Part shown: positions 1 through 64,000 of the stretch, one piece after another
Position numbering within the stretch: the first letter of the stretch is position 1
Layout of the letters: every line of letters begins with the position of its first letter
IMG/VR virus record: IMGVR_UViG_3300009709_000002
Coordinates: 296,228 to 360,227 of that record
Length of the DNA: 64,000 bases
Strand: one strand, 5' to 3'
Source of the DNA: a virus
Lineage: Duplodnaviria; Heunggongvirae; Uroviricota; Caudoviricetes
Program-made: the position numbers and the translations under genes
Notes under the pieces: model-generated
Seen by the model: only the letters and a program-made list of their open reading frames with translations
Told to the model about the DNA's origin: nothing
The model's database searches: none

Positions 1-256
1 TCTAAATTGACCATATCAACATTCCACTGATCAGACGTAAATGGACATTTAAATTCTACCGGGGTGCCGCCATGGCCAATTCTTGTAGATGCTACACGAA
101 TGTGACTATCATTCACTCCGTTTGTGATAACACCATCTTTAAATTCAACAGGTGTTTTGTAAGCTACACCAAGACTATGAACGTTATTTTCTTCAACAAA
201 TTTAGCCCATTCTTCTTGTGTGACGTTGGCTTCTTTCAGGTATTGTTTGAATCTCA
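1..256 (-). CDS. Family-A paralog, truncated by window edge (N-term MRFKQYLKEANVTQEEWAKF...)
   Basis: Minus-frame translation from ATG at 254-256 overlaps upstream stop (ATGA); N-terminus resembles other Family-A members. Confidence 0.6.
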
Positions 257-835
257 TAGCTTAGCCCATTCCTCAAATCCAGCGTCGATCAATTCATTTT
301 GGCATTCAAGCGTGTCTCTGTCTTTCAAATGCTTTTGCACAATTTTAAGAGCTTCACGCATTTCTTTTGTTGGTATTGAGATGCCTCGAACTTCTTTCAA
401 TGCTGGCCATTTAAGCAGCCCAAGCAGCCCACATTGGAATGCATTAGGCTCTAGGTGATTGAAAGAAACAAATTCAAGAGCATCGGTGCTTATGTCATTT
501 CTCACACGAAGATTTTTGACAGTGCATCCAGAGGTCACCATCAGGTTTTTACAAGGCGGCACAAAGTTAATGTCAAAATTTCCACTGTGAAAGTGAACAT
601 ACTCAAATTCACGATACTGCCATGCATCAGGAGGGATGTCAAAACCATGAGAGCAGTCGATATTAAGCTCATCAACCCAGGACTTCAATTTGATCTTACC
701 ATCTACAATGTCATCAAGAGCTGATTCACGATAGCGCTTATTATTGAACTTGTCAAGAAATTCAACTTTTCGAAGTTCTTCCCACCACTTGCTATCTTCT
801 GGCCTACGACCGCTAGCAATTTCAGCTATCTTCAT
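254..835 (-). CDS. Family-A paralog (LRR-like; C-term CQNELIDAGFEEWAKL)
   Basis: ORF track; shared motifs CGLLxLLK, LKGIEKL, C-terminal CQxELIDAGFEEWAKL; start overlaps neighbour stop. Confidence 0.8.
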   Translation of the reverse strand: MKIAEIASGRRPEDSKWWEELRKVEFLDKFNNKRYRESALDDIVDGKIKLKSWVDELNIDCSHGFDIPPDAWQYREFEYVHFHSGNFDINFVPPCKNLMVTSGCTVKNLRVRNDISTDALEFVSFNHLEPNAFQCGLLGLLKWPALKEVRGISIPTKEMREALKIVQKHLKDRDTLECQNELIDAGFEEWAKL

Positions 836-1416
836 AACTTTGCGAATTCCTCAAAACCTTCATCTAGCAGCTCACTTTGGCATGCCACAATATCTCTATC
901 ACCACGAAGCGCATCATTTAAAATATGCTGCAATTTCATAGACAGTTTTTCATCTAATCCAAAGCTGCCAGGATGAATTGCTATCATTTCTAAAATTGGC
1001 AGCTTAAATAGTTGAAGCATTGGAATTGGTTCAGTTGTGTTAGTCTGTTCAAATGCGATATATTTGAGCTTTGTCAAGTGACCACCGCCTTTTAGAGACT
1101 TCACTATAGATCTGCTAAAGTGCAAGGTCACTACATTAGGCAGATTTTTGAGGTCATCTACTTCAGCCCAATTGAAAATCACAGATGCAACATCCCATTG
1201 ATTTGGGTCAAATGGAAGCTCTAACTTTTTAGGCTTGTTGCCGATAGTTGAAAATGGTGCTATCTTCAATGATGATACAGCGCTTGCAGGCTTGATTTTT
1301 ATCTTGCCATCAAATTCAACGTCGCCCTTAGTAGCTCGAACGCTATAGGCGGCTCTAAATTCCTCCCAATCTTTTTGCGTTCCCTGACTTTCAGCTAAAT
1401 ATTCTCTAAATTTCAT
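832..1416 (-). CDS. Family-A paralog
   Basis: C-term CQSELLDEGFEEFAKL; ATGA overlap with neighbours. Confidence 0.8.
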   Translation of the reverse strand: MKFREYLAESQGTQKDWEEFRAAYSVRATKGDVEFDGKIKIKPASAVSSLKIAPFSTIGNKPKKLELPFDPNQWDVASVIFNWAEVDDLKNLPNVVTLHFSRSIVKSLKGGGHLTKLKYIAFEQTNTTEPIPMLQLFKLPILEMIAIHPGSFGLDEKLSMKLQHILNDALRGDRDIVACQSELLDEGFEEFAKL

Positions 1417-2024
1417 AACTTTGCGAATTCCTCAAAGCCTTCGTCTATAAGTCTAGATTGTGCTTCAACCATGTCTGATTTTTCTTTAAGCAGCTCATTC
1501 AAAAGCGTGTTAAGCTTTGACCCCCAAGCTTGTTCAACTGAAACATTGCGCAAATCACATTTGAGTAATCGAAGTAGACCTGGCTTCTTGATGTGCTCGC
1601 TTGGTCCGCTAATTCTGAACGTAATCGAATCTAGCATATTCAACTTCTCAATTCCCTTCAGTGACTCAATTTGGCAGGTGTGAAAATCTAGATGATTAAC
1701 ATTTGGCACCGTTGAAAAATCATCAAATGACATTAGTTCCATCTCAACACATCCACCAGCTGGTAAGTTCCAGCTGTCACTTGGAAAATCTACATTCCAT
1801 GGTGAAAAATCAGTATCGCCATGTTTTGGTCCTATACAGATGCCATTCCAATTTTTAGTAAGGCAAATTTTACCAGACTTGAATAGCACACCGCTTTTCT
1901 CATTGAATTCTTGCTTACTGTTGCCACCATTATTAGAGTAGTACGTTACTGTAGAATGTGTGTCTTTGAACTTTTTGAACTGTTCAGCAGTAATGCTTTC
2001 AATCAAGAATTGTTTGAATTTCAT
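1413..2024 (-). CDS. Family-A paralog
   Basis: C-term AQSRLIDEGFEEFAKL; N-term MKFKQFL. Confidence 0.8.
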   Translation of the reverse strand: MKFKQFLIESITAEQFKKFKDTHSTVTYYSNNGGNSKQEFNEKSGVLFKSGKICLTKNWNGICIGPKHGDTDFSPWNVDFPSDSWNLPAGGCVEMELMSFDDFSTVPNVNHLDFHTCQIESLKGIEKLNMLDSITFRISGPSEHIKKPGLLRLLKCDLRNVSVEQAWGSKLNTLLNELLKEKSDMVEAQSRLIDEGFEEFAKL

Positions 2025-2599
2025 TGCTTGGCAAATTCCTCTAGGCCAGCATCAATCAGCGCATTCTGACATTCAATGACATCACGGTTACCATCACGAT
2101 AGCGCATTACGATGTGCAGAGCTTTTTCGAGCTTTTCATCATCAAGCTTATGCGCCCACAGTTCTTTGCCGTGATACTTCAGAAGTTGAAGCACGCCACA
2201 ATCAAACTTCACGGCACCGATGAACTCTAGAAGCTGGATGGAATTTACTTCATTGATGCCTTTGAGCGACTTGACACGTGCACCTTCAAAGTTCAAACGT
2301 TGAACTTTTGGAAAGTGGTCAAATCCGTCTAAGATTACGTCGGGGCGTAGAGTGAGCGTGAACTCACCTAGTGGTTTGGTAGAGTGCAGAGGCCAGTAGA
2401 AATTCTTTGGGCTCTTTGCTTCTAGCTTGAGTGATGCGATCGTGTCTAGCAGCTCGCCATCTTTATCGGCCATCAGGCTCGATTTATCTACATCAACGTC
2501 AGTGTAGTCGTGCTTCATACCAGCAGTCACCGTGAAATCGGAAAGCCACTTCTTGATGTCTTTAGTAATTCCGCCGTCAAACAGTTCATTCAGTCTCAT
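2021..2599 (-). CDS. Family-A paralog
   Basis: C-term CQNALIDAGLEEFAKQ. Confidence 0.8.
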   Translation of the reverse strand: MRLNELFDGGITKDIKKWLSDFTVTAGMKHDYTDVDVDKSSLMADKDGELLDTIASLKLEAKSPKNFYWPLHSTKPLGEFTLTLRPDVILDGFDHFPKVQRLNFEGARVKSLKGINEVNSIQLLEFIGAVKFDCGVLQLLKYHGKELWAHKLDDEKLEKALHIVMRYRDGNRDVIECQNALIDAGLEEFAKQ

Positions 2600-2642
2600 G
2601 GAATACTCCCAGATGATTATGGGAGTATTTATGAGTTAGATT

Positions 2643-3218
2643 TTACAGCTTTGCGTATTCCTCATATCCTTCATCGATCAGCTTAGATTGAAAATCGACA
2701 ACATCTTGCTTGTCTTCCATGGCATTTCGTATGAGCTGTTCTAGCTCATGAAGGCTTGCATTTGTAAAGCGTACCTGCTTAAGCTTCTCACACTTCAACA
2801 GCCTGAGAACTCCGCATCGAAAATCACTACGCGCCATGCTAAATCGTATGTCTTCGAGATCTAGCTTTTCAATGCCTTTCAGTGACGTGACCACAGTGTT
2901 TCGGGTCAAGTGAATTTCCTTGGCATTGATCATCGACTCGAAGGTGCTAACCGTGAGAATGCGAGCAGATGTTCCACCGTTGCCTAGCTCAAGGTTATCT
3001 ATCACGTATGGAATGTGAAACGGCCAGTCAAACGCCTCACTGCTTCTTGGCATAATCCCAAGTTCGTGGTATTCTTTAGATGAAAGAAGACCGTTGATAG
3101 CCTCGACGCTTGATGCTCCGCCGGTTTTCTGATTGAAAGCACTTACGTGATATTTTTCTGCGTACTCTTCTTCAGCAGAAGTTACGATCTCATTTAAGAG
3201 GAAGTCTTTGAATTTCAT
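2643..3218 (-). CDS. Family-A paralog
   Basis: C-term FQSKLIDEGYEEYAKL. Confidence 0.8.
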   Translation of the reverse strand: MKFKDFLLNEIVTSAEEEYAEKYHVSAFNQKTGGASSVEAINGLLSSKEYHELGIMPRSSEAFDWPFHIPYVIDNLELGNGGTSARILTVSTFESMINAKEIHLTRNTVVTSLKGIEKLDLEDIRFSMARSDFRCGVLRLLKCEKLKQVRFTNASLHELEQLIRNAMEDKQDVVDFQSKLIDEGYEEYAKL

Positions 3219-3811
3219 AGCGTAGCGTACTCGTCGAGGTCGGCTTCAATCAGTTCATTCTGGCAATCCAAGGCGTTTGATTCACCAAGGTGGCTTCGTA
3301 CAATTGTCAGAACTTTGTGCAGCTTTGGGTTATCCAACTTGATGATAGGTGCCATCTTAAGGTGGTCTAATGATTGACACTTCAGCAGCCGCAAAACGCC
3401 GCACTTAATGTCAGACGACTTAGCAAAAACGAGTGCATTTAACGTTGAGAGCTTCTCAATTCCCTTGAATGACGTAATAGTGGTGTGAAGAAATCGAATT
3501 TCAATAGCTGTTGGCACTTTCTCAAAACCATCAATGATGTTAGAATTTGCATAGTACGCTGCATTGTGGTCAAAGTTGAAAGTCCTTAATCCCTTACCCC
3601 ACCAGCTAGCATCCATTGGCGGATCGAATGTTTGATTTGTGCGATCACTACCAAGGGTAATTTCTTTGTTGTGAAAGTCAAAAGCACCGATTGTATTGAG
3701 AAATTGAAAATCTTGAGACCTTACACTAGTTCCGCCAGATATTTTGTACTTCTTCATCCAATCTTCAAGCGCATTCTTGTTGACATCTTCTAAAAGATCA
3801 CTCAGCTTCAT
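3215..3811 (-). CDS. Family-A paralog
   Basis: C-term CQNELIEADLDEYATL. Confidence 0.8.
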   Translation of the reverse strand: MKLSDLLEDVNKNALEDWMKKYKISGGTSVRSQDFQFLNTIGAFDFHNKEITLGSDRTNQTFDPPMDASWWGKGLRTFNFDHNAAYYANSNIIDGFEKVPTAIEIRFLHTTITSFKGIEKLSTLNALVFAKSSDIKCGVLRLLKCQSLDHLKMAPIIKLDNPKLHKVLTIVRSHLGESNALDCQNELIEADLDEYATL

Positions 3812-4419
3812 AGCTTAGCCCATTCATCAAATCCAGCATCAATGAGAGCTGATTGGCACTCGATAATGTCTGGTTCAGGTTTGCTTTGTTCTTTTACTAC
3901 GATGCTAAGTGCATCTTGTAGTCTGTCATGATTGCCGCTATCAAATTCAATTTCACCGCGGAACTTAAGAAGGCTAAGCAATCCACATTCTACCTTCAGA
4001 TCATACCCGCCACCGTCCATTAGCTCAAGAATTTTAATCTTATCACGCTTCTCAATTCCCTTGAACGTCTTGATGACGACGCCACCTAGATTGAGCTTTG
4101 GCACATTTGGAATTACTGACCAATCATCAAGAATGAAGCCAGGCTTCGTAATGTCAAGCACGAAGAAATGCTTGAAATTTTGCTTTGCAAACGGCCAGAA
4201 GAATTTGTGCTGAACTGAGATGCTTTCAAGATACAAGATCTTGATGTCTGATCGCAGCGTGCCATCTTCGGCCATCAGCTGTTCTACTCTTTGTGCACTA
4301 ACGGGTGAAATGGTCGTAGCACCAAGCCGTCTAAACTTGACGACATAATCACGCATGAATTTTTCAATTCTAGCTTCCATCTCATCACGGTGGATGATGT
4401 GAATTTCATTTAGCTTCAT
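3808..4419 (-). CDS. Family-A paralog
   Basis: C-term CQSALIDAGFDEWAKL. Confidence 0.8.
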   Translation of the reverse strand: MKLNEIHIIHRDEMEARIEKFMRDYVVKFRRLGATTISPVSAQRVEQLMAEDGTLRSDIKILYLESISVQHKFFWPFAKQNFKHFFVLDITKPGFILDDWSVIPNVPKLNLGGVVIKTFKGIEKRDKIKILELMDGGGYDLKVECGLLSLLKFRGEIEFDSGNHDRLQDALSIVVKEQSKPEPDIIECQSALIDAGFDEWAKL

Positions 4420-5021
4420 AGCTTGGCATACTCCTCAAATCCAGCATCAATTAGGTCATCTTGACACTTGATGAGATCTTTATGTTCAAGATGCTTCATT
4501 ACAATTTTCAGAGCTTTTACCAAATTTTTATCTTGCCCAGAAGATTGTTCATTACCGATTTGGAGTGTCTTAAGGTTTGGTATCTTTAAAAGTCTAAGCA
4601 ATCCACTATCTGTGTGCTTGATATGTACGATCATGCTGGTCATCGAAGTGAGTTTTTCTATTCCTGCAAATGAATCTACAACTCCACCTATCGCATACCT
4701 AGAAGCGCCATTCGGAAAGTCATTGAAATTCTTGAACACAAATTGATCTAACGGTCCCCAGATATCACCAGCCGCAAAAGTTCGAATATCATGCAAGTAG
4801 CCAAATGGCCAATAGAATGTTTGAAATCGCAGCTTTGGCATTATTTGAAAAGTTGCAATATCAGGCATGAACTTCCCATCTGGATCAACGAGCGATGTTC
4901 TGCGAGAAATCGACTTCTTAAGATTGCCACCTAGAGTGCATGATACTTTGAATTTGCCAAAGTAGTCTTTTGACAAAGCTACAGCTTGAGCATCTTCTGT
5001 TAGTAGTTCTTTGAGCTTCAT
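4416..5021 (-). CDS. Family-A paralog
   Basis: C-term CQDDLIDAGFEEYAKL. Confidence 0.8.
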   Translation of the reverse strand: MKLKELLTEDAQAVALSKDYFGKFKVSCTLGGNLKKSISRRTSLVDPDGKFMPDIATFQIMPKLRFQTFYWPFGYLHDIRTFAAGDIWGPLDQFVFKNFNDFPNGASRYAIGGVVDSFAGIEKLTSMTSMIVHIKHTDSGLLRLLKIPNLKTLQIGNEQSSGQDKNLVKALKIVMKHLEHKDLIKCQDDLIDAGFEEYAKL

Positions 5022-5719
5022 AGCTTTGCGTACTCCTCAAATCCAGCATCTATTAACGCAGATTGAAGATCGACGATACTGTGACCAGCTTTGAAGCTGT
5101 CATCGATGACCTGGCACAACTTTTCATACTTTACCGATTCGTCATCGTCAAATGAATCTATACTGACGATGTCTAATTTTGGACATTTAGCGAATCTAAG
5201 AACACCACAACTGAGACTCACTCTATGAGATGCGCCGAGCGAAAATCCGCTTAGCGATTTTAACTTCTCGATTCCAGCTAAAGATTTAACTATCAAGTTG
5301 TTTGCATACTGGATTGTGATCATATTCGCGTCTGGGAATGTTTCTAACCCATCAAGCACGTGATCAGTTTTTAAAGTGATGCCTAGCAGTTTTTGTGGTG
5401 CTGGAAACATAGATGGAAATTCTATTTTCTTTCCAGGTAAGAACGTCACGGCCACATTTTCAGGATGCACGTACATCTGTTTCAGATTGCCGTGTTCATC
5501 TATCAGTGAGTGAATCGTCGGTGTCAGCTCGCCAGTTTCGTTATTCAGCCATCCACTTTCATGGTTTGGCTTAGACAAGAACGTCTCTTTATCTTCCGCG
5601 TGATAGTAGATATTATCGCTTGTTCCAGTGATCTTGAAGATGTAACAGTTGTCTACGATCCAGCTTTCAAGCTCATCAGCTTTACTTGTAGATTCTGTTA
5701 GTAGTTCTTTGAGCTTCAT
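5018..5719 (-). CDS. Family-A paralog
   Basis: C-term LQSALIDAGFEEYAKL. Confidence 0.8.
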   Translation of the reverse strand: MKLKELLTESTSKADELESWIVDNCYIFKITGTSDNIYYHAEDKETFLSKPNHESGWLNNETGELTPTIHSLIDEHGNLKQMYVHPENVAVTFLPGKKIEFPSMFPAPQKLLGITLKTDHVLDGLETFPDANMITIQYANNLIVKSLAGIEKLKSLSGFSLGASHRVSLSCGVLRFAKCPKLDIVSIDSFDDDESVKYEKLCQVIDDSFKAGHSIVDLQSALIDAGFEEYAKL

Positions 5720-6372
5720 AGGTGTGCAAAAGGCTCCATCCAGTCATACGAATCAAGCATTTCATTTTGGCAGGCGAGTACGTCTCTATCACCCTTGAGA
5801 TGCTTGTTGATGATCTTTGCTACTTCGTTATTCCACGGTAGAGTGACTTGCTTCAAGCGTGGACATTTCAGCAGACGAAGAACACCCATGCCTTTACGAG
5901 CCTTACCGTCTGGGCCAGGTCCTGCGTAGTACATGTAGAGCGTCTCAAGCTTATTGAGCTTTTCAATGCCTTTAAATGAATCGAACATGTAGTGATCTAG
6001 GCGAAGATCTTTGACGTTTGGTAGCTTCCCAAAATCATCGATCATATAGCCGCTTAGCACGACGTGCTCAACCTTTGATGAATAGCCTTTGACAGGGCAG
6101 TCATCAAATTTGGCTTTACTTCTGGTGCTCATGCTTAGGGAGTCATAACCCTTCTTTACTAGCAGCACACCGTCATAAACGTAGTAGCCATTTGGGTCAC
6201 TATGAACTTTACCGGTGTGGTTATCTTTCGGGTTCATAAGGCTTTGAGACACTGTTTTCGGTTTAGGCACCTGATGACCGTGCAAGAACGCAACCGTTCT
6301 ATTTTCTTTAAGCCATGCTTCAACAGCTTTATCTTCACTTGCTTCTTCTTTGAGTAACTCAATAACTTTCAT
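5716..6372 (-). CDS. Family-A paralog (start moved to internal Met MKVIELL; ATGA overlap at 6369-6372)
   Basis: ORF 5716..6420 overlaps upstream gene; the internal ATG restores the coupled-start pattern seen across the array. Confidence 0.7.
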   Translation of the reverse strand: MKVIELLKEEASEDKAVEAWLKENRTVAFLHGHQVPKPKTVSQSLMNPKDNHTGKVHSDPNGYYVYDGVLLVKKGYDSLSMSTRSKAKFDDCPVKGYSSKVEHVVLSGYMIDDFGKLPNVKDLRLDHYMFDSFKGIEKLNKLETLYMYYAGPGPDGKARKGMGVLRLLKCPRLKQVTLPWNNEVAKIINKHLKGDRDVLACQNEMLDSYDWMEPFAHL

Positions 6373-6962
6373 AGCTTCGCCCATTCTTCTAAGCCAGCAT
6401 CGATCAAATCTGTTTGACAATCGATGATGTCATGTTTTTCACAAAATTCATTCAGCGCACTAGTTAACTTCTGCCCTACGTCCATGTCATCGACAATGTC
6501 TGTTAGATCGATGTCTTCAATCTTCGACTTTACAAATGGAAGAACTCCAATCGGCTCTTGGTTTACTTTGAAGTCTTTGTTAATGACACAGAATGATGTA
6601 GATGATAAGTTCTCAGCGCCCTTAAAGCTCTTGAACGTGCACCCAAAGAATATTAGAGCGTGCTTCACGTTTGGGACTTGCTTCAAGCTTTCAAATTGCA
6701 AGTTGCTAAAGTCGATGCGATCAAATCCTTCTATCTCGCATGGAAAGCCATCAAAATCTTTCTTGTTATCTACGTTGTATGAGCCGACATCCATTCGCAC
6801 AATATTCGATGCGGCGGGTTTTAGCTTTCCACCTTCATAGATAATGTTTGCTCTGTCTGGAGATGAAGTAGCAGAGCTTATCCCAGTCACATTATACTTC
6901 TCAAGGAAGTCCGAAACGCTTTTCGGCATCTCGTCTTCCTTGAGAATTTCTTTTAGCTTCAT
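6369..6962 (-). CDS. Family-A paralog
   Basis: C-term CQTDLIDAGLEEWAKL. Confidence 0.8.
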   Translation of the reverse strand: MKLKEILKEDEMPKSVSDFLEKYNVTGISSATSSPDRANIIYEGGKLKPAASNIVRMDVGSYNVDNKKDFDGFPCEIEGFDRIDFSNLQFESLKQVPNVKHALIFFGCTFKSFKGAENLSSTSFCVINKDFKVNQEPIGVLPFVKSKIEDIDLTDIVDDMDVGQKLTSALNEFCEKHDIIDCQTDLIDAGLEEWAKL

Positions 6963-6999
6963 TTAGAAACTCCAATGTTTAGATGGAGTATTTATGAGC

Positions 7000-7653
7000 T
7001 TACAACTTCGCGTATTCGTCAAAACCTTTTTCAATCAGCTCATCCTGGCACTCAAGCATATTGTTTTCTTTGCCAATGTACTTCTTCACGATCTTGAAAG
7101 CTTCAATCCCCTTCATGTGCGCGTCGGTACCACGGCTACCGCCAGGTCCAAACTGCATCTCGAATTCACCTAGCTTGAGCAATGATAGCAGACCACAATC
7201 AAACGTGGTGCTATTTGAGAAATAGACGTACTCAGGTTTTATCGCAACTAGCTGCTTCAGAGATTTTACCGTGTACGGATGAAAGTATATGTCTTCATAG
7301 TGCAGCTTAGGAAGAACACTTTCATCCGTGAAGACTCCGCCATTCACGTTAATCGCGATAGGATCTTTCAGTTGAGGAAAATAGAATCGAAATTCATCAG
7401 CAGAGATAGGGCAGGCTGACAACGTAGATGAACCATTCTTTACTACGAAGTCAATACCAAAATATTGATAGTTAAGCTTGATCGGCTTACCAATCTGGAA
7501 TGATTTTTCAAGAACTCGCTTTGGATTAGGCAGATTTTTACCATTGCCAATGCGAATTCGAACGTGATCAAACCACCAGGCAATTTGTTCTTCAGAAAGA
7601 GCCATGGTGGAATCATCTTCCTCAGCTTCAAACAGAATTTCTTGTAACTTCAT
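7000..7653 (-). CDS. Family-A paralog
   Basis: C-term CQDELIEKGFDEYAKL. Confidence 0.8.
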   Translation of the reverse strand: MKLQEILFEAEEDDSTMALSEEQIAWWFDHVRIRIGNGKNLPNPKRVLEKSFQIGKPIKLNYQYFGIDFVVKNGSSTLSACPISADEFRFYFPQLKDPIAINVNGGVFTDESVLPKLHYEDIYFHPYTVKSLKQLVAIKPEYVYFSNSTTFDCGLLSLLKLGEFEMQFGPGGSRGTDAHMKGIEAFKIVKKYIGKENNMLECQDELIEKGFDEYAKL

Positions 7654-7693
7654 TAACTAACTCCAATTAAGATGGAGTATTTATGAGCTTACA

Positions 7694-8416
7694 TTACAAC
7701 TTCGCGAAATCCTCAAATCCAGCGTCGATCAGCTCGGTCTGCAGGTCAACCTTACTACGTTCTAGCACAGGCAGCTTCAAGTGCTTGTTGATGATATCAG
7801 CCATCTCATTATGCCGACCAATTCCATCTTCTTTCGAAAAGCTACTGAAAAACATCACCTCTTCCAGAATTGGTGACTTCAACAATTGAAGCACGCCCGG
7901 CTTATGCTCATTCTGATTGCAGTTATACAATCTCAACCTACGAACGTACGTCTTCTCGATCCCTTCAAAGGAGCGCACGTTGCAGTCCACCAGCGTTATG
8001 CCTTGGATGCGCTGGTTGAGCTGATCTAGAGTGGAGAACTTGTACTGGCACAGCGTCATCCACGGTGCTCCCCAGTTAATGTTTCTTGGAACTTCAAATT
8101 CCGTTCCTAAGTTCTTGGCGGTGATCTTGATCTCACTGCTCATGTGGTCGAACTGACGATTCGCCTGCATTCGCCACCAATCGACGAACTCTTTGGCCGG
8201 ATCGCTTTGGTGATTCCGAACTTCTACAGTATTCTTCATGGCGAACTCTCGCCATTGACGTTGGAACTCTAGCTCTTTTTCTTTCTCGTCCAGGAGCATC
8301 ATATCGTTCTTTCCTATGCTACCGCGAAGCGGCGGAAATTTTTCTAAGCACCTAAGAATGATTCTATCACCTTTCATGGTAGAAGTAAAGGATGCTTCAA
8401 CCTTTTCTCGCTTCAA
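7694..8416 (-). CDS. Family-A paralog
   Basis: C-term LQTELIDAGFEDFAKL. Confidence 0.8.
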   Translation of the reverse strand: MKREKVEASFTSTMKGDRIILRCLEKFPPLRGSIGKNDMMLLDEKEKELEFQRQWREFAMKNTVEVRNHQSDPAKEFVDWWRMQANRQFDHMSSEIKITAKNLGTEFEVPRNINWGAPWMTLCQYKFSTLDQLNQRIQGITLVDCNVRSFEGIEKTYVRRLRLYNCNQNEHKPGVLQLLKSPILEEVMFFSSFSKEDGIGRHNEMADIINKHLKLPVLERSKVDLQTELIDAGFEDFAKL

Positions 8417-8979
8417 AGTTCAGCATACTCATCGAGACCAGCATCGAGCATGGCAGATTGGCACGCGACGATGTCACGATCTTTCAAGTGCTTCCTAACG
8501 ATGCCTAACGCAAGCTCCAACCGCGTAGCATGAACGTTGGCGAAGATGATAGCTTCTAGGCGTGGCAGCTTCAGCAATCTCAGCAGGCCGCAATTGAAAT
8601 GGGCTCCATAGTTCAACCCAACAATATACAGCAGCTCTAGATTCTTTAAGCGATCAACGCCTTTTAGCGTTTCCACCTGCAGCCCATGAAGGCTGAGACT
8701 CTTCACCAAGGTAGGAAAGCCTTCCCAATCATTTAAGACAAGAAGCTTCGCCGGTCTGGCCATGATGTCGAGATGGCGTAGGTAAGCCTCACCGAAGGGC
8801 CAGTAGAAGGGATCTTCATTGTTCAGCTTAGGAGACACGATCAAATTATTGATGTGCATGCGAACGTTGTTCTTACTATCAAAGATCGCATCATACCGCT
8901 CGGGTGTTACCGTCGCTTTACCAGGCTCTTGGAGCTCATATTTGTCCAGCCAGTCTAATCCTTCGAGAGCTGTGGTCAT
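8413..8979 (-). CDS. Family-A paralog (GC-richer)
   Basis: C-term CQSAMLDAGLDEYAEL. Confidence 0.8.
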   Translation of the reverse strand: MTTALEGLDWLDKYELQEPGKATVTPERYDAIFDSKNNVRMHINNLIVSPKLNNEDPFYWPFGEAYLRHLDIMARPAKLLVLNDWEGFPTLVKSLSLHGLQVETLKGVDRLKNLELLYIVGLNYGAHFNCGLLRLLKLPRLEAIIFANVHATRLELALGIVRKHLKDRDIVACQSAMLDAGLDEYAEL

Positions 8980-9590
8980 AGCTTGGCATACTCCTCATAA
9001 CCCTTCTCGATGAGCTCCGACTGGCAGGCGATGATATCCCGCTCAGCACCATCTTCAGTCAGGTACGTTTCCACGATCCACAAGACGTCTTTTAGCCGAC
9101 GCTCTACGTTGACGGATCCACAGTTGATCCGGGTCAATTTCGGACACTTCAAGAGCCGAAGCAGCCCGCACGTTATGATTGTTCCATGCTGGTGCCCTTC
9201 AACGTAGAGCGAATGCATGTTTTCTAGCCTCTCCACGTTCTTGAACGTTTCGACGTGTAGCCCAGACAGATGGACGTAACGTACCGACGTTGGCAGCTCA
9301 TCCCAGCTCTTCAGCGCCAAACGCTGGTTAGTATTCTGCATGATGTTGAGAGACACTATATCCGCTTCACCGAACGGCCAGTAGAATCCACGAGGATTTC
9401 CGTAGAACTTGTTCGCCGTAATGTTCAGTTCACAGAAACCGTCGCGCAGCGTCTTCGTCGCATTGTCGAAGAGCTGATCAGCTCTAACCACAGTAATACC
9501 GGTGTCGATGTTGGTCGCCGCAACACCAAAATCAGACATGTACCGAACGATCGACATGTCAGTATCATTGTAGACTCCCGCCGCGCTCAT
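8976..9590 (-). CDS. Family-A paralog
   Basis: C-term CQSELIEKGYEEYAKL. Confidence 0.8.
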   Translation of the reverse strand: MSAAGVYNDTDMSIVRYMSDFGVAATNIDTGITVVRADQLFDNATKTLRDGFCELNITANKFYGNPRGFYWPFGEADIVSLNIMQNTNQRLALKSWDELPTSVRYVHLSGLHVETFKNVERLENMHSLYVEGHQHGTIITCGLLRLLKCPKLTRINCGSVNVERRLKDVLWIVETYLTEDGAERDIIACQSELIEKGYEEYAKL

Positions 9591-9599
9591 AGTAGCTCC

Positions 9600-10229
9600 T
9601 CACAGTTTCGCATATTCTTCTAAGCCTGAGTCGATCAGCTCCGACTGGCAGGCGACGATGTCCTTCAGCTCTAAATGCTTCTTCACGATAGATAAAGCAT
9701 CATGCTGTCTCTTATGCTCACCATCATAAGAAACTCCGATCATCCTCAGCTTAGGTAGCTTCAGCAACCGCAGCACTCCAAGCTCTTCCAACTGGAAAGG
9801 CCGACGCACCGCTCCGTTCAGAATCAGCTCCTCCAAGTTCTGCAACCGTTCAATTCCTTTGAGAGACGACACGATAGTTCCATGAAAGACCAGGCGGTGC
9901 AGGCTCTCAGGAAAATCACTCCACCCCTCCACACGAAACTGCCTAGGAATCATGCCGGTCTTAATGATAAACGAGATCAAGCCAACCGACATCACCTCCA
10001 GCTTCGCGCCGCCGAACGGCCACTCGAACCTTATAGGTTCATCTCCGTCTAGCTTCTGACAAATGTTCACCTTCACGACGTCATCCAACAGCCGAGCGCT
10101 CTTCACGTCAAAGATGTTCAGCAATGACTTCATCAGCTCGCCATTCTTCAGCACCGCGTTGACTTCATAGTCTCTTAGGTAGTCGGCCAGTACGAAAGGA
10201 TGGTTCATAAGCTCTCTTGTCACTTCCAT
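9600..10229 (-). CDS. Family-A paralog (first gene of the array)
   Basis: C-term CQSELIDSGLEEYAKL; followed upstream by a 700-bp noncoding region. Confidence 0.8.
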   Translation of the reverse strand: MEVTRELMNHPFVLADYLRDYEVNAVLKNGELMKSLLNIFDVKSARLLDDVVKVNICQKLDGDEPIRFEWPFGGAKLEVMSVGLISFIIKTGMIPRQFRVEGWSDFPESLHRLVFHGTIVSSLKGIERLQNLEELILNGAVRRPFQLEELGVLRLLKLPKLRMIGVSYDGEHKRQHDALSIVKKHLELKDIVACQSELIDSGLEEYAKL

Positions 10230-10910
10230 GCCGAGGTAACTCTGGAGTACTCTTATACAAACTCTTTCAAGAATCTTTTACGACACTTTGATCCTGGAAA
10301 TCTAGAGACTCCGGAAAAATTTTTCGGGGTGGCCTCTCCGCACCGTGTAGAATTAGAGAGTTATAAGATTTGCACCGTCAATTTGGTGCCATCCCTTATC
10401 ACCGTATAGAACTATTATAAACTATTTTGCAACACTTTGTCACACTTTTCTTCTGGGCCACAATTTTTCGTTGGTGCTCGCGAGGGCCTGAGAGGGGTAG
10501 GCCACTTGTACACAGGATGGTGCCATCATTCTAGATGGCCATTTCCTGCCACCAAATTCTACCACCAGATTTCTACTCTCAGACTACTCTACAAAACTCT
10601 CTCGCAACAACTCTGGCCTACTCTCAGACCACTCTACTCAAACTCTCTTTCTCTACTTTCTATGCTCACTCTACTCTAGGAAGTGCTTACGATACCCCTC
10701 AGGGGAGGCCCAGATATAGGCCAAGGATGGTGCCTCTCTGGAGGCTCTCGTGCACCATCTTTTCTTGCCAGTTTTCAACGAGGATTTTTCCAGCCAGATT
10801 TTCTACGAAAATCTTTCAAAAATATTTTCGCGAAAAAGTAAACAAGTTTTCAAAAAGATTTTCGAAAACTTTTGCGGTGGAAGATGCGAATGATCTTCCG
10901 GCCCGCGGAA
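10230..10910. promoter_or_regulatory. 700-bp AT-rich noncoding region upstream of the Family-A array with 31-bp direct repeats and GATTTTC/GAAAATC palindromes
   Basis: Repeats at 10566-10596 and 10618-10648; no credible ORF. Confidence 0.45.
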
Positions 10911-10913
10911 CTC

Positions 10914-11231
10914 TTACTTACTCTTCAACCGTACGTCGATGTCTTGCCCGTAGTACCGGTCGCTCTGCCGAGCCAACCCTTCTAGTACACGAACAGCATC
11001 CTTAGCATCCTTAGCCCAGAAGCTGGTCAGTACATCCGTCCGGGTCTGAGACACACGACGGATGACTTCATACTCATGCTTGTCACGACGTTCCATCGCC
11101 TCGCCGAAGCGCTTCATCGTCTCGTTCGTGAGAAAGATCTCCGTGCCGTTGTCAGTCACCACGCAGATTCCGGTGGGTGTAACCTCGGCCTTCATCAGCC
11201 CAGCTTCACGCAGTTGTTCTTTGGTTAGCAT
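10914..11231 (-). CDS. hypothetical protein
   Basis: ORF track; early promoter upstream. Confidence 0.55.
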   Translation of the reverse strand: MLTKEQLREAGLMKAEVTPTGICVVTDNGTEIFLTNETMKRFGEAMERRDKHEYEVIRRVSQTRTDVLTSFWAKDAKDAVRVLEGLARQSDRYYGQDIDVRLKSK

Positions 11232-11234
11232 GAT

Positions 11235-11426
11235 TTAGCTCCCTGCCTGAACTTTACGAGCGGCCTTCAGCATCTCTTCCAGCACTTCGACCGTGAGCGA
11301 CACCGTTTGGTTGTGCACCGAAGTAACAGCAACCTTAACGCCGTTGTAGTTAATCACCTCCACGTTCTTCAGCTCCGAGCCGATCATCTGTTGCTCAGTA
11401 AGCTTCAGCCGTTTAGCGTGCTTCAT
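11235..11426 (-). CDS. hypothetical small protein
   Basis: AAGGAG RBS and early promoter immediately upstream. Confidence 0.6.
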   Translation of the reverse strand: MKHAKRLKLTEQQMIGSELKNVEVINYNGVKVAVTSVHNQTVSLTVEVLEEMLKAARKVQAGS

Positions 11427-11454
11427 GATTTACTCCTTGGTTGACGTTAAGACT

Positions 11455-11484
11455 ATTATAACATCAACGGAGGAAGATGTAAAC
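11455..11484 (-). promoter_or_regulatory. T4-early-type sigma70 promoter (GTTTAC, 17 nt, TGnTATAAT)
   Basis: Minus strand reads GTTTACatcttcctccgttgaTGtTATAATagtc, followed by AAGGAGT RBS. Confidence 0.6.
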
Positions 11485-11486
11485 AC

Positions 11487-11801
11487 TTATGTGTAGGTAG
11501 TGCCAAAGACTTCTCGTCTGATAGCTCCCCACCTCACACCGTACTCCACGGCTGCTTCCCCAGTCATCTTAGGGTGCATCCAGAAGTTAGACAGCCCAGC
11601 GTCACGCCACACGCTTACGACCATGCCGGTGCTGATGTTGAAGTGCTCGGCCGTTTGGTTGATCGTAGCATCGTGATAGAGCCGCCAACGAATGATCTCA
11701 TTACGAAGGGCGAGCTTATCGAACTCTCTTCTCACTCTATCATACGCTTTGAGAGCCGATTGCTTTGAAGTTCTAAGCTGGGTTGGGGTACGAGGTTTCA
11801 T
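11487..11801 (-). CDS. putative HTH DNA-binding protein
   Basis: Helix-turn-helix-like segment ATINQTAEHFNISTGMV. Confidence 0.45.
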   Translation of the reverse strand: MKPRTPTQLRTSKQSALKAYDRVRREFDKLALRNEIIRWRLYHDATINQTAEHFNISTGMVVSVWRDAGLSNFWMHPKMTGEAAVEYGVRWGAIRREVFGTTYT

Positions 11802-11986
11802 TAGTACTCTTTAAAGAGCTCCATCAGCTTTGCGAACTCATCGTGACGAGCTTCATCGCCGTAAGCGATACCCTTCTCGGTGAGCCGGTCCTTGATCAGC
11901 TGCTCGAGGTGCGCTGTCTTCGCGCTCTCGTTAGCCAGCTTCGATTGCCCGTACAGCGTGAGGAGCTGCAGCAGTTTCCAGTCCAT
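11801..11986 (-). CDS. hypothetical small protein
   Basis: ORF, start overlaps downstream stop. Confidence 0.45.
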   Translation of the reverse strand: MDWKLLQLLTLYGQSKLANESAKTAHLEQLIKDRLTEKGIAYGDEARHDEFAKLMELFKEY

Positions 11987-11989
11987 GTC

Positions 11990-12346
11990 TTACCTCTTTG
12001 AGAACTCTTCCCACGTGATGCGGTGGGCGTCAGGGTCAGCGGCGATCGTAGCGAGCACGTAGTCGAAGTACGCCGGCCACTCCTTCATGTCTTTCGCAGG
12101 CTTCAAGTAGACCCTGAAGATCTCCAGGTGATCCTTGAAGTAAGGCAGGTGCTTGTTGCTGTTGTCGTAGGACGTCGCCTTACCGCAGGTGCACTGGTGG
12201 TAGATGATGCTGTTGGACGGGAAGAAGATCTTGAATGCGCCCGGGTGCTGTTTGCAGCGGACCGCGTAGTTGTATTGAGCTGGGAGCCCCATGTCACTTC
12301 TCCTTCTTCTTGAAGAGCCGTTCATACTCGACGGCGAGCTCTTCAT
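11990..12346 (-). CDS. hypothetical protein (Cys-containing)
   Basis: ORF track. Confidence 0.5.
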   Translation of the reverse strand: MKSSPSSMNGSSRRRRSDMGLPAQYNYAVRCKQHPGAFKIFFPSNSIIYHQCTCGKATSYDNSNKHLPYFKDHLEIFRVYLKPAKDMKEWPAYFDYVLATIAADPDAHRITWEEFSKR

Positions 12347-12453
12347 ACGTAGATTCTTGTACCTTAGCGACGCGCTGGTACATCTGAGTTTCCTCGATCC
12401 ACCGGCGCTTCTGTCGTTCTCTCGACGAGAGCTTCTTAGGTTTGTCTTCCACG

Positions 12454-12846
12454 TTAGAACCCTACGAGGTTGTTCGCCTGCTCCAGCGTGACGCTCGGAT
12501 CGAAGGTCACGAACTGGATGTTAGCGAGCCAGAACAAGTTGTAGAGGAGCGGGTGCTTCTTCGACTCTTCCGACTGGAGCACCGCGAGGATAGTTTCAGG
12601 CACGATCCGGTTAGTGATGATCTCGTACGAGCCGTCCTGGTTCTCCTTGCGGTAGACCTTCGGCAGCTCCACGCCCATCAGCACCATGTCCACGATGTCG
12701 TAGTCGAGGCTAGGGTTGAGCGCCATCCGCGAGACCATCCAACCCTTATCACGCACCAGGTCTTGGCCGAGGTAGGATGAGCTACGAGTCGGTACGGACT
12801 TCATCCCGGCTTCAGCAAGTTCAGCAGCGCGAGCGACGAGGTTCAT
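12454..12846 (-). CDS. hypothetical protein
   Basis: ORF; early promoter at 12879-12908. Confidence 0.55.
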   Translation of the reverse strand: MNLVARAAELAEAGMKSVPTRSSSYLGQDLVRDKGWMVSRMALNPSLDYDIVDMVLMGVELPKVYRKENQDGSYEIITNRIVPETILAVLQSEESKKHPLLYNLFWLANIQFVTFDPSVTLEQANNLVGF

Positions 12847-12878
12847 GTTCTACTCCGTTGTGTTGATCCAGTAAGAAT

Positions 12879-12908
12879 ATTGTAATACCAACGGAAGAAG
12901 AAGTAAAC
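12879..12908 (-). promoter_or_regulatory. T4-early-type promoter
   Basis: GTTTAC...TACAAT. Confidence 0.5.
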
Positions 12909-12914
12909 AGGTTC

Positions 12915-13052
12915 TTACCAGAACTTCTTGATGAAGTGAATGATGACGTAGTACTCGGCCGAGACTACTCCGATCACTATAGCGATGAAGGCGAGAGCGA
13001 TGAAAGCGCCGATAACTTCAGGAAGAGTAAAGCCTTTTTGCTTCTTAAGCAT
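12915..13052 (-). CDS. small membrane protein (46 aa)
   Basis: Hand translation MLKKQKGFTLPEVIGAFIALAFIAIVIGVV...; AAGGAG RBS; promoter upstream. Confidence 0.5.
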   Translation of the reverse strand: MLKKQKGFTLPEVIGAFIALAFIAIVIGVVSAEYYVIIHFIKKFW

Positions 13053-13077
13053 GGTAGCTCCTTGGTTGAGATAGAGC

Positions 13078-13108
13078 TATTCTAATACACTTACAGGAAG
13101 TTGTAAAA
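13078..13108 (-). promoter_or_regulatory. early-type promoter (TTTTAC...TAGAAT)
   Basis: Motif match. Confidence 0.4.
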
Positions 13109-13331
13109 CTCTTCTCAACTCTATCATAAGAATTCATGAGAGGTCTTTAGAGGTCCTGCTTAAGATTGATTGTATGGTTATCCAAACTATAACACGAGGA
13201 TCACTCAAGGTTCATGCGTCATAGCCTGCCTATTTACTTTGCCGCAATGATATGTTAGAATATAATTGGAGGATAAGTGAGTAACTCTTGCTTACTCTCA
13301 CAACAAAGGAGACCTTTCGATCTCCCTTTGA

Positions 13332-13763
13332 TTACGCGATTTGAATCGCGGTCTGTGCATCCCACTTCGGGTGAGCAGCTTCCGCGTACGTACGAGCCTG
13401 CGACGGAGTGCGAGCGGTCGTCTCGTGGAACTTGATCTCGTCCTTGTACTCACCACGACCGGTCAGCTTCACCCGGTACTTCGGCAGCTTCGAGCGGACG
13501 GTGACCGGAAGTTCTTTCGGGAGCTGCCAACGATCACAGCCCGGACCAGCGGTCTCGCGAGTCGCGATCCTCGGTTCATCCGGCTTGTCAGCCTTCTTCG
13601 TCCGCGTCTTGGGTTCATCAGCTACTGCAGGCGCCGGAGCTTCGAAGAGCTCGTCCAGCTTATTAGCCTGCTTCGGCGGGGTGTTGAAGATAGGGTCACG
13701 GCTGTCGATCATTGTAGAAGTTCTCGTGAAGGGAGGTAAAAAAGAGGGAGAGGCCAGCTTCAC
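13332..13763 (-). CDS. hypothetical protein
   Basis: ORF in GC-rich block. Confidence 0.5.
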   Translation of the reverse strand: MKLASPSFLPPFTRTSTMIDSRDPIFNTPPKQANKLDELFEAPAPAVADEPKTRTKKADKPDEPRIATRETAGPGCDRWQLPKELPVTVRSKLPKYRVKLTGRGEYKDEIKFHETTARTPSQARTYAEAAHPKWDAQTAIQIA

Positions 13764-13961
13764 CTCTCCCTAAGAGCGTTGTGTTACCCGATGCAGCGCG
13801 GCGTTCCGCTTACCATCCACCCAGGGTTCTGAGTGCGAGCGGAGGACGCGGCTCCTGCTTCGGTGTTCGCCTCAACCGAGACGACGCGAATTTGGCTGGA
13901 CGAAGTACTACGAAGTGAGACGCTGTAGATCTTCATGGTACTTCTCCAGGTTAGGTACTGC

Positions 13962-14501
13962 TTAAGCGGCGCGGACGAAGCGGGGCAGGAAGCGGCCGGC
14001 GTTCGGTTGACCCTTGGGGATGCGAACCAGCTCGCCTTCACCCTTCGGCGGGGAGAACTTCAGCGGATCGTAGCCGAGATCGGTTGCAGCTTCCGTCTTA
14101 GCGGCCGGAACTTCTTCAGCCTTCGGGCCGGCGAGCAGCAGCGGAGCAGCGGGTTCGACGGCGGTTTCGGTCTTCACCGGCACGATGTTCTCGGTAGCAA
14201 TCTTCAGCGGAGCACGAGTGACGTACTTCGCGAGATCGGCGGCCGTGATCTCCTTGCCTTGCAGGTCAGCCGCGACGACGAAGGCACCGGCGCGAACTCC
14301 CTTTTCCTTCTGGCGAACCACAGCACCGGCGCGCTTGAGAGCGTACAGCATGGTGCGCGCGGTGGCCGGCGAGCGGCCCATGTCCTTGACAGCATCCGCG
14401 AGAGCCGAGACGATGTCTTCTTGCTTCTTGCCCGGGTTAGCCGCGACGAAATCGAAAACGTTCTTGGCGACGAGGAATTGTTGGTTTGCAGCGTTTGCCA
14501 T
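13962..14501 (-). CDS. hypothetical protein (start at MANAANQQF)
   Basis: AAGGAGAAACAAC RBS before ATG at 14499-14501; promoter at 14555-14584. Confidence 0.6.
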   Translation of the reverse strand: MANAANQQFLVAKNVFDFVAANPGKKQEDIVSALADAVKDMGRSPATARTMLYALKRAGAVVRQKEKGVRAGAFVVAADLQGKEITAADLAKYVTRAPLKIATENIVPVKTETAVEPAAPLLLAGPKAEEVPAAKTEAATDLGYDPLKFSPPKGEGELVRIPKGQPNAGRFLPRFVRAA

Positions 14502-14554
14502 GTTGTTTCTCCTTGCTTCGGTTTGGTTGGATCGGTTTAGGTTACCGTAAGATA

Positions 14555-14584
14555 ATTCTAACATCATAGTTGAACGTTGTAAAC
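14555..14584 (-). promoter_or_regulatory. T4-early-type promoter
   Basis: GTTTACaacgttcaactatgaTGtTAGAAT. Confidence 0.55.
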
Positions 14585-14590
14585 ACCTTT

Positions 14591-14800
14591 TCAACTACTT
14601 TGTGCAACTTTTTCAACCGTGATGAGGAACACCTCGCCGTTGAGCGCCGTGTACTCGATGTCGATAAAGTGGTAGCCGGCGCAGGTTTTCGCATCGGCCA
14701 TCGCAGCATCCAACGTCGGCCACGGTTCGGAGACGACCTTAACATCACGCTCCTGATTGTGGTCGTACTTACCAGCGATTACTTGGAAGGTTCCGTTCAT
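14591..14800 (-). CDS. hypothetical small protein
   Basis: ORF with upstream promoter-like motif. Confidence 0.5.
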   Translation of the reverse strand: MNGTFQVIAGKYDHNQERDVKVVSEPWPTLDAAMADAKTCAGYHFIDIEYTALNGEVFLITVEKVAQSS

Positions 14801-14828
14801 GACGATCTCCGTCAGTTGATGTTAAGAC

Positions 14829-14860
14829 TATTCTATCCTACCTATAGGAGGAAGTAAAGG
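14829..14860 (-). promoter_or_regulatory. early-type promoter (CTTTAC...TAGAAT)
   Basis: Motif match. Confidence 0.4.
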
Positions 14861-14872
14861 ACTCTTCAACTC

Positions 14873-15130
14873 TCAGACCGACTCGTTCAGCAGGTGAAAC
14901 CAGTGCTTATCTAGCGCGTCTTTGTACCGCGTACCGCACGCCTTCTCGATGCTCGTCTGGTTGAAGTCGGTTGCGAACCGGTTCATGATCGCCGTCTGCA
15001 GCTCATTCAACCACACGCCGAACGTGCTAAACGACTTGAAGTCGCCTAGGTTCGTCTCGTCCAGCCGCTTGCCCATCACCACCATATCACCGTTCAACAT
15101 AGCTGCTCCTACGCGCCGTTTCAAACTCAC
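14873..15130 (-). CDS. hypothetical protein
   Basis: ORF track. Confidence 0.45.
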   Translation of the reverse strand: MSLKRRVGAAMLNGDMVVMGKRLDETNLGDFKSFSTFGVWLNELQTAIMNRFATDFNQTSIEKACGTRYKDALDKHWFHLLNESV

Positions 15131-15278
15131 TGGATAGCCAAGCTATCACCGTCACCAATATAGCGGCTGGAGCTTCCCACCCAAAGAACTTCGTGAGGAT
15201 GGTGCCTAATATTATAGCCACCGTCCAAGGCAGCACTACCACCAGAAATACTCCAACTATCACGTCCAAAGTCTTCAT
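15087..15278 (-). CDS. small membrane protein
   Basis: Hydrophobic helices. Confidence 0.45.
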   Translation of the reverse strand: MKTLDVIVGVFLVVVLPWTVAIILGTILTKFFGWEAPAAILVTVIAWLSSEFETARRSSYVER

Positions 15279-15391
15279 GTGCTCTCCAAGATGATCCTTT
15301 CTATTCTATCACAGCTATAGGAGAATGTAAACAGGAAAATATACTTAAGCTCTATAGCTAGATACAATAGGCTTATAACCCGAGGATCACC

Positions 15392-15577
15392 ATGTTTTTC
15401 TTTCGCACTCGCTATAGGATCGTCCTAGACACTTACTCCGGCTTTGAGGCACAGTACCGGCCCTGGTGGTCACCATTCTACCTGCAGATCGGTGGAACTA
15501 ACACCAGCTCATCCTTAGCCGAAGCTCGTAAGATAGTTGACAATCATAAGCACCACGTGGTCTGGCAAGGCTACTAA
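15392..15577 (+). CDS. hypothetical small protein (plus-strand mini-operon)
   Basis: ORF preceded by a CTATAGG-type motif. Confidence 0.4.
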   Translation: MFFFRTRYRIVLDTYSGFEAQYRPWWSPFYLQIGGTNTSSSLAEARKIVDNHKHHVVWQGY

Positions 15578-15642
15578 CTCTTGTTTACTCTCTCCTATAG
15601 CTATGATAGAATGAATCCATCGTAGCTATAGGGACAAAGTGA

Positions 15643-15831
15643 ATGGTAAACTTGGAACAAGGCAGGATCGAGCTGCTCTCGCTAATTACCGAGACCTCCA
15701 ACGACATCGTCTTCTTGGAGCGCGGCTTCGCTTACCTGCACACGCCGAACGCCATCCACCTGGCCCGCGAGCACATCAAGGAGAAGCAATCGCTCCTGAA
15801 GAAGCTCCAATCTGTTTACAACCAGCTATAG
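15643..15831 (+). CDS. hypothetical small protein
   Basis: AGCTATAGGGAcaaagtgaATG context. Confidence 0.45.
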   Translation: MVNLEQGRIELLSLITETSNDIVFLERGFAYLHTPNAIHLAREHIKEKQSLLKKLQSVYNQL

Positions 15832-15837
15832 GGATAG

Positions 15838-15948
15838 TATGGAACCGGACCGCTACTGCGAATCCTGCAAGAAGATGTGCTCTCAGTGGGGCGGAGGCTG
15901 GCTCTACGGTCGTTGGTGCTGCGCCTGGTGCCTTAAGTGAAAGCTCCG
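15838..15948 (+). CDS. Cys-rich mini-protein (MEPDRYCESCKKMCSQWGGGWLYGRWCCAWCLK)
   Basis: Hand translation; CTATAGGGA motif upstream. Confidence 0.35.
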
Positions 15949-16114
15949 GTCTTCGAGTTCACCGTCACCTACTCCTATAGGTTCAACCCTATGTATGAGA
16001 ACACGATCAAGGTGAGGGTAACTCAGGCCGACTTTGAGCGCTATGAGCGACCCTACTACCAGAAGTACTTCATCCTGAAGAAAGTTGTTCAACGCAAGCT
16101 ATAGGGAGTATTGA

Positions 16115-16324
16115 ATGTTCCTCGAAGTTACCCTCGCCGAAACAGGCACTCGCGGTCGTAAGAAGACGCTCAACCTCATGCAGATCGCCAGCATCGAGCA
16201 AGACACGCACTCGACCAAGATCGTGATGCACCACGGTGGCGGCCAGATCTACTACGTGAACGAGACCTACGACTCGCTCATCAACCTGATCGCCGAAGAA
16301 GGGCTGCTCATCCGATTGGCTTAA
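16115..16324 (+). CDS. hypothetical small protein
   Basis: CTATAGGGAgtattgaATG context. Confidence 0.45.
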   Translation: MFLEVTLAETGTRGRKKTLNLMQIASIEQDTHSTKIVMHHGGGQIYYVNETYDSLINLIAEEGLLIRLA

Positions 16325-16394
16325 GCACCCTATAGGGATAGACACAACAAATAGCCGAGGATCACTCACTCGGCTAGACCTCCCTACGACCGAC

Positions 16395-16622
16395 TTATCT
16401 TGCCGATCTATCGCCCATGCTCTGCGCGCATAACTTCATGTAGTTATTCGCCGACCTCTGCTTGCTCAGCTTCAGCTCACGCTGCCCATCGGTCAACCCG
16501 CCAAACGGCTTACCCTCCGCAGACAACCTAGCCTGCAGCTCAACGATCTCCATCTCGGTCCAAGGTGCCGAGTGATCTACCGCCATCAGCTCTGCCATGC
16601 TTTTCCCTCCAAAGATGTTCAT
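16395..16622 (-). CDS. hypothetical small protein
   Basis: ORF track. Confidence 0.4.
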   Translation of the reverse strand: MNIFGGKSMAELMAVDHSAPWTEMEIVELQARLSAEGKPFGGLTDGQRELKLSKQRSANNYMKLCAQSMGDRSAR

Positions 16623-16710
16623 AAGACTTCGCCCGCTTCCCGGTCCACACAGCTAGAACTCAATCCAGCTATAGGATGTATTTCAACCTTGACTATTGTT
16701 CAACCATCAA

Positions 16711-16926
16711 CTAACGACCGATGATCGCCTTGCAGAGGTCTAGGTAGCTCTGCTGACTCCTCATCTCCTTCAGCACTCGATTCTTCTCTCGAGTCGTCAT
16801 GCTGTCCCACAGCTTCCCGCTCGTTTCACTCAGCTCAGCCAGCATCTTGTTCTTCGCGGCCTCGATCTCTTCATCCGTATAGGGAACAAAGACATCCTTA
16901 GGCACGGTCTTCGGCTCAGCGTCCAT
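16711..16926 (-). CDS. hypothetical small protein
   Basis: Promoter and TATAGGGGAAGAG RBS upstream. Confidence 0.5.
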   Translation of the reverse strand: MDAEPKTVPKDVFVPYTDEEIEAAKNKMLAELSETSGKLWDSMTTREKNRVLKEMRSQQSYLDLCKAIIGR

Positions 16927-16960
16927 TCAACTCTTCCCCTATAGCTTATACACTAAGAAT

Positions 16961-16990
16961 ATTGTAACATATAGCTTAGAAGAAGTAAAC
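16961..16990 (-). promoter_or_regulatory. T4-early-type promoter
   Basis: GTTTACttcttctaagctataTGtTACAAT. Confidence 0.55.
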
Positions 16991-16999
16991 ACGTTCGCC

Positions 17000-17760
17000 G
17001 TGACACTTTGACCCAGGCTTGAGTGAGCGCTAGAGTTCGTTTGATGCCTTAGATCTGCGAGAGAGTTCTTCCGTGACGGTGAAAGTTCTTCCGAAAATAA
17101 AGTGTAACAGCGGTTTACTTTCTTTGAATAGTGTTATATGCTTTGCTTTGACCTCGGCCAACGTTGACTCGCTCTTGAGACACCGCTAGAGTTCGTTTGA
17201 TGCCTTAGTAGAATGAATATAGACGAGAGCTCTCTCATGTGCTATAGATGTATGAGAGGCTTATAGGTAGTAGAATGAGAATGTGAACCTGCTCTCTCGT
17301 GTATGATAGATGTATGAGAGGCTAATAGGTAGTAGAATGAGAATGGAGGAGAGCTCTCTCATGTGCTATAGATGTATGGGAGGCTATAAGGCGAGAATGC
17401 TTGTGTGCTATAGAAGCAGAGACCTATAGTGAGGTAGCATACCATGTAGGAGTAGTATGTAAGTGAGATTTTTCTCGCTCTCAGTCTATAGGGAGATGAG
17501 TAGCTGAGTGTATAGCTCTATCTGTATTAGATGAATGTATAAGTGAGTGAGCTATAGGGAGATAGTGATAAAATTTTCTTGAGGATACTATAGGAGTATG
17601 ACTTATAGCTGATTAGGATATTTCGGGTATTAAATGTCTCGCTTTTTGATGGTTTTGGGTGAGATTGTTTACTAGAATGGGAGGTGAGGGGTTTAGAATG
17701 TTGAATATGTCGTTCAACTAAGGCACTTTTGGGGTCTTTTGAGATGGGTGCTTGAGATAG
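17000..17760. repeat. noncoding repeat region: three tandem ~60-bp repeats plus a duplicated 23-bp GCTAGAGTTCGTTTGATGCCTTAG element
   Basis: Direct repeats at 17226-17285, 17290-17345 and 17350-17400; duplicates at 17031 and 17186. Confidence 0.6.
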
Positions 17761-17761
17761 G

Positions 17762-18325
17762 TCAGGAGGCCTTCTGCTTAGTAGCCTCTATCGTGGAGGT
17801 GTGAGCGGGTATAGAAACGTCAAGAATGTTGGTTGTAGAGTCATCTTGCTCTATAGGTCTAGTCTTCCTATAGCTAGATGGGAGTACTTCTTGCGCGGGG
17901 AGTGAGTCATAGAGCTCGTTCAGCTCGGCCTTTAGCTTCTTCGCTCTATTGTCATGTCGCTCGGCGTACATCAGCGCCGTTTGAGCGGTGAGCTTACGGC
18001 CGTCTAGCGGAGCGATGAGCAGCCCGTCTACAGGTGGGGAGAAGTAAACTTGGAGCCAGTAGTCACGGTGGCTCAGGGAGATCTTCAGGCGGGATTGTAG
18101 CTCGGCGAGCTTCTCTTGTCTCATAAGGTCGTTTAGCCTCTCGGTGAATCGGATCGCCTGCTGCTCATAGGTCTCGATGTAGTGGGTGTATCTCTCGATC
18201 GCATGCGGATCGGTAGAGTCTTTAAGCCGCTTCGTAAAGATCCTAACACAAGCTTGAGCGCGGGAGATCACTCTCTCGAGTTTCTCTTTTTTGGTGGGTG
18301 GATCGATGAAAGGTCTGGGGCTCAT
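17762..18325 (-). CDS. Family-B protein (C-term LPSSYRKTRPIEQ)
   Basis: Conserved C-terminal motif; variable N-terminal body. Confidence 0.7.
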   Translation of the reverse strand: MSPRPFIDPPTKKEKLERVISRAQACVRIFTKRLKDSTDPHAIERYTHYIETYEQQAIRFTERLNDLMRQEKLAELQSRLKISLSHRDYWLQVYFSPPVDGLLIAPLDGRKLTAQTALMYAERHDNRAKKLKAELNELYDSLPAQEVLPSSYRKTRPIEQDDSTTNILDVSIPAHTSTIEATKQKAS

Positions 18326-18608
18326 CTTGCTCTATAGGTCTGGTCTTGTTGAAGCTGGTAGGGAGTACTTCAGCTGGGTCTTGGTCGGCTTGAAATTTGG
18401 CGAGCAGCCAGCGCAGCTGACGTTGAAAGTACTCGAGATCTTGCCTGTACTGAGCGATAGTTCTATTATCTGACTCGATAACGTGAGGTCGATCTTCACT
18501 ATCACGCAGCTCCGTCATTCTCCGAATGAGCATTTCGGTAGTTCGAATGCGGCGCTCGAGGCGCTCTTGCTCTGACTTCTGTGTGTGCAGGTAGCTCATC
18601 TGAGGCAT
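18243..18608 (-). CDS. Family-B protein (EVLPTSFNKTRPIEQ)
   Basis: Motif; tail overlaps next gene. Confidence 0.7.
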   Translation of the reverse strand: MPQMSYLHTQKSEQERLERRIRTTEMLIRRMTELRDSEDRPHVIESDNRTIAQYRQDLEYFQRQLRWLLAKFQADQDPAEVLPTSFNKTRPIEQDEPQTFHRSTHQKRETRESDLPRSSLC

Positions 18609-18855
18609 CTTCTATAGGTCTAGCTCGGAAGCTGGTGGGTAGTACTTCAATCTCTTCCTTCTGCAGGTACTCTTTGACCTTGACTAGACGGTCGCGCACC
18701 GCGGTGTAGCCGTCGACTCCACCCTGCCAATAGTCTCTAGTTACTTGGTGAACAGCTCTATCACGGGCTCGAGCGCAGTAATCGATGCTGAAGTCCTGGT
18801 GGCCGATGCACTCGTCAATGTTCTCTAAGCTTAGGGTGATTGTTCGGTTTGACAT
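18502..18855 (-). CDS. Family-B protein (EVLPTSFRARPIED)
   Basis: Motif. Confidence 0.7.
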   Translation of the reverse strand: MSNRTITLSLENIDECIGHQDFSIDYCARARDRAVHQVTRDYWQGGVDGYTAVRDRLVKVKEYLQKEEIEVLPTSFRARPIEDASDELPAHTEVRARAPRAPHSNYRNAHSENDGAA

Positions 18856-19174
18856 GAATGATCTTCTGCTGGTAAAGAGCTTCCTGCTCTTCGGTAGGTC
18901 TGGGGCGGCCGAAGCTGGTCGGGAAGAGCTCTTTGAAGGGCTTGTTGACCTCGAGGTAGCGCGCTTTTTCCTTTCGCCAGTAGGTAATCTTAGCCTGATA
19001 TATCTCTACATACTTGAGCACGTTCTCGACGGTGTGCTTGCGGCCAGCGGTGTCGTAAAGGAGACCGTCTTCCGGCTTAGTGTCGGAGAAGTAGACGTCA
19101 TACCAGTAGCGTAAGCTAACGGATTCATACTCGATTATAGAGTCATAGCGTTCGATTACTTTCGGATCGATCAT
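18815..19174 (-). CDS. Family-B protein (ELFPTSFGRPRPTEEQ)
   Basis: Motif. Confidence 0.7.
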   Translation of the reverse strand: MIDPKVIERYDSIIEYESVSLRYWYDVYFSDTKPEDGLLYDTAGRKHTVENVLKYVEIYQAKITYWRKEKARYLEVNKPFKELFPTSFGRPRPTEEQEALYQQKIIHVKPNNHPKLREH

Positions 19175-19487
19175 GCGGAGCTCGCGGTAAGGTTAGTTGG
19201 ATAGTAGCTTCTTCCTGCTCGATCGGTCGTGAGCGCTTAAAGCTGGTCGGGAGTACTTCAGCCACGTGCTGTCGTTCAGCTTCAAGCAGGAGCTCTAAGG
19301 TGTCTTTGCGCTCGGCGATAACTCCCTCGAGGTAGGATTCCATCGACTTGAAGTTCATGACCAGCCAACCTACCGACTCAAGCTCCTTCTCTTCATAACT
19401 CAGCCGAGTCTCGATAGTGCCGTTTAGCATCTTCTCGTACTCTTTGATCGACGTTTCGAGGTAAGCTATTTCTTCCGGGTAGTTCAT
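19143..19487 (-). CDS. Family-B protein (EVLPTSFKRSRPIEQ)
   Basis: Motif. Confidence 0.7.
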   Translation of the reverse strand: MNYPEEIAYLETSIKEYEKMLNGTIETRLSYEEKELESVGWLVMNFKSMESYLEGVIAERKDTLELLLEAERQHVAEVLPTSFKRSRPIEQEEATIQLTLPRAPHDRSESNRTL

Positions 19488-19830
19488 GGGCTTGGTCCTC
19501 TAAGAGACTGGTAGCTTCTAGCGGTCTGGTCTTCTGGAAGCTTGTTGGTAGCACTTCAATCGGTTCTGCTTTGAGAGCTTCTATCTTTCTCTGGTGATTT
19601 TCATTCAGCTCGTCGATGTAGCGGCTGTAGTACTCAATACACGAGATCGCATGGTTGAGGTAACCGTCATCAAAGTCATTCATCTCTCGCTGCAGCTCCA
19701 GCTGAAGGTCTCTTGTTTTTATCCAAGCTCTACGGCACCGGTTCAGCTCATCATATCGTTTGCTGTAATCCAGGTGCGCCCGCTCGTTGATGGTTTCCCA
19801 CATCGCTTGCATCAGATTGTTCATGGTCAT
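19393..19830 (-). CDS. Family-B protein (EVLPTSFQKTRPLE)
   Basis: Motif. Confidence 0.7.
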   Translation of the reverse strand: MTMNNLMQAMWETINERAHLDYSKRYDELNRCRRAWIKTRDLQLELQREMNDFDDGYLNHAISCIEYYSRYIDELNENHQRKIEALKAEPIEVLPTSFQKTRPLEATSLLEDQAHELPGRNSLPRNVDQRVREDAKRHYRDSAEL

Positions 19831-20278
19831 AGGCGTTAAGCTGTCTGCTTTTATTTAGCGAGTTGGGTAACACTTCAACGGTCGCTTCACCTCGTTTTTC
19901 TGCGCAGTTTTTGATGTAGATCTCTGCATCATGCAGAACAGCGAGGTAATGCTTGATCTTCGCCTGGCACAGGTCGATGTGCGCCTGGTCATTAGACATC
20001 TCAGCTTCACCAAGGTGAGCATACCAGCTGGCCAACCAATACGTAGCGGCATTGACCTTCGCTTTATACATACGTTGTTCACGTCGAGCGACTTGGCCGT
20101 GTTCACACTCGACTAGAGCATCAAGAAAGGCTTTCCGTTCCGGTGACTCGCCGAACTCCAGCGCTTCGGCAGTCGGCTTCCGTCCACGTATACTCTGAAG
20201 AATCTCTTCCGATCTGTTCAGCATGATTCGCCTTGTGAGTAAATTTGTTGGGTAGCAGCTCGACATGCCCTCGTTCAC
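19751..20278 (-). CDS. Family-B protein (EVLPNSLNKSRQLN)
   Basis: Motif, divergent. Confidence 0.65.
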   Translation of the reverse strand: MNEGMSSCYPTNLLTRRIMLNRSEEILQSIRGRKPTAEALEFGESPERKAFLDALVECEHGQVARREQRMYKAKVNAATYWLASWYAHLGEAEMSNDQAHIDLCQAKIKHYLAVLHDAEIYIKNCAEKRGEATVEVLPNSLNKSRQLNAYDHEQSDASDVGNHQRAGAPGLQQTI

Positions 20279-20498
20279 ACATCTCTATCATCGAAACGAA
20301 CTTAGCCATGCGCTGCTCGTACTCTATTACAGACGCTAAGATGTTACTCTGTTGCTCAAACGTCAGTTTGACGTTGTGATCCCAGTGATCATCAAGCTGG
20401 CAGAGTAGCCTTTCTCTCGCTCGGCATAAAGATTCGTGGCATCGACGCAAGAAGGTTAGCGTGTCTTCCTGGCTGCTCTGTTCTATCGTCAGCATCAA
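20121..20498 (-). CDS. Family-B protein (ELLPNKFTHKANHAEQ)
   Basis: Motif, divergent. Confidence 0.6.
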   Translation of the reverse strand: MMLTIEQSSQEDTLTFLRRCHESLCRARERLLCQLDDHWDHNVKLTFEQQSNILASVIEYEQRMAKFVSMIEMCERGHVELLPNKFTHKANHAEQIGRDSSEYTWTEADCRSAGVRRVTGTESLS

Positions 20499-20850
20499 TC
20501 ACCCGCTTAGGTTTGTTGGGTAACACTTCTACTACTTGATTCTCGATCGCTGCAAGCTCTTCTATTCTCGCTTTTAGCCAATCGACATTATGCTGCATCA
20601 TCTTCTTAACGATCTTTATTCGTCTAACCAACACAGCTTCCTTAGCAGCATTGTACTCAGGATTATCGCCGGTGCGAGCGAGTCGAATTTGCTCATCGAT
20701 CATTTTATCAAGCTTGCGCCAATCTTGAAACAAAGCGTCGCTCGTCACCACGTACACTTCATAGTGCTCAGCTTTAACTCGTCCGCATGCAGTGATCACG
20801 ATCGACTGATCGTATGGGTCGTAGTTGGTGTACGTGCGTAGTGTTTTCAT
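20392..20850 (-). CDS. Family-B protein (EVLPNKPKRVIDAD)
   Basis: Motif. Confidence 0.65.
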   Translation of the reverse strand: MKTLRTYTNYDPYDQSIVITACGRVKAEHYEVYVVTSDALFQDWRKLDKMIDEQIRLARTGDNPEYNAAKEAVLVRRIKIVKKMMQHNVDWLKARIEELAAIENQVVEVLPNKPKRVIDADDRTEQPGRHANLLASMPRIFMPSERKATLPA

Positions 20851-21190
20851 CTAATTGCCTCTGCTTCTTGAATGAGGTAGGAAGCACTTCAACTGGTGGG
20901 GTAGTGAATGCAGCGATCTGCTCTTTCAATACATCAAGAGCTCTTTCCATCGCAGCATCATGCTCGGTGATTTTCTCTATCGCCTCAGTGTGAAGCTCTT
21001 CATTGTACTTGTCACGCTCTTCATACCACAATCGAACCTGCTCTTCTTCAATTCTTTCCCACTTACGACGTGCCGACCAGAGCTCACCGTGACTTCTTAT
21101 GTACACCATGTATGACGGAACATCCACCTGGCCCCAGACCGTGTTGCACCATGCGACCGGCGTGTTGGTATGAAGGTTCGGTTGATTCAT
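20774..21190 (-). CDS. Family-B protein (EVLPTSFKKQRQLDE)
   Basis: Motif. Confidence 0.7.
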   Translation of the reverse strand: MNQPNLHTNTPVAWCNTVWGQVDVPSYMVYIRSHGELWSARRKWERIEEEQVRLWYEERDKYNEELHTEAIEKITEHDAAMERALDVLKEQIAAFTTPPVEVLPTSFKKQRQLDENTTHVHQLRPIRSVDRDHCMRTS

Positions 21191-21470
21191 GGCTATCCTC
21201 GTGTGGTCTTAGTTTAAATGAAGTAGGAAGCACTTCCGCTACATCTTCGGCATCTTGAAGTTTACTCATGAGCTCGCGCTCTACTTCTCTATTCTTCTCT
21301 ATGAGCTCACTGTAATACTCGATGCCGATCTCGTGCGTCTCGTAAGACAGTTCTTGCTCCAACGCGTTGATGATAGCTCTCGTTATCGTCAATTGATTCT
21401 TCAATTCCGGCGCTGTCATCTTTGTTCTTCTTAAAGCTCGTTGGAAGCACTTCAGGGTGTTGATGTTCAT
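21084..21470 (-). CDS. Family-B protein (EVLPTSFKLRPHED)
   Basis: Motif. Confidence 0.7.
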   Translation of the reverse strand: MNINTLKCFQRALRRTKMTAPELKNQLTITRAIINALEQELSYETHEIGIEYYSELIEKNREVERELMSKLQDAEDVAEVLPTSFKLRPHEDSHESTEPSYQHAGRMVQHGLGPGGCSVIHGVHKKSR

Positions 21471-21774
21471 GGAGTTCTATGACCTTCTTAGCAGCTTGAA
21501 TCGACATCGCTTGGTCTGTCAAAAACTCTGGCTTATAGTGCACAAACAGCCGAATGTAGTCCTTGGCATCTTCGATCGACACCATCAGGTGAGCGTCATC
21601 ATCTCGACCATAAAGTGACAGCATCGTGTACATCAGGTCTCTGAAGTGAACGAACTCGTCCGTCGTCTCATCAGCTGGATTGTTCATGAAAATCCTTGTT
21701 TGCTGCTGACAAGTTGCCAAGATAAACTTCTCGTGCGGTGTTAGTGAGTGAGCACTGCATGAAGATGTCTTCAT
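21307..21774 (-). CDS. Family-B protein (EVLPTSFKKNKDD)
   Basis: Motif. Confidence 0.7.
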   Translation of the reverse strand: MKTSSCSAHSLTPHEKFILATCQQQTRIFMNNPADETTDEFVHFRDLMYTMLSLYGRDDDAHLMVSIEDAKDYIRLFVHYKPEFLTDQAMSIQAAKKVIELHEHQHPEVLPTSFKKNKDDSAGIEESIDDNESYHQRVGARTVLRDARDRHRVLQ

Positions 21775-22111
21775 TCGTTCTTTTCAACTCTCTTTGTTTC
21801 TTCACGAAAGAGCTTGGTAGCATCTCCGTGAATTCTTCATCTCGCTTAGCAAGCTCTATTCTACGTTTCGCTACTTGAAACGTAGTTGAGTTAACGCTTG
21901 CCTCTAACGCTTCGTGCCGATTCTTGAAGAACAAATCGATGTAGAGCTCCGCCTGCTCAGGAGTTATCTCCATGAAGTGCTCATACGTCATGTAACCTTG
22001 CATCATCACGTGGAACAGCTGTTGATAGCGAGGATCTTTTTCTCCAAACGTTTTCGTCTGGAGAATGTCTTTGTCACTCGATAGATGCAGCTGCGGCCAT
22101 GATTGTGTCAT
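21671..22111 (-). CDS. Family-B protein (EMLPSSFVKKQRELK)
   Basis: Motif. Confidence 0.7.
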   Translation of the reverse strand: MTQSWPQLHLSSDKDILQTKTFGEKDPRYQQLFHVMMQGYMTYEHFMEITPEQAELYIDLFFKNRHEALEASVNSTTFQVAKRRIELAKRDEEFTEMLPSSFVKKQRELKRTNEDIFMQCSLTNTAREVYLGNLSAANKDFHEQSS

Positions 22112-22571
22112 GATAAGTCACGATTTCCTGATAAAGATCACCAATATTGCTGTGGATCTTCAAGTTAGGGTCCACCAGGTGAGCTTGAACTTGCACGTCT
22201 AACAGTCGCTCATAACCTGGGTCACATCCAACAAAAATCTTCTTTCCCGAGAGCTGCGATTGAGCGAGCCAATAACCAAACTCAAACAATGTGATCGGAC
22301 AAAGCGTCTCTTTCGGAAACCAGAACGAAATGCAGGTAGCTGCTTTCAGGTACTGGTGCTCCCAGATGATCTGCTGAATCGAGATTTCATGCCGCGAAGT
22401 ATCAAAGTCATTCCGACGTGGATTGATGACCAGGAAGTTCGTCGCCTTCATCAGCAGTTCAGCAAATATCTTTTGCCAGTCGGGGCAGTTTGAGATGCCA
22501 CCGGCTAAAAAGATCGAGAGTAGGTTATGTTCTGGCGTGCGCTCATTAGGCGCTTCGAGATAGTTGTTCAT
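22074..22571 (-). CDS. nucleoside 2-deoxyribosyltransferase-like protein
   Basis: SIFLAGGISNCPDWQ and FLVINP segments resemble the Rossmann-like deoxyribosyltransferase fold; embedded in the Family-B array. Confidence 0.45.
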   Translation of the reverse strand: MNNYLEAPNERTPEHNLLSIFLAGGISNCPDWQKIFAELLMKATNFLVINPRRNDFDTSRHEISIQQIIWEHQYLKAATCISFWFPKETLCPITLFEFGYWLAQSQLSGKKIFVGCDPGYERLLDVQVQAHLVDPNLKIHSNIGDLYQEIVTYHDTIMAAAASIE

Positions 22572-23079
22572 TAGTTAGAAGGGTTGGAGAATTATGCTTA
22601 TGTTGTGCTGTTACATCGACTGCATCATCAATCATCCGCTTCTTATTTAGGAAGGACGAAGGAAGGCATTCTTGCTCTGGAGGCGGCGGCTCAGACATCT
22701 CAACTCCGAGGATCATGTCAGCCATCAGCTTAGGCATCATGCGCTTGATAATCGGTAGCACAACTGGCCCACCAGGAAGCGTTCCCACTAAAGAGCCCTT
22801 GCCACGCGGATTCGGGAAGATGAAATTTTCTGTAGACGACGTTGGATCATACGGAATGAACGCTTCAACTTCATCCTCTGAAAAGCCACCAACATTCGTC
22901 TGATAGACTCGTCCATTTTTGTTCGGCTGACCATCATTTCGCAAGATCATGACATAGCCATCGCGGTTTTCAATCCGGCTTGAGTAGCCTTCATCGCTCA
23001 TTCGTTGCTCCATTGTCTTGTCGATTGAAGATCGTAAATCTACCAGCATTTTCCTGAAGCGTTCCAGAAACTTCTCCAT
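22546..23079 (-). CDS. Family-B protein (ECLPSSFLNKKRMIDD)
   Basis: Motif; start may be an internal Met because of the overlap. Confidence 0.65.
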   Translation of the reverse strand: MEKFLERFRKMLVDLRSSIDKTMEQRMSDEGYSSRIENRDGYVMILRNDGQPNKNGRVYQTNVGGFSEDEVEAFIPYDPTSSTENFIFPNPRGKGSLVGTLPGGPVVLPIIKRMMPKLMADMILGVEMSEPPPPEQECLPSSFLNKKRMIDDAVDVTAQHKHNSPTLLTNEQLSRSA

Positions 23080-23890
23080 CTTCTATCACTCGTTTCTTGC
23101 TAAAAGTTGTTGGAAGCACTTCAACAGGTTCTTCTATCTCAATACCAAAATCTTCACGAAGTTCTTCTAGCTCTTCGACAAGATTAAACGGCGTGTTCAA
23201 AATCTCATTCAGCTCAGCTTCAAGGTTGATGCCGTATTGCAGCTGTAGCTGAATTTGATCTTCATCTGAAATTTCTTTCATACGCCAGAAGTCCATGCCT
23301 GGATTGATGATGCGATTCGGAACTGGCAGTGGTTTGACGGTGATGTCGACATTCAGCTTGCCGTTGTCAATATCTTCCTGCGAGTTGTTCGATTCGTCAC
23401 AAGTGACTTTGTAATCTGTTAGCATAAGCGGAATGTAAGGTGCGTAATAGCAACCAATGTCGGCGGTCGTTGTGCCTCTCAGTTTCACTGGTGGAATTTC
23501 ATCGGCTGGTTTATCCAATGACGAGTGAACGATCATCTCACCAGGTTTGAAACCACCAGTCTTTCCGTATTCAGAGTTCAGATCAATCTTGCGAGTTAGA
23601 ATTTCTCGCTTAATGTCTTCAATATACTTCGCAGTTTCTTCTGTAGTAAAATTGCGCTCGACATCTACGTAGAACACTCGTCTATCAGGTTCGCGAGCTG
23701 TCTTATAGGTGATGACGTTCGATTCAGCGTGCATCGTCTTTGGATAGGGTTTGTTGTGAGTGACTTTTATGGATTGAGTGTCGCCGTCGAAGTCCATAAT
23801 CGGACTTAGATTCCGCCAGTACATCGAATTGATGTCATAGTCAGGGACAAACGCTTTTCTACTTTCGTCACTCACAACTGCACCCCGCAA
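22991..23890 (-). CDS. Family-B protein, long member (EVLPTTFSKKRVIEDGE); first gene of the array
   Basis: Motif; 299 aa. Confidence 0.7.
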   Translation of the reverse strand: MRGAVVSDESRKAFVPDYDINSMYWRNLSPIMDFDGDTQSIKVTHNKPYPKTMHAESNVITYKTAREPDRRVFYVDVERNFTTEETAKYIEDIKREILTRKIDLNSEYGKTGGFKPGEMIVHSSLDKPADEIPPVKLRGTTTADIGCYYAPYIPLMLTDYKVTCDESNNSQEDIDNGKLNVDITVKPLPVPNRIINPGMDFWRMKEISDEDQIQLQLQYGINLEAELNEILNTPFNLVEELEELREDFGIEIEEPVEVLPTTFSKKRVIEDGEVSGTLQENAGRFTIFNRQDNGATNER

Positions 23891-23902
23891 ATAATGTTGG
23901 AC

Positions 23903-24628
23903 TTACTCTTTTACGTAAGCGGTGCCGAACACCGTGTCTTTCAGCTCGACGTTGGTGAGCATGTCGACCGCCGGAATCACACAGAAATCAGGCTGCTCTA
24001 CCACCGGAAACGCCGTTGGAATGATGATCGTAGGACGCTCTCGGATAACCGACTGATTGCAAAACAGCATAGCCAGCTGTTGGTGCGCATAAGAGTACGA
24101 GTACACGATGCGGTGGTGATAGATACCACCGTCGAGTAACTGCGCCTCGAGCGTCTCACCAACACCGCCAAACTGTTGCGCTAACTTTTCAATCGCAGCG
24201 CCATGTGTCTTCCTGACTTCAAACTCATACAGGTAGACATAACGAGTTTCCCACGTGACCATGTCATGCGTGGCACCATAAAAGACGGCACGACCAGGAA
24301 CGATGTTCTTCCGCCAGTGAGTCAAGCTGCTCTTCAGCAGCTCAGCTACACCAGCTAACCAGCTTTCTTCAATTTCGGTGTATGGCGCACGTTCTCGTTC
24401 TTCCAGAGGCAATGCGTAATATGTCTTTACTGCATCGAAATTGTTGTCTGCGTGAGCAGTTGCAAGCTGATACTCAATCAGGTCAGTCGTCAAGTATTTG
24501 AAGTTTCCGCTTGTCGACTGAATTCGTTCCAATAGATAGGCCAGTGCTTCTGTGAAGGTTGTAGGTTTGTCCATCTTCTTCCTTAATAGATTCGTATGCT
24601 CGAACTGGTTTTCCAGGAATGACTTCAC
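23903..24628 (-). CDS. hypothetical protein (downstream part; possible frameshift partner)
   Basis: Long ORF with no separate plausible start clear of the overlap. Confidence 0.5.
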   Translation of the reverse strand: MKSFLENQFEHTNLLRKKMDKPTTFTEALAYLLERIQSTSGNFKYLTTDLIEYQLATAHADNNFDAVKTYYALPLEERERAPYTEIEESWLAGVAELLKSSLTHWRKNIVPGRAVFYGATHDMVTWETRYVYLYEFEVRKTHGAAIEKLAQQFGGVGETLEAQLLDGGIYHHRIVYSYSYAHQQLAMLFCNQSVIRERPTIIIPTAFPVVEQPDFCVIPAVDMLTNVELKDTVFGTAYVKE

Positions 24629-25064
24629 ATTTCTCGGGTCCGGAAACCAGACTATCTACTATAGGTGCAGCCCCTTCTAGCGCTGGAATTGAGCCAATGA
24701 TGGACTCAAGTTCAGCCACAATGTTTGCTTTTTGCCGTTCACTTTCATGCAGCACTAAATGCATGAGATCAGGCGTCATGGTCAGCAACTCAGCCATATT
24801 GTCAGCTTGGCCGGCGATCGCCATCATCTTTTGATAATTTGGTCCACTTTTAAACGAATGAGCCAAATCATTTCGATCAATTTCGACGCCTTGCGCCCAC
24901 AGCACAGATTGAACAGACTCAACACACATGGAGAGCGTATTGATGTAGAATGGAGTCATCTTGGAATTCGGCATGAAAAAGTAGTCGCTGAAAACATCGA
25001 GTACAATATCGCTTCCGTTGGCCATCAGTTGATCTCTCGCCATAAATGCACTGGGCCAACGCAT
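24483..25064 (-). CDS. hypothetical protein (upstream part of a possibly frameshifted gene)
   Basis: Overlaps the next ORF by 146 nt in a different frame. Confidence 0.5.
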   Translation of the reverse strand: MRWPSAFMARDQLMANGSDIVLDVFSDYFFMPNSKMTPFYINTLSMCVESVQSVLWAQGVEIDRNDLAHSFKSGPNYQKMMAIAGQADNMAELLTMTPDLMHLVLHESERQKANIVAELESIIGSIPALEGAAPIVDSLVSGPEKCEVIPGKPVRAYESIKEEDGQTYNLHRSTGLSIGTNSVDKRKLQILDD

Positions 25065-25330
25065 CTCGTACTCAAGATGGTTAGCCCATATTCGTGGAGT
25101 TAAAGGGCAGTCTGTTACAAATTGACACTATAAAACCGTTAAGATCATTATAATACAAGACTGTTACGATGTAAATCAATTTGTATTACTTATCATCGTT
25201 GGTCTGATCTTTATTTTTCTCATCGAAGATTTTGATCATCACGTAAGACATACGCCAAATCTTATCAATTGCTCGCTGCTCTAACGCTGCCTTGCCTGCA
25301 AACTTACCAGGCAGATATTCGCGAAACTCT

Positions 25331-25525
25331 TCAGGTTCTTTTTGCTTCTCTGTCATGGCTGTATCCTTTCATCGCGCTGATCACAGCGTCTCGAAATGAC
25401 TTGCCTTTGAAGGTGAGGTCCATTGAGTGATTGACGTGTACAAAGTGCTCACCACGGCTGTTGATACCATGAAAGCAGTTGTGCACCTCATAAAAATCAA
25501 GAAGATCAGTGTCACTGTATTTCAC
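25331..25525 (-). CDS. hypothetical small protein
   Basis: ORF track. Confidence 0.4.
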   Translation of the reverse strand: MKYSDTDLLDFYEVHNCFHGINSRGEHFVHVNHSMDLTFKGKSFRDAVISAMKGYSHDREAKRT

Positions 25526-25531
25526 AATGCA

Positions 25532-26116
25532 TCACCTAATCAAAGTGTGCCTCATTGCGATGAGGCGTCTAAGTTGTACTGTGTCCTCGTCATCATAGTA
25601 CTTCTTCATGACGATCCGCTTATTGTCTTCCTCGGACGTCTGTGGCACAAAGTCAGCCGTCAGAATGTCATGTGGATAGTTGCCGTGCGTGTAGTCAATG
25701 AACTCATCCCATGGCACAGGCTTGACGTACACTGATGGACGGTCAGGTCGTGTGAACGTCCACCAAAAGTAGAGCTGCAGTTGCTGTTCAGCGATGTCAG
25801 CTTCTGCCGTGGGATACGCATCATCGTCAAGTCGAGTTTGTCGTGACGCTAAAGTCAACGCTACAGTTCCTGCGTTCGCATCCCTGAAGGGAGCATACCA
25901 CTTGTGAACTGGCCTTTTGAACGTGTCGGCATTCATGTATTCGGTCATGCGGTGTTCATAAGCAACTTCAACTTCCACATGGTCTACTAGCATGTTAAAC
26001 ATCGCATGAAGCATCACCTCTGAACTATCGAAGTGATTGCTCTTTGGCAGCTTGCTATCAACCACATGAGTCCGTTGAAGGAACTTTCGATAGGCATTAG
26101 CAAGGAGTTGTTTCAT
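25532..26116 (-). CDS. hypothetical protein; tandem paralog of 26118..26798
   Basis: Shared WW..RPDRP and C-terminal L(R/K)xLIxxRxxL motifs. Confidence 0.6.
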   Translation of the reverse strand: MKQLLANAYRKFLQRTHVVDSKLPKSNHFDSSEVMLHAMFNMLVDHVEVEVAYEHRMTEYMNADTFKRPVHKWYAPFRDANAGTVALTLASRQTRLDDDAYPTAEADIAEQQLQLYFWWTFTRPDRPSVYVKPVPWDEFIDYTHGNYPHDILTADFVPQTSEEDNKRIVMKKYYDDEDTVQLRRLIAMRHTLIR

Positions 26117-26117
26117 G

Positions 26118-26798
26118 TCACGTCCAAAGGTGAGTTCGAATGTCGATAAGCTCTTTCAGCTTCTCAGAGTCTTCTCGCGTGTAATATGCATCGATGACCA
26201 AGATGGTCAACCGCTTAGGGCTTCCTCTTCCACTCACTGTGTACTCCTTCACGAGATCTTCAGGTATTGGTGTGTCACCAAGATACTCAAGGAACAGCTC
26301 CCACGCTTTTGCATCACCTTCAGCATGATATGAGTCTGGCCTGCTTGGACGTTTGTCACGCCACCAGTGGTAGAGCTCACGCTGTTTTCGCGCAGAGATA
26401 GCTTGCAACGTGAGCTGCCCGACACATGGATCATCTGGCGCAAAGCCTTCATCAACCGACCAACGCAGATTGCACTCCCAGTCAAAGCGCTTCTCAGCGT
26501 ACTCTCTGCTTCTAAATCTTTTGAACCACGGGCTCTTGAAGTTGTCATCACCCCAAGTTCCCATCCAAGCGCACTGCACCTCTACGTAGTCGCAAAATGC
26601 AGCAAACGCACCGTAGAGGATTTGATCTTCAGTCTCATGCCACTGACCAGGCTTAAGCTCAGTTCGAATGATGTGAGACCGCGTGATCAGCCTATTTCGC
26701 ACGTATGATCTTACATCTCGTGCGGCACGAATGGATTTGTAACTAATCCACTCAGCTTTGTCTTTAAGAGTCTTTTGATCTTTAAAGTGATATGGCAT
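26118..26798 (-). CDS. hypothetical protein; tandem paralog of 25532..26116
   Basis: Same motifs. Confidence 0.6.
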   Translation of the reverse strand: MPYHFKDQKTLKDKAEWISYKSIRAARDVRSYVRNRLITRSHIIRTELKPGQWHETEDQILYGAFAAFCDYVEVQCAWMGTWGDDNFKSPWFKRFRSREYAEKRFDWECNLRWSVDEGFAPDDPCVGQLTLQAISARKQRELYHWWRDKRPSRPDSYHAEGDAKAWELFLEYLGDTPIPEDLVKEYTVSGRGSPKRLTILVIDAYYTREDSEKLKELIDIRTHLWT

Positions 26799-27103
26799 TA
26801 CACTCTGTCAAGTTCCAACTGCTCGGCCAATTTTGATACTAGACCTCGCGCTCGTTCCAGCTGGCGCAGAATGTCCTTCGATGAGTCATACTCGGCATAC
26901 AAACAATCACGCAGCTCTTCCACGTTGCCTGAAAAACGCTTGATGTGGTTGTTCATTTCTTCTAAACCTTTACGAGCATCTTTTAGAGCGGCCGCAGTCT
27001 TGCATGTTGTTTCTGCTGGTTTACACGTGGTGTAATACTCTTTGAGAGCTTCAGCAGATTCTGGGGTTTGTGGATTATGGGACATCGTCTTCCTCAATGA
27101 CAA
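26798..27103 (-). CDS. hypothetical protein (coiled-coil-like)
   Basis: ORF track. Confidence 0.45.
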   Translation of the reverse strand: MSLRKTMSHNPQTPESAEALKEYYTTCKPAETTCKTAAALKDARKGLEEMNNHIKRFSGNVEELRDCLYAEYDSSKDILRQLERARGLVSKLAEQLELDRV

Positions 27104-27278
27104 TGACTCCCGCCGCAGCTTCGATGGAGTCAGAGTCAGAAATTGATTTCAACAGCAATGCTATGGCTGCAATCCCGAACAGAAATGCGGCTGCCAGTAG
27201 CACGTAAAAGACGGTAGTGAAAGCTTCAATACCATCGAAAACCGTCATTGACATGTGATTCTGTGATGATGTAAAACG

Positions 27279-27500
27279 TTAGGCTTTTTGCTGATGTTCA
27301 AGCAGATCTGCGAGGGCTCGAAGCTCCGAAGGGCTAAATCTGAACATCATCGTCGGAGTGATGAACGTCCACGGTGAGATGATACCAAAGAGGTTTGGTT
27401 TCATGATCTCTGGCGTCATCGTTACCATTCGAAATCTAGTTTCCTCGCCATCACTATCTATTCCAACAAATTCCGATTGCTTCTTAATCTTTGCGATCAT
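27279..27500 (-). CDS. hypothetical small protein
   Basis: ORF track. Confidence 0.4.
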   Translation of the reverse strand: MIAKIKKQSEFVGIDSDGEETRFRMVTMTPEIMKPNLFGIISPWTFITPTMMFRFSPSELRALADLLEHQQKA

Positions 27501-27600
27501 TCTACCACCACTACAACTTACTTGTTATTTGCACTGCTTATGGTTCATTATATAACCAGCATCACCAGATGTACATTCTTAGATGATGCTGGTTACACTT

Positions 27601-28419
27601 TTAGAACTCCATGGCGTTAATGGCGCCGACATATTTGTTCATGTCGCATGCATAAAAACCAGACGAGTTGATCGCGTTGATTTCGATCACCTTCGGTCCT
27701 TCGTCTGTGTCGGCAATGTCTAACACAAAAGCACGATTCGGCTGCCACTTGTCGACCATCTTCTGAGCAAACTCTTTGATGAAAGGCATGACATCTGACG
27801 TGTAGTAGACATTGTGGCCAGCTTTGTACTGCGAGCCTGTCACTACTTCGCCATCAACCACGTAGAAACGAGTCTCGGTGTAAAGCTTGCTCAACGGAGC
27901 CACGATGATCTTATCCTCAGGCATCAACGTCGAAAATGAATTCGGCTGGTCGCATAGCGCTACTACTTTCGTACGCCATGCGTCAAAATCTTCCCAATCC
28001 ATCACTTGGCCTGAGAAAGACTTCAAATCGAGCGTCGGCCTAGTGAAGAACTTTGCGTCAGGATCGACAAGCATGTCTCTTGTGACTTCACGAAGAGTCG
28101 TGACCTTGCCACGCCAATTCAAACAGTCTTCACCGTAGTGCTTCATGGTGAGCTCATAATCCAGGTTGTCATCGAAGTAACCTGGCACCCAGCCCTTCTG
28201 ACGAGCGATCTTCCCGATCGCCGTTGAACCACAGACGTAGACGTGACCTTCTGGGTTGAGATCAGGTTCCATGTCATGTGCAAAATGGCGCACGCTGACG
28301 ATCTCGTGCGGAGTTTCTTGTCGTTCGAGTGCCGTCACTAAACCTTCAAAGGCAGCCTCTGCAAACAGATTCTTTTGTAGCACCCAAAACATCACATTCT
28401 CCTTATGTAGAGCACACAC
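27601..28419 (-). CDS. ATP-grasp-like enzyme
   Basis: C-terminal VLDIADTDEGPKVIEINA resembles the ATP-grasp Mg/ATP-binding segment. Confidence 0.45.
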   Translation of the reverse strand: MCALHKENVMFWVLQKNLFAEAAFEGLVTALERQETPHEIVSVRHFAHDMEPDLNPEGHVYVCGSTAIGKIARQKGWVPGYFDDNLDYELTMKHYGEDCLNWRGKVTTLREVTRDMLVDPDAKFFTRPTLDLKSFSGQVMDWEDFDAWRTKVVALCDQPNSFSTLMPEDKIIVAPLSKLYTETRFYVVDGEVVTGSQYKAGHNVYYTSDVMPFIKEFAQKMVDKWQPNRAFVLDIADTDEGPKVIEINAINSSGFYACDMNKYVGAINAMEF

Positions 28420-28469
28420 AAATGCTCCGTAAATGAATATTCTATCACTTAACGGAGCATTTGTAAACT

Positions 28470-28823
28470 TTAAGCTGATTCAGCCCATTCCCACTTGTAC
28501 ATCAAATCATTGAGCTCAACGATTTCAGGCACGCTTTTTGCGTCAGCAGCATTGCGGTGGATGTACTTGTGAAGATACTTCAAACGCTCTTCAGCTTGCT
28601 TGTACTCTTTCTCGTTTGAAACTGTGCTCACCCGCGGTGGTGGAAACGGCTTCCACCCTTTATTGTGCTTCCAGAACTCATCCATCGATTCTTTGTGAAG
28701 CTTCGCTGCGAGCTCAAAATTCCCATCAGCTAAAGCGTAGGCACATTGGGTATTTGGAGCGAGCCTTACGCCGTTGTAGTACTCTGGTACCGGGAGCTTC
28801 TTCTTTTCTTCAGCCATGACCAT
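28470..28823 (-). CDS. hypothetical protein
   Basis: ORF track. Confidence 0.45.
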   Translation of the reverse strand: MVMAEEKKKLPVPEYYNGVRLAPNTQCAYALADGNFELAAKLHKESMDEFWKHNKGWKPFPPPRVSTVSNEKEYKQAEERLKYLHKYIHRNAADAKSVPEIVELNDLMYKWEWAESA

Positions 28824-28826
28824 TCC

Positions 28827-29330
28827 TTAGAGCTCGGTCACAGTCTCCAAATCAACTCCAGCTTTGATCAATCTACGAAGGGCTGTCAAACGTCTACAGA
28901 ATTCTCGTTGCGTCAGCACTGTGTCGGCTTCTGAGTTGCGACCGATTGTATGTATAAGCACGGCATCGCCTGAGGCGATCAGTGCGTTTCTAAACTTTTC
29001 ATTCTGCTTCGTGATCTCGATGTAAATTCGATCGAGGAGCCGCTGGTATTCATCACTCTTACGCGGATATGCTACGCCTTTCCACCAGAGGGTTTGCTTT
29101 TGCTTCCAAGCGGAGTTGCGGTCTTGCCCACGCTTCTTAGCTGCCCGACCAACAAGCTTGCACACCTCAACTTGGATGTGTTCTTTGTCGAACTTTAAAG
29201 CTTGCAAAATACCTTCACGAGAAGCAACTTCGACCTCATCAAAGACGAATCCTTGTGGGCCGAAGTTACTTAGAGCAGCGGAAGGGTATCCCTTCCCTGA
29301 TCCTATGTCCATTGCTGGGTGTATCTCCAT
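28827..29330 (-). CDS. hypothetical protein (Gly-rich DIGSGKGYPS motif; possible nucleotide or SAM binder)
   Basis: Motif only. Confidence 0.35.
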   Translation of the reverse strand: MEIHPAMDIGSGKGYPSAALSNFGPQGFVFDEVEVASREGILQALKFDKEHIQVEVCKLVGRAAKKRGQDRNSAWKQKQTLWWKGVAYPRKSDEYQRLLDRIYIEITKQNEKFRNALIASGDAVLIHTIGRNSEADTVLTQREFCRRLTALRRLIKAGVDLETVTEL

Positions 29331-29336
29331 TGTGTC

Positions 29337-29561
29337 CTAACTTTCTACCATCAACTCCTCGAGGCGAGACTGAATGCGATCGGAGTAAATCCAATCCGAG
29401 GCGCAGCGACCATCGTTATCCGAAGTGCAACCCATCGAGCAGTTGTCAGCTACGTCGATAGCCTTGCTGAAGATCATGTTAGCCAAACAAACTGCAGCTT
29501 CCATGTTGTCGGTCGGAATGCCGATAGCTTCCATTTCCTTCTTCAATTCATCGCGAGTCAT
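29337..29561 (-). CDS. hypothetical small protein
   Basis: ORF track. Confidence 0.4.
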   Translation of the reverse strand: MTRDELKKEMEAIGIPTDNMEAAVCLANMIFSKAIDVADNCSMGCTSDNDGRCASDWIYSDRIQSRLEELMVES

Positions 29562-29591
29562 GATTTCCTCTGTTGCTAGTAGATAAGTCCT

Positions 29592-29909
29592 TTAATTGAG
29601 GGTGATCTCTTTGAACCCAAGCGAGTCGCAGAGGTAATACTTGGTGTCGATCTGCACGATATCGCCGACCGACATCGAACGCCAGTTGCGCGGTTTGTCG
29701 GAATTTTGGTCGTGAAACACTTTCTCACAGATGTCGAGATGATCATGCTCATCACGAGCAGTAGTATCAGCGATTGCGTTATAAAGCTTGGCCGTCCATG
29801 CACGTTGAACTGCGTCGATCTTCGGCATGAACGTGATGTTGAAATGATCAGCATCATTCTGCTTGCGACCTTCTACACAGTTGTAGTGGTGGAGAGTAAC
29901 CTTAGCCAT
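29592..29909 (-). CDS. hypothetical protein
   Basis: ORF track. Confidence 0.45.
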   Translation of the reverse strand: MAKVTLHHYNCVEGRKQNDADHFNITFMPKIDAVQRAWTAKLYNAIADTTARDEHDHLDICEKVFHDQNSDKPRNWRSMSVGDIVQIDTKYYLCDSLGFKEITLN

Positions 29910-29981
29910 TTTGCAACTCCGTGTTGTTTGACGATAGATTCATTATATCCCAAACAACACGGTTTGTAAACCGTTCTTCAA

Positions 29982-30758
29982 CTACGCGTTGCTAGTATCA
30001 GCAACGTTAATGACGAAACCATCTTCAAGCAAGACGCTTTTGTGGTGAGAAAGCAAGATAGAATTGCCGCCAAATGGAGCGCTACAAATTACCGACAAAA
30101 TGCGTGTGTGGTCATAGCCAGCCATTGAAACAATATACTCATACGTAGCTATCCTTGGAATAGTCACTGACCTGCCGTTTAACCAGACTGTCACATGTTT
30201 TACTTCTTCATCCTGTTTCGGCATCATCGACAGCTCTTCATCGCCTGGAATCAGTGACTTCAATGACGCTACTAGCTGTGGCCAATTGCGAACTACTAGC
30301 ATGCCATGTTCTGTGTATGGACCAACATAGCCATTATCAGTCACGGTGTCAAACTTAACTAGCTTGCCAGGAAACTTGTTTGCATTCGCCCACTGTGGAT
30401 GATCGTCAACTAGCACGTCATTCTTGCCACCAACAGCTCCCTTGTCAGGGACGATAAAGACCTTGCCCATCAACTTCGGCAAGTATGCATGAATCCAATA
30501 GAGCTTCTCAGATGCAGCGTTTGGAGCTTTGTCAGGAATCTTCGTGCAAACAAAGATTCGACCACGAGCATAGTTGATCAGCTCATTTACACCCTCAATC
30601 GCACCTGGCATCGGCTTCAAATGCTGATAGACGCCTGGGATCAGCTTAATTACCTTTGCTGGTTGGTCATACTCACGCATCGCTCGATCAAAGTCAGCGA
30701 TCACGCCATCCATGTCAAGATAGATGCGTGGTCCATCTTCAAAGATTTTCACACCCAT
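29982..30758 (-). CDS. HAD-superfamily 5'(3')-deoxyribonucleotidase-like protein with extra C-terminal domain
   Basis: N-terminal YLDMDGVIADF (HAD motif I, DMDGV); deoxyribonucleotidase-like spacing. Confidence 0.6.
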   Translation of the reverse strand: MGVKIFEDGPRIYLDMDGVIADFDRAMREYDQPAKVIKLIPGVYQHLKPMPGAIEGVNELINYARGRIFVCTKIPDKAPNAASEKLYWIHAYLPKLMGKVFIVPDKGAVGGKNDVLVDDHPQWANANKFPGKLVKFDTVTDNGYVGPYTEHGMLVVRNWPQLVASLKSLIPGDEELSMMPKQDEEVKHVTVWLNGRSVTIPRIATYEYIVSMAGYDHTRILSVICSAPFGGNSILLSHHKSVLLEDGFVINVADTSNA

Positions 30759-30760
30759 AA

Positions 30761-31399
30761 TCAGACTCCAGCAAACAAAGTTTCTTTGTCTTCAAAGCTG
30801 ATCGAGAGCACGTGATTCAACGCGTTGTTAGCGCGTGAAAGCTTCAGATTGACAGTCGCCGGCAGAACAACCTTGTCCAAGGTCTTTTGGTCAATCACGT
30901 AGAAATCATCACGCTTGATCGTACCATTGAGGTTCTGTGAATTCGACGGCCCGTAACGCAGCTCACCATAAGTCATAGCTATGAACTTCGCGTGCTTATA
31001 GATTGTACGCTCGAGAATGCCGTCACAACCGTCCAAGATTTCTACGACGATATCAAGCGCATAGTCTTCATTGAGCTTTTGGCGCTTCACTTGCTCTATC
31101 ACAGCTTGGCGCGCCTGCGACTTGAGATCGTCTTGGAATTCAATTCCGATGTAGTTAGCTTCAATGAAATCATCAAAGTTATCTACGCCTTGATCAACAG
31201 CAAGAATTTGATACACAAGTGGGATGAGGTGATCCGCTGCGACACGAGGCTCAGTAATACCGGCGTCAATGTCTACTGCTGTTTGAGGCTCGAGAAACCC
31301 TACTCGAAAGCGGTGTTCAATCTTCGGAGCTAAAATGGAAATCTTGTTTGGATTGAGCGGCTCAGCAGCCGCTTGAATTGTAAGAGGAGAAAGTGACAT
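30761..31399 (-). CDS. hypothetical protein
   Basis: ORF track. Confidence 0.45.
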   Translation of the reverse strand: MSLSPLTIQAAAEPLNPNKISILAPKIEHRFRVGFLEPQTAVDIDAGITEPRVAADHLIPLVYQILAVDQGVDNFDDFIEANYIGIEFQDDLKSQARQAVIEQVKRQKLNEDYALDIVVEILDGCDGILERTIYKHAKFIAMTYGELRYGPSNSQNLNGTIKRDDFYVIDQKTLDKVVLPATVNLKLSRANNALNHVLSISFEDKETLFAGV

Positions 31400-31416
31400 G
31401 CTTCATGATTCTTGTA

Positions 31417-32004
31417 CTACGTGGGTACTTCCTCGTGGAAATTCTCGGCCATCAGCACGAGTTCATCCAACGGTGCATTTTTGAACTTTTTGTAAACTTT
31501 CGCACGCAAACCATCATACGTGTGAGGGTGAGTCAGTGAAAGCAGCAGCTCTTTGATCGGAGCTGCATTACCACGCTTCACGTTGCATTTTTCACACATG
31601 CAACGCAGATTGTCGAGGCTATCTGTTCCACCAAGAGACACTGGGACGATGTGATCTTGAGTGAGCATCCGTATGATGCGATCTCTGTCCAGATTTGACC
31701 GCATCATGTAGGTGTTATCTTGCTCTTTACCCACTAAGTTCATCACCCAACCGAAAAGCTGGTCATTCTTGTGCCGCTCGATGCTGAAATGAGTTGCCTT
31801 CCAACCGCACTGAAAGCAGGTGATCTTACCCTTTTTCTCATACACTGATTTGAAGAGAGCAGCTCCACCAGGCTCTGCGATGTGCTTACCTTGAAAGATT
31901 CGCTGCTTCTTAGGCAGCTCCAACATCTTGAAACCTCTCACCATGTCAACTTCACCGAGTACGATGAAGCCGCCTTTACGACCTTTACGAGTTTGTTCAG
32001 CCAT
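31417..32004 (-). CDS. HNH endonuclease
   Basis: DHIVPVSLGGTDSLDNLRCMCEKCNVKRGN HNH motif. Confidence 0.7.
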   Translation of the reverse strand: MAEQTRKGRKGGFIVLGEVDMVRGFKMLELPKKQRIFQGKHIAEPGGAALFKSVYEKKGKITCFQCGWKATHFSIERHKNDQLFGWVMNLVGKEQDNTYMMRSNLDRDRIIRMLTQDHIVPVSLGGTDSLDNLRCMCEKCNVKRGNAAPIKELLLSLTHPHTYDGLRAKVYKKFKNAPLDELVLMAENFHEEVPT

Positions 32005-32040
32005 GGTGATGAAAGTGTAAGTTTACTTACTTACATTATA

Positions 32041-32688
32041 TCATACATAGTTCGGGTCGTGTAATTTTCTTAGCTGTTGCAACTCGGTGATAGTGCTGAT
32101 GAGAAATCCAGGAGTGATGATGGTGAGAAGCTCTGCATATTCAGCATCATCAAAGACCTGGCAAACGTGATCTTCGACAGAACCACCTTCAGGTTTGATG
32201 CCATATACAGGCAAGCCTGAGAACTCATCATTGAACTCATCAACTTCAAGATGATTGTCTACGAGTGTAATTTTGGCTAGATACAATGCTCGTTCAAGCG
32301 GTCCAGTTTCAGTCGAATGGCTGATTGGTGGATCGCTGAAGAACTTTGTGTTTATGAGATGTTTCTTGATGACGTAACGACACACAGCTTCAGCGCGTGT
32401 ATTGCCATAAGCTTCGGTGCACGTGACGTTGCCGTATTCCATCACCGGAACCATCCAGTCATCAATGCTTCCATGAATGAGAGGAATCTTGTACTTCTCG
32501 ATCATCTCATCGATGAAAGCAAGGTCAGCAGATGGTGCAAACTTCAACTTCTGATCAGCGTCTTCATTGCTGTTCTTCTGATAGCAGCTAACGACACTAT
32601 CGTGGCTGATAAGAATGACATCATAACCAAGTGCTATGCCGACCCAGTAGTCAAGCAGATGACCAGTGAGCTCGTGGAGCTGTTTCAT
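32041..32688 (-). CDS. DUF2591/NinX-like phage protein
   Basis: N-terminal LTGHLLDYWVGIALGY resembles the NinX family. Confidence 0.35.
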   Translation of the reverse strand: MKQLHELTGHLLDYWVGIALGYDVILISHDSVVSCYQKNSNEDADQKLKFAPSADLAFIDEMIEKYKIPLIHGSIDDWMVPVMEYGNVTCTEAYGNTRAEAVCRYVIKKHLINTKFFSDPPISHSTETGPLERALYLAKITLVDNHLEVDEFNDEFSGLPVYGIKPEGGSVEDHVCQVFDDAEYAELLTIITPGFLISTITELQQLRKLHDPNYV

Positions 32689-32702
32689 TTGATTGTATGG
32701 TC

Positions 32703-33146
32703 CTATTTAACCAGGAGCACAGGGTCATGCTGGACCATCTGGTACATTCTGGTGATATTGGCTGACTTACCACTTTCATAGATCATTAGGTCTACGTCCA
32801 GAACTTCAAATCCATACCGCTTGTAGAACTCTACAAGATCATGGTTGGAGAAGCTTGGATTAGTGGAAGAAACTTGATTGAGGATGTTGTACTTGTAGCC
32901 TTCAGCGAAGCGTAGCACTTCACCGAGCAAACGTCGAGCAACACCTTGCTGGCGATACTTTGCAGGAACATTGAGCCGATTGAAGAACAACATTGGCTCT
33001 TTGATACGATCACGTGGATCGAAAGACATCGCTTTCCAGAGATTAAGCGCGCCTTGATCCATTCGTGTGAGATGAGCGGTAGCGAGACCTACAGCTCCGA
33101 GACGGAGATTGATGTTGATTTCTTTACCAACGCTAGATACTTTTAG
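32703..33146 (-). CDS. GNAT-family N-acetyltransferase (start at MLKVSS)
   Basis: QQGVARRLLGEVLRFA acetyl-CoA-binding motif; GAGAGGTG RBS before ATG 33144-33146. Confidence 0.55.
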   Translation of the reverse strand, partial: LKVSSVGKEININLRLGAVGLATAHLTRMDQGALNLWKAMSFDPRDRIKEPMLFFNRLNVPAKYRQQGVARRLLGEVLRFAEGYKYNILNQVSSTNPSFSNHDLVEFYKRYGFEVLDVDLMIYESGKSANITRMYQMVQHDPVLLVK

Positions 33147-33164
33147 CATAATCACCTCTCGTTT

Positions 33165-33255
33165 GTTCTGGCGGGGCAGCGGGATTCGAACCCTGCTTGT
33201 GTGCTTTGGCATCACTGCGAATGAGCCGCTAATAGTTACCCTATCCCGAATGTCC
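33165..33255 (-). ncRNA. tRNA-like remnant (T-arm gggttcgaatccc plus gccccgCCA 3' end, no matching 5' acceptor)
   Basis: Upstream of the GNAT gene; no canonical cloverleaf found. Confidence 0.3.
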
Positions 33256-33431
33256 AGAGTAACGGATGCCCGCGTCGATGTCGGTCCACCTAGCACAACT
33301 TACGCCAGTAGCAGCTCATGGTGCTCATCCACCATTTTCCCAAACCCGGAACGCCGGCCCGAGCTGCTTCATTACTACCGGAATTTCACCGGTTCTATCG
33401 ACCTTTCCCACAGGTCAGCTGCCCCAAAACT

Positions 33432-33716
33432 TTAGTGGCGCGTGTAGTATGCTTCTCGTTCAGCTACTTCGCGATGCTCTTCGGAGGCTGCGCTAAAATC
33501 AACGCCGCCATTAGTCATCACAAACTGGCGAAAATCACCATACGCATCTTCAATTCGCCAAGCTCGCAAGTGAACTTGCTGTATCAGCAAATCATTTCGT
33601 GAGATAACGTTGATGTAGTACTCACCATAGTTATTCACCATCAAAAACGCCATCGGCGCTACTTCTTCATCATAAGACCCGGTGCGATTTATTCTCGCAT
33701 ACATCAAAGCACGCAT
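33432..33716 (-). CDS. hypothetical protein
   Basis: ORF track. Confidence 0.4.
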   Translation of the reverse strand: MRALMYARINRTGSYDEEVAPMAFLMVNNYGEYYINVISRNDLLIQQVHLRAWRIEDAYGDFRQFVMTNGGVDFSAASEEHREVAEREAYYTRH

Positions 33717-33725
33717 AGAGATTCT

Positions 33726-33929
33726 TCAACATTTCTGAGCCGCGTCCTTGTAGATCATCACCATCGTGTAATTCCAACCAATGATGAGCAATCCGATGAA
33801 AGCAACCCACTTGCTGAAACTGCCTCCAAGCAGTACTCCAACAGTAAGTAGAATGAACCCTACCACCAAGAGAAGCAGTGCTTGGGATGTCTTAACTTGT
33901 ATTTGATCGGCTGTCAATTTAGCCATCAC
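33726..33929 (-). CDS. small membrane protein
   Basis: Two hydrophobic helices. Confidence 0.45.
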   Translation of the reverse strand: MMAKLTADQIQVKTSQALLLLVVGFILLTVGVLLGGSFSKWVAFIGLLIIGWNYTMVMIYKDAAQKC

Positions 33930-33981
33930 TGCTATTCAATATGATTATTGTAACATAAGTGAGGCCAAATGTAAATTAGCC

Positions 33982-34203
33982 TTACCAGATCCTGCTTGCC
34001 GATTTAACGAGGTTGAACGGCGCACAGATGATCGACTTCAACACGAAAAATGTGACGGTCCACGCAAAGCTGATGTAGTTACCAAGCAGCAAGAATGGAA
34101 AAGAGATGACGATGATCAGACGACGAAGTAAATCATTTTCGATGGTGCTTAGCGTGAGCTTGATCGAATCATCGTCTTTTTGTTCCTGAGCTACTTCACT
34201 CAT
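33982..34203 (-). CDS. small membrane protein
   Basis: Hydrophobic helices. Confidence 0.45.
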   Translation of the reverse strand: MSEVAQEQKDDDSIKLTLSTIENDLLRRLIIVISFPFLLLGNYISFAWTVTFFVLKSIICAPFNLVKSASRIW

Positions 34204-34205
34204 GG

Positions 34206-34448
34206 TCAGTCCCTCTTAAGTCTGTACACCCTCGGTGAAAGGTATACTAGCTGGGCAAGAATCTCACCGGATTCACCGTCTTGCAATCCTAAGTACTTCG
34301 AGCCTTCGATGAGAACATCGTGGCTAGCTAAAACACTTACGCTAATGCTGGAGTCGAGGTCAGCTAAGATCTCTTGTCCTAACACACTAGCTGCATCAAC
34401 AACCTCACTCGGCTTGTTGAAAAATGAAGCAATCAAGTTAGCCAGCAT
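34206..34448 (-). CDS. hypothetical small protein
   Basis: ORF track. Confidence 0.4.
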   Translation of the reverse strand: MLANLIASFFNKPSEVVDAASVLGQEILADLDSSISVSVLASHDVLIEGSKYLGLQDGESGEILAQLVYLSPRVYRLKRD

Positions 34449-34929
34449 GCTGTGCTTTGATTATCTCTCTGGCCTTCATCAGCGCGATGCCAAGCCAGTT
34501 TGTTCCTTGCCACTGGGATTGATCTAGCGCTCTAGGATCATCTTCAGCTAATCCAATGCCCCAGATCTTGTCGTAAGGACTTGCCTCAACGATCAGATCA
34601 TCTCCAGACGACAGAATTTCTGCCAACAGTGCTTTGCTTTGGGTAAACTTCTCCACTAAAGCTGGCACCATCAGGTCGACTGCTACTTCAGCCCACGCTG
34701 CAGGATCAAAGCCTTTTACTTCCCGACCCAACCGCTTTTGTTCGCGAGGATCGTGTGACTTCATGATCTGCGCGGCCTTGACTTCGTCTCCGAACATCAA
34801 AGCCTTAACGTGCATCATGTACTGCTCGGAGCAATTGTATCGAATTCCGTTGAAAACGAAACTAGCTCCAGTGTACCAATTCGAGTACGGTCCGCCCCAA
34901 AACAGGACCATACCATTTGACTTCACCAT
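34438..34929 (-). CDS. NADAR (YbiA-like, DUF1768) domain protein
   Basis: FWGGPYSNWY...EQYMMHVKA...LVEASPYDKIWGIGL matches the NADAR signature. Confidence 0.65.
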   Translation of the reverse strand: MVKSNGMVLFWGGPYSNWYTGASFVFNGIRYNCSEQYMMHVKALMFGDEVKAAQIMKSHDPREQKRLGREVKGFDPAAWAEVAVDLMVPALVEKFTQSKALLAEILSSGDDLIVEASPYDKIWGIGLAEDDPRALDQSQWQGTNWLGIALMKAREIIKAQHAG

Positions 34930-34999
34930 GCAACCAACTATGTTCTTATTGTTATGCTTACTGCAAGGGAGAAGCCTAAACTTCTCCCCTTCCGACTCT

Positions 35000-35223
35000 T
35001 TACGCCTTCAGTGACTCGCCGTCCTTCAACTTCTGAAGGTACGTCTTGTCGTTGCGCTTCAGCACCGCCATGCGGGCCTTCTTCGTCTCATCGCTGTTCC
35101 AGCGAGTCTTCTTCTTCCCATGCTTCGGGATAGTCGACGCCGGACCCTTGCCGCCGTTCTTGTGGACCTTCGCCATTTCACGTGCTGCTGCCAGGCGTTT
35201 GGCATTCTTGCTTTGACGGGACA
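35000..35223 (-). CDS. highly basic small protein (possible DNA- or RNA-binding)
   Basis: K/R-rich; start chosen at MSRQSKNAKR. Confidence 0.4.
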
Positions 35224-35235
35224 TGCGTTTCCTCT

Positions 35236-35490
35236 TTATGATGCTGTTGAAAATTGCTCGGTCTGAGCGGTTTTGATAACTTCTACATGCTTGCGCATCC
35301 AACGCATTAGGTGTATAGCCTTCTCTTGCGCTTGGAAATTCGCATCACCTACGTCAGATGTTGGGACAGGGAATTCAAAACCGCACTCGGTTTTGTACCA
35401 CAATTCACCTTGACCGTCACGCAGACGAAAGTGAGAAAAATGGGCCAGCTTACCGTCCTTGACGGCATCCTTGATGCTAAACATACTCAA
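35236..35490 (-). CDS. hypothetical small protein
   Basis: ORF track. Confidence 0.4.
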   Translation of the reverse strand: MSMFSIKDAVKDGKLAHFSHFRLRDGQGELWYKTECGFEFPVPTSDVGDANFQAQEKAIHLMRWMRKHVEVIKTAQTEQFSTAS

Positions 35491-35499
35491 CTCTTACTA

Positions 35500-35576
35500 T
35501 GGTACTCGGTACAGGGATCGAACCTGTGCATTCTACCATGTCAAGGTAGCGATTTACCGCTCATCTTCAACCGAGT
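35500..35576 (-). tRNA. tRNA-Val (anticodon GAC), solitary
   Basis: 7-bp acceptor actcggt/accgagt plus CCA; T-arm acagg-ttcgatc-cctgt; anticodon stem ctacc/ggtag, loop ttGACat. Confidence 0.65.
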
Positions 35577-35729
35577 GTTAGGGTACTACTTTACAACTGG
35601 TTATCTTTGTTGCCGAGAAACTCTCGGTGTGTTTCACCGATCTTATTGAATTCCCATGACATGGCTGCTAGAAATGATCCTGCAACAGCGGCACAGAACA
35701 AAATAAGAACGGTGACCTTTGCATAATCT

Positions 35730-35927
35730 TCAATCGTCATAGTCACGTTCGACGATCACTACACCATCATCTTCGTACACCACTTCTTCGGTGACGTACA
35801 CTTCCACAGGCTGGTCATCTTCATAGATAACCTCGGTGCTGGAGAAACCGATCTCATCCCAGAACAACCAGGTGAGAAACGCAATGGCAAGCACTACAAT
35901 TACGAGAACTACTACGGCTGTTGTCAT
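35730..35927 (-). CDS. small membrane protein with acidic tail
   Basis: TM helix plus D/E-rich C-terminus. Confidence 0.4.
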   Translation of the reverse strand: MTTAVVVLVIVVLAIAFLTWLFWDEIGFSSTEVIYEDDQPVEVYVTEEVVYEDDGVVIVERDYDD

Positions 35928-35933
35928 GATGTG

Positions 35934-36191
35934 TTATGAGTTATCAGAGCCAGCCTTCAGCAATGTGCTGATATTCGAGCAAGTGACGTGAGACACGTTC
36001 TTACCGCGATACAGACCATCAGTTGCTTCCAGCTCTCTCAGCTTTTTGATCAACTTAATCGCGCCCTTCTCATCAGTGAAGGACAGCGATGACGCTTTTA
36101 CTTCATCCGTACCAGCATACAGCTTGTGTAGGCTGCGAGCAGTCCAATACACAAAAATTGCATCTGGGTCAAACGACTCATGTCGTGCCAT
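35934..36191 (-). CDS. hypothetical small protein
   Basis: ORF track. Confidence 0.4.
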   Translation of the reverse strand: MARHESFDPDAIFVYWTARSLHKLYAGTDEVKASSLSFTDEKGAIKLIKKLRELEATDGLYRGKNVSHVTCSNISTLLKAGSDNS

Positions 36192-36213
36192 GATGGTCTT
36201 ACAGAGTTAATCT

Positions 36214-36300
36214 TGGAGTCCCCGGCCGGAATCGAACCGTAAGCTTTCGCTGCGTTTTCGGCTTTGCAGGCCGCTGTGTGAACCACTCTACCACGGGGAC
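36214..36300 (-). tRNA. tRNA-Cys-like (anticodon GCA) with unusually long variable region
   Basis: Acceptor gtccccg/cggggac plus CCA; loop ctGCAaa; T-loop ttcgatt. Confidence 0.45.
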
Positions 36301-36650
36301 TTTGGGTTACTACTCGGTTATTTATACCATCAACGGAATCGTATCATGGCTGACGTGATAGTAAATCTCTTCATGCTTCTCACGTTCAGTCAATCGAGCA
36401 TTCAATGAAACCGCTTTGTCATTAAGCGTTGCCTTATGCTCAGACGCAGCTTGCGGAATGTCCTTCGATACGTCGAAATCAACGTAAGTGCGGCGGTACA
36501 GAACGTAAACTTGTTTCATTTGCGAATCCGTTTGTTTAACCGATAGATAGATTATATCTCACTCTTGAGTGTTTGTATAATTGTTTGCTTTGGATGCAAC
36601 AAGGCGGCCTTTCGACCGCCTCATTCACAGCTTAGACGTTAAACGTCTTG

Positions 36651-36974
36651 TCAGGTTTTGTCCTGATTGCGATGCAGCGTATTGTTGTCCGCCGGATGCT
36701 GCAGCTGCGGAAACTGCTTAAGCACAGTTTCCCGAGTCATCTCCGGGCCACCACATTGTGAGTGGTACTCGGGGCTCGTAAAGAAGCGAATGATGTCTTC
36801 CGCATGGCCTTCGATGTCGAACAGGTTGGAACTATTGCCTGCCGTCTTGGCCGTTCGGATGTCGATGCGGTACTTATGATGAAGCATTCCAATCTGCTCT
36901 TCATCCAACGCTGTGTTGAACTTTTGAGCATCAAGAGAGACGATACCACGATTTCTAGACGATTCGCCAGACAT
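36651..36974 (-). CDS. hypothetical protein (start MSGESS)
   Basis: GGAGATTGTG RBS; promoter at 37036-37064. Confidence 0.5.
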   Translation of the reverse strand: MSGESSRNRGIVSLDAQKFNTALDEEQIGMLHHKYRIDIRTAKTAGNSSNLFDIEGHAEDIIRFFTSPEYHSQCGGPEMTRETVLKQFPQLQHPADNNTLHRNQDKT

Positions 36975-37035
36975 ATCACAATCTCCACATAGTTGATGGA
37001 ACTTCAATCTACCGCAAAAATTAACGGTAGATGTT

Positions 37036-37064
37036 CATTATAACATCGTGATCTGGAAAGTAAA
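37036..37064 (-). promoter_or_regulatory. T4-early-type promoter
   Basis: GTTTAC...TGtTATAAT. Confidence 0.55.
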
Positions 37065-37124
37065 CAGGAATTCCTCGCCGGCCAACAAGTAGCATGCGAG
37101 GAATGAGGTGATTTCTGGTGGATT

Positions 37125-37448
37125 TTAGATGAGCTTGTGGATGCGATATTGCACATCGATAAGCCACGCGAGACGAGCTTCTGTCTTTGTCACGCCAACT
37201 GCAACGTTTGGCGCACCCTGGATAATCTTGATGTAGCCACCCTCGATGCTGATCATCGGAATTTCAAGCTCCCAAACCTCAACGGCGATCTGAGCACGCT
37301 TCAGCGCATTTTCCTGCGCGGTGCGCCCTGTGGGATGAAACACAGGCTTCGTGAATTCCTTCCCATCTGTCCAAGCAACGGTGTAGCCGTGACACTTGTA
37401 GACAAAGGGAATCTCCTGATCCGCAAGCCTAACGATAGGTCTAAGCAC
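37125..37448 (-). CDS. hypothetical protein
   Basis: ORF track. Confidence 0.45.
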   Translation of the reverse strand: MLRPIVRLADQEIPFVYKCHGYTVAWTDGKEFTKPVFHPTGRTAQENALKRAQIAVEVWELEIPMISIEGGYIKIIQGAPNVAVGVTKTEARLAWLIDVQYRIHKLI

Positions 37449-37457
37449 GGTAGCTCC

Positions 37458-37853
37458 TTACATGAGATTAAGACGAGCAGCTTCAGCGAACAGACGGGCT
37501 TGGTCACGAGTGCGGCCTTCAGCCATCAGCCTGGTGCAACCTTCAGCCATCAGCTCCTCAATTACGTCTTCGCGAAACTGAGGAGTGTTGAAGTATTCTT
37601 GAGCCTCTTCCTTGGCACTTTCAAACTCTGCTTGCGCTTTTCGCTCGGCGGCCACGGCGCGTTCGGCTTGTTCTGCAACTTCTTCATCATGCTCATGAAG
37701 CAGCTGATTGACGAAGCACTTATCAACGTTTGAGAGCTTGTCAAACATCGGACGATTTCCTGATGCACGCTCACGAAGATACAAGTCTTTGTTAATGATC
37801 AGGTGCATCTGGTGGATGCCGCGTTCAAAAAGAGCCAGATCGAAGTTTTTCAT
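37458..37853 (-). CDS. hypothetical protein
   Basis: Promoter upstream. Confidence 0.5.
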   Translation of the reverse strand: MKNFDLALFERGIHQMHLIINKDLYLRERASGNRPMFDKLSNVDKCFVNQLLHEHDEEVAEQAERAVAAERKAQAEFESAKEEAQEYFNTPQFREDVIEELMAEGCTRLMAEGRTRDQARLFAEAARLNLM

Positions 37854-37874
37854 CTTGAAGAACTGTTTTGTTGA

Positions 37875-37904
37875 CGTTAGAGTAATTATAACATCAACGG
37901 TTGA
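37875..37904 (-). promoter_or_regulatory. early-type promoter (ATTTAC...TATAAT)
   Basis: Motif match. Confidence 0.45.
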
Positions 37905-37921
37905 AGAAGTAAATGGCTTTC

Positions 37922-38218
37922 TTACTTCTTCAACACGACGTCGGTCGGATCCATGCCAGCAGCCATCGCCTTGGCGTACGCGTCGCCGTAGGAAGTTGCT
38001 TGAACTACACCAGCCTTGCGCTCAGAGCCGTCGGTGTCAGTCATGTAAACTTGCCAGTCTTTCTCCACCAGCTCAGTTTTGGCTTCTTCAACCAGGAGAG
38101 CGAGCATTTCATGAGTGAGAAAAACTTCGTTGCCAACAGCCGATTGAAGCAAAATACCAGCGTCGGTGATTTCGGCTTTGCGAAGGCCAGACTGTGCAAG
38201 CTGAAATTTCGTAATCAT
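37922..38218 (-). CDS. hypothetical protein
   Basis: AAGGAGTAAAGC RBS plus early promoter. Confidence 0.6.
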   Translation of the reverse strand: MITKFQLAQSGLRKAEITDAGILLQSAVGNEVFLTHEMLALLVEEAKTELVEKDWQVYMTDTDGSERKAGVVQATSYGDAYAKAMAAGMDPTDVVLKK

Positions 38219-38245
38219 GCTTTACTCCTTGGTTGACGTTAGAGT

Positions 38246-38276
38246 CATTATAACATCAACCGATGAAGAAGTAAAC
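38246..38276 (-). promoter_or_regulatory. T4-early-type promoter
   Basis: GTTTACttcttcatcggttgaTGtTATAATgactc then AAGGAGTAAAGC ATG. Confidence 0.65.
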
Positions 38277-38277
38277 A

Positions 38278-38640
38278 CTATTGAGGAGGCTTCACGATAA
38301 ACCAGCGCTCGAATGGTTTTTCTTCTAGCTCGCATGGTTCATAGTGCGGATCATGCACGATCTCATCTTTGATACAGACAACTGCATGATGAACTGGCGA
38401 ACCTATGAACCTCTTGCCGATCGCGATGTGTGGGAAACAACAGTAGAAAGAGTTGACAGCTTTGTAGGGAACGCAGATGAGAGTGTAACCACGAGCTTCC
38501 AGGAATTCTACAAACTTCTGTTTGTAGTCTTTTCCATATTGATGAGTGAAGCTGGGTACATCTTCAAGAGGTAGATCTAAAATCGTACAAACGCATGCAC
38601 GAAGACAGTCATAGGGATTGGGTTGAGTGACGGGTGTCAT
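38278..38640 (-). CDS. hypothetical protein (Cys/His-rich; possible cysteine-peptidase-like)
   Basis: Conserved C...H spacing only. Confidence 0.3.
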   Translation of the reverse strand: MTPVTQPNPYDCLRACVCTILDLPLEDVPSFTHQYGKDYKQKFVEFLEARGYTLICVPYKAVNSFYCCFPHIAIGKRFIGSPVHHAVVCIKDEIVHDPHYEPCELEEKPFERWFIVKPPQ

Positions 38641-38651
38641 ATCAGATATGA

Positions 38652-38741
38652 TGGCGCTGTGAGGTGGACTCGAACCACCTAACTCCCTCGGAACGCCTGC
38701 CCAGATTCCATTGAGGAGCTTTACCGCCTAAGCTACACAGC
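38652..38741 (-). tRNA. type-II tRNA (Ser or Leu; anticodon unresolved)
   Basis: 90 nt; T-arm ggtgg-ttcgagt-ccacc, CCA, long variable arm. Confidence 0.55.
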
Positions 38742-38746
38742 ATTGA

Positions 38747-38822
38747 TGGTCCCACCGAGAGGAATCGAACCCCTATTCCAGGTTTAGAAGACCCGTGTCT
38801 TAATCCGTTAGACGACGGTGAG
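38747..38822 (-). tRNA. tRNA-Arg (UCU)
   Basis: D-arm gtct-aacggatta-agac; loop ctTCTaa; CCA. Confidence 0.7.
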
Positions 38823-38834
38823 ATGATGTATTTA

Positions 38835-39221
38835 TCAGGATGATTTTTCGTACGCTTTGCACCGATCGATGCGTTCTTGCGTCCATCCTAGCAGCTTAAA
38901 AGCTTCATCGGCTAGCAAGTTGCAGTATTCATCGCTTGGCCAGTAAAAGCCTTGCGTCAGATGATTCTCAACCATGTGGCCGTGATGATGCATCAAGTCA
39001 CAGGTGTTGCAGAGAATATCATAGTCGATCGCGGCGTCTAGCTCATCTGCAATGAATTGTGCTATGGCGTAGAGCCTTGATCTCTTTGGGTTCATAACAA
39101 ATGGTCTTGTATGATTTCCCTTCGATTCATTGTTCTTCAGCCAAGCATACCGCTCGGCGTAGTCAGCTTTTTGCTGATCGGTGGCTTCATACGTGCCAGG
39201 GACTTTGAAATCCAGGATCAT
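38835..39221 (-). CDS. hypothetical protein
   Basis: ORF track. Confidence 0.45.
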   Translation of the reverse strand: MILDFKVPGTYEATDQQKADYAERYAWLKNNESKGNHTRPFVMNPKRSRLYAIAQFIADELDAAIDYDILCNTCDLMHHHGHMVENHLTQGFYWPSDEYCNLLADEAFKLLGWTQERIDRCKAYEKSS

Positions 39222-39481
39222 GATTGTTCAACTGGAAACAAAATAGCCGATTGTACGCTCACCTTCTCCGCAGTAGCGTGGTTCCACTCGATCGGGTCGC
39301 CGTACAAGAAATTACGGCGACGGATGACACGAAGCGTGATCCCCTTTGCTGTTTCTTTGATCGCTTCGCCTACAACAGTAGTTGCAAAGCCGCTCTTTTG
39401 ATTCGAATAGCCGTAGTGCTTATTCAAGAGCACTGGATTACCAAGAGCATCGAATTTTGAAGTAGTTACAAGATCACTCAT
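39218..39481 (-). CDS. hypothetical small protein
   Basis: ORF overlapping neighbour stop. Confidence 0.45.
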   Translation of the reverse strand: MSDLVTTSKFDALGNPVLLNKHYGYSNQKSGFATTVVGEAIKETAKGITLRVIRRRNFLYGDPIEWNHATAEKVSVQSAILFPVEQS

Positions 39482-39538
39482 ATCATTTACTCCAGTAGGC
39501 GATATGAAGATTGTATCCTATCGAGGCCTCAAAGTAAA

Positions 39539-40171
39539 TTAAAGCTTGGCCCAGTCCTCAAACCCAGCTTCTATCAATTCAGTTTGACAATCCACCAAAC
39601 TTCTATCAGCTTTGAGGTGCTTCTGGATTATCATAAGCACCTTTTCAAATGCTCTGTCTACGTCACTGAGCGGTTGTGATTGGTACCTAACTTTCTCTAA
39701 ACGCGGAACTTTTAATAGCTCAAGCACACCGATCGGCTTCTTCATCGATATGCCATCACCACGCATAAAGAAGGATTTCATAGTCTTGAATTCCTTGATA
39801 CCTTTGAGCGTGCTTACGTGGCTAGCTCTACCATCAACAAAGTAGCTTGAGAAGATTGAGGGAATCTTAGACCAGTCAGTGATGTCAAAATTCATGTACA
39901 AGTAGCTAGGATCTTCAACTACATTCTTGCTAGACCACACGTCATTTGAGAACTTAGGCTGTTCTTTCATCTTCATGGCCATCAGCTTCTCACCGCGGCT
40001 ATCATGGAACGTTATCTTATTGTCGCTGAATGAAAACTCAGTGCTAACGTATTCGTCTACGTATCTTGTGCCACCATTATGTGAGTCACCCATAATTTCT
40101 GTCACGTTCGCATCAATCCATTTTTCAAGAGGATTTTCGATTCTTGCTTCAATCAGGTCTTTTAGTTTCAT
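39539..40171 (-). CDS. Family-A paralog (dispersed copy)
   Basis: C-term CQTELIEAGFEDWAKL. Confidence 0.8.
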   Translation of the reverse strand: MKLKDLIEARIENPLEKWIDANVTEIMGDSHNGGTRYVDEYVSTEFSFSDNKITFHDSRGEKLMAMKMKEQPKFSNDVWSSKNVVEDPSYLYMNFDITDWSKIPSIFSSYFVDGRASHVSTLKGIKEFKTMKSFFMRGDGISMKKPIGVLELLKVPRLEKVRYQSQPLSDVDRAFEKVLMIIQKHLKADRSLVDCQTELIEAGFEDWAKL

Positions 40172-40180
40172 GTTTATCCT

Positions 40181-40256
40181 TGGGTCCGTCCATCCAGAAT
40201 CGAACTGGAGTCTAATCGCTCGGAACGACTTGTACTTTCCACTGTACTATGGACGA
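40181..40256 (-). tRNA. tRNA-Arg (CCG)
   Basis: D-arm gtac-agtggaaa-gtac; loop ttCCGag; T-arm tccag-ttcgatt-ctgga. Confidence 0.65.
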
Positions 40257-40618
40257 TTTACTGCTGGTAGTTGACAGAAGTCTGTTGGAATTTGTGCGAC
40301 AGAGCCTTGAACAGCAAGCGTTAGAGCAGTTTGGTAAGCTAACTGTTCTTCCTTTGAAGGATCCATCTTGTACGGATTGAATGCATTGAAGTTAGAGATC
40401 TTCTCAGGCATCTGATCCCACATATCTGCGGCCGCTTTGTAGATAGTAGCGGTGACTCTACGATCAACCTCAGCTGCATAGCGCTCGGCATCCAATTGTG
40501 GATCGTCGAACGGAATGGTTGAGACAACCTCACGTCTTGAAACGCTGCCCGCTGGAAACTTCTTCAGCATATTGGTCAGCTTATTTTGGATGTACGCAGC
40601 AGCGTCGATAGTATTCAT
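40247..40618 (-). CDS. hypothetical protein
   Basis: ORF track. Confidence 0.45.
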   Translation of the reverse strand: MNTIDAAAYIQNKLTNMLKKFPAGSVSRREVVSTIPFDDPQLDAERYAAEVDRRVTATIYKAAADMWDQMPEKISNFNAFNPYKMDPSKEEQLAYQTALTLAVQGSVAQIPTDFCQLPAVNRP

Positions 40619-40687
40619 GTCGGTATTTATTTCATCTCCAAAAACAACAAAAGGAGCCGAAGCTCCTTTTGTTTCATTTCAAACTAC

Positions 40688-41950
40688 TTAAGCTTGTGGA
40701 GCCCAAGTGATCGTGCCGGTGAAGCCTGTACCAGCACCGCTCGTTGCCGTTTGAGCAACTGGGTTAGCTGGAGTAGCGCCTGGAACTGCGTTACCTTGAC
40801 CAGTGATCGACAGACCTGTTACAATGCCGTTCGTACCGATTGTCGTTACCTTAACGATGACGCCATCAGCTAGGGTGATGGTGTTACCAACTGCGTAGCC
40901 TGTACCAGCCGCCGTTACTGCAACTGCTGAAGCGTACAGATTCGATTGCCATGCTAGTTGGAACTGAGCACCAAGACCAGCGTGGTTCGTCGAAACTTGA
41001 GGAACTGGGTTAGCTGGGAGAACTGTTTCCGAACCTGGGGTCGTTACAGTTACTGTAGCTGGGCCATAAGTCCACGACAGAGTGAACGTTGCACCGTGAC
41101 CTACGCCGCTCGATGTAACTTGAGCTTCTGGGTTGGTGAACGAAGTTGCAGAAGTGATGATACCTGGTTCGAACACAGTAACAGCAGCAACGCCGAGTGT
41201 CCATTCGAGGTAAACCGTTGCACCTGTACCAGCACCGCTTGTTGCAGTTGGGGTGATTGGTTCTGGTGGGAAGTTACCAGCAGCAGCGTCAGCCGAATCA
41301 ACAGCGCCTGCAGCAGTAATCGTCAGCGTTTCAATCACGCCGTTCGTACCGATCGTTGCAACCTTAGCTACAACGCCGTCTGGCAGAGTGAGTGTATCGT
41401 TAACTGCATAGCCCGTACCAGCTGCGCCGATCGTAGCACCAGTTGCGTAACCAGTTACGCCAGTGACCTTTAGTACGAGACCATCAAACAAGCTGATGTT
41501 TTCGCCAAGAACGTAACCTGCACCAGGTGCAGCAACGACAGCGTGAACATGACCAGCATTCAGAGTAGCGACAGTAACCACTGCACCACCTGGTAGAGTG
41601 ACTGTATCACCAACAGCATAACCAGAGCCTAGAAGTATAGGAGTAGCTGATTGAAGTGAATACGTTGGTGTACCAACATAACCACCAACACCAACAACCA
41701 GACCTGAACCAGGAATAGCAGCAACTGCTGCTGTAATTGCAGCGGTGATAGCCGTTACATCAGCACCTGGAATCAGAGCCAGGCCAATGCTTACACCGTT
41801 GAGAGCGAATTCATCCAGGATGAATTCGATATTGCTTGTTCCGAGCGGCAGTGTAGGATCTGTAAGACCACGGCCGTTCAATTGAAATGTATATTGTGAA
41901 AAGGTAGCAGACATTGTCTTATCTCCAAAAGGGCTTGCAATGATTGTCAA
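40688..41950 (-). CDS. Gly/Thr/Ala/Val-rich repeat protein (beta-rich ~40-aa repeats; structural or adhesin-like)
   Basis: Internal repeats AGTGYAV(G/N)(D/N)T(L/I)TL(P/A)DGV(V/I)xKV(A/T)TIGTNG(V/I). Confidence 0.55.
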   Translation of the reverse strand: MTIIASPFGDKTMSATFSQYTFQLNGRGLTDPTLPLGTSNIEFILDEFALNGVSIGLALIPGADVTAITAAITAAVAAIPGSGLVVGVGGYVGTPTYSLQSATPILLGSGYAVGDTVTLPGGAVVTVATLNAGHVHAVVAAPGAGYVLGENISLFDGLVLKVTGVTGYATGATIGAAGTGYAVNDTLTLPDGVVAKVATIGTNGVIETLTITAAGAVDSADAAAGNFPPEPITPTATSGAGTGATVYLEWTLGVAAVTVFEPGIITSATSFTNPEAQVTSSGVGHGATFTLSWTYGPATVTVTTPGSETVLPANPVPQVSTNHAGLGAQFQLAWQSNLYASAVAVTAAGTGYAVGNTITLADGVIVKVTTIGTNGIVTGLSITGQGNAVPGATPANPVAQTATSGAGTGFTGTITWAPQA

Positions 41951-42062
41951 AGCTATGCAAGCTGTACACCGCTAAACGAATATTTATTGGTGTTGACTTA
42001 TTGGAGATATTTATTCTACGTAGACTTAAGGCTCACCAGTTTCACCACATATTGCATACAGA

Positions 42063-42401
42063 TTAGGCTACTTTGGCCCGGCGAGCGGCTTTTGCCTCAG
42101 CAACCAACCGCTGAGCGGTAGCACGATCATTTGACTTGATAATTTTGATTACGCTTTCCATATCCGTTTCGGTGAAGCGACCATCATGAAACTCATCAGC
42201 ATCACGAAACCACAGCTTTTGTTCAAAAGGCCAGACATGCATGTAAGCGGTTGTCTCGGTCAGATCCTTCGCGTGCTGCCCTTGACCAAAGAGCACATAG
42301 ATACCACCATCTTGGTGCTTGAAGTACTTTGGTGTTTCTCCTAGTAAATTGACAAGCGGATCAAGATCAACGTCAAACGTCGAGTTTTCATTTGTAGACA
42401 T
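42063..42401 (-). CDS. hypothetical protein
   Basis: ORF track. Confidence 0.45.
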   Translation of the reverse strand: MSTNENSTFDVDLDPLVNLLGETPKYFKHQDGGIYVLFGQGQHAKDLTETTAYMHVWPFEQKLWFRDADEFHDGRFTETDMESVIKIIKSNDRATAQRLVAEAKAARRAKVA

Positions 42402-42774
42402 GTGGAGATTGAAAAGAAATTGGGTAGAATGAATCTACCCAGTTGTGAACTACATGAGGGTGTAACTTACATCAGCGTGTATTCATCTTCATCATCTGGA
42501 ATCAACCAGCCGAAGAGGCAAAGAAGGATGACGGCCCAGATTGTAACCAACCAAGTGATCAATTTTTGCATGTTTACTCGTAGGGTGTCAGTTGTATATG
42601 TTCATCGGAAACCGGTTGAAAGAGTTTCAATCCGGTCAAGCTCAGCAGCCACAATCCAGCGTGAAGGACAGCACCAAAAATCTGCAAGACACCGATCAGG
42701 ATGAAGACAATTGCAGCGAGCACCTTAAGGAAGAGCCATTCAGCAACTTTCATCTTTCACCCCAACTTGGTTGT

Positions 42775-42815
42775 TTTACTATAGAGTCATTATATCACCA
42801 GCGAGTGGCGAAGTA
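42775..42815 (-). promoter_or_regulatory. early-type promoter (ATTTAC...TATAAT)
   Basis: Motif upstream of the small membrane ORFs at 42473-42752. Confidence 0.4.
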
Positions 42816-42824
42816 AATAACTTT

Positions 42825-43054
42825 TCAAACTGCCTCGCGCTTCTTGTTTTCACGGTACATTTGGCGCTTACGAGCAGCATAGGCGCGGCCGCGATTGTTG
42901 ACGACTTCCTCAAACTGCTTCGTATCTTCATTGAAACGAACACAGGGAATGTCGCCGTGATCAAGAACGAAGGCGTTGTACAGACGGCCTCCGATCTTCT
43001 TGACATGTTGGCACTTGTGACGAATCTTAACACGAATGTCTTTCCAAATTACCA
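42825..43054 (-). CDS. hypothetical small basic protein (start MVIWKD)
   Basis: AGAGGAAAAC RBS. Confidence 0.45.
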
Positions 43055-43077
43055 TGTTTTCCTCTATGGGAGATGTT

Positions 43078-43201
43078 TGGTGGCGCTGGAAGGAATCGAA
43101 CCAACCATGTTTCGCGATAGGCCCACCTATCTGCACGGAATCAAACCGTACCTCGCTACTTCCTCTGGCGAGAGGGTGCTTCCCCAGCTAGCAACAGCGC
43201 C
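43078..43201 (-). tRNA. 124-nt tRNA-like gene with perfect 7-bp acceptor stem (ggcgctg/cagcgcc) plus ACCA and two T-arm-like hairpins; possibly intron- or insertion-containing
   Basis: ggttcgattcc and acggtttgattccgt motifs; cloverleaf could not be resolved by eye. Confidence 0.4.
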
Positions 43202-43209
43202 ATTACAAC

Positions 43210-43479
43210 TTAAGACAGACCACCAATTTCGTTGAGCTTCGGATTCGTCAGCTGAGCCCAGGCATAAAACGCAGTAGGAGCTCGGCTACGAACTTCACGA
43301 AGAACAACCTTGTCTTCTTCCGTCAACGTCTCATTCACCGCACGAGTGGCGATCATCAAGCCTGCGCAGGTCATGATTTCATCACCTGCAACCTTTGCAG
43401 CCTCGCGAAGTGCATTCGTCTTCAACGTTTGCTCAGCGCGTTCAAGTTCTTTCAGACGTACGATCGAAATGTTCGGCAT
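43210..43479 (-). CDS. hypothetical small protein
   Basis: ORF track. Confidence 0.4.
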   Translation of the reverse strand: MPNISIVRLKELERAEQTLKTNALREAAKVAGDEIMTCAGLMIATRAVNETLTEEDKVVLREVRSRAPTAFYAWAQLTNPKLNEIGGLS

Positions 43480-43488
43480 TACAGCTCC

Positions 43489-43929
43489 TTACATCGGCTT
43501 CGAGTTAGCGATTGCTTCGAGGAACGAACGAGCACCAACAGAGTAATCATTCATCTTGATGCGCCAGATACGGACCGGTGAGTTAGGTTGACCAAACTCC
43601 TTGAACAAAATCTTTGCAGCACGACGGCCGACAATCACGAAGTCCTTGCCTTGGTAAGTTGCTTTGTGAAGCAGCTTGCCGCGAGTATCAGCGTGCTTGT
43701 TAAGCTCGACGACGACATCAGCCGGAATGTCCTTCATGTACGGCGATTCTTCTTTGATGACGACCGTCAGATCTTTCATCGTGAAGTTCGTGCCGGTCGA
43801 ATCATACATTGCCTTACGCGACGTAGAAATCGTTACACCGAATTCTGCTTCAACCTTAGCGAGAGCCTCGCGAATTGCATCACGAACGATGTCGATGTTT
43901 TGGCCGTTTTCGAAAGAGGAAATTTTCAT
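43489..43929 (-). CDS. hypothetical protein (start MKISSF)
   Basis: GAAAGGTG RBS; early promoter at 43964-43994. Confidence 0.55.
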   Translation of the reverse strand: MKISSFENGQNIDIVRDAIREALAKVEAEFGVTISTSRKAMYDSTGTNFTMKDLTVVIKEESPYMKDIPADVVVELNKHADTRGKLLHKATYQGKDFVIVGRRAAKILFKEFGQPNSPVRIWRIKMNDYSVGARSFLEAIANSKPM

Positions 43930-43963
43930 TTGGTGCACCTTTCGGTTTGGTTGACGTTAGAAT

Positions 43964-43994
43964 AATTATATCAATCTTCTTCAACCTTGTAAAC
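43964..43994 (-). promoter_or_regulatory. T4-early-type promoter
   Basis: GTTTACaaggttgaagaagattgaTATAAT. Confidence 0.55.
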
Positions 43995-44271
43995 ACCTTT
44001 GTGAAAATTTCACACTTTTTCAATCAAATCTGAGCTGATTCGATAGTTGCACGATACTTTGCTCGGTCTTGACGATGAATTTTTCCACCGTTTTGTCTGG
44101 CTGAACTTGGAAGATGGCAACTCCACCTTCAACCTTCTGAATGCGGTGAATTGACTGCGCATCAAAAATGCAGCCTTCAAAGAACAAGAACTGCTTGCGG
44201 GTGTAGCGTGTGGCTTCTGACATATGAGTCTCCTATGGGATATGAACCCATATTTATGGAGGCTCTAAGTC

Positions 44272-44526
44272 TTACATCGTCGCGACGGCACACACCATGG
44301 CGATGAACAGCAGATAGATCAGTGACGAGAGCAGCTTTTCGCTAGCGTTCACCGCTTCAGGATACCCGTAGAGTACGCTTCCGCCGCCCCAAACGAAGAT
44401 GGCGAGGAAAACAAACGTGCAGCTGAACCGTGCGATCCAAGGAACCATTTCAAGATGATGCATGATGTACTCCATTGCTTCACAGTATGGTTCATTATAA
44501 ATCAAACCGCACTCAAAGTACATCAC
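44272..44526 (-). CDS. small membrane protein
   Basis: Hydrophobic. Confidence 0.4.
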   Translation of the reverse strand: MMYFECGLIYNEPYCEAMEYIMHHLEMVPWIARFSCTFVFLAIFVWGGGSVLYGYPEAVNASEKLLSSLIYLLFIAMVCAVATM

Positions 44527-44963
44527 AAATCATCATCCGTGATGATGCGACCTGGTTGGAATTGTTTTGCGTATGAGAAGGGAGCTGCAGGCGGTTTGAA
44601 TTGCGGTGGCGGAGTCATGATGACTTGCACCGGCTTTGGCGCTCGCTTCACCGCTTTTCTTGGTGCGCGAGGTTTTGGTGGAGCGAGAGGTTTTGGTGGA
44701 ACTGGAGTTCCGATCTTGCCCTCTTGAGAAGGATGTCCCTTCTGCCGAACATAAGGTGCTATCTTCGGATTGCTCAACCGCTGCAAGAGCCATTCTTCAA
44801 CTTGACTCTTCCAGAAGACAGGCCCAGACCGAAGGTTTGCGACTGGTTTAGGGAAGTCCACGTGGGTTTTCTTCCAGTTCGACACGCTATTTTTACTAGC
44901 GCCAGCCATGTCGGCAATCTCTGCTACACCAACGAGATCAAGAGTTTCTGGTAGAACGTTCAT
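44523..44963 (-). CDS. HTH DNA-binding protein with Pro/Lys-rich tail
   Basis: N-terminal LVGVAEIADMAGASKNSVSNW helix-turn-helix. Confidence 0.5.
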   Translation of the reverse strand: MNVLPETLDLVGVAEIADMAGASKNSVSNWKKTHVDFPKPVANLRSGPVFWKSQVEEWLLQRLSNPKIAPYVRQKGHPSQEGKIGTPVPPKPLAPPKPRAPRKAVKRAPKPVQVIMTPPPQFKPPAAPFSYAKQFQPGRIITDDDL

Positions 44964-45084
44964 TGCTAGCCTTCAAAGTATTTAGACATTATATACCATG
45001 AAGATGAAAAAGTATTACTTTGTCCAACTCCAGATAGGAATTCCGAACAGAAACCACACGGTTCTAACCGGATATCCCCAAAAT

Positions 45085-45399
45085 TCAGGGTTGCGACCCT
45101 TGTACCACTTCCTCGGATTGTGCTGTACCATCTGCTGCGTTTCGCTCGTCAGAATGTGCATGACATGCCTTTATCAAATCTTCTTTTCGCATTTCGAGGT
45201 ACACTTCAGGTGAGCTTATGAGCGCTATGTCAGGAACACGTGAGCACAGGCCAGTAAACTCGAAGTATAGCCGTTTGAACTTCTGGAGCTGATCAGGATC
45301 TTCGATCATAGCTCCACAATACAGCCTGTCAAGCAGCTGAATGGAAGCGATAGCCTGGTCAATAGCGTCATTGCGCTTATACGTCATTTGATTAGACAC
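45085..45399 (-). CDS. hypothetical protein
   Basis: ORF track. Confidence 0.4.
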   Translation of the reverse strand: MSNQMTYKRNDAIDQAIASIQLLDRLYCGAMIEDPDQLQKFKRLYFEFTGLCSRVPDIALISSPEVYLEMRKEDLIKACHAHSDERNAADGTAQSEEVVQGSQP

Positions 45400-45643
45400 G
45401 TCGTTTCTTCCAGTTGTAGCCAGGTTCTACATCAGCCGCGCCAGGATTTCCAACCGAGTTGGGATTCTCTGAGCAGAAGGTCACGAAGCCGATCGGGCCA
45501 CCTTCGCGTTGTTCTTTTCGAAGTTCTTCAACCAGCTTCAGCGCTTCCATCATCCCGTCACCGTCAAACATCTTCGCCTGCGCGTAGCCTACCGTGCAGT
45601 TATTGTCGGTTTGATATCTTGTCCAGTATACTGCGTAAGTCAT
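45392..45643 (-). CDS. hypothetical small protein
   Basis: ORF track. Confidence 0.4.
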   Translation of the reverse strand: MTYAVYWTRYQTDNNCTVGYAQAKMFDGDGMMEALKLVEELRKEQREGGPIGFVTFCSENPNSVGNPGAADVEPGYNWKKRRV

Positions 45644-45876
45644 ATTCCTCTTTTTCGTGTTCTAGCTCTCTTTGCGTCTTTCGCAAAGAAGTTTACATGG
45701 TTCTTGATCATCCAGATCGGATTGAAGTCATACGGCATCATGTCAGTGCCTATGCTCCTGAGATTTGCGTAAGCTCCCATTCGTCGACGAAACGTACGCC
45801 AGTCTTCGAAGTGCCTACAGCCGGACTTGTAAATCTGGCGGCGATTTCGCCTGTTATTGTGGCTTAGATCATTCAT
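45640..45876 (-). CDS. hypothetical small protein
   Basis: ORF track. Confidence 0.4.
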   Translation of the reverse strand: MNDLSHNNRRNRRQIYKSGCRHFEDWRTFRRRMGAYANLRSIGTDMMPYDFNPIWMIKNHVNFFAKDAKRARTRKRGI

Positions 45877-45961
45877 TGTTCTATTCTATAATAAATCTAA
45901 TGCATTGTATACTACAAAGCCGAGGAGAATTCTCCTCGGCTTTTACTACTGAGCCGACAGC

Positions 45962-46372
45962 TTACACCGGCTTGTTCAGCAGAGCGAGCAGCTCTTCGTC
46001 GGACGCGCTGTCCAGCTTGGCGTCCTTGCGCTTTTCGAGGATCGCCATGATGCGCTGATCGCGTTCGCGAGTTGCTTGAGCTTTCGCTTCGGCATCACGC
46101 TTCTCGATCTTCACCTCGATGATGTGCTTCACGATGTCCAGCTTGACCTGGATGGTGCCGTCAGCCTTCACCGTCGAATCGACGAACGATTTGCGATTGC
46201 CTTCAGCGCTCAGTTGGCGATCGAGAGTCAGCGCGATGTCGTCGAGGTTCGGACCACCAGTCGACTTCAGCGGCAGTTCCCACAGTTGTTCGACGGTCAG
46301 TTCGCCCTTTGCAGTCGGGAAACGAAATTTTTGACGAGCTGCTTGTTCGAAAATGTTCATGTCTTTCTCCAT
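45962..46372 (-). CDS. hypothetical protein
   Basis: ORF track. Confidence 0.5.
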   Translation of the reverse strand: MEKDMNIFEQAARQKFRFPTAKGELTVEQLWELPLKSTGGPNLDDIALTLDRQLSAEGNRKSFVDSTVKADGTIQVKLDIVKHIIEVKIEKRDAEAKAQATRERDQRIMAILEKRKDAKLDSASDEELLALLNKPV

Positions 46373-46398
46373 TTGAGAGTTGATCAGTTGTACTACGT

Positions 46399-48486
46399 TT
46401 AAATCTTGAGCTTCAACACTTGGCCGAAGCTGCCAGTCGTTCGGACGATCACATCATCACGCTTCGTCGACGAGAAGCCTAGTCCGCTGAGCTGGTTGTC
46501 GGAGTCCGCGACCTTCATCTTGCCACCAACGATCTCCAACACCTTGCGGTGCGGCGTAAGCTGATCCTTCAGGAATTCATTGAAGAATCCGCGCGACGTG
46601 CCGTCGTTCTTGCACCCGTCGATCATGAAGAAGTAGTGCAAGTTGCCGATGCCGGTGAGACCATGTCCACCAGGAATGTTTACCACGCCATCCCAGTAGT
46701 TCGGCGACAGCATCACCGCATTGACCTGATGGAAGGACTGCGTCGGCAGGTTCCAGATGGTGCGCGACGATTGCTTGCCCTTCAGCGACTCGACGATCTC
46801 GAATCCATGAGCTTTCGAGTACTTGATCTTCGCGACTTCGACGCTTTCCTTGGGCCGCAGCGCGCGGTCATAGCCGAAGCTGTAAGTCGTGCCACCGAAC
46901 TCGATCTCCACTTCAAAACCTGCGCCGTCGCTACGACGCGTGAAGTTGTGAACCACGAGACGATACACGCCTTCACGCATCTTGTCTCGATTCGGGTAGA
47001 AGATGTTTTCCACCGGATGGTCCATCATTCCGTTGCCGCCGTTTGCGTCTACGTCGAGCTGGCCATTCGCCGAGGAGCGACGTTCGGCAAAGTAGATGTG
47101 ACCGCCGCCAGGTTCATACATGTGGAAGTCCAGATCATCTTTGTACTCCCAGGCGAGACGGCAGCACAGATCGCCAGTTACGCTACCGCCAGCGGCCTTG
47201 ACACGCTCCTTGATCGAGTCGGCAAATTCGCCGGAGTACGACCATGAGAAGCCGTTGTTCCACTTGAACAGCTGGCCAGCAGTTGGATCAACGGGAGCGA
47301 TCAAGCTCGCGAAGTTTCCGGAGTGGCGATTTTCGAGCAGCACTTCGACGGTCTTGGCACGAGGCAGCACGTTAGCGATGAAGTCGGAGATTGCCATCTC
47401 CTTCACGTCGTCCAGCTTCTTGACCTTCGCCGACGTAGCAGCGGCCATCTCATCGAACACATCGCCGGTCAGCACCTGTTTCGTCGATGAGTTGGCGAAC
47501 AGCAGGTTGTTGATGGAAATGTCCGACAGAGTCGCATAGCGACGCTGCAAGGCCGACGTCAGGCCGAGTTCTTCGATCGTCTTCTTGGCCTTCTCGATCA
47601 TGGCCTTCGACACCAGCGCCGACGGACGCTTGAAGCTTGCAGCGCCGACGATGGATGATTCGAACTTCTTGACCGCATCTTCCAGATCCTTGCCTTCGGC
47701 AAGATCGTACAGCAGCACGCCGATGCCGGAGTTGCCGACCCAGGCGATGGCCGCATTTTCGAGAGACTTAGTCCAGGCGAAGAGTTCACGCTCTTCGGCC
47801 GTCTTCAGCTTGACGAATTGACGCTTCAGCGCGAGGAAGCCGTCGACGACGAACTTGTAATCTTGACCGCGATAGAGCGAGTTCTGGCGAATGATGTCCG
47901 AGACAGTTTCAACCGACTCGAGGTCGACTTCCGTGAGCGCGCGGAGCAGCACCTGCTTAGCATCGCGCAGCTTTGCGATCGACGATGCGATGTCCTTGTT
48001 CGCCATGACGAACTTGGAATCGATGTTGACGAAGAAGTGTTCCCAGGCCTTCTGGCCGTTGACCAGTTGCTCGAAGTTCCGGTTCGTCCCGGCCGAACGT
48101 TCATAGTGCAGGAACGTGTTTGCGATCGGGTGCGACTTGGCGAGCGCCGACAGCGCATCAGCCACGACTTGATAGCCAGGTTCCGACGGAACCTTCACAT
48201 CCCAGATCGAGACGAGTTTGCCGTCGATGATCGCAACGCAATCACCGATCGCGCGAATGAACTGCTTGCAGCAGGAACAATCATGCTCGGTGCGTTCGCG
48301 ATAGTGCGGGTTCGTATCTGGCGGGAAACTGCCGAGGTAGGTGTTCCACAGCAGTTCCTTCATCGACAGCTGCTTCGCACGCTCTTCTTCAGTTTCCGCA
48401 GGCACCACATCAACGCGGAATAGCTGATGTTTCTGCATGCGTTCGAACTGCTTAGCGACCGCCGTCTTTAAGACGATGAAATCCAT
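46399..48486 (-). CDS. large hypothetical protein (695 aa)
   Basis: Long ORF; AAGGAGG RBS. Confidence 0.7.
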   Translation of the reverse strand: MDFIVLKTAVAKQFERMQKHQLFRVDVVPAETEEERAKQLSMKELLWNTYLGSFPPDTNPHYRERTEHDCSCCKQFIRAIGDCVAIIDGKLVSIWDVKVPSEPGYQVVADALSALAKSHPIANTFLHYERSAGTNRNFEQLVNGQKAWEHFFVNIDSKFVMANKDIASSIAKLRDAKQVLLRALTEVDLESVETVSDIIRQNSLYRGQDYKFVVDGFLALKRQFVKLKTAEERELFAWTKSLENAAIAWVGNSGIGVLLYDLAEGKDLEDAVKKFESSIVGAASFKRPSALVSKAMIEKAKKTIEELGLTSALQRRYATLSDISINNLLFANSSTKQVLTGDVFDEMAAATSAKVKKLDDVKEMAISDFIANVLPRAKTVEVLLENRHSGNFASLIAPVDPTAGQLFKWNNGFSWSYSGEFADSIKERVKAAGGSVTGDLCCRLAWEYKDDLDFHMYEPGGGHIYFAERRSSANGQLDVDANGGNGMMDHPVENIFYPNRDKMREGVYRLVVHNFTRRSDGAGFEVEIEFGGTTYSFGYDRALRPKESVEVAKIKYSKAHGFEIVESLKGKQSSRTIWNLPTQSFHQVNAVMLSPNYWDGVVNIPGGHGLTGIGNLHYFFMIDGCKNDGTSRGFFNEFLKDQLTPHRKVLEIVGGKMKVADSDNQLSGLGFSSTKRDDVIVRTTGSFGQVLKLKI

Positions 48487-48555
48487 CCGGAACCTCCTTA
48501 TGATCAGTTGTAGATAAGTAATTCTAATACAACTTTCATAAGAAGTATATCGCTT

Positions 48556-49227
48556 TTAGTGAAAAAGATCAAATTTACCGCTTTTGAGGATCAAGTCAGC
48601 AGAGACCTGCATGTCTGACCGATGATCTTTTACCACACCATGCTGTAACGCATAAGTGCGGATCTTTTCACCACGATTGCCGTTGCCGATTTGCGCCGCA
48701 CGAACATCAGCTGCCTTGCCGCTCACTTTCGAGTGCTCTAAAGCTGTGATCCTAGCTTCGAGCTGTTTCCAAGCTTCATCATAGCTATTCTCACGTGACC
48801 GCTGCTGCGAGGTCGCAATGATGCCTGTCGCTTTGTGTGTCAGCCTGCATGAGTTTTGATGCTTGTTGCGGTGCTGTCCACCTGCGCCAGTCCCGGAGTA
48901 CCACTCAACTTTGACATCTGCCTCATTGAGCTTGAACTCTAGCTTTACTTCGGTAGTGATTGCAACTGTGACGAGCGAGGTATGAACTCTGCCCTTCCGT
49001 TCAGTAGGCGGCACTCGTTGGAACTGGTGGCCGCCTGCTTCACTGTCTAGGAAGGTAAGGTCGGTTCCTTTAACTTCAAGGACCGTTTCGCCTACTCGAT
49101 TGACGGTGCTGACGAGGAGTCAGCCCTTGCGGAGGATCAGCTTGGTGTAAGCCTTGGCCAAATCTGCTACGAGTAGCTTGGAATCATCACCACCTTCAGC
49201 GGCGCGAATTTCGATGTAACGTTTCAT
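48556..49227 (-). CDS. prfA-like: class-I peptide chain release factor, RF1-type, lacking domain 1; in-frame TGA at 49120-49122
   Basis: GGQ motif (SGTGAGGQHRNK), RF1-type PxT tripeptide (RVPPTE) and RF C-terminal IRTY..DHR; frame verified continuous across TGA; the TGA aligns with the conserved Trp of RF1 (..EARRWRVEIM). Confidence 0.65.
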
Positions 49228-49424
49228 TCTATCTTCTCCGTGTTAAAAACCTTGTGAAGCTCGATCCGTAGCGGTCGGTGTGACGAGTTCAATTTCTGCC
49301 ACGTGCCGGTGATCTCGCTTAAGTACTCAAAATTACCTGTTCGTGAGTTCTTTCTGTAGTAAGTTCCATTTGTATGTTTGTAAGCATCTTGTGAATTTGC
49401 GTCAAAGAGCTTCTGCACACTCAT
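49224..49424 (-). CDS. hypothetical small protein
   Basis: ORF track. Confidence 0.4.
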   Translation of the reverse strand: MSVQKLFDANSQDAYKHTNGTYYRKNSRTGNFEYLSEITGTWQKLNSSHRPLRIELHKVFNTEKIE

Positions 49425-49443
49425 CGTGAACTACTCCTATATG

Positions 49444-50076
49444 TCAGTGCTTTCTGGTATAGACAAGCAGTACGAACTTCTTCAGCTTGTCCTCTTCAGC
49501 CCAGATCTCATCATCTGGGAGATTCTTGCCATCATAGTAGAACGGCTCATCACCGTCCATCTTCAGGTGGCCATGATCCAAGATCATGACTACCTCGTTA
49601 CTCGCGTGGCTACGAGCAATCTTCTTCCATAGCTCAGCACCGCCCTTGAACTGCTTGGTGTCTGAGATGATGGTGTATCCTTTGCTCACCAGTGAATGGT
49701 AGAGGAACGTTCCAAGACCTGCAAACTTGGTCTGCTTAGCGACCTGCACGAGATCAACTTGAAGAACGTTCGGCGAAAACTCACGACGTTCTTCGGTACC
49801 AAGCTGTAAGCTCAGCTTAAACAGCAGCTGGCCAATAACCTGCACACCATCTTCGCCATCATGGCGCTGACCACGAGTGCCGATAATAGCGGTGTCGTGA
49901 TCATCATCTAGGTAAACTTCAACGTTATCTTGCTTGCCCATCAACCTGTACTTGCGTTCTTCAAGCGCCTTGTTGGTCATGAAGTAGACGCTGAACGGCT
50001 CCGCATCTGGATCATCATCCATCTCACGGTTAGAGAGCATCGGCATTTCTGTAAGTAGTAGTTCATCTAGTCTCAT
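49444..50076 (-). CDS. hypothetical protein
   Basis: ORF track. Confidence 0.5.
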   Translation of the reverse strand: MRLDELLLTEMPMLSNREMDDDPDAEPFSVYFMTNKALEERKYRLMGKQDNVEVYLDDDHDTAIIGTRGQRHDGEDGVQVIGQLLFKLSLQLGTEERREFSPNVLQVDLVQVAKQTKFAGLGTFLYHSLVSKGYTIISDTKQFKGGAELWKKIARSHASNEVVMILDHGHLKMDGDEPFYYDGKNLPDDEIWAEEDKLKKFVLLVYTRKH

Positions 50077-50159
50077 CGGTACCTCCTAATGAGAACTATT
50101 TATTGGTTGGCAAAAGACCATCTTACTGTCATTGTATACCAACTCTACTACGTTGTACA

Positions 50160-50792
50160 TCAAAGAATTGCAAACTCATCAAGGTTTGCGTCAATCAGTT
50201 CATTCTGGCATTCAAGAATATCTCTGTCATCTTCATACACATACTTCTTTACTATTCTAAGCGCAACAAATTGATCTTCTTTTGAACCATTATCACATAC
50301 AATGAATTTCAGTTTTGGCGCTTTTAGTAAACTCAACAATCCACATTCTATCTTTATGTCATTAGAAAAATTTAATTGCTGAATTTTAGAAGATGGCTCC
50401 AATTTTAGTGATTTAATTTTGGCTCTCTTAAATTCTATTTGCAAGAAATCAATATTTAAATTACAAAGTAATTTAGCATCATCTATGATACAATTTTCAT
50501 ATCTAATGCCATTACCATGCTCTTCTAAAATATTAAGCCATACGTCATCTGGTACTGGACATTTTGTGATTGCTTTATCTTTGAAATTGAAAAATATTTT
50601 CCAGTATGAAAATTTATCATTATTTTTAGAATTATATGCTTTTACCAGCAAATCATATACTTCATCACCATCAAACTTTTTAAAGTTCATATGTGACTGA
50701 TCAACTGACAATATAACGTGATCTTTAAACCATTGTTTAGTCGATGGAGAATTCCACGCTATTTTTGATTTTGAAATTTCATGTAGTTTCAT
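50160..50792 (-). CDS. Family-A paralog (AT-rich copy)
   Basis: C-term CQNELIDANLDEFAIL. Confidence 0.75.
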   Translation of the reverse strand: MKLHEISKSKIAWNSPSTKQWFKDHVILSVDQSHMNFKKFDGDEVYDLLVKAYNSKNNDKFSYWKIFFNFKDKAITKCPVPDDVWLNILEEHGNGIRYENCIIDDAKLLCNLNIDFLQIEFKRAKIKSLKLEPSSKIQQLNFSNDIKIECGLLSLLKAPKLKFIVCDNGSKEDQFVALRIVKKYVYEDDRDILECQNELIDANLDEFAIL

Positions 50793-51400
50793 AGCTTTGC
50801 GTACTCATCAAGATTTGCATCAATCAGTTCATTCTGGCATTCAAGAATATCTCGGTCGTCTTTCAACAAGTGCTTGTTGATGATTTGAAGCGCTAATTGC
50901 AAGTCTTTCGGGCATGAAGCTGTGCCACCTACTCGGCCAATCGTTTTGCACTTCAAAATACCAAGCAATCCACACTTAACTTTCGGAAAATCTAGTGTTA
51001 GATTATCAATGCCTCCATCTAGCGAACCAAGCTTAAATGTATGAAACTCGCATCGATCCAAGATAAGCAGCTGAGCTATCGGCATTTTATCCCACGTGTC
51101 AATAACTGCACCGATTATGCGCAAACTTTCAAGCCGATTGTTACCTTGCGGCCAAGCTTTAGAATCAAATGGAATTGAGCTGATAGTTTCTTGGTGCATT
51201 ACCAGACAAGCTTTATTGATGTTCTCAATCTCTACCTTGCCATTTTCATATTTGAAAGTTACTCCACGCTCTTTCTCATACGAGATGTCATTACCATCTA
51301 CTTTCTCAGCGGTGCGTGAATCAAGGCCCCAATGCAAGGCGTGCTTTACCCACTCATCACCTACGTTATCTGATTCTTGCAGATATTGTTTGAATTTCAT
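50789..51400 (-). CDS. Family-A paralog
   Basis: C-term CQNELIDANLDEYAKL. Confidence 0.8.
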   Translation of the reverse strand: MKFKQYLQESDNVGDEWVKHALHWGLDSRTAEKVDGNDISYEKERGVTFKYENGKVEIENINKACLVMHQETISSIPFDSKAWPQGNNRLESLRIIGAVIDTWDKMPIAQLLILDRCEFHTFKLGSLDGGIDNLTLDFPKVKCGLLGILKCKTIGRVGGTASCPKDLQLALQIINKHLLKDDRDILECQNELIDANLDEYAKL

Positions 51401-52023
51401 ACCTTAGCCCACTTTTCAAACCCAGCGTCAATTAAATCTGATTGACATTCAATAATGTCTTTGCCTTCTTTGAGGTGTTTATTGACAATCTCAAATGCTT
51501 TCTCTACGTCATTATCAGCTTCATTAAAGCCATGAACGGTCTTGATGTTTTCTGTCTTCATTAGATTAAGAAGACCACACTTGATCTTTACATCTTCAAA
51601 ATTTAGAGAGTTCGTATTGACTGACGGTGGAAACTTAACAGACTCAACCACAGCACCGTTCAAATAAAGCCTAAGAAGTTTTGCTGGTGTGAAAAGCTTC
51701 TTAGGATCTTTCAAAATCCCATTGAAAACTGTTTGATGCTTGACTTGATCGCCAAACACAGCTGTCCAAAGATCTACTGAGAAATCCGGTGGCATTGAAT
51801 ATTCTTCATCCGTTTCATGATAGAATTCCAGAAAGAGCTTACACGGTCCAGAGTTTTCAGGCACGCCTTTATTTAGCGCAGTGCAAATAGCTTCACCAGT
51901 ATAAAGCGGCGTTGATCCATCATTAAATGAGCCAACGTTCACGATAATTGCATGCTTCATGAACCAATCTTCGGCTTTTGGTGATAATGCCCGTTTTGGT
52001 TTTGTTATCTCTGTTAGTTTCAT
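51397..52023 (-). CDS. Family-A paralog
   Basis: C-term CQSDLIDAGFEKWAKV. Confidence 0.8.
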   Translation of the reverse strand: MKLTEITKPKRALSPKAEDWFMKHAIIVNVGSFNDGSTPLYTGEAICTALNKGVPENSGPCKLFLEFYHETDEEYSMPPDFSVDLWTAVFGDQVKHQTVFNGILKDPKKLFTPAKLLRLYLNGAVVESVKFPPSVNTNSLNFEDVKIKCGLLNLMKTENIKTVHGFNEADNDVEKAFEIVNKHLKEGKDIIECQSDLIDAGFEKWAKV

Positions 52024-52126
52024 GCCGTCTCCTCATAAGCTTGTATTTATGTGTGAGACAAATACAACAACGGAGAGTCATTGACTCTCCTTTCTATTGT
52101 ATACTCAAGATGAAGCTTTGTAAACC

Positions 52127-52468
52127 TCAGGTCCAGAGAATGTGTCGATACTTCCAGAGCGTGTCGATATGCCTCAAAAGAGCTGTGTTTGCGATAGAAT
52201 CATATCCGTCACGCTGCTTTTCGACGATTTGATCAATCGCAAAGATTGCTTTCTTGATCTTCTTGTACGTTCGTATGCACCCTTTAGTGTGCTCATAGTC
52301 TACGGCGTCTTTGTTAGTTCTACTCAGGTAGAACTTGAATTGATCATCACCAGCTCGCTCCATGAACTCCTTCGCCATGAGGTAAACGACGTACTCCATG
52401 GAGTTATCTGCTGAATAGAAGAACGCTGGTTTGAGCTCTAGGTTGAAGTACTCGTTGGATACTTTCAT
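52127..52468 (-). CDS. hypothetical protein
   Basis: ORF track. Confidence 0.45.
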   Translation of the reverse strand: MKVSNEYFNLELKPAFFYSADNSMEYVVYLMAKEFMERAGDDQFKFYLSRTNKDAVDYEHTKGCIRTYKKIKKAIFAIDQIVEKQRDGYDSIANTALLRHIDTLWKYRHILWT

Positions 52469-52479
52469 GAGGTAGAAAT

Positions 52480-52506
52480 GACAAACCCAGCGAATATGCT
52501 GGGTTT
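52480..52506. terminator. bidirectional hairpin (aaacccagc-gaatat-gctgggttt flanked by A/T runs) at the 3' end of the tRNA cluster
   Basis: 9-bp stem with T-tract on both strands. Confidence 0.45.
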
Positions 52507-52583
52507 TGGTACACGGTGTCAGACTCGAACTGACATACTCAATCTTGTAAGGATTGTGGACTAACCTCTCTCACCAACCGTGC
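52507..52583 (-). tRNA. tRNA, anticodon loop ctTACaa (Val-UAC-like), atypical D-arm
   Basis: Acceptor gcacggt/accgtgt plus CCA; T-arm gtcag-ttcgagt-ctgac. Confidence 0.5.
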
Positions 52584-52585
52584 GG

Positions 52586-52658
52586 TACCTGGTGACGGGA
52601 TCGAACCGCCGACAATCGCCTTGTAAGGGCGGTGCTCTACCAGCTGAGCTAACCAGGC
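52586..52658 (-). tRNA. tRNA-Val (UAC); no encoded CCA; 2 nt from previous tRNA
   Basis: Canonical D-arm tagctcagctggtagagc; loop ctTACaa. Confidence 0.7.
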
Positions 52659-52664
52659 ATCATA

Positions 52665-52889
52665 TCATTCAACTTCACTGTCACTCGGAAACTCAGGCGT
52701 CTGAGGAGTCGGTGACGTGTAGATGAACTCGACTAAATTCGTCGAAGTTTCACTATAGAACAAAGTCAAGCTGGGATCGAGTGTTGGTGGTTCTGTCACC
52801 GTCGGATCATACCCAACATAATAAACTTGCACTCCGGTAGCAGTGAGATTATCAAGCTGCTGCTTTTGTGCCAGTGTGAAATTGTTCAT
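52665..52889 (-). CDS. hypothetical small protein inside the tRNA cluster
   Basis: GGAGTAAGTT RBS inside a conserved hairpin. Confidence 0.45.
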   Translation of the reverse strand: MNNFTLAQKQQLDNLTATGVQVYYVGYDPTVTEPPTLDPSLTLFYSETSTNLVEFIYTSPTPQTPEFPSDSEVE

Positions 52890-52921
52890 AACTTACTCCA
52901 TTTGATGGAGTATTTATTACT

Positions 52922-52997
52922 TGGCCCCTTGGAGTGGATTTGAACCACCGACAGGAGATGTTCAGTCTCCTACTCTACCAGGCTGAGTTACCGCGGG
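52922..52997 (-). tRNA. tRNA-Phe (GAA)-like
   Basis: Loop ctGAAca; T-loop ttcaaat; CCA; acceptor has 2 mismatches. Confidence 0.5.
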
Positions 52998-53052
52998 ATT
53001 GTAGCACCTGACATAGATTATAGAGGATATCAGGTGACAACGTCTCCTCTTT

Positions 53053-53128
53053 TGGCTCCCCAGGCTGGGCTCGAACCAACGACCATTGCATTAACAGTGC
53101 AACGCTCTACCAACTGAGCTACTGGGGA
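53053..53128 (-). tRNA. tRNA-Asn (GUU)
   Basis: Perfect acceptor tccccag/ctgggga plus gCCA; loop ctGTTaa. Confidence 0.8.
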
Positions 53129-53255
53129 ATTGACTGGTTTCTACGCATTTAAAAGTATCGTAAGGGCTTATCCAGACAGCCTCAACATTAATAGTGAATT
53201 GCAACCAATAAAGCCTACCCCGCAAGGCAGACTACCGTCATCGTCTTATCATCAC

Positions 53256-53331
53256 TGGTGCCCCTTGTCTGATTCGAACAGACCACCTACGCATTACAAG
53301 TGCGTTGCTCTACCAAATGAGCTAAAGGGGC
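53256..53331 (-). tRNA. tRNA-Thr (UGU)
   Basis: Acceptor gcccctt/aaggggc plus aCCA; loop ctTGTaa. Confidence 0.8.
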
Positions 53332-53405
53332 AATGACGTTAGAGTTAAAAGCAATCTGAGTGATTTTTCTATGCGCGAAGTAACTCAGATCTACGCAACT
53401 AACGA

Positions 53406-53480
53406 TGGAGCCCTGCCACGGAATCGAACCGTGTTCGCTGGATTACAAAACCAGTATAATAACCAATATACGAGAAGGGC
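53406..53480 (-). tRNA. tRNA, Thr(UGU)-like loop ttTGTaa, noncanonical D-arm
   Basis: T-arm acgg-ttcgatt-ccgt; CCA. Confidence 0.5.
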
Positions 53481-53523
53481 ATTAAAGGCAGAGATAAAGT
53501 CGAAAAGTGTTTAAGCCTCTTGC

Positions 53524-53600
53524 GAGGTTCGATGGACTTGAACCATCCTTATCGCCAAGATTATTAGTCCCGCGAATTTACCCGATGTAACACTTCACTA
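53524..53600 (-). tRNA. tRNA-like element (perfect T-arm gatgg-ttcaagt-ccatc, no clear acceptor)
   Basis: Partial structure only. Confidence 0.25.
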
Positions 53601-53610
53601 CGCAACTACC

Positions 53611-53685
53611 TGGTGCCCTAGTACGGAATCGAACCGCATTTTCTTGATTACGAAACAAGTGTAATAGCCAGTATACTACAAGGGC
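53611..53685 (-). tRNA. tRNA, loop ttCGTaa (Thr-CGU-like), noncanonical D-arm
   Basis: Acceptor gcccttg/ctagggc plus aCCA. Confidence 0.5.
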
Positions 53686-53689
53686 AATC

Positions 53690-53896
53690 TTAATCTTCAC
53701 CGGGCTTCTTCAATGTGAAGCCCTTATCAATCGCGATACTTTCCAACAGTGCGCAGATAACTTTCATTGCACCAAGCGGACCAGATCCTTTCGGATAGTA
53801 AGCGAGATAATACTCTTGCAACTGTTCTTCTGTGTCGAACTGGCCTACAAAATCAGGCAGAAAACGAGGAAAAGAACGTTCAATTTTCTTTTTCAT
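53690..53896 (-). CDS. hypothetical small protein inside the tRNA cluster
   Basis: ORF track. Confidence 0.4.
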   Translation of the reverse strand: MKKKIERSFPRFLPDFVGQFDTEEQLQEYYLAYYPKGSGPLGAMKVICALLESIAIDKGFTLKKPGED

Positions 53897-53956
53897 GATT
53901 TACTCCAAGTTGTAGATGGTACTATTCTATCATCATTTCATCTCAAAGTAAATTAG

Positions 53957-54030
53957 TGGTCAAGGATAACGGAATCGAACCGTTGACTCTTCGCTCCAAA
54001 GGAAGTATGTTACCATTACATCAATCCAAG
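53957..54030 (-). tRNA. tRNA-Pro (UGG)-like
   Basis: D-arm atgt-aatggtaa-acat; loop ttTGGag; CCA. Confidence 0.5.
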
Positions 54031-54112
54031 ATAGACACAGAGTTAAAGTCGACGTGAGCTGTTGTAAGCAAATGGAAGATTAGCGATGAAACTCACTTCT
54101 ACGCAACTGTGT

Positions 54113-54186
54113 TGGTCACCGTGGCTGGAATCGGACCAGCGATTCGACCATCCGAGGGTCGTATGTTACCACTACATTACACGGGG
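54113..54186 (-). tRNA. tRNA-Pro (CGG)
   Basis: D-arm atgt-agtggtaa-acat; stem cgacc/ggtcg; loop ctCGGat; CCA. Confidence 0.65.
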
Positions 54187-54579
54187 ATTGCTGAATCTAC
54201 GGATAGGTTCCCTCTGTTCCGGGAGTCGTATTTATCGTAGCCTTCAACTTACAAACTTGAGAATGGTTTGTTCAACCAAGCTTGGTATTCACCAGGCTTC
54301 CATTCTTTGGCTTTACACTCTTCATCAAATTTCTTCAGACGTTCATTCAATCTTTTGAAATCTTCTTCAGTAGGTTCAAACTTCTTTGCTGCTTCAATCA
54401 ATTCACAAACTGTCATAGATCTAAGTCCGAGATTGGATCTTCAGCTTTACCGCTACCCCAACATCTACTACATGCTCTTGGATCGCAGTTAACTAATTCT
54501 TCATAAGTTGGCTCATACTGATCGCCAGGCTCATAACCAGAACCTTCACATCGTTCACACTTATCAACTTTATTCATGA

Positions 54580-54653
54580 TGGCAGGCCACCAGGGAATCG
54601 AACCCCGGTCCGCAGTTTTGGAGACTGTTATGTTACCACTACACTAGTGACCC
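54580..54653 (-). tRNA. tRNA-Trp (CCA)
   Basis: Loop ctCCAaa; T-arm cgggg-ttcgatt-ccctg; gCCA. Confidence 0.75.
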
Positions 54654-54788
54654 GTTGTACTTCAATGATAGCAGCTAGATCCACTTTAACAGTGTTGCCC
54701 GGGACGTGCTGATCTGACCCAACTACTATTATTGAAGTTGCTGGTTACAAGTTCCAGCGATGCCTCTATCTTTGGCCCTGATTTTCTA

Positions 54789-55016
54789 CTACGCGTTAAC
54801 GGCTGGGAAGTCGCCGCCAACGTTATCTGCTTCATCCTGTCCGTCATAGCCGCATGTTGCACATGAAACATCATCGGACGGATTTACATCTGTCGGCATC
54901 GGAGCACCACAGTTAGCACAGATTTCATCACCGTCATTATTGAACGAATCTCTGTTCAACATGCGCCGCTGATCTTTTGCCGACTGAAGAGGAGTCATTA
55001 ACTCTTTAAGCTTCAT
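54789..55016 (-). CDS. small zinc-ribbon protein (CxxC..CxxC), paralog of 55026..55226
   Basis: MKLKELMTPLQSAKD...CANCG...CATCGYDG. Confidence 0.5.
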   Translation of the reverse strand: MKLKELMTPLQSAKDQRRMLNRDSFNNDGDEICANCGAPMPTDVNPSDDVSCATCGYDGQDEADNVGGDFPAVNA

Positions 55017-55025
55017 GATTCATCC

Positions 55026-55226
55026 TCAAGGATTCGGTGCGGCATAATCGCCTGCCACATCTTCCGAACCCGGTTCTCCATCATATCCACACTCAGTACA
55101 TGCACCTTCATCATCCATCGTATCTTGACCACATTGTGGACAAGGTCCGGTTTGTTCATCTCGAGAAAGCATGCGATAACGATCTTTCGTCGATTGAAGC
55201 GGAATATTCAGCTCATGTAACTTCAT
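55026..55226 (-). CDS. small zinc-ribbon protein, paralog of 54789..55016
   Basis: MKLHELNIPLQSTKD...CPQCG...CTECGYDG. Confidence 0.5.
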   Translation of the reverse strand: MKLHELNIPLQSTKDRYRMLSRDEQTGPCPQCGQDTMDDEGACTECGYDGEPGSEDVAGDYAAPNP

Positions 55227-55240
55227 GTTTCATCCTTAGT

Positions 55241-55315
55241 TGGCGGTCCGTAAGGGGATCGAACCCTCATGTCCGGATAGACAGTCCAGCATAATGACCA
55301 TTATATGAACGAACC
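55241..55315 (-). tRNA. tRNA-Asp (GUC)-like
   Basis: Loop ctGTCta; acceptor ggttcgt/acggacc; CCA. Confidence 0.5.
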
Positions 55316-55346
55316 AGCGATGAAACTATTTATACAACTCAAAACT

Positions 55347-55420
55347 TGGTGGGTCTGCCTGGAATTGAACCAGGAATCTCCGGCGGCAATCGCGCAGTGT
55401 GTTGCTTACACTACAGACCC
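55347..55420 (-). tRNA. tRNA, anticodon unresolved (atypical loop cgATTgc)
   Basis: Perfect acceptor gggtctg/cagaccc plus aCCA; T-arm cctgg-ttcaatt-ccagg. Confidence 0.5.
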
Positions 55421-55583
55421 AAGGAATGATTGACGAGTCACTCGGATTTGCACCCAGGTTTCACGCTTTGCTCGCGTGCGTCCTTCTACTAGACGATAAC
55501 CCTCACTACTTTTCGCTGGTTGGCGCCAACTTTGCGTAGTGCAATCATAATTTTACATCCGTGCGCCAACACTTCAGTAAAAT

Positions 55584-55656
55584 TGGTGGAGCTGCCTGGA
55601 ATTGAACCAGGAATCTTCAGCCTAAGCGGCCGATGTGTTGCTTACACCACAACTCC
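55584..55656 (-). tRNA. tRNA, anticodon unresolved (loop cgCTTag); paralog of 55347..55420
   Basis: Same D and T arms as its neighbour; CCA. Confidence 0.5.
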
Positions 55657-55663
55657 AAAATAT

Positions 55664-55882
55664 TTAGTGAACTAACATCACCTGAACGACTGGTGTTTCT
55701 GAACCATCATTCTCTGTCCAGAAACGAATAGCGAAGCAATCTACTGCGTAAGCTTCACCACCGTCGATCGCTTCAACGAGTAGCTCTTTCTTCTGATCAA
55801 ACTGTTGAAGATGTTTGATAGCTTCTTCAACCGTCATTTTCTTCACCTTGTTGCTCACGAAGAATATCCATTGCGAAATCAT
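55664..55882 (-). CDS. hypothetical small protein
   Basis: ORF track. Confidence 0.4.
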   Translation of the reverse strand: MISQWIFFVSNKVKKMTVEEAIKHLQQFDQKKELLVEAIDGGEAYAVDCFAIRFWTENDGSETPVVQVMLVH

Positions 55883-56066
55883 AACCTGACCAGTTATCTA
55901 CACCAGCACATTCAAGCGCAGTGAGCTTTGCTGAATCTTCACAAAGACTGTTATACTCTTTCTTTGTGATAGTTACCATCTCTTCAGTTGGTGCAACCAT
56001 GTTGTTGTCCTCAGTTTGAATCAGTAAGAGGATTCTAAATCATTTCAACAACATCGTAAATTTATT

Positions 56067-56140
56067 TGGTAGTCCGTTACGGAATCGAACCGTCTTCATT
56101 CGCTAATCGGGCGAAGACCTTACCAATAGATGACCGGACC
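56067..56140 (-). tRNA. tRNA-Ile (GAU)-like
   Basis: Stem ttcgc/gcgaa; loop ccGATta; CCA. Confidence 0.5.
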
Positions 56141-56225
56141 ATTGTAGTACTAGAGTTAAAGTCGAAAAGAGAAATTTTACGTGCTCGGCCATTGAGCTAC
56201 AGCGCCATTAAATCAACTACAAGTT

Positions 56226-56300
56226 TGGCGACGCTGGCTGGGATTCGAACCCTGCATCCACGCGATTCGGAGTCGGAGTAACTCTTCTCTACGCAACTAA
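56226..56300 (-). ncRNA. tRNA 3'-half-like fragment (T-arm plus acceptor plus CCA, no 5' half found)
   Basis: cagggttcgaatccc...gtcgCCA with no complementary 5' acceptor. Confidence 0.3.
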
Positions 56301-56303
56301 TAC

Positions 56304-56378
56304 TGGCGCCGCGGAGGGGGAATGATCCCCTACTTCATCCGTGACAGGGATGCATGCAGACCACTACATCACCGCGGC
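56304..56378 (-). tRNA. tRNA-Asp (GUC)
   Basis: Perfect acceptor gccgcgg/ccgcggc plus gCCA; stem catcc/ggatg; loop ctGTCac. Confidence 0.75.
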
Positions 56379-56388
56379 AAAATAATTC

Positions 56389-56465
56389 TGGTCCCTGCGC
56401 TTGGACTCGAACCAAGGACCTATGCGTTATCAACACATTGCTCTAACCAGCTGAGCTACGCAGGG
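56389..56465 (-). tRNA. tRNA-Ile (GAU)
   Basis: Canonical D-arm tagctcagctggttagagc; loop ttGATaa; aCCA. Confidence 0.8.
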
Positions 56466-56744
56466 ATTTTATGAAGCACTCATACAATTCCGTCGTGTCA
56501 TCAGGGTGCGCTTCAAGTTACACCAATATGAATGAGATGATGAGTCCCTAACTGTTAACCAAGTCGACGTTGCATAATACTCATCGGAAATATGCAGGCC
56601 CATAGGCTCTGTTACAGCCCAGCCGAAGCCGGTAAAACTAGTAAGTTTCTGCTCCACGACCTGGGAACGATCCAGGCTAATCGTGATTAACAGTCACGCG
56701 GTTGCCACCAAGGCGCCTCTCGTGGAGCAGAAACTTCTAATCTT

Positions 56745-56819
56745 TGGTACCCGCAGTTGGTATCGAGCCAACCTCTGAGCCTTATCAAGACTCTGCTAAT
56801 CCGTCTCAGCTATACGGGC
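56745..56819 (-). tRNA. tRNA, loop ttGATaa (Ile-GAU-like), atypical D-arm
   Basis: T-arm gttgg-ctcgata-ccaac; aCCA. Confidence 0.5.
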
Positions 56820-56830
56820 ATTGTACTAAT

Positions 56831-56908
56831 TGGCTCCGGTTCAGGGAATCGAACCCCGCTCTATGCGCATTAACAGTGCGCCGCTTACACCTTGCTTGCT
56901 CAACCGGA
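56831..56908 (-). tRNA. tRNA-Asn (GUU)-like, atypical D-arm
   Basis: Perfect acceptor tccggtt/aaccgga plus gCCA; stem gcgca/tgcgc; loop ctGTTaa. Confidence 0.55.
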
Positions 56909-56975
56909 ATCGGTCGCCGAGAATTTTATACTTGATAGCTCGGCAGTCAAGTCGTGGCAGCTTCTACCACTGTTT

Positions 56976-57047
56976 TGGACCCACCGGACAGAGTCGAACT
57001 GTCTACATCTCGTTCGTAGCGAGTTGGCCTAATCCCTAGGCGGTGAG
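56976..57047 (-). tRNA. tRNA-Arg (ACG)
   Basis: Loop ctACGaa; T-arm gacag-ttcgact-ctgtc; tCCA. Confidence 0.6.
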
Positions 57048-57052
57048 ATACT

Positions 57053-57130
57053 TGGTGGGTGCGCTGGGATTCGAACCCAGGTCAGCCGGATTAAGAGTCC
57101 GGTATAATAAAGCCGCTATACGACACACCC
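57053..57130 (-). tRNA. tRNA-Lys (CUU)
   Basis: Stem ccgga/tccgg; loop ctCTTaa; aCCA. Confidence 0.6.
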
Positions 57131-57141
57131 AAAATAAAACT

Positions 57142-57215
57142 TGGTGGGACTGGAGGGTACTGGCCCCTCTTCTACGAGGTAAAAGCTCGTTGCTTCACTT
57201 TAAAGCTTCAATCCC
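57142..57215 (-). tRNA. tRNA-Lys (UUU), unusual T-loop
   Basis: D-arm gctt-taaagtg-aagc; stem acgag/ctcgt; loop ctTTTac; aCCA. Confidence 0.6.
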
Positions 57216-57226
57216 ATTCTACATCT

Positions 57227-57302
57227 TGGCGGGGGTGCTAGGTTTCGAACCTAATCCTAGTGAGTCAGAGTCACTCATGCAAACCAATTACACCTCACCC
57301 CT
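57227..57302 (-). tRNA. tRNA-Gln (CUG)
   Basis: Stem agtga/tcact; loop ctCTGac; gCCA. Confidence 0.55.
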
Positions 57303-57313
57303 ACTGTACTTCT

Positions 57314-57388
57314 TGGTAGTCCTCCAGGGAATCGAACCCTGTCACCTGCGGTCAAAGCGCAGTATCTGCTCCAATCGATTTGAGGACA
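57314..57388 (-). tRNA. tRNA-Gln (UUG)
   Basis: Stem ctgcg/cgcag; loop ctTTGac; T-arm caggg-ttcgatt-ccctg. Confidence 0.6.
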
Positions 57389-57390
57389 GG

Positions 57391-57462
57391 TGCCGCCGAT
57401 TGGTAACGATCCAACCTCTTGGGTGTTTCAAACCCACGCTAATCCATCTCAGCTACCGCGGC
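57391..57462 (-). tRNA. tRNA-Phe (GAA)-like; no encoded CCA; unusual T-loop
   Basis: Acceptor gccgcgg/cggcggc; stem tgggt/accca; loop ttGAAac. Confidence 0.5.
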
Positions 57463-57474
57463 ATCTATAAATCT

Positions 57475-57551
57475 TGGGGTGAATGAGGGGAATCGAACCC
57501 CCACCGAGATGTTCACAGCATCCCATGCAGAACCACTACACTACATCCACC
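57475..57551 (-). tRNA. tRNA-His (GUG) with encoded G-1
   Basis: Loop ctGTGaa; extra 5' G before acceptor gtggatg/cattcac; cCCA. Confidence 0.65.
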
Positions 57552-57586
57552 ATTGAAGTAGAGCCCGAAGACTCTACCTTGAAACT

Positions 57587-57901
57587 TTACACCTTGTCTG
57601 GATACTTTTCATCCAGCCAGTCGATATAAGCTAGAGGGCTCATACCTGGCTCACAGTTGTGAATCTTTGTGAAGCCATTTTCCTTTGTGATCAACGATTC
57701 AGTTCCTGGAACTGCACCGCGATATTTCTGTCCGTACTGGCCTTCAATTTGACCAGTTGCTGGATTTAAATCTCCCCAGAAAGCCTTCTTACCTGCGAGA
57801 GGTTCTACGAAATAAGTCTTACCAGTGCGCTGCGATACAACGATAAAGCGGCCGGTTTCATCTGTATTTGTGAGAAACCTTGCCCGTAGGTCGGGGTCCA
57901 T
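57587..57901 (-). CDS. hypothetical protein
   Basis: ORF track. Confidence 0.45.
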   Translation of the reverse strand: MDPDLRARFLTNTDETGRFIVVSQRTGKTYFVEPLAGKKAFWGDLNPATGQIEGQYGQKYRGAVPGTESLITKENGFTKIHNCEPGMSPLAYIDWLDEKYPDKV

Positions 57902-57929
57902 ATCAAGTCCTATTCAAGTTAAGTACAGC

Positions 57930-58005
57930 TGGTGCAGCCTCCCGGTTTCGATCCGGGCTTTCTACCTTTTCAGAGTAGCACTTTCACCAGATTAGTTTAG
58001 GCTGC
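57930..58005 (-). tRNA. tRNA-Phe (GAA)-like
   Basis: Perfect acceptor gcagcct/aggctgc plus aCCA; T-arm cccgg-atcgaaa-ccggg; loop ctGAAaa. Confidence 0.55.
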
Positions 58006-58024
58006 ATTCATTACATCTACTACT

Positions 58025-58099
58025 TGGCATCGATGAGGGGAGTCGAACCCCCGTTTCCAGATTGAAAGTCTAGCGTCCTAACCATTAGACGACATCGAT
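58025..58099 (-). tRNA. tRNA-Glu (UUC)
   Basis: Perfect acceptor atcgatg/catcgat plus gCCA; loop ctTTCaa. Confidence 0.7.
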
Positions 58100-58113
58100 A
58101 TTGTTAGACAATA

Positions 58114-58189
58114 TGGAGTCTCCAGCCGGGCTCGAACCGTGCATTCCAACCTTGAAAGGGTTGTGTCCTGACCTTTAGACGATGGAGAC
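58114..58189 (-). tRNA. tRNA-Glu (UUC), tandem duplicate
   Basis: Perfect acceptor gtctcca/tggagac; stem caacc/ggttg; loop ctTTCaa. Confidence 0.7.
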
Positions 58190-58221
58190 GTTGTAACTAA
58201 ATCCGGCCCCGGAAATCAATC

Positions 58222-58249
58222 AGGGGAACCATTTTAGTGGTTCCCCTGC
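58222..58249. terminator. 11-bp hairpin caggggaacca-ttttag-tggttcccctg at the upstream edge of the tRNA cluster
   Basis: Perfect inverted repeat. Confidence 0.35.
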
Positions 58250-58273
58250 TTTACGATTCACGAAGATTAGAAC

Positions 58274-58507
58274 TTAGTTCTTAACCTCTCGTTCGCCGAA
58301 AGCAAGGGACATATCATCACGAATCTCAACCTCATTATTCTTTCGAATAAAGGTCTGTGTTGGCTGTTGATGCCATTTCACAGAGGGTTGAGGGAAATTC
58401 GTAAACATGATAGTCAATGTCCTTTCGGTTAATTTGATGAATCTATTTATAAAGCAGGTGGAAAACACCACCAAAATCATGGACGGATCGGTAAGGAATT
58501 GAACCAA
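58274..58507 (-). CDS. hypothetical small protein
   Basis: ORF track. Confidence 0.35.
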   Translation of the reverse strand: MVQFLTDPSMILVVFSTCFINRFIKLTERTLTIMFTNFPQPSVKWHQQPTQTFIRKNNEVEIRDDMSLAFGEREVKN

Positions 58508-58907
58508 ATCTTCCTAAGAGGTTCCGTCAAAACGACTATGTCTTAGGCGTGCACCGTACACTAACAATCCGTTGTAGCAACTGCTATATTGCTTAGCAGT
58601 TACTGTAGGATGATTATAAACTAACTATCCGAGAGTGTAAATTTTATTTTGCAACTTTTTACTTCAGACCTGGCAGCTGGTTGGTCAACACCCAGGCGTG
58701 AATTTTAGAAGAATGAACGTTCACCAACCTTTCATCCAGCGATATGGGTCTATGAGATAGAAGACCAATCACCAATAACTTCTCAACTTTCGCTGAGTAT
58801 CCCATCCCGAAGTACTCGGTTCTTATCGAACCGTTCGGTGTATCCAGAAATGATATAGTAACACCAGTTGCTCAAGATGTAAAATACTTTTTGCAACTTT
58901 TCCAGCA

Positions 58908-59172
58908 TCAATCTGAGACGATTTCGAAGCCTTCAGGCAGCTCTTCTTCATGATCTTCGATCAACTGCCAACCAACGTTCTTTTTACCAAGAACTTTCAG
59001 CTCATGCGTTTTGATCGGTGGCCGACCGAACCTGGTTTGCTCAACTTCTTCAATCGACCTAGCTAGGATGTTGTCACCAAAGTAGAACTTGTAGAGCTGG
59101 CCAAAACGATCAATGCCGTACAAGCCGTCTCCAGCGGAGACCATCTGCACTACTTCTGAGACCATGCTCATT
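58908..59172 (-). CDS. hypothetical protein (start MSMVSEV)
   Basis: CAGGGAGCAAGAA RBS. Confidence 0.45.
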
Positions 59173-59428
59173 TCTTGCTCCCTGGTGGAGTAAGATTGGT
59201 GAACACCGTGATCGAACCATCTTGGTTGATCTGGCACTTTTGTGCCGGTGGTGTCAGCTGGTATTGTGACTCTAATGGTTCAACCCGACCATCATTGTAG
59301 ATTGTGACAGTAGTTAGAGTGCCGAGCTGATTGCAGGTGACTCCGTTGCCGTAGTCATAGCGCCCGTCGCCATTGCGTGAATTACAGGCTGCTAGAAAGA
59401 TCACAGCCAAAATGAGAAACTTCTTCAT
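59168..59428 (-). CDS. putative lipoprotein
   Basis: Signal peptide MKKFLILAVIFLAAC with lipobox. Confidence 0.55.
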   Translation of the reverse strand: MKKFLILAVIFLAACNSRNGDGRYDYGNGVTCNQLGTLTTVTIYNDGRVEPLESQYQLTPPAQKCQINQDGSITVFTNLTPPGSKK

Positions 59429-59919
59429 TCTTATCCTTAGAAGATGGTGTAGTCTGGCGTCGCGTCTTGCAGCTTGTATGAGCTATGACCCGTAGACCTT
59501 GGACCATAGTCACACTCATATGCGATCCACAGCAAGAATGTAGAAAACACGATGAACACTGCGATTAACGCCTTCATCAGAAATCTCTAGGACCAGGAAG
59601 CTGCATCATGGCGTCAGCATTCAATGCACCGATCAAGAACATGATCACCGACGGCAGAATGTATTGTGGTAGGGAAATAGCCGTGAGCAACGCAAAGCTA
59701 TCGCCAAGAGCGAGCATGCAAGCTAGTCGTATCATATCCAGCTGAAGATCCACTTGAGAGTTTTCTTCAAGATGCTCGGCATGTATGGCAGCTCATAGTC
59801 AGTGATGTCTCGCTGAACGTGATATTTCTCTGTCACAGGCAAGAATGTCATGCTAGTAACTTCTCTAGCTGATCTTCCAGTTGCGATAGGCTGTGCAACC
59901 ATCCGAGCATCTTTCATGA

Positions 59920-60294
59920 TTAGCCCTTGTAGCTAGCAGCGATCATTTCGAATTGCTTCTTCCACGGCCAATCATTCTTGAAGAAGGCCTTGAAGCTTTG
60001 GTGATCGAGGTTGATCTTTTCATCGACAGACATCTCGAACATCTCGATCATTTCCGTGAATTCCGTCTCGTGATTTTGCGGCGGATTGATGCCGAGCGAG
60101 GTGATCTGCACGAGCTGTGCGTCAGTCGCAGCATTGACTTCCTTGGTCTTTGCCTTCAGATCACGAAGCACCTTGGCGCGAAAGTCTTGAACAGCCTCGG
60201 CGTACTCAGCTTGGTGAATGGCGAGGTTTTCCTTGAGCGCGGTGATGAGATCAAGGCGAAGGACGTTGACAGAACGTTGATTGTGATTTAGCAT
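59920..60294 (-). CDS. hypothetical protein
   Basis: ORF track. Confidence 0.45.
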   Translation of the reverse strand: MLNHNQRSVNVLRLDLITALKENLAIHQAEYAEAVQDFRAKVLRDLKAKTKEVNAATDAQLVQITSLGINPPQNHETEFTEMIEMFEMSVDEKINLDHQSFKAFFKNDWPWKKQFEMIAASYKG

Positions 60295-61109
60295 TATTTC
60301 GATGCGGAAAGTTGGTTAAAATTGAGGAACGGCATTTGTTCACCGCTGTACTGCGACGGCAGAACACCATTCCACTTCTTGATCGCTTCAAGCGCGATGA
60401 ACTTGTCACCACCTTGATTTTCAACGGCTTGTGCCTGGATCGCGATCGCCTTAGCGTTACCTTCAGCTTCAACGACCTTCTGCTCGGTGGAGATCTTTGC
60501 AGTTTCGAGAGCTTGTTCAGCTGTCAAGCGGTTCTGACCAGCCACGACCTTGCGACGAACTGCGTCAGCAAATTGCGGATCGAAGTGGAAGTTTTGGACG
60601 TTAATGTCCGACACGATGATGTGGTACTTCGACAGCTTTGTCTGCAGCGTTGAAACGATGTCGGCCGAAACTGCTGCACGCTTCGTGACGAGCTCTTCAG
60701 CCGTGTACTTCGCCGTCACACCCTTGAATGATTCATACAGCGCCGGGACGATGAACTTCGTCTCGATATCTGCGTCATCACCGAAGTTGTTGTAGATGTA
60801 CGGAGCTTGAGTAGGATCATACTCATAGTTCACCGAGATATCTTCAAACACTTCTTGAAGGTCAGACGTACCGCCTTCTGCTCGTGGAGCTTGAGCACTT
60901 TGGAAACGGACGTTGAAATCCTTGACGACGGCCAGCGGATTCAGGAAGTGCAGACCTTCAGATAGAGGGACACTTTGTACATCACCGAACAGCTTAACAA
61001 CACCGCGGTGACCTGCAGGAACGACGTGAACAGCGGTGAAAATGCCGAACAAGAGAGCAGCGCTTGCTACTGCACCAGCGATGATATTTTTGTTAAACGG
61101 AGACGCCAT
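60294..61109 (-). CDS. SPFH (band-7/prohibitin/HflKC-like) domain membrane protein
   Basis: N-terminal TM helix then VPAGHRGVVKLFG SPFH signature. Confidence 0.65.
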   Translation of the reverse strand: MASPFNKNIIAGAVASAALLFGIFTAVHVVPAGHRGVVKLFGDVQSVPLSEGLHFLNPLAVVKDFNVRFQSAQAPRAEGGTSDLQEVFEDISVNYEYDPTQAPYIYNNFGDDADIETKFIVPALYESFKGVTAKYTAEELVTKRAAVSADIVSTLQTKLSKYHIIVSDINVQNFHFDPQFADAVRRKVVAGQNRLTAEQALETAKISTEQKVVEAEGNAKAIAIQAQAVENQGGDKFIALEAIKKWNGVLPSQYSGEQMPFLNFNQLSASK

Positions 61110-61262
61110 GTGGATGTACCTATTGGTTGTTTTGGTATGGACATATTATCATGACGTTTTGTTTGAGTATATTTTAATTGTAGGATTACTCATCACACAT
61201 GCAACAAGGCCACTAGCGTCAACTAGTGGCCTTGAGAACTACTTTGAAGCTAGGTGATCGTG

Positions 61263-62444
61263 TTAACCGTCGTCACGAAGCAAGAATGCTTCCATCGCAC
61301 GTTGGCACGCCGAAATTCTTGCAGCTTGCAAGAGAATACCAACATGAGGTCCTTGCTCACCAGGAGCTACTACATCAGCTGTTATCAGAGCCGCGATTTT
61401 TGCCGAATACAACACCAAATCTGATGTCATTTCAGGAACTTCGCCAAGCAATTCATACAGCAAGAGCGGATTCAGGTTAGTGAACCAGACCGGAGTGCGC
61501 CAGACGCCGATGAACTTCAACGTCTTGTGAAGACCGACAGCAGTCATGCCGTTCGCCAGCTCGTCACCGATGCTGATGAGCATGTTCGCATCATTGATCG
61601 CGCTGCTCTGCATCTTGATGTCGGCGAAATCAGCATTGCGATTGAACGCCGAGATCACCGCAAGCATACACGAAACAAACTCGGACTCCGACAGCTCATC
61701 TTCATGATCTTCGATAAGCTGAATCGAGTCGAAGATCATAGCAATCCGCGAGTATTTCATGTCACCAAGCCACTTCTTGAAGAAGCTCACGGTCCGCACG
61801 GCGTCGACCAAGAACAGCGTGTGGAAGAAATTCATCGGGTGCGGTTCAATGAACGCACGGGTGATTTCTTTCCAGTAGCGCTCGTGAGAAACTTCATCGA
61901 GCTCACCAGATTTGATGACTTCCTTGCAAAGCTCGATCGTGTCTGGTGCGATCGTGAAGTCGAATCTGGCAGCGAAACGTGCAAGCCGCAAGACACGCAG
62001 CGGATCTTCCGAGAAAGCTTCCGATGTGTGTCGCAAAATGCCGCTATGGAGATCATCTTCACCACCGAACGGGTCGATCAGTGTGGTCAAACCTTTGTTG
62101 GGAGCTGGGATGATCGTTCCATCTTGCTTCACGACGGAAACTTCATACGCCATCGCGTTGATAGTCAAGTCGCGGCGGCGCAGATCATCTTCAATCGTCA
62201 CGCTCGAGTCAAAAGCCGTCTCGAAGCCGTGATAGCCGACGCCGACCTTGCGTTCAACACGAGCCAACGCCCATTCATCGCCAGTTGTAGGGTGAAGGAA
62301 CACTGGGAAATCTGCACCAACCTGCTTGAAGCCGAAGCTCACCATTTCTTCAGGTGTCGAGCCGACAACGACATAGTCGACGTCTTTCGGCTTGCGGGAC
62401 AACAGCATGTCCCGCACAGCTCCACCAACAACATATACTTTCAT
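61263..62444 (-). CDS. cca: tRNA nucleotidyltransferase (CCA-adding enzyme), class II
   Basis: GGAVRDMLL...DVDYVV head motif and RRRDLTINA motif B. Confidence 0.8.
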   Translation of the reverse strand: MKVYVVGGAVRDMLLSRKPKDVDYVVVGSTPEEMVSFGFKQVGADFPVFLHPTTGDEWALARVERKVGVGYHGFETAFDSSVTIEDDLRRRDLTINAMAYEVSVVKQDGTIIPAPNKGLTTLIDPFGGEDDLHSGILRHTSEAFSEDPLRVLRLARFAARFDFTIAPDTIELCKEVIKSGELDEVSHERYWKEITRAFIEPHPMNFFHTLFLVDAVRTVSFFKKWLGDMKYSRIAMIFDSIQLIEDHEDELSESEFVSCMLAVISAFNRNADFADIKMQSSAINDANMLISIGDELANGMTAVGLHKTLKFIGVWRTPVWFTNLNPLLLYELLGEVPEMTSDLVLYSAKIAALITADVVAPGEQGPHVGILLQAARISACQRAMEAFLLRDDG

Positions 62445-63049
62445 TGCGAAACTCCTTGGATGGGGTCGAGTTCTTTCGGTTCCCAGTCTTTGATGCGGAT
62501 TTCTTGCCAGGTGATGTGATTCTTGATCTTGCGGATTGTTTCTTCAAAGGCTTCGGCCCGCTTGTTGTTCATGTGCTTGATCACCATCTTCTTGCGCAGA
62601 GCATCACGTTCTTCACCCTCAGGTGCAGCGTAAAGCTCCCGGTGTTCTTTTTCATTGAAGTAGTAATCACCACGCTCTTTCTTGCCGAGACCGTTGGTGT
62701 ACTGGATGTGCCAGTTGATCTCGACATCCTCGACTTTATGCGAGCACCAGATGTGGTAGCCGCGACCATGCCGACCTGCAGGCCGCCATTCATTGAGGTA
62801 GATGTGTGTTTCATCACCGCGAACCATGACGCACATAGCCGTGAGCTCTTGAATTTTTTCATGACACCGTTTGATGTCATGGTCGATCAGGTCTTTCGAC
62901 TGCTCGAAGGGCAGGTGGTCTGCACCGTAGCAAACACCATTGAAGAAGCCGTGCTCTACATCATAACCGTGCTTTGAGAGCTTGCCGTTCGGCAGCTTTT
63001 GGCGCGATCCGCAGACCTGGCAGATTCCGTAGTGAGTAGCTTTAGCCAT
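62441..63049 (-). CDS. hypothetical protein (Cys/His-rich)
   Basis: Early promoter at 63083-63112. Confidence 0.5.
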   Translation of the reverse strand: MAKATHYGICQVCGSRQKLPNGKLSKHGYDVEHGFFNGVCYGADHLPFEQSKDLIDHDIKRCHEKIQELTAMCVMVRGDETHIYLNEWRPAGRHGRGYHIWCSHKVEDVEINWHIQYTNGLGKKERGDYYFNEKEHRELYAAPEGEERDALRKKMVIKHMNNKRAEAFEETIRKIKNHITWQEIRIKDWEPKELDPIQGVSQ

Positions 63050-63082
63050 GGTTTTGTTTTACTTGGTGGTTGACGTTAGATT

Positions 63083-63112
63083 ATTATAACATCAACAACC
63101 ACTAAAGTAAAC
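63083..63112 (-). promoter_or_regulatory. T4-early-type promoter
   Basis: GTTTAC...TGtTATAAT. Confidence 0.55.
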
Positions 63113-63164
63113 ACTTTGCGTGGCTAGAGTGGTAAAAGATGGTAGTTTTGAGCTAGAATTGAAG

Positions 63165-63395
63165 CTATCTGAGAAAACGCTTCATCTTTTTGATCTCGCT
63201 TGCAACTTTGAGAGCTCCGGTTCGAGCGACCGGTGCACATTCATCAGCAACTCTCACAGCTAGCTCTTCACACTCATCATAAGCGGTCACCCGCATCAGC
63301 TTGAGGTGAAACTTCATCATGTTTTCTTTCTCCTCATCGGACGCTGCTCTAAATTCATCCGAGAGCACGAGCTTGACCAAGTCATCGTAGTACAT
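63165..63395 (-). CDS. hypothetical small protein
   Basis: Early promoter at 63437-63467. Confidence 0.45.
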   Translation of the reverse strand: MYYDDLVKLVLSDEFRAASDEEKENMMKFHLKLMRVTAYDECEELAVRVADECAPVARTGALKVASEIKKMKRFLR

Positions 63396-63436
63396 GATGG
63401 TAGTCTCTATTAGAAGTATGTTGAGGCCATAGTTCT

Positions 63437-63467
63437 AATTATATCACAAAAGCCACTAAAGGTAAAC
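63437..63467 (-). promoter_or_regulatory. T4-early-type promoter
   Basis: GTTTACC...TATAAT. Confidence 0.5.
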
Positions 63468-63509
63468 CCTTAGTGGCTTTCACTGCCAGACCATGCCGGC
63501 GAGTGGATG

Positions 63510-63905
63510 TTACTTGGTTTGTGCCGTGGCGTACACCAGCTGGCCTTGTGCGTTCTTTTCAGCACCGGCGACCACCGGGCCTTGGGACACTTGAATTTGG
63601 GCATCGGTCTCTCCCTTCTTGCGCGGACGAACTTCGCACTTCATGCCCGCGGCAACCATCGCGGCGTAGACATCCTCATCTACCATGCACTTCACGTTGA
63701 CAGCGGCCTGGACGACCTGAGCGCGTTCGACCGGATCGGTGATGACGGTCGTTTGCTTCATCAGCTCGTTCGACATCGACATCAGCACGCAGGAGTGGAG
63801 TTCCACACCGCCGCCGAGGCCAGCCGAAAAGCCAGGACCAGCGACGTAACCCTGCATCGTGTTGCCGCAGTTGTACGAGCTGAAACCGGAGCCGTAGGCG
63901 CCCAT
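63510..63905 (-). CDS. hypothetical Gly-rich protein (GC-rich block; may extend past window end)
   Basis: ORF track. Confidence 0.35.
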   Translation of the reverse strand: MGAYGSGFSSYNCGNTMQGYVAGPGFSAGLGGGVELHSCVLMSMSNELMKQTTVITDPVERAQVVQAAVNVKCMVDEDVYAAMVAAGMKCEVRPRKKGETDAQIQVSQGPVVAGAEKNAQGQLVYATAQTK

Positions 63906-64000
63906 GCCAGGAGCCGAAACGTTTGCTACGGTTTGGTGCGTGTCCGACGGTGATGCGGCGCTGTTGAACGTGATGTTCTGAGCGTTGCCGGCGTTTTGCG

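Follow-up and report, generated by a model that had tools for sequence, protein, structure and literature searches.

The 64-kb window analysed here, that is, the whole stretch of DNA, carries a tRNA array on the minus strand at 52507-58189, where about 30 tRNA-type genes lie co-oriented within 5.7 kb. With moderate confidence, we consider a demand-weighted, structurally diversified tRNA supply to be the best reading of this array, which would then be a redundant private translation kit, the own adaptor pool of an uncultured large phage, set between two terminator-like hairpins on the same strand, one just upstream (58221..58248) and one immediately 3′ of the last tRNA (52483..52506). Most of the genes would be expressed and charged as working tRNAs, with two to three ancient versions kept for heavily used whole two-codon boxes (Phe, Asn, Ile, Asp and Glu), and with Val-UAC and Thr-UGU likewise kept as diverged versions in the window. 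A bacterial-style version combines a canonical D arm with a U54:A58 T-loop. A phage-style version has an odd D arm, joined for Phe, Asn, Asp and Ile by a non-U54 T-loop, mostly A54:U58; some phage-style versions lack an encoded CCA. Cleavage of the precursors would rely on host RNase P and on 3′ processing enzymes, and the additional copies would increase supply where the decoding load is highest. A swap of T-loop positions 54 and 58, the recurrence of multi-copy anticodons in related phages and four structured inter-tRNA elements go beyond the first-pass annotation of this DNA.

The gene count results from several searches. ARAGORN predicted 26 minus-strand tRNAs across 52507-58189, 23 of which exceeded the gathering score of Rfam RF00005 in a search of the whole window. 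The same search added tRNA-Lys(UUU) (57142..57215; 41.7 bits), which ARAGORN had missed, giving 26-27 tRNAs in the array from both programs together. A regional RF00005 search also matched GluA, AsnA and a borderline Ile-like gene with C33 (28.6 bits), and low-threshold ARAGORN recovered tRNA-Arg(ACG) (56976..57046) and an A33 'Cys-GCA' tRNA-like gene (55432-55503). The Lys-UUU, Arg-ACG, C33 Ile-like and A33 genes come from low-threshold calls and cross-phage covariation, and with them the total agrees with the roughly 30 minus-strand tRNAs first proposed. No tRNAs for Leu, Ala, Gly, Ser, Tyr or Met were found in the 64-kb window. ARAGORN placed four further tRNAs outside the array, at 35.5-40.3 kb.

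ARAGORN run over the array confirmed the repeated anticodons: UGU, GUC and UUC occur twice and GAA three times, UAC occurs in two Val genes 2 nt apart (spacer CC), and GAU, claimed two to three times, occurs twice plus one C33 copy. GUU, given as two, has three copies (AsnA, AsnB and AsnC). The description of these genes as tandem duplicates did not survive, as same-anticodon copies are 57-72% identical vs. 61 ± 4.5% for all cluster tRNA pairs. The paralogues most similar to each other are the G33 pair (84.5%), PheB and IleA with different anticodons (79%), and Thr-UGU copy A and Thr-CGU (78%). The duplicate anticodons look like anciently diverged versions, and recent gene duplication appears disfavoured. 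A contrast between one canonical and one atypical D arm, claimed for most pairs, is present for Val, Thr-UGU, Ile, Asn and Phe but not for Glu and Asp, whose two copies share one D-arm style. Canonical copies score 62-69 bits with Rfam (PheC 46), compared with 35-51 bits or no match for the atypical ones. The anticodon loops of the true same-anticodon copies are intact (U33, purine 37) and mostly identical between copies (Val, Asn, Glu, Ile A/B).

All genes below lie on the minus strand and were called by ARAGORN unless stated otherwise, with Rfam scores in bits. tRNA-Glu(UUC) copy A (58114..58189; 47.7 bits) is 94.5% identical to its orthologue in phage L058, where copy B (58025..58099; 65.6 bits) is identical; the GluB lineage is also found in L067 and L139. 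The three tRNA-Phe(GAA) genes are PheA (57930..58005; also Rfam), with T-loop AUCGAAA (A54/A58), an odd D arm and an anticodon stem with compensatory changes in the L058 orthologue; PheB (57389..57462), with T-loop AUCGUUA (A54:U58), D arm GCUG-AGAUGGAU-UAGC and a 3′ end of CC only; and PheC (52922..52997; 46.4 bits), with a standard T-loop. For tRNA-Asn(GUU), copy A (56831..56908; 35.2 bits) has an odd D arm, copy B (56651..56726) has an A54:U58 T-loop, an interrupted D stem and an incomplete CCA, and canonical copy C (53053..53128; 69.4 bits) falls in a cluster of eight members from eight sources, the window itself included. tRNA-Ile(GAU) copy A (56745..56819; T-loop CUCGAUA, C54) matches a 56-nt stretch of Ralstonia phage RsoM2USA at 93%, and canonical copy B (56389..56465; 67.2 bits) is identical in L058 and, with the L141 sequence read directly, in L141. 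tRNA-Asp(GUC) has copy A (56304..56378; also Rfam) with T-loop AUCAUUC (A54:U58) and copy B (55241..55315; 48.5 bits) with a standard T-loop. The remaining pairs are tRNA-Thr(UGU) copy A, with an A/U-rich D stem (53406..53480; 45.1 bits), and canonical copy B (53256..53331; 69.5 bits), and tRNA-Val(UAC) canonical copy A, ending in CC only (52584..52658; 62.7 bits), and copy B, with an odd D arm (52507..52583; 42.8 bits).

The other genes are tRNA-His(GUG) (57475..57551; 53.1 bits), which, as claimed, encodes G-1 (G at 57551, opposite C73); tRNA-Gln(UUG) (57314..57388), with U1·U72 unpaired, called by ARAGORN only and giving no RF00005 match in the regional search; tRNA-Gln(CUG) (57227..57302; 45 bits); tRNA-Lys(CUU) (57053..57130; 57.2 bits); tRNA-Trp(CCA) (54580..54653; 55.6 bits); tRNA-Pro(CGG) (54113..54186; 52.9 bits); tRNA-Pro(UGG) (53957..54030; 44.3 bits); and tRNA-Thr(CGU) (53611..53685; also Rfam). 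The Lys-UUU gene has T-loop GCCAGUA and a D loop without GG; its minimum-energy fold is a cloverleaf (z = -3.8), and its L058 orthologue has T-loop AUCGUUA and compensatory changes. In the roughly 70-nt Arg-ACG gene the D stem abuts the acceptor stem, and comparison with L058 gives compensatory changes in the T, anticodon and D stems (alignment read by eye, pairs uncounted). Three tRNAs, rather than the single one first noticed, lack a full CCA, namely PheB (CC), ValA (CC) and AsnB (C only). This fits the presence of a cca-like class II tRNA nucleotidyltransferase gene 3 kb upstream of the array (61263..62444, minus strand; Pfam PF01743, 3.6e-18, and PF12627), already noticed as a cca gene, whose PolyA_pol head and RNA-binding domain are those expected for a CCA-adding enzyme. 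The phage enzyme would finish these three tRNAs and could mend damaged tails.

The atypical lineages keep their anticodons across phages from different metagenomes. For PheB, also present in L067, L128 and L133, 99% of cells are paired and both partners have changed in 10 of 21 pairs, with none of 500 shuffles reaching as high a covariation; for AsnB, also in L058, L113 and L139, 100% of cells are paired, and in 7 of 22 pairs both partners have changed. This recurrence with compensatory changes in other phages rules out the atypical copies as pseudo-tRNAs. Judged from these alignments, the odd copies belong to old phage lineages that other metagenomic phages have also kept.

The most consistent oddity found is the T-loop, not the D arm. 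U54 has been described as universal outside eukaryotic initiator tRNA (PMC7912444). Among 632 distinct tRNAs, positions 54/58 are U/A in 604, A/U in 19, A/A in six and C/A in three, with no U/U. All 19 A54:U58 tRNAs fall within seven anticodons (Phe, Asp, Ile, Lys-UUU, His, Asn and Glu; Fisher p = 2e-10, for a set defined post hoc from the 19 themselves). Each non-U54 copy in the window has a partner with a standard T-loop. AsnB (AUCGUUC) and its 93%-identical L058 orthologue (UUCGACC) differ at positions 54 and 58 in concert.

Multiplicity was counted in 27 non-redundant related loci, which are partial contigs recruited via one shared ORF and hence non-independent and incomplete. At least two copies were found for GAA in 12/18, UUC in 10/15, GUC in 8/13, GUU in 8/14, GAU in 9/20 and GUA in 5/11 loci, so that Phe, Glu, Asp, Asn, Ile and Tyr are the recurrent multi-copy anticodons, and CUG, GGU, CGU, UCC, CUC and UAG were never multi-copy in the 27 loci. 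This anticodon-specific multiplicity is non-random. Anticodons with a higher decoding load, calculated from the codon usage of this window only, tend to show higher multiplicity (Spearman 0.46, p = 0.006), and the loads of the most-duplicated GUC, GAU, GAA, GUU and UUC all rank within the top seven. Decoding load alone partly accounts for the pattern, and the copies might do nothing but raise the most-used tRNAs, their structural differences being functionless and due to loss of identical repeats by recombination or to independent acquisition. We find this rather unlikely, as Gly-GCC (4.65% load) and Lys-CUU (4.64%) are duplicated in only 2/14 and 3/18 loci, Val-GAC and Leu-GAG (3.6%) are duplicated in no locus, and Val-UAC and Thr-UGU have second copies in the window despite their low load. 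Moreover, A54:U58 occurs only in duplicated anticodons and shifts in concert between close relatives, which points to selection on structure.

A structurally diversified supply could be useful against defences that act on tRNA. In published work, tRNAs encoded by phages restore infection when tRNA-cleaving defences are present. AriB of PARIS, whose targets are Lys-UUU, Thr-UGU, Asn-GUU and Thr-CGU, touches the tRNA at the anticodon stem and D loop (PMC12409363). Phage tRNAs have also been proposed to be insensitive to nucleases (PMC10264068). Published evasion is by anticodon-loop mutation, whereas here the loops are mostly the same in each copy, so that this mechanism cannot tell the copies apart and any evasion would have to act via the tRNA body or elbow. 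Because the bodies of the copies differ in structure, an anticodon would survive any one tRNA-directed nuclease, modification enzyme or recombination event, and the supply is possibly proof against such defences. This analysis identified no defence that acts specifically on the 54/58 pair.

Each version could instead be matched to another host, through that host's synthetases, RNase P, modification enzymes or EF-Tu, with only one version working well in any given host. This would also place canonical and phage-style copies of one anticodon side by side, and would agree with lineages common to phages of different metagenomes and with the retained identity features (His G-1:C73, Gln 1:72 unpaired, Cys U73). 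We consider this very unlikely, since the same pairs are retained in many divergent phages, which argues that they are needed during one and the same infection.

The array also contains four genes without U33, which is near-universal in tRNAs, and for these four the decoy or mimic reading raised in the first-pass annotation is reasonable. The two G33 genes, recognised earlier as lacking U33, are gene 1 (55584..55656; loop CGCUUAG), with a 5-nt D loop without GG and a normal T arm and CCA, and gene 2 (55347..55420; loop CGAUUGC), both found by ARAGORN and Rfam. The gene 1 orthologue in sister phage L141 keeps the scaffold and G33 with a wholly different loop, CGUGCGC. The A33 gene (loop GAGCAAA) has the non-standard T-loop UGCAAAU and no encoded CCA, and in L141 its acceptor stem is wholly replaced yet paired (alignment read directly). 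The Ile-like gene (56067..56140; also low-threshold ARAGORN; loop CCGAUUA, GAU with C33 and U37) is identical in L141 (sequences compared directly), within surroundings (56379-55424) that are ~77% identical. Non-U33 tRNAs make up 31 of 625 distinct tRNAs of related phages, 25 of them C33, which recurs in Ile-GAU. We regard both G33 genes and the A33 gene as probable non-decoding mimics. That the atypical copies as a whole are non-decoding, whether absorbing tRNA-binding defence proteins or decaying, is highly improbable: conservation of their lineages excludes decay, and intact anticodon loops, covariation in all four stems and conserved anticodons confine the decoy reading to at most three or four genes, leaving the duplicated isoacceptors as maintained divergent copies, the other option first offered.

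Four inter-tRNA elements on the minus strand, E1-E4, share a common covarying basal structure. E1 (56148..56302) consists of stem P1, an internal loop (UUGC x UUUAACU), helix GUAGA/UCGAC and stem P2. E2 (54035..54112; 49.5 bits with model R1) and E4 (53337..53404; 44.7 bits; degenerate 3′ helix strand) carry a plain hairpin on this base, and E3 (53486..53610) an apical T-arm-like hairpin and a GCAA-capped stem. They could be RNase III/RNase E-type processing sites or insulating hairpins between pre-tRNAs, with no RNA function, as they start 0-7 nt past the upstream CCA, end 4-14 nt before the next tRNA and form a long helix that is interrupted and contains an asymmetric internal loop. This is unlikely, however, because they occupy only four of the ~30 junctions in the window, the invariance of their loop sequences suggests that a specific partner binds them, and a processing site would have no need of the conserved tRNA-like modules in the apical domains, whose acceptor stems covary, or of the G-CCA conserved in E1. 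The E elements are most likely separate structured RNAs, freed between tRNAs as Y-RNA-like protein-binding RNAs. E2 is near-identical in L141, and the orthologues there show compensatory changes in P1 of E3 and in P1 and the acceptor stem of E1 (covariation counted for E1). In its apical domain E1 contains a tRNA in circularly permuted order (V region, T arm, acceptor 3′ strand, G-CCA, 19-nt linker, acceptor 5′ strand, D arm), and it resembles the Y RNA YrlA, whose Rfam alignment spans this tRNA-like module at 20.2 bits.

The array belongs to an uncultured large phage, and ARAGORN places 26 tRNA genes on the minus strand at 52507-58189. Rfam adds a Lys-UUU gene (57145-57215) and a borderline gene (56070-56140), and ARAGORN at a low threshold adds Arg-ACG (56976-57044) and a tRNA-like gene with A instead of U at position 33 (55432-55503). 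Two terminator-like hairpins (58221-58248 and 52483-52506) enclose the array, very small ORFs interrupt it, a minus-strand ORF inside it (55827-56000) matches the T7 Gp5.9-like RecBCD inhibitor (Pfam PF25708), and a cca-like nucleotidyltransferase of the PolyA_pol family is encoded at 61263-62444. About 25 of the 26 ARAGORN genes score at least 29 bits on RF00005. The Asn copy AsnB (56651-56726; lettered copies share an anticodon) has no Rfam match of any kind, Gln-UUG (57314-57388) and Arg-ACG have no RF00005 match and the Ile gene with C33 reaches 28.6 bits on that model; AsnB and Arg-ACG are backed by ARAGORN and covariation, Gln-UUG and Ile-C33 by ARAGORN.

No close relative was found among deposited phages, since megablast of the 6.1-kb region against 50,697 genomes returned tRNA-sized matches only, and a 695-aa ORF shares about 52% identity with proteins of phiCbK-like and RSL1 jumbo phages. 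Over 13.2 kb the window is matched at 100% identity by a Logan contig from SRR5829574, and near-identical strains are present in further sequencing runs. A search of IMG/VR with the cca protein gave one partial locus only (L001), which ends before any array. A metagenome scan with a 104-aa ORF retrieved a best relative that is 80% identical, a 21.7-kb JGI contig is syntenic, and the contigs of the homologues yielded many phage tRNA arrays; sister-phage sequence was drawn from the short contigs L058, L141 and L142. This ORF (57587-57901, minus strand, inside the array) has no Pfam domain and about 390 homologues, and many of those retrieved are encoded within tRNA arrays, or close to them, in diverse large phages of soil, rumen and human gut. 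One related locus, L055, packs 48 tRNAs into 10 kb, with a permuted two-piece tmRNA (tag ANDNVYAMAA) inside the array at 12595-13069.

The repeated anticodons that the first-pass annotation had read by hand folding are real by ARAGORN (UAC, UGU, GUC and UUC twice each, GAU twice plus a C33 copy and GAA three times), with GUU present three times rather than twice. Tandem duplication, which it had proposed, is ruled out as the origin of the copies by pairwise identities, as same-anticodon copies are 57-72% identical against a mean of 61 +/- 4.5% over all 435 pairs in the cluster. Only three pairs are close paralogues: two genes with G33 (84.5%), PheB (57389-57462) with IleA (56745-56819; 79%) and Thr-UGU copy A with Thr-CGU (78%). 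Judged from its sequences, the PheB/IleA pair is an anticodon switch on one scaffold. The contrast between canonical and odd D arms, claimed for most pairs, stands in part, for Val, Thr-UGU, Ile, Asn and Phe; most copies in the array have GG in the D loop, and on Rfam models canonical copies score 62-69 bits (PheC 46) and atypical copies 35-51 bits or not at all. Three genes, not the one reported, lack a complete CCA; PheB and ValA end in CC abutting the next tRNA, and AsnB ends in one C only. Such ends would be completed or repaired by the phage CCA enzyme. The G-1 of tRNA-His is present as described, facing C73.

Several lines of comparison bear on whether the odd copies are maintained. PheB-, AsnB-, GluB- and His-type tRNAs recur in related arrays with compensatory changes. 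In the PheB lineage together with IleA, 99% of alignment cells are paired, both sides have changed in 10 of 21 pairs, and none of 500 shuffles scored as high; in the AsnB lineage 100% are paired, with both-side changes in 7 of 22 pairs. Compared with the sister phage (L058, L141), Arg-ACG and Lys-UUU have several stems in which both strands have changed, and the unusual D stem of Arg-ACG is one of them. IleB (56389-56465), GluB and the C33 Ile-like gene match the sister phage exactly, though the stretch 56379-55424 is about 77% identical; the identity of IleB in L141 and of the C33 gene was read directly from the sequences. By these patterns the odd copies are old, conserved lineages, and standard and altered tRNAs with the same anticodon both appear to be under purifying selection.

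The altered copies include a class with an exchanged T-loop pair. U54 is regarded as universally conserved except in eukaryotic initiator tRNA (PMC7912444). Among 632 distinct tRNAs of related loci, positions 54/58 are U/A in 604, A/U in 19, A/A in 6, C/A in 3 and U/U in none; the two positions thus covary, A/U occurring 19 times and U/U never, which suggests that the 54:58 tertiary pair is kept in swapped form. All 19 A54:U58 tRNAs are Phe, Asp, Ile, Lys-UUU, His, Asn or Glu (Fisher p = 2e-10, for a set of seven anticodons picked after seeing where the 19 fell), and these anticodons overlap heavily with the multi-copy set. In the window A54:U58 is found in PheB, AsnB and AspA (56304-56378), A54:A58 in PheA (57930-58005) and C54:A58 in IleA, and each of these five copies has a standard partner; in Lys-UUU, U55 is replaced. 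AsnB has the T-loop AUCGUUC in the window versus UUCGACC in its 93%-identical L058 orthologue, positions 54 and 58 having changed together. Position 33 also departs from the norm unusually often: 31 of 625 distinct tRNAs of related phages lack U33, 25 of the 31 carrying C33, and the loss recurs in Ile-GAU.

Copy number is anticodon-specific. Across 27 non-redundant related loci, each with 10 tRNAs or more, two or more copies per locus were seen for GAA (12/18), UUC (10/15), GUC (8/13), GUU (8/14), GAU (9/20), GUA (5/11) and GUG (6/23), and never for CUG, GGU, CGU, UCC, CUC or UAG. Multiplicity correlates with decoding load, taken from the codon usage of 44 window ORFs (Spearman 0.46, p = 0.006), as would be expected if the extra copies only raise supply. 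Demand accounts for part of the multiplicity and not all of it, however, because Gly-GCC, Lys-CUU, Val-GAC and Leu-GAG carry a similar load and are rarely or never duplicated, and we regard pure dosage as an unlikely explanation, if the best of the alternatives for the tRNAs. The reading that we favour, with about even confidence, is a self-supplied adaptor pool, with copy number favouring the heaviest single-tRNA codon boxes and structural differences kept between the copies.

Huge metagenomic phages are among the carriers of large tRNA arrays, and XacN1 reportedly has a high tRNA gene complement. T5 carries about 24 tRNAs and mycobacteriophages of cluster C1 about 33, and it has been proposed that having tRNAs for most amino acids frees phage translation from dependence on a host pool that is depleted or cleaved (PMC10264068, PMC12409363, PMC6409571, PMC7824862). 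The window resembles the arrays of big lytic phages in its dense co-oriented tRNAs, the very small ORFs between them and the phage tRNA nucleotidyltransferase nearby. It differs in the covarying A54:U58 class, limited to the paired anticodons, and in the systematic, anticodon-specific pairing of a standard with a deeply diverged tRNA, kept across many related phages; neither feature was described in the literature searched. A multi-host kit, with copies tuned to different hosts, is an improbable account of this pairing. Equally improbable are decoys, atypical copies that do not decode: all duplicated Val, Thr, Asn, Phe, Asp and Glu copies and Ile A and B have a seven-base anticodon loop with U33 and a purine at 37, a rule broken at 56067-56140 (C33, U37), 55584-55656 and 55347-55420 (both G33) and 55432-55503 (A33).

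If the adaptor pool answers tRNA-directed defence, a link that would draw on the literature and on the structural pattern, it would have to do so in another way than known cases. Published examples of evasion involve substitutions in the anticodon loop or stem, which are mostly not the difference between the copies here. Nuclease-evading phage tRNAs (van den Berg 2023; T5 versus PARIS) would differ from the host tRNA at the site that the nuclease recognises or cuts; the duplicated copies of the window mostly share their anticodon loop. Because these loops are mostly identical, any evasion would have to lie in the body or elbow of the tRNA.

The two paralogues at 55347 and 55584, noted earlier as lacking U33, both have G33. 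They fold as cloverleafs with a normal T arm, CCA and a 5-nt D loop without GG. In the sister contig L141 the scaffold is kept and the "anticodon" loop is wholly different (CGCUUAG or CGAUUGC versus CGUGCGC), which argues that they are not evolving as decoding tRNAs; homologues were found in sister strains and in no other phages. The A33 gene has a non-standard T-loop and no CCA, and its acceptor stem, read directly from the alignment, is fully replaced in L141 and still paired. The G33 and A33 genes are probably non-decoding mimics, for which a decoy or protein-binding role may be envisaged. A permuted tmRNA at 55409-55611 was considered and rejected, with 20.6 bits against a threshold of 47, no G3:U70 pair and no plausible tag frame. 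The spacer between the first G33 gene and the A33 gene (55504-55583, minus strand) is conserved; it may hold a micro-ORF starting ATGATTGCA (MIALRKVGANQR...), whose first 12 codons differ from L141 by three synonymous changes only, or alternatively the hairpin GUUGGCGCCAAC.

Between the tRNAs lie four structured non-tRNA segments, E1 (56148-56302), E2 (54035-54112), E3 (53486-53610) and E4 (53337-53404), which share the motifs AGUUGCGUAGA and (C)GACUUUAACUCU. Their basal part consists of a closing stem P1 of 6-7 bp that is different in each copy, an asymmetric internal loop (5' UUGC versus 3' UUUAACU), a helix GUAGN/NCGAY with a central A.G and a stem P2, topped by a variable apical domain. 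A sigma-70 promoter reading of the motifs was rejected, as the hexamer spacing is not conserved and a promoter scan stays at background. A structural descriptor of the element finds exactly four copies in the window, one in the related locus L067 and two in L170, plus the sister-phage orthologues, with none in shuffled sequence. Pattern scans of IMG/VR gave 47 and 61 matches, near a rough chance estimate, and L170 alone passed the descriptor, which found nothing among the other 107. Over 11 copies, pairing is seen in 94.9% of cells (63.8% in shuffles) and both sides have changed in 13 of 16 pairs, in a hand-trimmed alignment in which some copies had been selected by pairing criteria; E1-E4 had been identified from the motif only, and the L141 orthologues from synteny. 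A covariance model (R1) recovers the five copies of at most 118 nt that were searched (E2, its L141 orthologue, E4, L067 and L170a) and, in 746 kb, nothing new; copies with long apical inserts escape it, and turning the filters off made it worse. Searches of the E elements, the G33 genes and the spacers for known ribozymes and other Rfam families gave nothing above noise at E <= 5. The apical domain is a plain hairpin with no tRNA-like module in E2 and E4, a T arm only in E3 and the L067 copy, and in E1 a circularly permuted tRNA; processing hairpins seem a rather unlikely reading of the family.

The L170 locus, a 183-kb IMG/VR phage contig, has by eye at least four members of the family among 34 tRNAs (2341-3417, minus strand). 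Two or three of them have a permuted tRNA-like domain whose D arm is of Glu type or Leu type, a sign that one basal scaffold may have captured different tRNAs repeatedly.

A parallel to the E elements is found in bacterial Y RNAs. In M. smegmatis, YrlA carries an acceptor stem of 7 bp, undergoes cleavage by RNase P and is given a CCA end (Chen et al. 2014, PMC4201824); YrlB is limited to a T arm, and other Y RNAs are plain hairpins (PMC4201824). A similar repertoire is seen here, with E1 (7-bp stem, encoded G-CCA) corresponding to YrlA, E3 to YrlB, and E2 and E4 to the hairpin Y RNAs; the acceptor stem of E1 covaries in L141, where the G-CCA after its 3' strand is kept. E1 and two to three L170 copies carry tRNA-like modules atop a long end-to-end helix, and E1, its L141 orthologue and, by direct reading, L170 copies c and d share the order of modules in YrlA (V, T arm, closed acceptor-like stem, D arm). 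As with bacterial Y RNAs, there are several copies per genome, presumably processed from a common precursor, and a conserved short motif in the 5' strand. This motif, however, is UUGCGUAG or a close variant and not GNCGAAN0-1G, the presumed Ro60 contact of YrlA (PMC4201824), with four of six fixed positions matching in our own alignment. Against the YrlA family (RF02553) E1 scores 20.2 bits (gathering score 69) over model positions 23-87, the tRNA-like part only, and E2-E4 have no match. The elements are embedded in a tRNA array and not beside an rsr (Ro60/TROVE) gene, and no TROVE domain was found in 88 window ORFs or in 44 ORFs of L067 and L170, which carry E elements, and of the third locus L001, all from incomplete genomes. 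Because the Ro60 motif is unmatched, the Rfam score low and no TROVE gene found, we describe the E elements as Y-RNA-like in design and not as members of YrlA.

E1 also recalls the permuted tRNA genes of Cyanidioschyzon merolae and some archaea (PMC3978253), as its 3' half (T arm, acceptor 3' strand, discriminator, CCA) precedes its 5' half (acceptor 5' strand, D arm) with a short linker between. It differs from them in having neither an anticodon loop nor a bulge-helix-bulge junction, and the splicing endonuclease of that pathway is absent from bacteria. Its "anticodon stem" runs on into the long P2/P1 helix, formed by the paired RNA termini with the conserved 4 x 7 internal loop, and an anticodon loop cannot form. 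The T4 tRNA cluster encodes two stable small RNAs, species 1 and 2 (rnaC/rnaD). The E elements are likewise structured non-tRNA elements encoded among phage tRNAs and presumably freed by tRNA processing, but they are a family of several copies, which have their basal motif in common and differ in their apical domains.

A wider proposal joins the two sets of findings: the A54:U58 tRNAs would be a second, "mirror-elbow" elongator set, and the E elements a new phage family of Y-RNA-like RNP RNAs. We regard the two jointly as a tentative and rather unlikely reading. The mirror-elbow set, confined to split-box anticodons, would be maintained as a form of the adaptor pool resistant to a defence or modification enzyme. 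An RNase P cut in the linker of E1 would leave a tRNA mimic in two pieces, one with a CCA end, and E1 with the G33 and A33 mimics could bait or regulate host factors that bind tRNA. E1 suggests a route from a tRNA gene to a Y-like RNA, and with the E elements the range of tRNA-mimicking Y-like RNAs would come to include phage tRNA operons. Why phages carry tRNAs has been asked for fifty years, and the discovery of many defence systems that cleave tRNA has revived the question. The array and its relatives amount to a natural experiment in which a standard tRNA and a structurally altered one with the same anticodon are found in a single genome, the altered class including a swap of an elbow pair (54/58) otherwise almost invariant in life, along with recurrent loss of U33. 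If altered copies resist nucleases or escape modification, they would reveal the tRNA surfaces that defences read and offer ready-made resistant scaffolds.

These ideas are directly testable because a cultured relative, Ralstonia phage RsoM2USA (L205, MG752970), has an unannotated array with the same features. ARAGORN finds 15 tRNAs there at about 83.4-87.2 kb, including two Phe, two Asn and an IleA-type gene; the 12-kb stretch retrieved is annotated with hypothetical proteins only and no tRNA feature, and some of the CDSs overlap tRNAs.

Further elements of the window were noted. Upstream of tRNA-Trp, a non-coding element of about 115 nt (54660-54775, minus strand) without an Rfam match is about 95% identical in L141, other aligned parts of the array being about 77% identical; its fold is a long stem (z = -3.5), in which the few differences keep pairing, one by a change on both sides. 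The adjacent small minus-strand ORFs at 54789-55016 and 55026-55226 have similar N termini and Cys-rich segments resembling zinc ribbons, and appear to be paralogues. A 152-aa protein (48556-49014, minus strand) with an RF-1 domain and GGQ motif is like ArfB/peptidyl-tRNA hydrolase, and by its sequence suggests phage-encoded ribosome rescue. Abutting minus-strand ORFs of about 190-240 aa form long tandem runs at 254-10229 (16 members) and 49444-52023 (4 members), with a GC content of 0.37-0.43, below the rest of the window; the two tested (50160-50792 and 51397-52023) have no Pfam match. Four tRNAs lie outside the array (Val-GAC, Cys-GCA, Arg-UCU and Arg-CCG; 35500-40256, minus strand), Arg-CCG ending in CC only. 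The variable loop of Cys tRNAs is normally short. The tRNA-Cys(GCA) at 36214-36300 (minus strand) is 87 nt long, with U73 and a 16-nt variable arm capped by GAAA, and L055 and L170 have similarly long Cys tRNAs, of 88 and 90 nt.

What the first reader, a model, noticed from the sequence alone, without database searches (positions are those of the whole stretch)
53341..56300. Recurrent short elements between tRNA genes: TAGAGTTAAAGTCGA and CTTCTACGCAACT
AGAGTTAAAGTCGA-like boxes occur at 53341, 53490, 54040 and 56152. (C)TACGCAACT occurs at 53391, 53598, 54098 and 56290, each just downstream (minus sense) of a tRNA 3' end. Two box-containing segments end in tRNA 3'-half-like fragments (53524-53600, 56226-56300). 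They may be processing signals, remnants of tRNA duplication by recombination, or small-RNA promoters.
Basis: seen in the sequence. Interest (0 to 1): 0.5.

Follow-up and report, generated by a model that had tools for sequence, protein, structure and literature searches.

The report
Box-flanked tRNA-like RNA modules between phage tRNAs
The two recurring short motifs are the conserved ends of four stem-closed RNA modules that fill spacers in a large phage tRNA gene array; some carry a rearranged tRNA-like domain like that of bacterial Y RNAs, so they look like a new family of small RNAs rather than simple signals or debris.

Summary
On the minus (tRNA-sense) strand, AGTTGCGTAG occurs 4 times against 0.04 expected, each copy 3-5 nt after a tRNA CCA. 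TCGACTTTAACTCT-like boxes lie 8-12 nt before the next tRNA.

The two boxes are the 5' and 3' ends of one unit. Four modules (A 54031-54112, B 53481-53610, C 53332-53405, D 56141-56303) each fill one inter-tRNA spacer.

Six more modules were found in three related metagenomic contigs. Across all ten, a helix just inside the boxes shows compensatory changes (6 of 9 pairs), while the apical part varies:
- a plain hairpin in A and C;
- T arm plus a GNRA-capped mini-acceptor hairpin in B;
- a circularly permuted tRNA-like domain in D (T arm, 7-bp acceptor stem with encoded GCCA, D arm).

Module D and its positional counterpart best match Rfam YrlA (Y RNA-like), far below threshold.

Best reading: tRNA-derived structured small RNAs, co-transcribed with the tRNAs and released by tRNA-processing enzymes. 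Their function is unknown.

They are not demonstrated Y RNAs. The Ro60-binding motif is absent and no Ro60 gene was found nearby. Promoter, terminator and ribozyme readings found no support. A cis-acting processing role and duplication debris remain rivals.

The parts
56141..56303 (-). Module D: the whole spacer between tRNA-Asp (56304-56378) and the tRNA-like gene x (56058-56140).
56288..56298 (-). D box of module D (AGTTGCGTAGA). It starts 5 nt after the CCA of tRNA-Asp.
56282..56287 (-). Module D closing helix, 5' strand (GAAGAG). It pairs with 56167-56171 (CTCTT).
56237..56255 (-). Module D T arm (GCAGGGTTCGAATCCCAGC).
   Evidence: (aligned to the YrlA T arm)
56226..56236 (-). Module D acceptor-like 3' strand CAGCGTC, followed by discriminator G and an encoded CCA.
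56207..56225 (-). Module D loop of the acceptor-like stem (19 nt). It ends in AAT, the same -3..-1 leader found before most tRNAs of the array, so it is a likely RNase P site (inferred).
56200..56206 (-). Module D acceptor-like 5' strand GGCGCTG. It forms 7 bp with 56230-56236, one of them a G-U pair.
56183..56197 (-). Module D D arm (GCTCAATGGCCGAGC).
56152..56165 (-). U box of module D (TCGACTTTAACTCT). It ends 11 nt before tRNA-like x.
54031..54112 (-). Module A, between tRNA-Pro(cgg) and tRNA-Pro(tgg). D box 54098-54108; closing helix 54090-54096 with 54054-54060; 29-nt pyrimidine-rich loop; U box 54039-54052.
53481..53610 (-). Module B, between tRNA-Thr(cgt) and tRNA-Thr(tgt). D box 53597-53607; closing helix 53589-53595 with 53505-53511; long hairpin 53552-53575; T arm 53531-53547; GNRA-capped hairpin CCTC-GCAA-GAGG 53516-53527; U box 53490-53503.
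53332..53405 (-). Module C, between two tRNA-Thr(tgt) genes. D box 53390-53400; 8-bp closing helix 53383-53390 with 53354-53361; 21-nt loop; degenerate U box 53341-53354.
55316..55346 (-). Probable decayed module remnant in the spacer between tRNA-Asn(att) and tRNA-Asp. It shares AGTTTCATCGCT with module A but has no intact D box.
   Evidence: read from the sequence
53130..53146 (-). Partial D-box-like stretch (GCGTAGAAACCAGTCAA) just upstream of tRNA-Asn. Possibly a remnant.
52507..58189 (-). The tRNA array that hosts the modules: 26 ARAGORN tRNAs plus Rfam-only tRNA-like genes, interspersed with small ORFs. Terminator-like hairpins lie at 58221-58248 and 52483-52506.
61263..62444 (-). Phage-encoded CCA-adding enzyme (PolyA_pol head domain), upstream of the array on the same strand. 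It is a candidate enzyme for the CCA end of module D (inferred).

Best explanation
The two motifs are the conserved 5' and 3' ends of a family of tRNA-derived, stem-closed RNA modules embedded in the phage's polycistronic tRNA array.

Each module has four parts:
- D box AGUUGCGUAGA;
- a covarying closing helix, with a conserved GAGUUAC-WUCG stretch spanning its 5' strand and the start of the apical part;
- a variable apical domain;
- U box UCGNYYUUWWCUCU.

Shown: the boxes, their fixed placement next to tRNA ends, the closing helix, and the tRNA-like apical domains. The apical domains are of three kinds: hairpin only; T arm plus a capped mini-acceptor hairpin; or a permuted T arm, acceptor stem and D arm, as in YrlA Y RNAs and two-piece tmRNAs.

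Inferred: the modules are co-transcribed with the tRNAs. They are released as 60-150-nt stable RNAs when RNase P cuts at the 5' end of the downstream tRNA and the 3'-maturation nucleases trim the upstream tRNA. The box stem clamps and protects the ends. Module D, with a 7-bp acceptor stem, an encoded GCCA and a loop ending in the array's usual AAU leader, would be cut again by RNase P. That would give a two-piece, anticodon-less, tRNA-shaped RNA, as documented for M. smegmatis YrlA.

The invariant unpaired UGCG of the D box and the pyrimidine-rich 3' tail are most likely a protein or nuclease recognition platform. The tRNA-like head would engage tRNA-binding factors. The biological role (tether, decoy or regulator) is not established.
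For: - Enrichment and placement.
- Ten modules in four sequence sets. The four window modules are also intact in 98-99.7% identical variant contigs. Two more are in the syntenic relative L295, one in L296 and three in L297.
- Closing helix: 81% of cells are paired, against 41-47% when the partners are slid, and 0 of 500 shuffles reach this. In the closing helix, 6 of 9 pairs have changes on both sides.
- Substitutions in near-identical variants keep pairing: 53568 A>G and 53558 T>C in the module B hairpin, and 53355 A>G in the module C helix.
- tRNA-like heads. Module D hits YrlA model positions 23-87 at 20.2 bits, E 0.053 for the 266 nt searched. The positional counterpart in L295 has a very different sequence but the same order (T arm, GNRA-capped acceptor hairpin, D arm) and hits YrlA at 23.8 bits, E 0.0026. 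L297 module 1 hits permuted tmRNA at 19.8 bits and YrlA at 15.9 bits. L297 module 2 contains a full tRNA fold at 45.9 bits.
- Module B and its L296 counterpart both keep the T arm and a CCTC-GNRA-GAGG hairpin, with GCAA in one and GAAA in the other.
- Precedents (PMC4201824): YrlA has the same T, AS, D order. M. smegmatis YrlA is cut by RNase P and receives CCA. D. radiodurans Yrn2 is co-transcribed with a tRNA. Each species studied has one tRNA-like Y RNA and one long-hairpin Y RNA.
Against: - No expression data exist; the RNA ends and stability are inferred.
- Folding energies of the four window modules are no better than shuffled sequence (z from +0.18 to -1.19).
- Rfam scores are far below the YrlA gathering score of 69 bits, and the E-values refer to very small searches.
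- Only the closing helix is supported. The outer AGUU/AACU pairing is not.
- Overall nucleotide conservation of the modules between relatives (65-80%) is no higher than for a neighbouring protein gene (73-79%) and lower than for the tRNAs (87-97%).
- Modules are gained, lost or swapped between relatives. L295 has no Pro-Pro module, and it has a C-type module where the window has B. No single module is therefore indispensable.
- The family was found only in one sparse lineage.
Confidence: 0.5

Rival explanations
1. Cis-acting processing or insulating spacers. The box stem pairs the 3' trailer of one tRNA with the 5' leader of the next. It serves only to guide endonucleolytic separation (RNase E, RNase III or RNase P) or to keep near-identical neighbouring tRNAs from misfolding together. 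The excised piece has no role of its own.
For: The boxes sit at fixed short distances from tRNA ends. In the window, three of four modules separate isoacceptor pairs (Pro-Pro, Thr-Thr, Thr-Thr), as does L295 Ile-Ile. The D box resembles the array's generic short spacer, CCA-AGWWGTASA-AT. The stem plus conserved single-stranded tails would suit a nuclease site.
Against: Most tRNAs of the array, including other isoacceptor pairs (Gln-Gln, Glu-Glu, Val-Val), do without a module, and L295 has Pro-Pro directly adjacent. A pure processing stem does not explain the maintained tRNA-like heads: the T arm and capped acceptor hairpin kept between window B and L296, and the T, AS, D order kept between window D and L295 despite 56% identity.
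Confidence: 0.2
2. Non-functional debris of tRNA gene birth and death. Tandem duplication, partial deletion and recombination left tRNA fragments. The shared flanks reflect common descent and gene conversion among spacers.
For: The array contains paralogous tRNAs sharing T arms and several degenerate tRNA-like genes. Decayed module remnants exist at 55316-55346 and 53130-53146. Modules are present, absent or swapped between relatives. The permuted head of module D looks like 'tail of tRNA n, a normal spacer, head of tRNA n+1'. Thermodynamic z-scores are unremarkable.
Against: There are compensatory double changes in 6 of 9 closing-helix pairs. The D box is 11/11 identical in two L297 modules although L297 shares no detectable protein similarity with this window. 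GNRA-capped mini-acceptor hairpins (GCAA, GAAA, GTAA) are not what random tRNA truncation gives. Making a permuted head flanked by a complementary helix needs several coordinated events, yet it is seen in at least two different sequences (window D and L297 module 1).
Confidence: 0.15
3. Bona fide Y RNAs. The box stem is the binding site of a Ro60/Rsr protein (phage or host), and the tRNA-like head tethers an effector such as PNPase.
For: The best Rfam family for two modules is YrlA. The architecture matches Y RNAs: terminal stem with a conserved 5' strand, a variable head, and tRNA-like and long-hairpin paralogues side by side (PMC4201824). A YUAY element lies at nt 21-24 in 8 of 10 modules; S. 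Typhimurium YrlA has it at nt 22-25 (bioRxiv 10.1101/312249). Phages with Ro60 and Y RNAs are known (PMC4201824, PMC12135203). A Ro60-like gene next to a tRNA stretch was noted in phage Bas63 (PMC11482910).
Against: The GNCGAAN0-1G / CGAA motif is absent from the 5' region of all ten modules. No TROVE gene is present among window ORFs of 250 aa or more or in the L295/L300 gene tables. The 695-aa conserved ORF near the array is not Ro60-like. The YrlA criterion of an rsr gene within about 4 kb is therefore not met. Scores are far below the gathering threshold.
Confidence: 0.12
4. Transcription signals (promoter and/or terminator) or a self-cleaving ribozyme that trims the upstream tRNA 3' end, like HDV-like theta ribozymes found downstream of phage tRNAs.
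For: The position immediately after a tRNA 3' end, with conserved blocks around a variable insert, is reminiscent of ribozymes with a variable stem. Module C has a hairpin followed by a U-rich run.
Against: No sigma-70-like promoter or intrinsic-terminator match lies on any module. No ribozyme family was matched at E up to 10 in the module regions. By inspection, no P1/P1.1-type complement to the D box and no hammerhead core is conserved across copies. The closing stems are AU-rich with very large loops.
Confidence: 0.04

Closest known systems
YrlA-type bacterial and phage Y RNAs (Rfam RF02553; Chen et al. 2014, PMC4201824; structure in bioRxiv 10.1101/312249)
   Same: A terminal stem is formed by the two ends. 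The head is a tRNA-like domain in the permuted order T arm, acceptor-like stem-loop, D arm. The acceptor-like stem is closed by a loop in some members and is 7 bp and RNase-P-cleavable, with a CCA end, in others (M. smegmatis). A YUAY element lies about 22 nt from the 5' end. tRNA-like and plain-hairpin paralogues sit side by side. Co-transcription with a tRNA is known (D. radiodurans Yrn2).
   Different: There is no GNCGAA / CGAA Ro60-binding motif; the conserved 5' block is AGUUGCGUAGA-N3-GAGUUAC. No rsr/TROVE gene was found nearby. Scores of 16-24 bits fall far short of the 69-bit threshold. The modules sit inside tRNA spacers at fixed distances from tRNA ends. The heads are very heterogeneous, including none at all.
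Two-piece (circularly permuted) tmRNA genes (Rfam RF04321, tmRNA_permuted)
   Same: The gene order is T arm, acceptor 3' strand with CCA, an excised loop, then the acceptor 5' strand. L297 module 1 gives its best Rfam hit to this family. Window module D has the same layout.
   Different: Only about 45 nt follow the 5' acceptor strand, so there is no tag reading frame and no pseudoknots. There is no G3-U70 alanine identity pair.
Phage T4 stable RNAs C and D (species 1 and 2; rnaC, rnaD) in the T4 tRNA operon
   Same: These are small stable non-tRNA RNAs encoded inside a phage tRNA cluster. They are directly abutted to tRNA genes, have tRNA-like T-arm and acceptor features, and their function is unknown.
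   Different: No sequence similarity and no D or U boxes. They are single copies at the end of the T4 cluster, not repeated modules between tRNAs.
Circularly permuted tRNA genes of Cyanidioschyzon merolae and other algae (from my own knowledge)
   Same: The 3' half lies upstream of the 5' half, with the leader and trailer pairing into a helix.
   Different: Those mature into complete tRNAs through a circular intermediate and a BHB-specific splicing endonuclease. Here no anticodon loop can be reconstituted, and no such enzyme is known in bacteria or phages.

Membership tests
YrlA / Y RNA-like (RF02553) | tRNA-like domain in the order T arm, acceptor-like stem-loop, D arm, closed by an anticodon-stem-like helix | tested here: met
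   Met for window module D, L295 7146-7287 and L297 module 1. Partly met for module B and its L296 counterpart, which have T arm and capped hairpin but no D arm. Not met for modules A and C.
YrlA / Y RNA-like (RF02553) | Score reaches Rfam's gathering threshold (69 bits) | tested here: not met
   20.2, 23.8 and 15.9 bits. Only model positions 23-87 or 30-81 aligned; the model's terminal stem region did not align.
YrlA / Y RNA-like (RF02553) | GNCGAAN0-1G (CGAA) Ro60-binding motif near the 5' end | tested here: not met
   A regular-expression search over all ten modules finds no GNCGAAN0-1G. CGAA occurs only inside T loops or apical parts. The D box has UGCGUAG at the comparable place.
YrlA / Y RNA-like (RF02553) | Encoded within about 4 kb of, and on the same strand as, an rsr (Ro60/TROVE) gene | tested here: not met
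   No TROVE hit among window ORFs of 250 aa or more. The 695-aa ORF is not Ro60-like. No TROVE gene appears in the L295/L300 gene tables. The rest of the roughly 360-kb genome could not be read.
YrlA / Y RNA-like (RF02553) | Bound by the Ro60/Rsr protein | not testable with these tools
   Needs RIP or EMSA experiments.
Permuted (two-piece) tmRNA | Permuted tRNA-like domain: T arm, acceptor 3' strand with CCA, loop, acceptor 5' strand | tested here: met
   Window module D and L297 module 1 (19.8 bits against a 47-bit threshold).
Permuted (two-piece) tmRNA | Tag reading frame with pseudoknots in the coding piece, and a G3-U70 pair | tested here: not met
   Only about 45 nt lie between the 5' acceptor strand and the next tRNA. 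Position 3-70 is C-G in window D and G-C in L297 module 1. ARAGORN calls no tmRNA.
Canonical tRNA gene or pseudogene | Cloverleaf in normal order scoring at least 29 bits with the Rfam tRNA model, or called by ARAGORN | tested here: not met
   No tRNA hit inside any window module at E up to 10. The exception is in a relative: the L297 module 2 head scores 45.9 bits.
Self-cleaving ribozymes (HDV-like/theta, hammerhead, twister, pistol, hatchet) | Match to the family's conserved core and fold | tested here: not met
   No ribozyme family at E up to 10. By inspection no conserved P1 complement or CUGAUGA/GAAA core. Theta ribozymes may not be in Rfam, so that part rests on inspection only.
Sigma-70 promoter / intrinsic terminator | -35/-10 hexamers, or a GC-rich hairpin followed by a T run | tested here: not met
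   None of the 7 promoter-like and 9 terminator-like sites in 52400-58400 lies on a module.

The most novel reading that the evidence does not exclude
The modules are a new class of phage-encoded tRNA mimics. They would be matured by RNase P and the phage's own CCA-adding enzyme into anticodon-less RNAs, some of them two-piece and tRNA-shaped, carried on a conserved box stem. They would act in trans, either as Y-RNA-like tethers for a still unrecognised Ro60-like or other RNA-quality-control protein, or as decoys for host tRNA-targeting defence enzymes.
Probability: 0.15. Interest if true: 0.75.

Novelty: new variant of a known kind. Interest (0 to 1): 0.55.

Why it matters
Large phages carry tRNA arrays whose non-tRNA content is mostly ignored. 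T4's RNAs C and D have had no assigned function since they were first described. A repeated, box-flanked module family with permuted tRNA-like heads would show that such arrays also encode families of tRNA mimics. It gives concrete, testable molecules with predicted ends, a predicted RNase P site and a CCA end. It also bears on the suggestion that some genes annotated as tRNAs in phages are really Y-RNA-like partners of Ro60-type proteins (PMC11482910). For annotation, these spacers and the tRNA-like fragments in them should not be called tRNA pseudogenes by default.

Tried and rejected
1. IMG/VR scans with 14-base patterns and a 17-base pattern gave only chance hits. None had tRNAs nearby or both boxes together.
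2. The genome-contig scan gave one chance hit in a coding region.
3. The 51 IMG/VR loci carrying a homologue of the array's 104-aa ORF contain no modules. The family is lineage-restricted.
4. Megablast and blastn against annotated phages found no relative. They matched only tRNA-Thr or tRNA-Met fragments.
5. An outer helix AGUU/AACU, or AGUUG/CGACU, is predicted by RNAfold for some copies. It is not kept in relatives and shows no covariation.
6. An alternative pairing of GAGUUA with the UAACUC of the U box is perfect in modules C and D, but the changes in B, L295, L296 and L297 are not compensated (inspection of the alignment).
7. A mobile-element or intron reading was considered, with U box, tRNA, D box as an insert in a split tRNA. 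It was rejected. Only one tRNA (53406-53480) is flanked by both boxes, its outer flanks are not complementary, and no matching tRNA halves lie outside it.
8. The 695-aa ORF at 46399-48486 was tested as a hidden Ro60. It has no Pfam hit in the local copy and no PDB sequence hit. The AlphaFold model (pLDDT 81) matches only TerD-like domains.
9. T4 rnaC and rnaD have no sequence relation to the modules.
10. Homologues of the CCA-adding enzyme close enough to be this lineage sit on contigs of only 3-4 kb and were not pursued.


Full report
**Context.**
- The window comes from a large phage with no close relative among 50,697 deposited phage genomes. Only tRNA-sized matches were found.
- An identical protein in the public collection lies on a 360,227-bp contig, probably the source genome.
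- ARAGORN finds 30 tRNA genes, all on the minus strand; 26 form an array from 58189 down to 52507.
- Rfam adds a few tRNA-like genes that ARAGORN missed: 57145-57215, 56070-56140 and 38655-38741.
- A CCA-adding enzyme gene lies upstream on the same strand, at 61263-62444.
- Terminator-like hairpins lie at both ends of the array.
- All sequences below are given in tRNA sense, i.e. as the minus strand.

**The observation.**
Its 10-mer AGTTGCGTAG occurs four times on one strand, against 0.04 expected; 0 of 100 shuffles reach four.
There are two exact copies, one with a single mismatch, and a degenerate fourth.
- Each D box begins 3-5 nt after the CCA of a tRNA. Each U box ends 8-12 nt before the next tRNA.
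It is also incomplete:
  - the conserved 5' block is AGTTGCGTAGA-N3-GAGTTAC-WTCG;
  - the boxes always come as a D...U pair bounding one spacer.
- This defines four modules:

| Module | Window coordinates | Flanking genes |
|---|---|---|
| A | 54031-54112 | tRNA-Pro to tRNA-Pro |
| B | 53481-53610 | tRNA-Thr to tRNA-Thr |
| C | 53332-53405 | tRNA-Thr to tRNA-Thr |
| D | 56141-56303 | tRNA-Asp to tRNA-like x |

**Relatives.**
- Exact-pattern scans of IMG/VR and of 185,579 species genomes gave only chance hits.
- 51 jumbo-phage loci sharing a 104-aa array ORF have no modules.
- Looking up the 68-aa ORF between modules A and B found the same phage (L290) and four contigs 98-99.7% identical to it. 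It also found two diverged relatives, with 81% and 77% amino-acid identity.
- L295 is syntenic with the window. It carries a module between two tRNA-Ile genes, at the position of module D, and a C-type module after tRNA-Thr(cgt). It has none between its two tRNA-Pro genes.
- L296 carries a B-type module.
- A 19-base pattern scan of metagenome contigs found L297. It has three modules between Leu, Ser and Trp tRNAs. L297 shares no detectable protein similarity with this window. It may simply correspond to a genome region outside the window.
- This gives ten modules in total.

**Structure.**
- I aligned the 5' and 3' parts of the ten modules, replacing the variable middle by N. I then counted pairs for three candidate helices.
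- Overall, 81% of cells are paired, against 41-47% with slid partners. 0 of 500 shuffles reach the observed pairing or covariation score.
- The closing helix runs from the last base of the D box, through N3 and GAG, to the bases just before the U box. It has changes on both sides in 6 of 9 pairs. Examples are GTGAG/CTCAC, AAGTG/CACTT, CTGAG/CTCAG, AAGAG/CTCTT, TCGAG/CTCG and TTAAAGA/TCTTTAA.
- A lower helix, GYAGA with TCGNY, is weakly supported, mostly by one-sided changes that preserve pairing.
- The outermost AGTT/AACT pairing is not supported.
- UGCG in the D box is invariant in all ten modules and is apparently unpaired.
- In the near-identical variants, three of the five substitutions inside modules preserve pairs.
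- Single-sequence folding energies are not better than shuffled sequence. The case for structure rests on comparison, not thermodynamics.

**The variable heads.**
- Modules A and C, and the C-type module in L295, are plain hairpins. The loop of A is pyrimidine-rich.
- Module B and its L296 counterpart contain three elements: a long hairpin that differs in sequence but keeps its pairing, a T arm, and a 4-bp hairpin capped by a GNRA tetraloop (GCAA or GAAA).
- Module D contains, in this order:
  - a T arm (56237-56255);
  - an acceptor 3' strand CAGCGTC followed by G and CCA (56226-56236);
  - a 19-nt loop ending in AAT;
  - the complementary 5' strand GGCGCTG (56200-56206);
  - TA;
  - a D arm (56183-56197).

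  This is a circularly permuted tRNA-like domain.
- Among 4,227 Rfam families, module D's best match is YrlA (Y RNA-like): 20.2 bits, E 0.053 for the 266 nt searched.
- The module at the same position in L295 is only 56% identical in the head. It still has a T arm, a 6-bp acceptor hairpin capped by GTAA, and a D arm, and again best matches YrlA (23.8 bits, E 0.0026).
- L297 module 1 has a perfect 7-bp acceptor stem with A-CCA and a 14-nt loop. It best matches permuted tmRNA (19.8 bits), then YrlA (15.9 bits).
- L297 module 2 holds a whole tRNA fold in normal order (45.9 bits).
- The constant part of the family is therefore the box stem, and the heads are tRNA-derived and diverse.

**Comparison with known systems.**
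- Chen et al. (PMC4201824) describe YrlA Y RNAs as follows:
  - a stem formed by the two ends, carrying a 5' GNCGAAN0-1G motif for Ro60/Rsr;
  - a tRNA-like domain ordered V, T arm, acceptor-like stem-loop, D arm;
  - M. smegmatis YrlA has a 7-bp acceptor stem, is cut by RNase P and gains CCA;
  - D. radiodurans Yrn2 is co-transcribed with tRNA-Asp;
  - each species studied has a tRNA-like Y RNA and a long-hairpin Y RNA;
  - 22 phages carry YrlA next to Ro60.
- The S. Typhimurium YrlA structure paper places a conserved YUAY at nt 22-25 (bioRxiv 10.1101/312249). 8 of the 10 modules have YUAY at nt 21-24.
- The defining Ro60 features are missing here:
  - GNCGAAN0-1G occurs in none of the ten modules;
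  - no TROVE protein is found among the window's ORFs of 250 aa or more or in the gene tables of the relatives;
  - the conserved 695-aa ORF near the array, tested as a possible hidden Ro60, has only a TerD-like match.
- The modules therefore share their layout with YrlA but cannot be filed as YrlA.
- Two-piece tmRNA shares the permuted acceptor layout. The modules lack its tag frame, pseudoknots and G3-U70 pair.
- T4 RNAs C and D share the genomic context but no sequence.
- A preprint notes a Ro60-like protein next to the tRNA stretch of phage Bas63 and guesses that some of its 'tRNAs' are Y RNAs (PMC11482910). Phage phiLo Ro60 binds Y-like RNAs through a CGAA bulge (PMC12135203).

**Most likely mechanism.**
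- The following steps are inferred, not shown.
- The array is transcribed as polycistronic precursors.
- RNase P cuts at the 5' end of the downstream tRNA. Almost all leaders in the array end in AAU or similar.
- 3' maturation of the upstream tRNA frees the module's 5' end. What remains is an RNA clamped by the box stem.
- Module D, and L297 module 1, should be cut once more by RNase P in the acceptor loop and trimmed to the encoded CCA. This would give a two-piece tRNA-shaped RNA without an anticodon arm.
- The invariant single-stranded UGCG and the pyrimidine-rich 3' tail are candidate recognition sites for a protein or a nuclease.

**Rivals.**
- *A purely cis-acting processing or insulating role.* It fits the placement, and the fact that three window modules separate isoacceptor pairs. 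It does not explain the maintained tRNA-like heads, and most tRNA junctions lack a module.
- *Neutral debris of tRNA duplication.* It fits the decayed remnants (55316-55346, 53130-53146), the gain, loss and swapping between relatives, and the modest overall conservation. It does not fit the compensatory changes, the GNRA-capped hairpins, or the intact boxes in L297.
- *Promoter or terminator.* No site lies on a module.
- *Self-cleaving ribozyme.* No family matches, and no conserved core is seen.

**Verdict.**
- It is best described as a new, lineage-restricted variant of tRNA-mimic small RNAs of the YrlA or two-piece-tmRNA type, embedded in a phage tRNA array. Its function is unproven.
- Interest is moderate. 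The family is small and no expression data exist. It does yield sharply testable predictions.

Noticed in passing
window 33169-33425 (minus strand): A 257-nt element starts with GGGGCAG and ends with a T arm (GCAGGGTTCGAATCCCGC), then CTGCCCC-G-CCA, giving a perfect 7-bp acceptor stem. It lies in an intergenic gap and contains a short frame ending ...DEHHELLLA-stop. It looks like a tmRNA-like or large tRNA-like RNA. ARAGORN (also at lowered thresholds) and Rfam (E up to 1) do not call it, and position 3-70 is G-C, not G-U.
   Followed up: partly
window 56058-56140 (minus strand): A tRNA-like gene directly after module D is missed by ARAGORN and scores 28.6 bits, just under Rfam's 29-bit tRNA threshold. 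Its anticodon loop is CCGAUUA (C at position 33). Its counterpart in L295 (7288-7363) is called tRNA-Ile(gat).
   Followed up: partly
window 53957-54030 and 54113-54186 (minus strand): By eye, tRNA-Pro(tgg) has two U-U mismatches at acceptor positions 2-71 and 3-70, and tRNA-Pro(cgg) has a C-U mismatch at 2-71. Both still score 44-53 bits as tRNA.
   Followed up: no
window 55347-55420 and 55584-55656 (minus strand): Two paralogous odd tRNAs are called Asn(att) and Lys(ctt), each with the anticodon at position 31. They are 88% identical over a 43-nt stretch that includes the T arm. The syntenic relative L295 has a suppressor-type tRNA (anticodon UUA) at 8367-8439 in the same part of the array.
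   Followed up: no
window 52507-58189 (minus strand), all tRNA junctions: Most tRNA leaders end in AAT (or AT) at positions -3 to -1. Many short spacers read CCA-AGWWGTASA-AT, which resembles the D box. The modules look like expansions of this generic spacer.
   Followed up: partly
window 46399-48486 (minus strand): A 695-aa protein is conserved at 40-68% identity in hundreds of large phages (Kuttervirus-like, phiCbK-like, RSL1 and others) and some myxobacteria. It belongs to PF26675 / phrog_1735 and has no known function. The AlphaFold model (pLDDT 81) matches only TerD-like domains.
   Followed up: partly
L295 11127-11184 and L296 566-625: In both relatives the spacer between the two tRNA-Thr(tgt) genes is a different conserved element made of two hairpins: GGGAG...CTCCC, and GCGTT...AACGC versus GCGAT...ATCGC. 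The second shows a compensatory change. The window has module C at this position.
   Followed up: no
L292 602-907 versus window 54252-54255; L294 versus window 53134-53189: The near-identical variant contigs differ from the window by a 306-nt insertion just upstream of tRNA-Pro(cgg) and by a 56-nt deletion between tRNA-Thr and tRNA-Asn. The array is structurally polymorphic in nature.
   Followed up: no
window 49444-52023 (minus strand): Four tandem paralogous ORFs of 203-210 aa lie just downstream of the tRNA array. They share a C-terminal motif of the form ...DILECQNELIDANLDE(F/Y)A... No function was assigned.
   Followed up: no
window 55827-56000 (minus strand): A 57-aa ORF right after tRNA-like x matches PHROG families annotated as host RecBCD nuclease inhibitor (T7 gp5.9-like). 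A sigma-70-like promoter match lies at 56032-56060.
   Followed up: no

Follow-up and report, generated by a model that had tools for sequence, protein, structure and literature searches.

The flagged interval contains a tRNA-Asn(GUU) gene

The window analysed here is a 64,000-nucleotide stretch of a Caudoviricetes genome (IMG/VR record IMGVR_UViG_3300009709_000002, positions 296,228 to 360,227). It carries 30 tRNA genes, all on the minus strand, and one of them, a phage tRNA-Asn(GUU) gene, lies within an interval (56466–56744) that had been described as 280 bp of noncoding DNA between two tRNAs (Table 1). That interval is not tRNA-free, as ARAGORN calls a tRNA-Asn(GTT) at 56651..56726 on the minus strand. 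The two repeat arms of the original prediction are present where they were placed (tctgctccacga at 56648–56659 and tcgtggagcaga at 56720–56731), and so is the hairpin cctggg-aacga-tccagg at 56660–56676. The 12-mers are separated by 60 nt rather than about 70 nt, and the inverted repeat, real as it is, was put too short at 12 bp; it is perfect over 17 bp (56643–56659 and 56720–56736). In the minus-strand RNA the pairing continues past these 17 bp through one bulged A into 8 further pairs, giving a total of ~25 bp. When 1000 dinucleotide shuffles of the interval were searched for perfect inverted repeats at 40–110 nt spacing, the longest was 11 bp and none reached 12 bp.

The 12-mer corresponds to the 7-bp acceptor stem of the tRNA plus five flanking pairs. 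The repeat consists of an acceptor stem and its leader-trailer extension, and the T arm of tRNA-Asn(GUU) makes up the hairpin; the suggested small regulatory RNA therefore has to be given up. The other suggestion, a processing element, may be apt for the leader-trailer helix alone; the rest of the element is a tRNA. Likewise, the description of the stretch as structured applies to the tRNA and its helix, and ~170 nt of the flagged 280 bp are without supported structure.

Table 1. Features at and near the tRNA-Asn(GUU) element, in window coordinates.
Feature	Coordinates	Strand	Sequence, basis or remark
Spacer without supported RNA structure, RNA family or protein family	56466..56618		
Small UUCG-tetraloop hairpin	56619..56632	-	CCGGC-UUCG-GCUGG; just 3' of the stalk, no U-tract after it
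Stalk 3' trailer arm	56634..56652	-	GCAGAAACUU-A-CUAGUUUU, 19 nt; A at 56642 bulged
tRNA-Asn(GUU) body (nt 1–72, 74 nt) and discriminator G73	56652..56726	-	ARAGORN cloverleaf; R1 model
Acceptor stem, 3' strand	56653..56659	-	UCGUGGA
T arm	56660..56676	-	CCUGG-AUCGUUC-CCAGG; the hairpin predicted earlier; A54...U58 T-loop variant
Anticodon arm	56682..56698	-	CGUGA-CUGUUAA-UCACG; anticodon GUU at 56689–56691
D arm	56700..56717	-	GGCGCC-UUGGU-GGCAACC; R1 alignment, MFE fold
Acceptor stem, 5' strand	56720..56726	-	UCCACGA
Stalk 5' leader arm	56727..56744	-	AAGAUUAGAAGUUUCUGC, 18 nt
tRNA-Ile(GAU)	56745..56819	-	Encoded CCA; upstream neighbour
tRNA nucleotidyltransferase (CCA-adding enzyme family)	61263..62444	-	Pfam and PHROG matches

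ARAGORN arranges the gene into a cloverleaf with a 7-bp acceptor stem followed by D, anticodon and T arms, and the minimum free energy (MFE) fold is this cloverleaf on top of the leader-trailer helix. The anticodon loop, CUGUUAA, has the regular seven nucleotides, with U33 and a purine at position 37. G34, U35, U36 and G73, which constitute the identity set of AsnRS according to the E. coli rule, are all present. Position 8 is G, and both U8 and the canonical T loop (T54-Psi55-C56-R57-A58) are absent, the loop AUCGUUC having A54 and U58; the D stem is interrupted by an internal loop in the ARAGORN cloverleaf. The 3' end of the gene reads G73-C-A-G, with GCA in place of an encoded GCCA. CCA is encoded by 26 of the 29 other tRNAs in the window. 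A chargeable product would thus depend on CCA being added, for which an enzyme gene is present, and aminoacylation would presumably follow. The window holds two further tRNA-Asn(GUU) genes (53056–53128 and 56834–56908), so that the copy studied here is not needed for decoding.

The tRNA body belongs to a widespread phage lineage

The general tRNA model of Rfam (RF00005, gathering threshold 29 bits) does not recognise the element and gives no match in the interval even at E<=10; both the gathering and the permissive threshold yielded nothing but snoRNA-like noise. An unbiased pattern scan of viral contigs revealed a widespread type of phage tRNA-Asn with G8-A9, a compact D arm and usually a small variable hairpin, the members of which mostly end in GCCA. 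RF00005 also misses ordinary GCCA-ended members of this lineage (L217, L252, L229 and L235), and the failure of Rfam on the element therefore belongs to the lineage and not to decay. A lineage covariance model, R1, was built from 16 distinct members with the window sequence left out. R1 scores the element at 49.0 bits (E about 2e-11) over model positions 1–80 of 80, and in the alignment every modelled pair is standard and none is broken. The element is the best R1 match in the window; the unstalked, CCA-ended neighbour at 56834–56908 scores 48.7 bits. The D arm of the element is 3 nt longer than the lineage consensus and keeps the D-loop GG.

Among 902 distinct phage tRNAs, 41 have the A54/U58 T loop (consensus ATCGT[T/A][A/C]), CCA-ended Asp and Phe genes of the window among them; the loop is not specifically tied to a leader-trailer helix (p = 0.09). 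Both G8 and this loop recur among CCA-ended phage tRNAs. The ordinary tRNA-Asn(GUU) genes of the lineage (56834–56908 in the window, L217–L243 in IMG/VR) and the tRNA-Asn of the Ralstonia jumbo phage RsoM2USA (MG752970) share with the element the UCCACG- acceptor stem, G73 and the CUGUUAA loop. With the lineage members the element also has G8-A9 and the compact D arm in common. The canonical tRNA-Asn of RsoM2USA, with the same acceptor stem, G73 and CCA, adjoins a tRNA-Ile(GAU) in the same order as in the window. Unlike the element, the ordinary lineage genes and the RsoM2USA gene encode GCCA, mostly retain U(-1) and have leader-trailer pairing at background level. BLAST against cultured phages detected related tRNA-Asn bodies in RsoM2USA, ESCO13, KIL2 and CcrBL9, all GCCA-ended and none with such a helix. 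A whole lineage of phage tRNA-Asn is invisible to the tRNA model of Rfam.

A leader-trailer stalk extends the acceptor stem

The leader and trailer of the tRNA pair in register from position -1/73 into a stalk of 10 perfect pairs, a bulge and 8 more pairs. This helix prolongs the 7-bp acceptor stem to ~25 bp; stacking on the acceptor and T helix would bring it to ~30 bp. The leader arm occupies the entire 18-nt spacer behind the CCA of the upstream tRNA-Ile(GAU), which makes co-transcription with the neighbours the simplest reading; the tRNA-Ile and the stalked tRNA-Asn are probably transcribed together. All tRNAs called by ARAGORN in the window and in the other loci analysed were scanned for leader-trailer pairing in continuation of the acceptor stem, and nearly all have 0–2 bp of it. 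By a mismatch-tolerant energy score the stalk of the element, at -26.9 kcal/mol, is the strongest of 975 tRNAs (mean -5.2, sd 3.5).

Stalked tRNAs are defined here as those with at least 10 leader-trailer pairs from -1/73, in register with the acceptor stem. The element belongs to this class by the length and register of its helix and by the compensatory variation described below. It is nearly certain, in our judgement, that the locus is a tRNA-Asn-type gene with a leader-trailer stalk formed at the RNA level.

Stalked tRNAs recur in unrelated phages with compensatory changes

About ten more stalked tRNAs, for Asn, His, Trp and Met, were found in unrelated phage contigs. Stalked tRNA-Asn genes with differing stalk sequences are present in L003, L194, L196 (and the near-identical L195), L249 and L231, a stalked Trp gene in L224 and a stalked Met gene in L219. 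L249 contains two stalked Asn genes and one stalked His gene in tandem, the spacers being made of stalk arms, with more tRNAs downstream; an ordinary Asn gene stands beside its two stalked ones. Apart from L195/L196, the stalk-bearing contigs have no nucleotide similarity outside the tRNAs. The stalked His and Asn genes of L249 are canonical tRNAs with RF00005 scores of 64.6 and 60.5 bits, and the bodies of stalked Trp in L224 and stalked Met in L219 do not reach the Rfam tRNA threshold. In L003, L194, L196 and L224 the stalked gene is the sole one for its amino acid within the contig sequence examined (sets of up to 25 tRNAs).

When four Asn stalks were put into an anchored alignment, pairs -4 to -10 proved to be formed in 28 of 28 cells, with 6 of the 7 positions varying on both sides. 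Altogether 10 stalk pairs change on both sides, and the observed covariation score was matched by none of 500 shuffles; when the register was slid, pairing fell from 91% to 33–50%. The first 12 positions of ten stalks comprise 103 Watson-Crick, 10 G.U and 2 A.C pairs. This large excess of G.U over A.C means that selection acts on the helix of the tRNA-sense RNA rather than on a DNA structure. The original prediction of a structured, conserved RNA, which was to fall if related genomes lacked conservation or covariation, is sustained by these homologous elements with compensatory changes in other phage contigs.

Three loci retain CCA within a stalk. In L231, closely related to L003, the stalk accommodates GCCA at the cost of one mismatch, at C75; the CCA of L164 His sits in an internal loop, and in L229 Ala the ACCA is bulged out of the helix. 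Judging from these intermediates, the stalk seems to have come first in evolution and the loss of CCA later.

Other routes to relatives added little. The 51 loci anchored on a 104-aa ORF contained no further strong stalk except the L164 His variant. Loci anchored on the neighbouring tRNA-Ile (L002–L004) have only tRNAs in common with the window, L003 among them bearing its stalked Asn, and anchoring on the CCA-enzyme gene yielded one locus, which is truncated. A search of IMG/VR for the exact 25-mer of the element gave no match. The palindrome patterns CTCCACGA..TCGTGGAG and TGCTCCACG..CGTGGAGCA were also searched and set aside, their matches being mostly chance occurrences in coding DNA with L003 as the only real one. 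No stalks were found in T4, T5, RsoM2USA, ESCO13, KIL2 or CcrBL9, and there is consequently no experimentally studied example; our searches of the accessible literature turned up neither stalked phage tRNAs nor the A54/U58 loop. The tRNA itself is ordinary biology; it is the stalked, CCA-less architecture that has no counterpart in these phages or in the literature searched.

Stalked tRNAs lack CCA and U(-1) and share a distal motif

Across the eight stalk-bearing loci, encoded CCA is missing in 9 of 10 stalked tRNAs, compared with 13 of 134 unstalked ones (Fisher p = 8e-8). U(-1), the nucleotide preferred by bacterial RNase P, is found in 2 of 11 stalked versus 617 of 904 unstalked tRNAs (p = 0.001), and in stalked tRNAs it is usually replaced by a C paired with G73. 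Clusters of phage tRNAs are usually annotated as plain tRNA lists. A small, recurrent subset of these genes (Asn, His, Trp and Met, with Ala in a CCA-retaining form) combines a covarying leader-trailer helix with the loss of encoded CCA and U(-1), by which host enzymes normally find tRNA ends.

The distal part of the stalk carries a sequence motif, defined as leader (A/G)AGUGU at -13 to -8 and trailer ACAUUU at 80–85. At stalk pairs 8–13, in fixed register, the leader tends to (A/G)AGUGU, often preceded by UUAG, AUAG or AAAG, and the trailer to ACAUUU(U); G.U wobbles fall at the same two positions, and the trailer closes with a run of U. The form common to unrelated contigs is AGAGU(G/A)U / A(C/U)AUUUU. 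Of 968 leaders, 6 contain the strict motif AGAGT[G/A]T; they represent five tRNA identities, and leader-trailer pairing is present in every one of them. The version in the window, UUAGAAGU / ACUU-A-CUAGUUUU, is similar, lies 1 nt nearer the tRNA and contains a bulge. A generic processing stalk does not account for this motif.

A promoter was considered as the meaning of the leader motif and rejected. The other AGAGTGT sites of L219 lie inside paralogous coding sequences, AGAGTGT elsewhere in the stalk-bearing contigs is likewise within coding sequence, and the leader in the window abuts tRNA-Ile. A near-consensus sigma-70 promoter ending just before the leader arm is present in L196 alone; no promoter was found upstream of the stalks in L194 or L003.

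A possible maturation route

The recurrent stalked, CCA-less design suggests a special maturation route. We favour, with moderate confidence, a model in which the element is a functional pre-tRNA with an rRNA-like stalk that is cut endonucleolytically and then receives CCA. The leader and trailer of tRNA-Asn are predicted to pair in the transcript, giving a cloverleaf on a ~25-bp helix. By analogy with the leader-trailer helices of rRNA operons, the stalk could isolate the tRNA fold within the polycistronic transcript. The paired trailer would block the usual 3' exonucleolytic trimming, so that an endonucleolytic cut would be needed; release may occur by RNase III inside the stalk and/or by an RNase Z/BN-type cut after G73. 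The 5' end would be made by RNase P at +1, and a CCA-adding enzyme, for example the phage's own, would complete a chargeable tRNA-Asn.

An encoded CCA inhibits bacterial RNase Z by a factor of ~1500, and CA and CU ends are substrates for trimming by E. coli RNase BN/Z (PMC7479834); the two properties together would explain why CCA loss accompanies the stalk. The stalk and the CCA loss would in turn explain the usefulness of a phage-borne CCA-adding enzyme. The product of the nucleotidyltransferase gene in the window matches PF01743 (E = 3.6e-18), PF12627 and phrog_2244 'tRNA nucleotidyltransferase' (E = 2.2e-93). Located 4.5 kb from the element, this gene is, by its sequence, a candidate supplier of the missing CCA. 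With 17–25 bp, the flank helix also has the roughly two turns of an rRNA-type stalk. If the stalk does direct an endonuclease and CCA-addition route, it would be a bacterial-virus counterpart of the rRNA processing stalks, and the route would give large phages a reason to carry their own CCA-adding enzymes.

Several points stand against this processing model. Structure at the 3' side inhibits RNase P (PMC2241853), and the leader-trailer pairing, the paired C(-1):G73 and the lack of RCCA would remove the usual RNase P features, so that efficient maturation is not assured. The window has other copies that can do the decoding of this gene. A scan of ~38 window ORFs with Pfam or PHROGs revealed no RNase III gene.

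Two known systems resemble parts of this route. CCA-less tRNA precursors of T4 are matured by host RNase BN/Z and the CCA-adding enzyme. Like the element, they come from phage genes without an encoded CCA and undergo endonucleolytic or BN-type 3' trimming followed by CCA addition, as the element presumably would. Unlike the element, the T4 tRNAs have no leader-trailer helix, with at most 6 of 12 flank positions pairing; in the element, a stalk goes along with the missing CCA, and a nucleotidyltransferase is encoded by the phage itself. Bacterial rRNA-operon leader-trailer helices are RNase III substrates (for example PMC10250234). In these helices, as in the stalk, the flanks of a stable RNA pair into an enclosing long helix whose sequence is free to covary. 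The stalk differs in that it encloses a 74-nt tRNA, is flush with the acceptor stem and has only 11–25 bp; cleavage by RNase III would here be an extrapolation.

Alternative explanations of the stalk

The stalk could instead cap both ends permanently, making the RNA a non-chargeable tRNA mimic that keeps its anticodon arm and L-shape without aminoacylation. Its target, as a decoy or sponge, would be a host factor that binds tRNAs or cleaves them, for instance an anticodon nuclease or a modification enzyme, and Y-RNA-like tRNA mimics or the stable tRNA-like RNAs of T4 and T5 would be its analogues. The unencoded CCA and lost U(-1) are consistent with a capped RNA, and so are the low Rfam scores of the stalked Trp and Met bodies. 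The stalk in the window is 17/17 perfect while two other tRNA-Asn(GUU) genes can decode, and L249 has two stalked Asn genes plus an ordinary one. The conserved distal motif suggests a dedicated binding partner, and stable tRNA-like RNAs of unknown function are known in phage clusters (T4 rnaC/rnaD, T5 RNA1-3). A role against tRNA-targeting host defences would have parallels, as phage tRNAs are known to counter them (PMC10264068, PMC11464382, PMC11555353). A permanently capped mimic is, however, difficult to reconcile with L003, L194, L196 and L224, where the stalked gene is the sole isoacceptor source in near-complete sets, or with the fully canonical stalked His and Asn of L249. The AsnRS identity elements and the perfect acceptor stem are kept in the element, although an anticodon-directed decoy would not need them; L231, L164 and L229 retain CCA within the stalk, and the phage encodes a CCA-adding enzyme. 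We know of no anticodon nuclease specific for tRNA-Asn. Permanent capping is thus on the whole unlikely; if the RNA does stay capped, it would represent a new kind of viral tRNA mimic.

The proposed analogues differ structurally from the element. YrlA and other bacterial Y RNAs (RF02553) share with it a tRNA-like module, a long stem between the 5' and 3' ends and the lack of a free CCA end. The two ends of YrlA emerge on the side of its anticodon stem, and it has no anticodon loop; the element retains a complete anticodon arm, and its stem is a continuation of the acceptor. RF02553 gave no match at E<=10 in 56440–56760, and no Ro/Rsr (TROVE) gene, nor one for RtcB, was detected among the ~38 window ORFs scanned with Pfam or PHROGs. 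T4 rnaC and rnaD and T5 RNA1, RNA2, RNA3, RNAIII and RNAIV are likewise located in phage tRNA clusters, with 5' and 3' ends that pair and with T-arm-like hairpins; unlike the element, they are 103–172 nt long (except RNA3), lack a full cloverleaf or anticodon arm and have no sequence similarity to it.

A related and similarly doubtful idea is that stalked CCA-less tRNAs form a distinct phage RNA class whose double-stranded motif (5'-AGAGUGU / 5'-ACAUUUU) is bound by a dedicated factor, either a sequence-specific endonuclease of a new pathway or a capping decoy protein. The motif, with its fixed G.U wobbles, lies 8–14 bp from the tRNA. The endonuclease would bypass the rules of RNase P and the exonucleases; the protein would hold the RNA in its capped, non-chargeable state, as a decoy for host defences that target tRNAs.

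Stalked tRNAs might double as terminators, attenuators or 3'-end protectors, the tRNA being the giant 'loop' of a terminator hairpin. The stalk would then close behind RNA polymerase at the U-run, and the paired ends would stabilise the transcript. Most trailer arms do end in U3–U5 (window CUAGUUUU, L194 CUUUUU, L219 AUUUU, L224 AUUUU, L249 His AUUUUU), a purine-rich leader (AGAG) faces the U-run, and the promoter directly before the leader arm of L196 would make a self-contained unit. The AU/GU-rich helix beside the U-run would nevertheless be a weak terminator, with only four U following and a 74-nt tRNA as the 'loop', and a terminator scan gave no site at the element. In L249 the three tandem stalked tRNAs sit mid-cluster with tRNAs further downstream, upstream promoters are absent in L194 and L003, and the window leader abuts tRNA-Ile. 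We judge a terminator-like function to be quite unlikely.

The evidence disfavours the two remaining explanations, one of them strongly. A decaying, functionless tRNA pseudogene whose flanking repeat arose accidentally by duplication or recombination would fit the silence of the general Rfam tRNA model even at E<=10, the D-arm internal loop, the non-canonical T loop, the missing CCA and the redundancy of the copy in the genome. This strongly disfavoured explanation is made very unlikely by the occurrence of the same Rfam miss and T-loop variant in widespread CCA-ended phage tRNAs, the 49-bit R1 score with every pair intact, and the finding of stalks with compensatory substitutions in unrelated contigs and on tRNAs for other amino acids. 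A 12-bp repeat appeared in 0 of 1000 shuffles, and the element is unchanged in a relative (L258) that has diverged by 5.5% overall. A DNA-level palindrome, forming a cruciform or hairpin for recombination, replication or tRNA-cassette mobility, is suggested by the perfect 17-bp repeat and by the frequency of homing endonucleases in tRNA clusters (an HNH ORF in the window, segB in T4), and is scarcely credible given that the non-Watson-Crick positions are 10 G.T and 2 A.C, always pairing in the tRNA-sense RNA, that G.U pairs occupy recurring positions, with the G in the leader and the U in the trailer, and that the arms always start exactly at -1/73 in the register of the acceptor stem.

The remainder of the interval

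Outside the tRNA and its stalk, the sequence at 56466–56642 folds no better than shuffled sequence (z = +0.81) and has no Rfam match at E<=10, and a 62-aa ORF (56469–56657) has no PHROG match. L258, an independent assembly, is 94.5% identical to the window over 3.6 kb, and the element is identical there. In the 1.2-kb block at 56400–57600 the two sequences have 3 differences, with 1 substitution in the spacer part of the interval. The block as a whole appears to be maintained, and its equal conservation throughout does not separate element from spacer. The sole feature that stands out in the remaining interval is the UUCG hairpin just 3' of the stalk.

A stalk motif common to tRNAs of five identities

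A 350-kb viral contig (L249, IMGVR_UViG_3300045996_002337) carries three stalked tRNAs in tandem, for His, Asn and Asn, all of which lack an encoded CCA and are separated by spacers that consist almost entirely of stalk arms. The cluster around this trio is otherwise ordinary and CCA-encoding, and also includes a third tRNA-Asn, which is unstalked and 94 nt long. The stalks of five tRNA identities have a conserved motif in common, double-stranded and with fixed G.U wobbles: AGAGU(G/A)U / A(C/U)A(C)UUUU. In the window, a UUCG-tetraloop hairpin lies immediately 3' of the stalk of tRNA-Asn(GUU), and no U-tract follows it. A further viral contig, L003, contains both a stalked tRNA-Asn and, inside its tRNA cluster, a group I intron.

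Chromosomal tRNA-Asn genes of Clostridia metagenome-assembled genomes (L198, L200, L204, L206 and L190) show a weaker, distal leader-trailer helix (for example cgttgaagat / atcttc..), with GCCA left unpaired. Because this helix differs among the genomes, it may be a milder cellular counterpart of the phage stalk.

Unusual T loops and tRNA-Asn forms

The T arm of the stalked tRNA-Asn belongs to a recurrent variant of phage tRNAs in which positions 54 and 58 are swapped (A54...T58, consensus ATCGT[T/A][A/C]). This T loop is present in 41 of 902 distinct phage tRNAs (4.5%), covering many isoacceptors and mostly CCA-ended genes; a full-text literature search found no publication on it.

A widespread lineage of phage tRNA-Asn(GUU) is distinguished by G8-A9, a compact D arm of 5 bp and 5 nt, and a small variable hairpin capped by a GNRA loop. 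Even at E<=10, Rfam RF00005 did not detect this lineage, and Infernal-based annotation would therefore overlook these genes. The 86-nt tRNA-Asn of the cultured phages ESCO13 and KIL2, which bears a hairpin in its variable arm, is class-II-like in shape and unusual among tRNA-Asn. The window also encodes a tRNA with the Asn anticodon ATT (A34), which is unusual in bacteria and phages.

Several sequences in the window cluster are aberrant. The Lys-like tRNA encodes its own CCA and departs from the standard T loop, and the 163-nt tRNA-like gap holds no complete cloverleaf.

Coordinates of the features described (L numbers, comparison loci from viral contigs, cultured phages and bacterial genomes)
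Feature	Locus	Position	Strand	Remarks
Stalked tRNA trio	L249	2343-2628	-	
Stalk motif	L224, L219, L196, L231, L164, L229	leaders -14 to -8, trailers 80-86		
Group I intron	L003	6214-6405	-	RF00028, 57.3 bits
UUCG hairpin	window	56619-56632	-	
A54...T58 T loop	window	56304-56378, 57389-57462, 56660-56676		
A54...T58 T loop	L001, L002, L004, L218, L225, others			
G8-A9 tRNA-Asn(GUU)	window	56834-56908		
G8-A9 tRNA-Asn(GUU)	L217-L243	e.g. L217 4666-4742		IMG/VR
86-nt tRNA-Asn	L210	1474-1559		ESCO13, Phapecoctavirus
86-nt tRNA-Asn	L211	1495-1580		KIL2, Flaumdravirus
tRNA, anticodon ATT	window	55347-55420	-	Rfam 44 bits
tRNA, loop CUUUUAC (UUU, Lys-like)	window	57145-57215	-	Rfam 41.7 bits; missed by ARAGORN
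Aberrant tRNA-like	window	56070-56140	-	Rfam tRNA 28.6 bits; relaxed ARAGORN, Ile(GAT)
Aberrant tRNA-like, 69 nt	window	56976-57044	-	relaxed ARAGORN, Arg(ACG)
163-nt tRNA-like gap	window	56141-56303	-	GGTTCGAATCCC T arm, GCCA end
57-aa ORF	window	55827-56000	-	phrog_6234, E = 1.8e-15
Four ~205-aa ORFs	window	49444-52023	-	
Run of ~17 ORFs	window	254-10229	-	190-240 aa

Protein-coding genes in the window

Within the tRNA cluster, a 57-aa ORF matches PHROG families labelled as host RecBCD nuclease inhibitor, among them phrog_6234. The start of the window is occupied by a run of ORFs of similar size. Four neighbouring ORFs have the motif ...DILECQNELIDANLDE(F/Y)A.. in common at their C-terminal ends, indicating a paralogous family.
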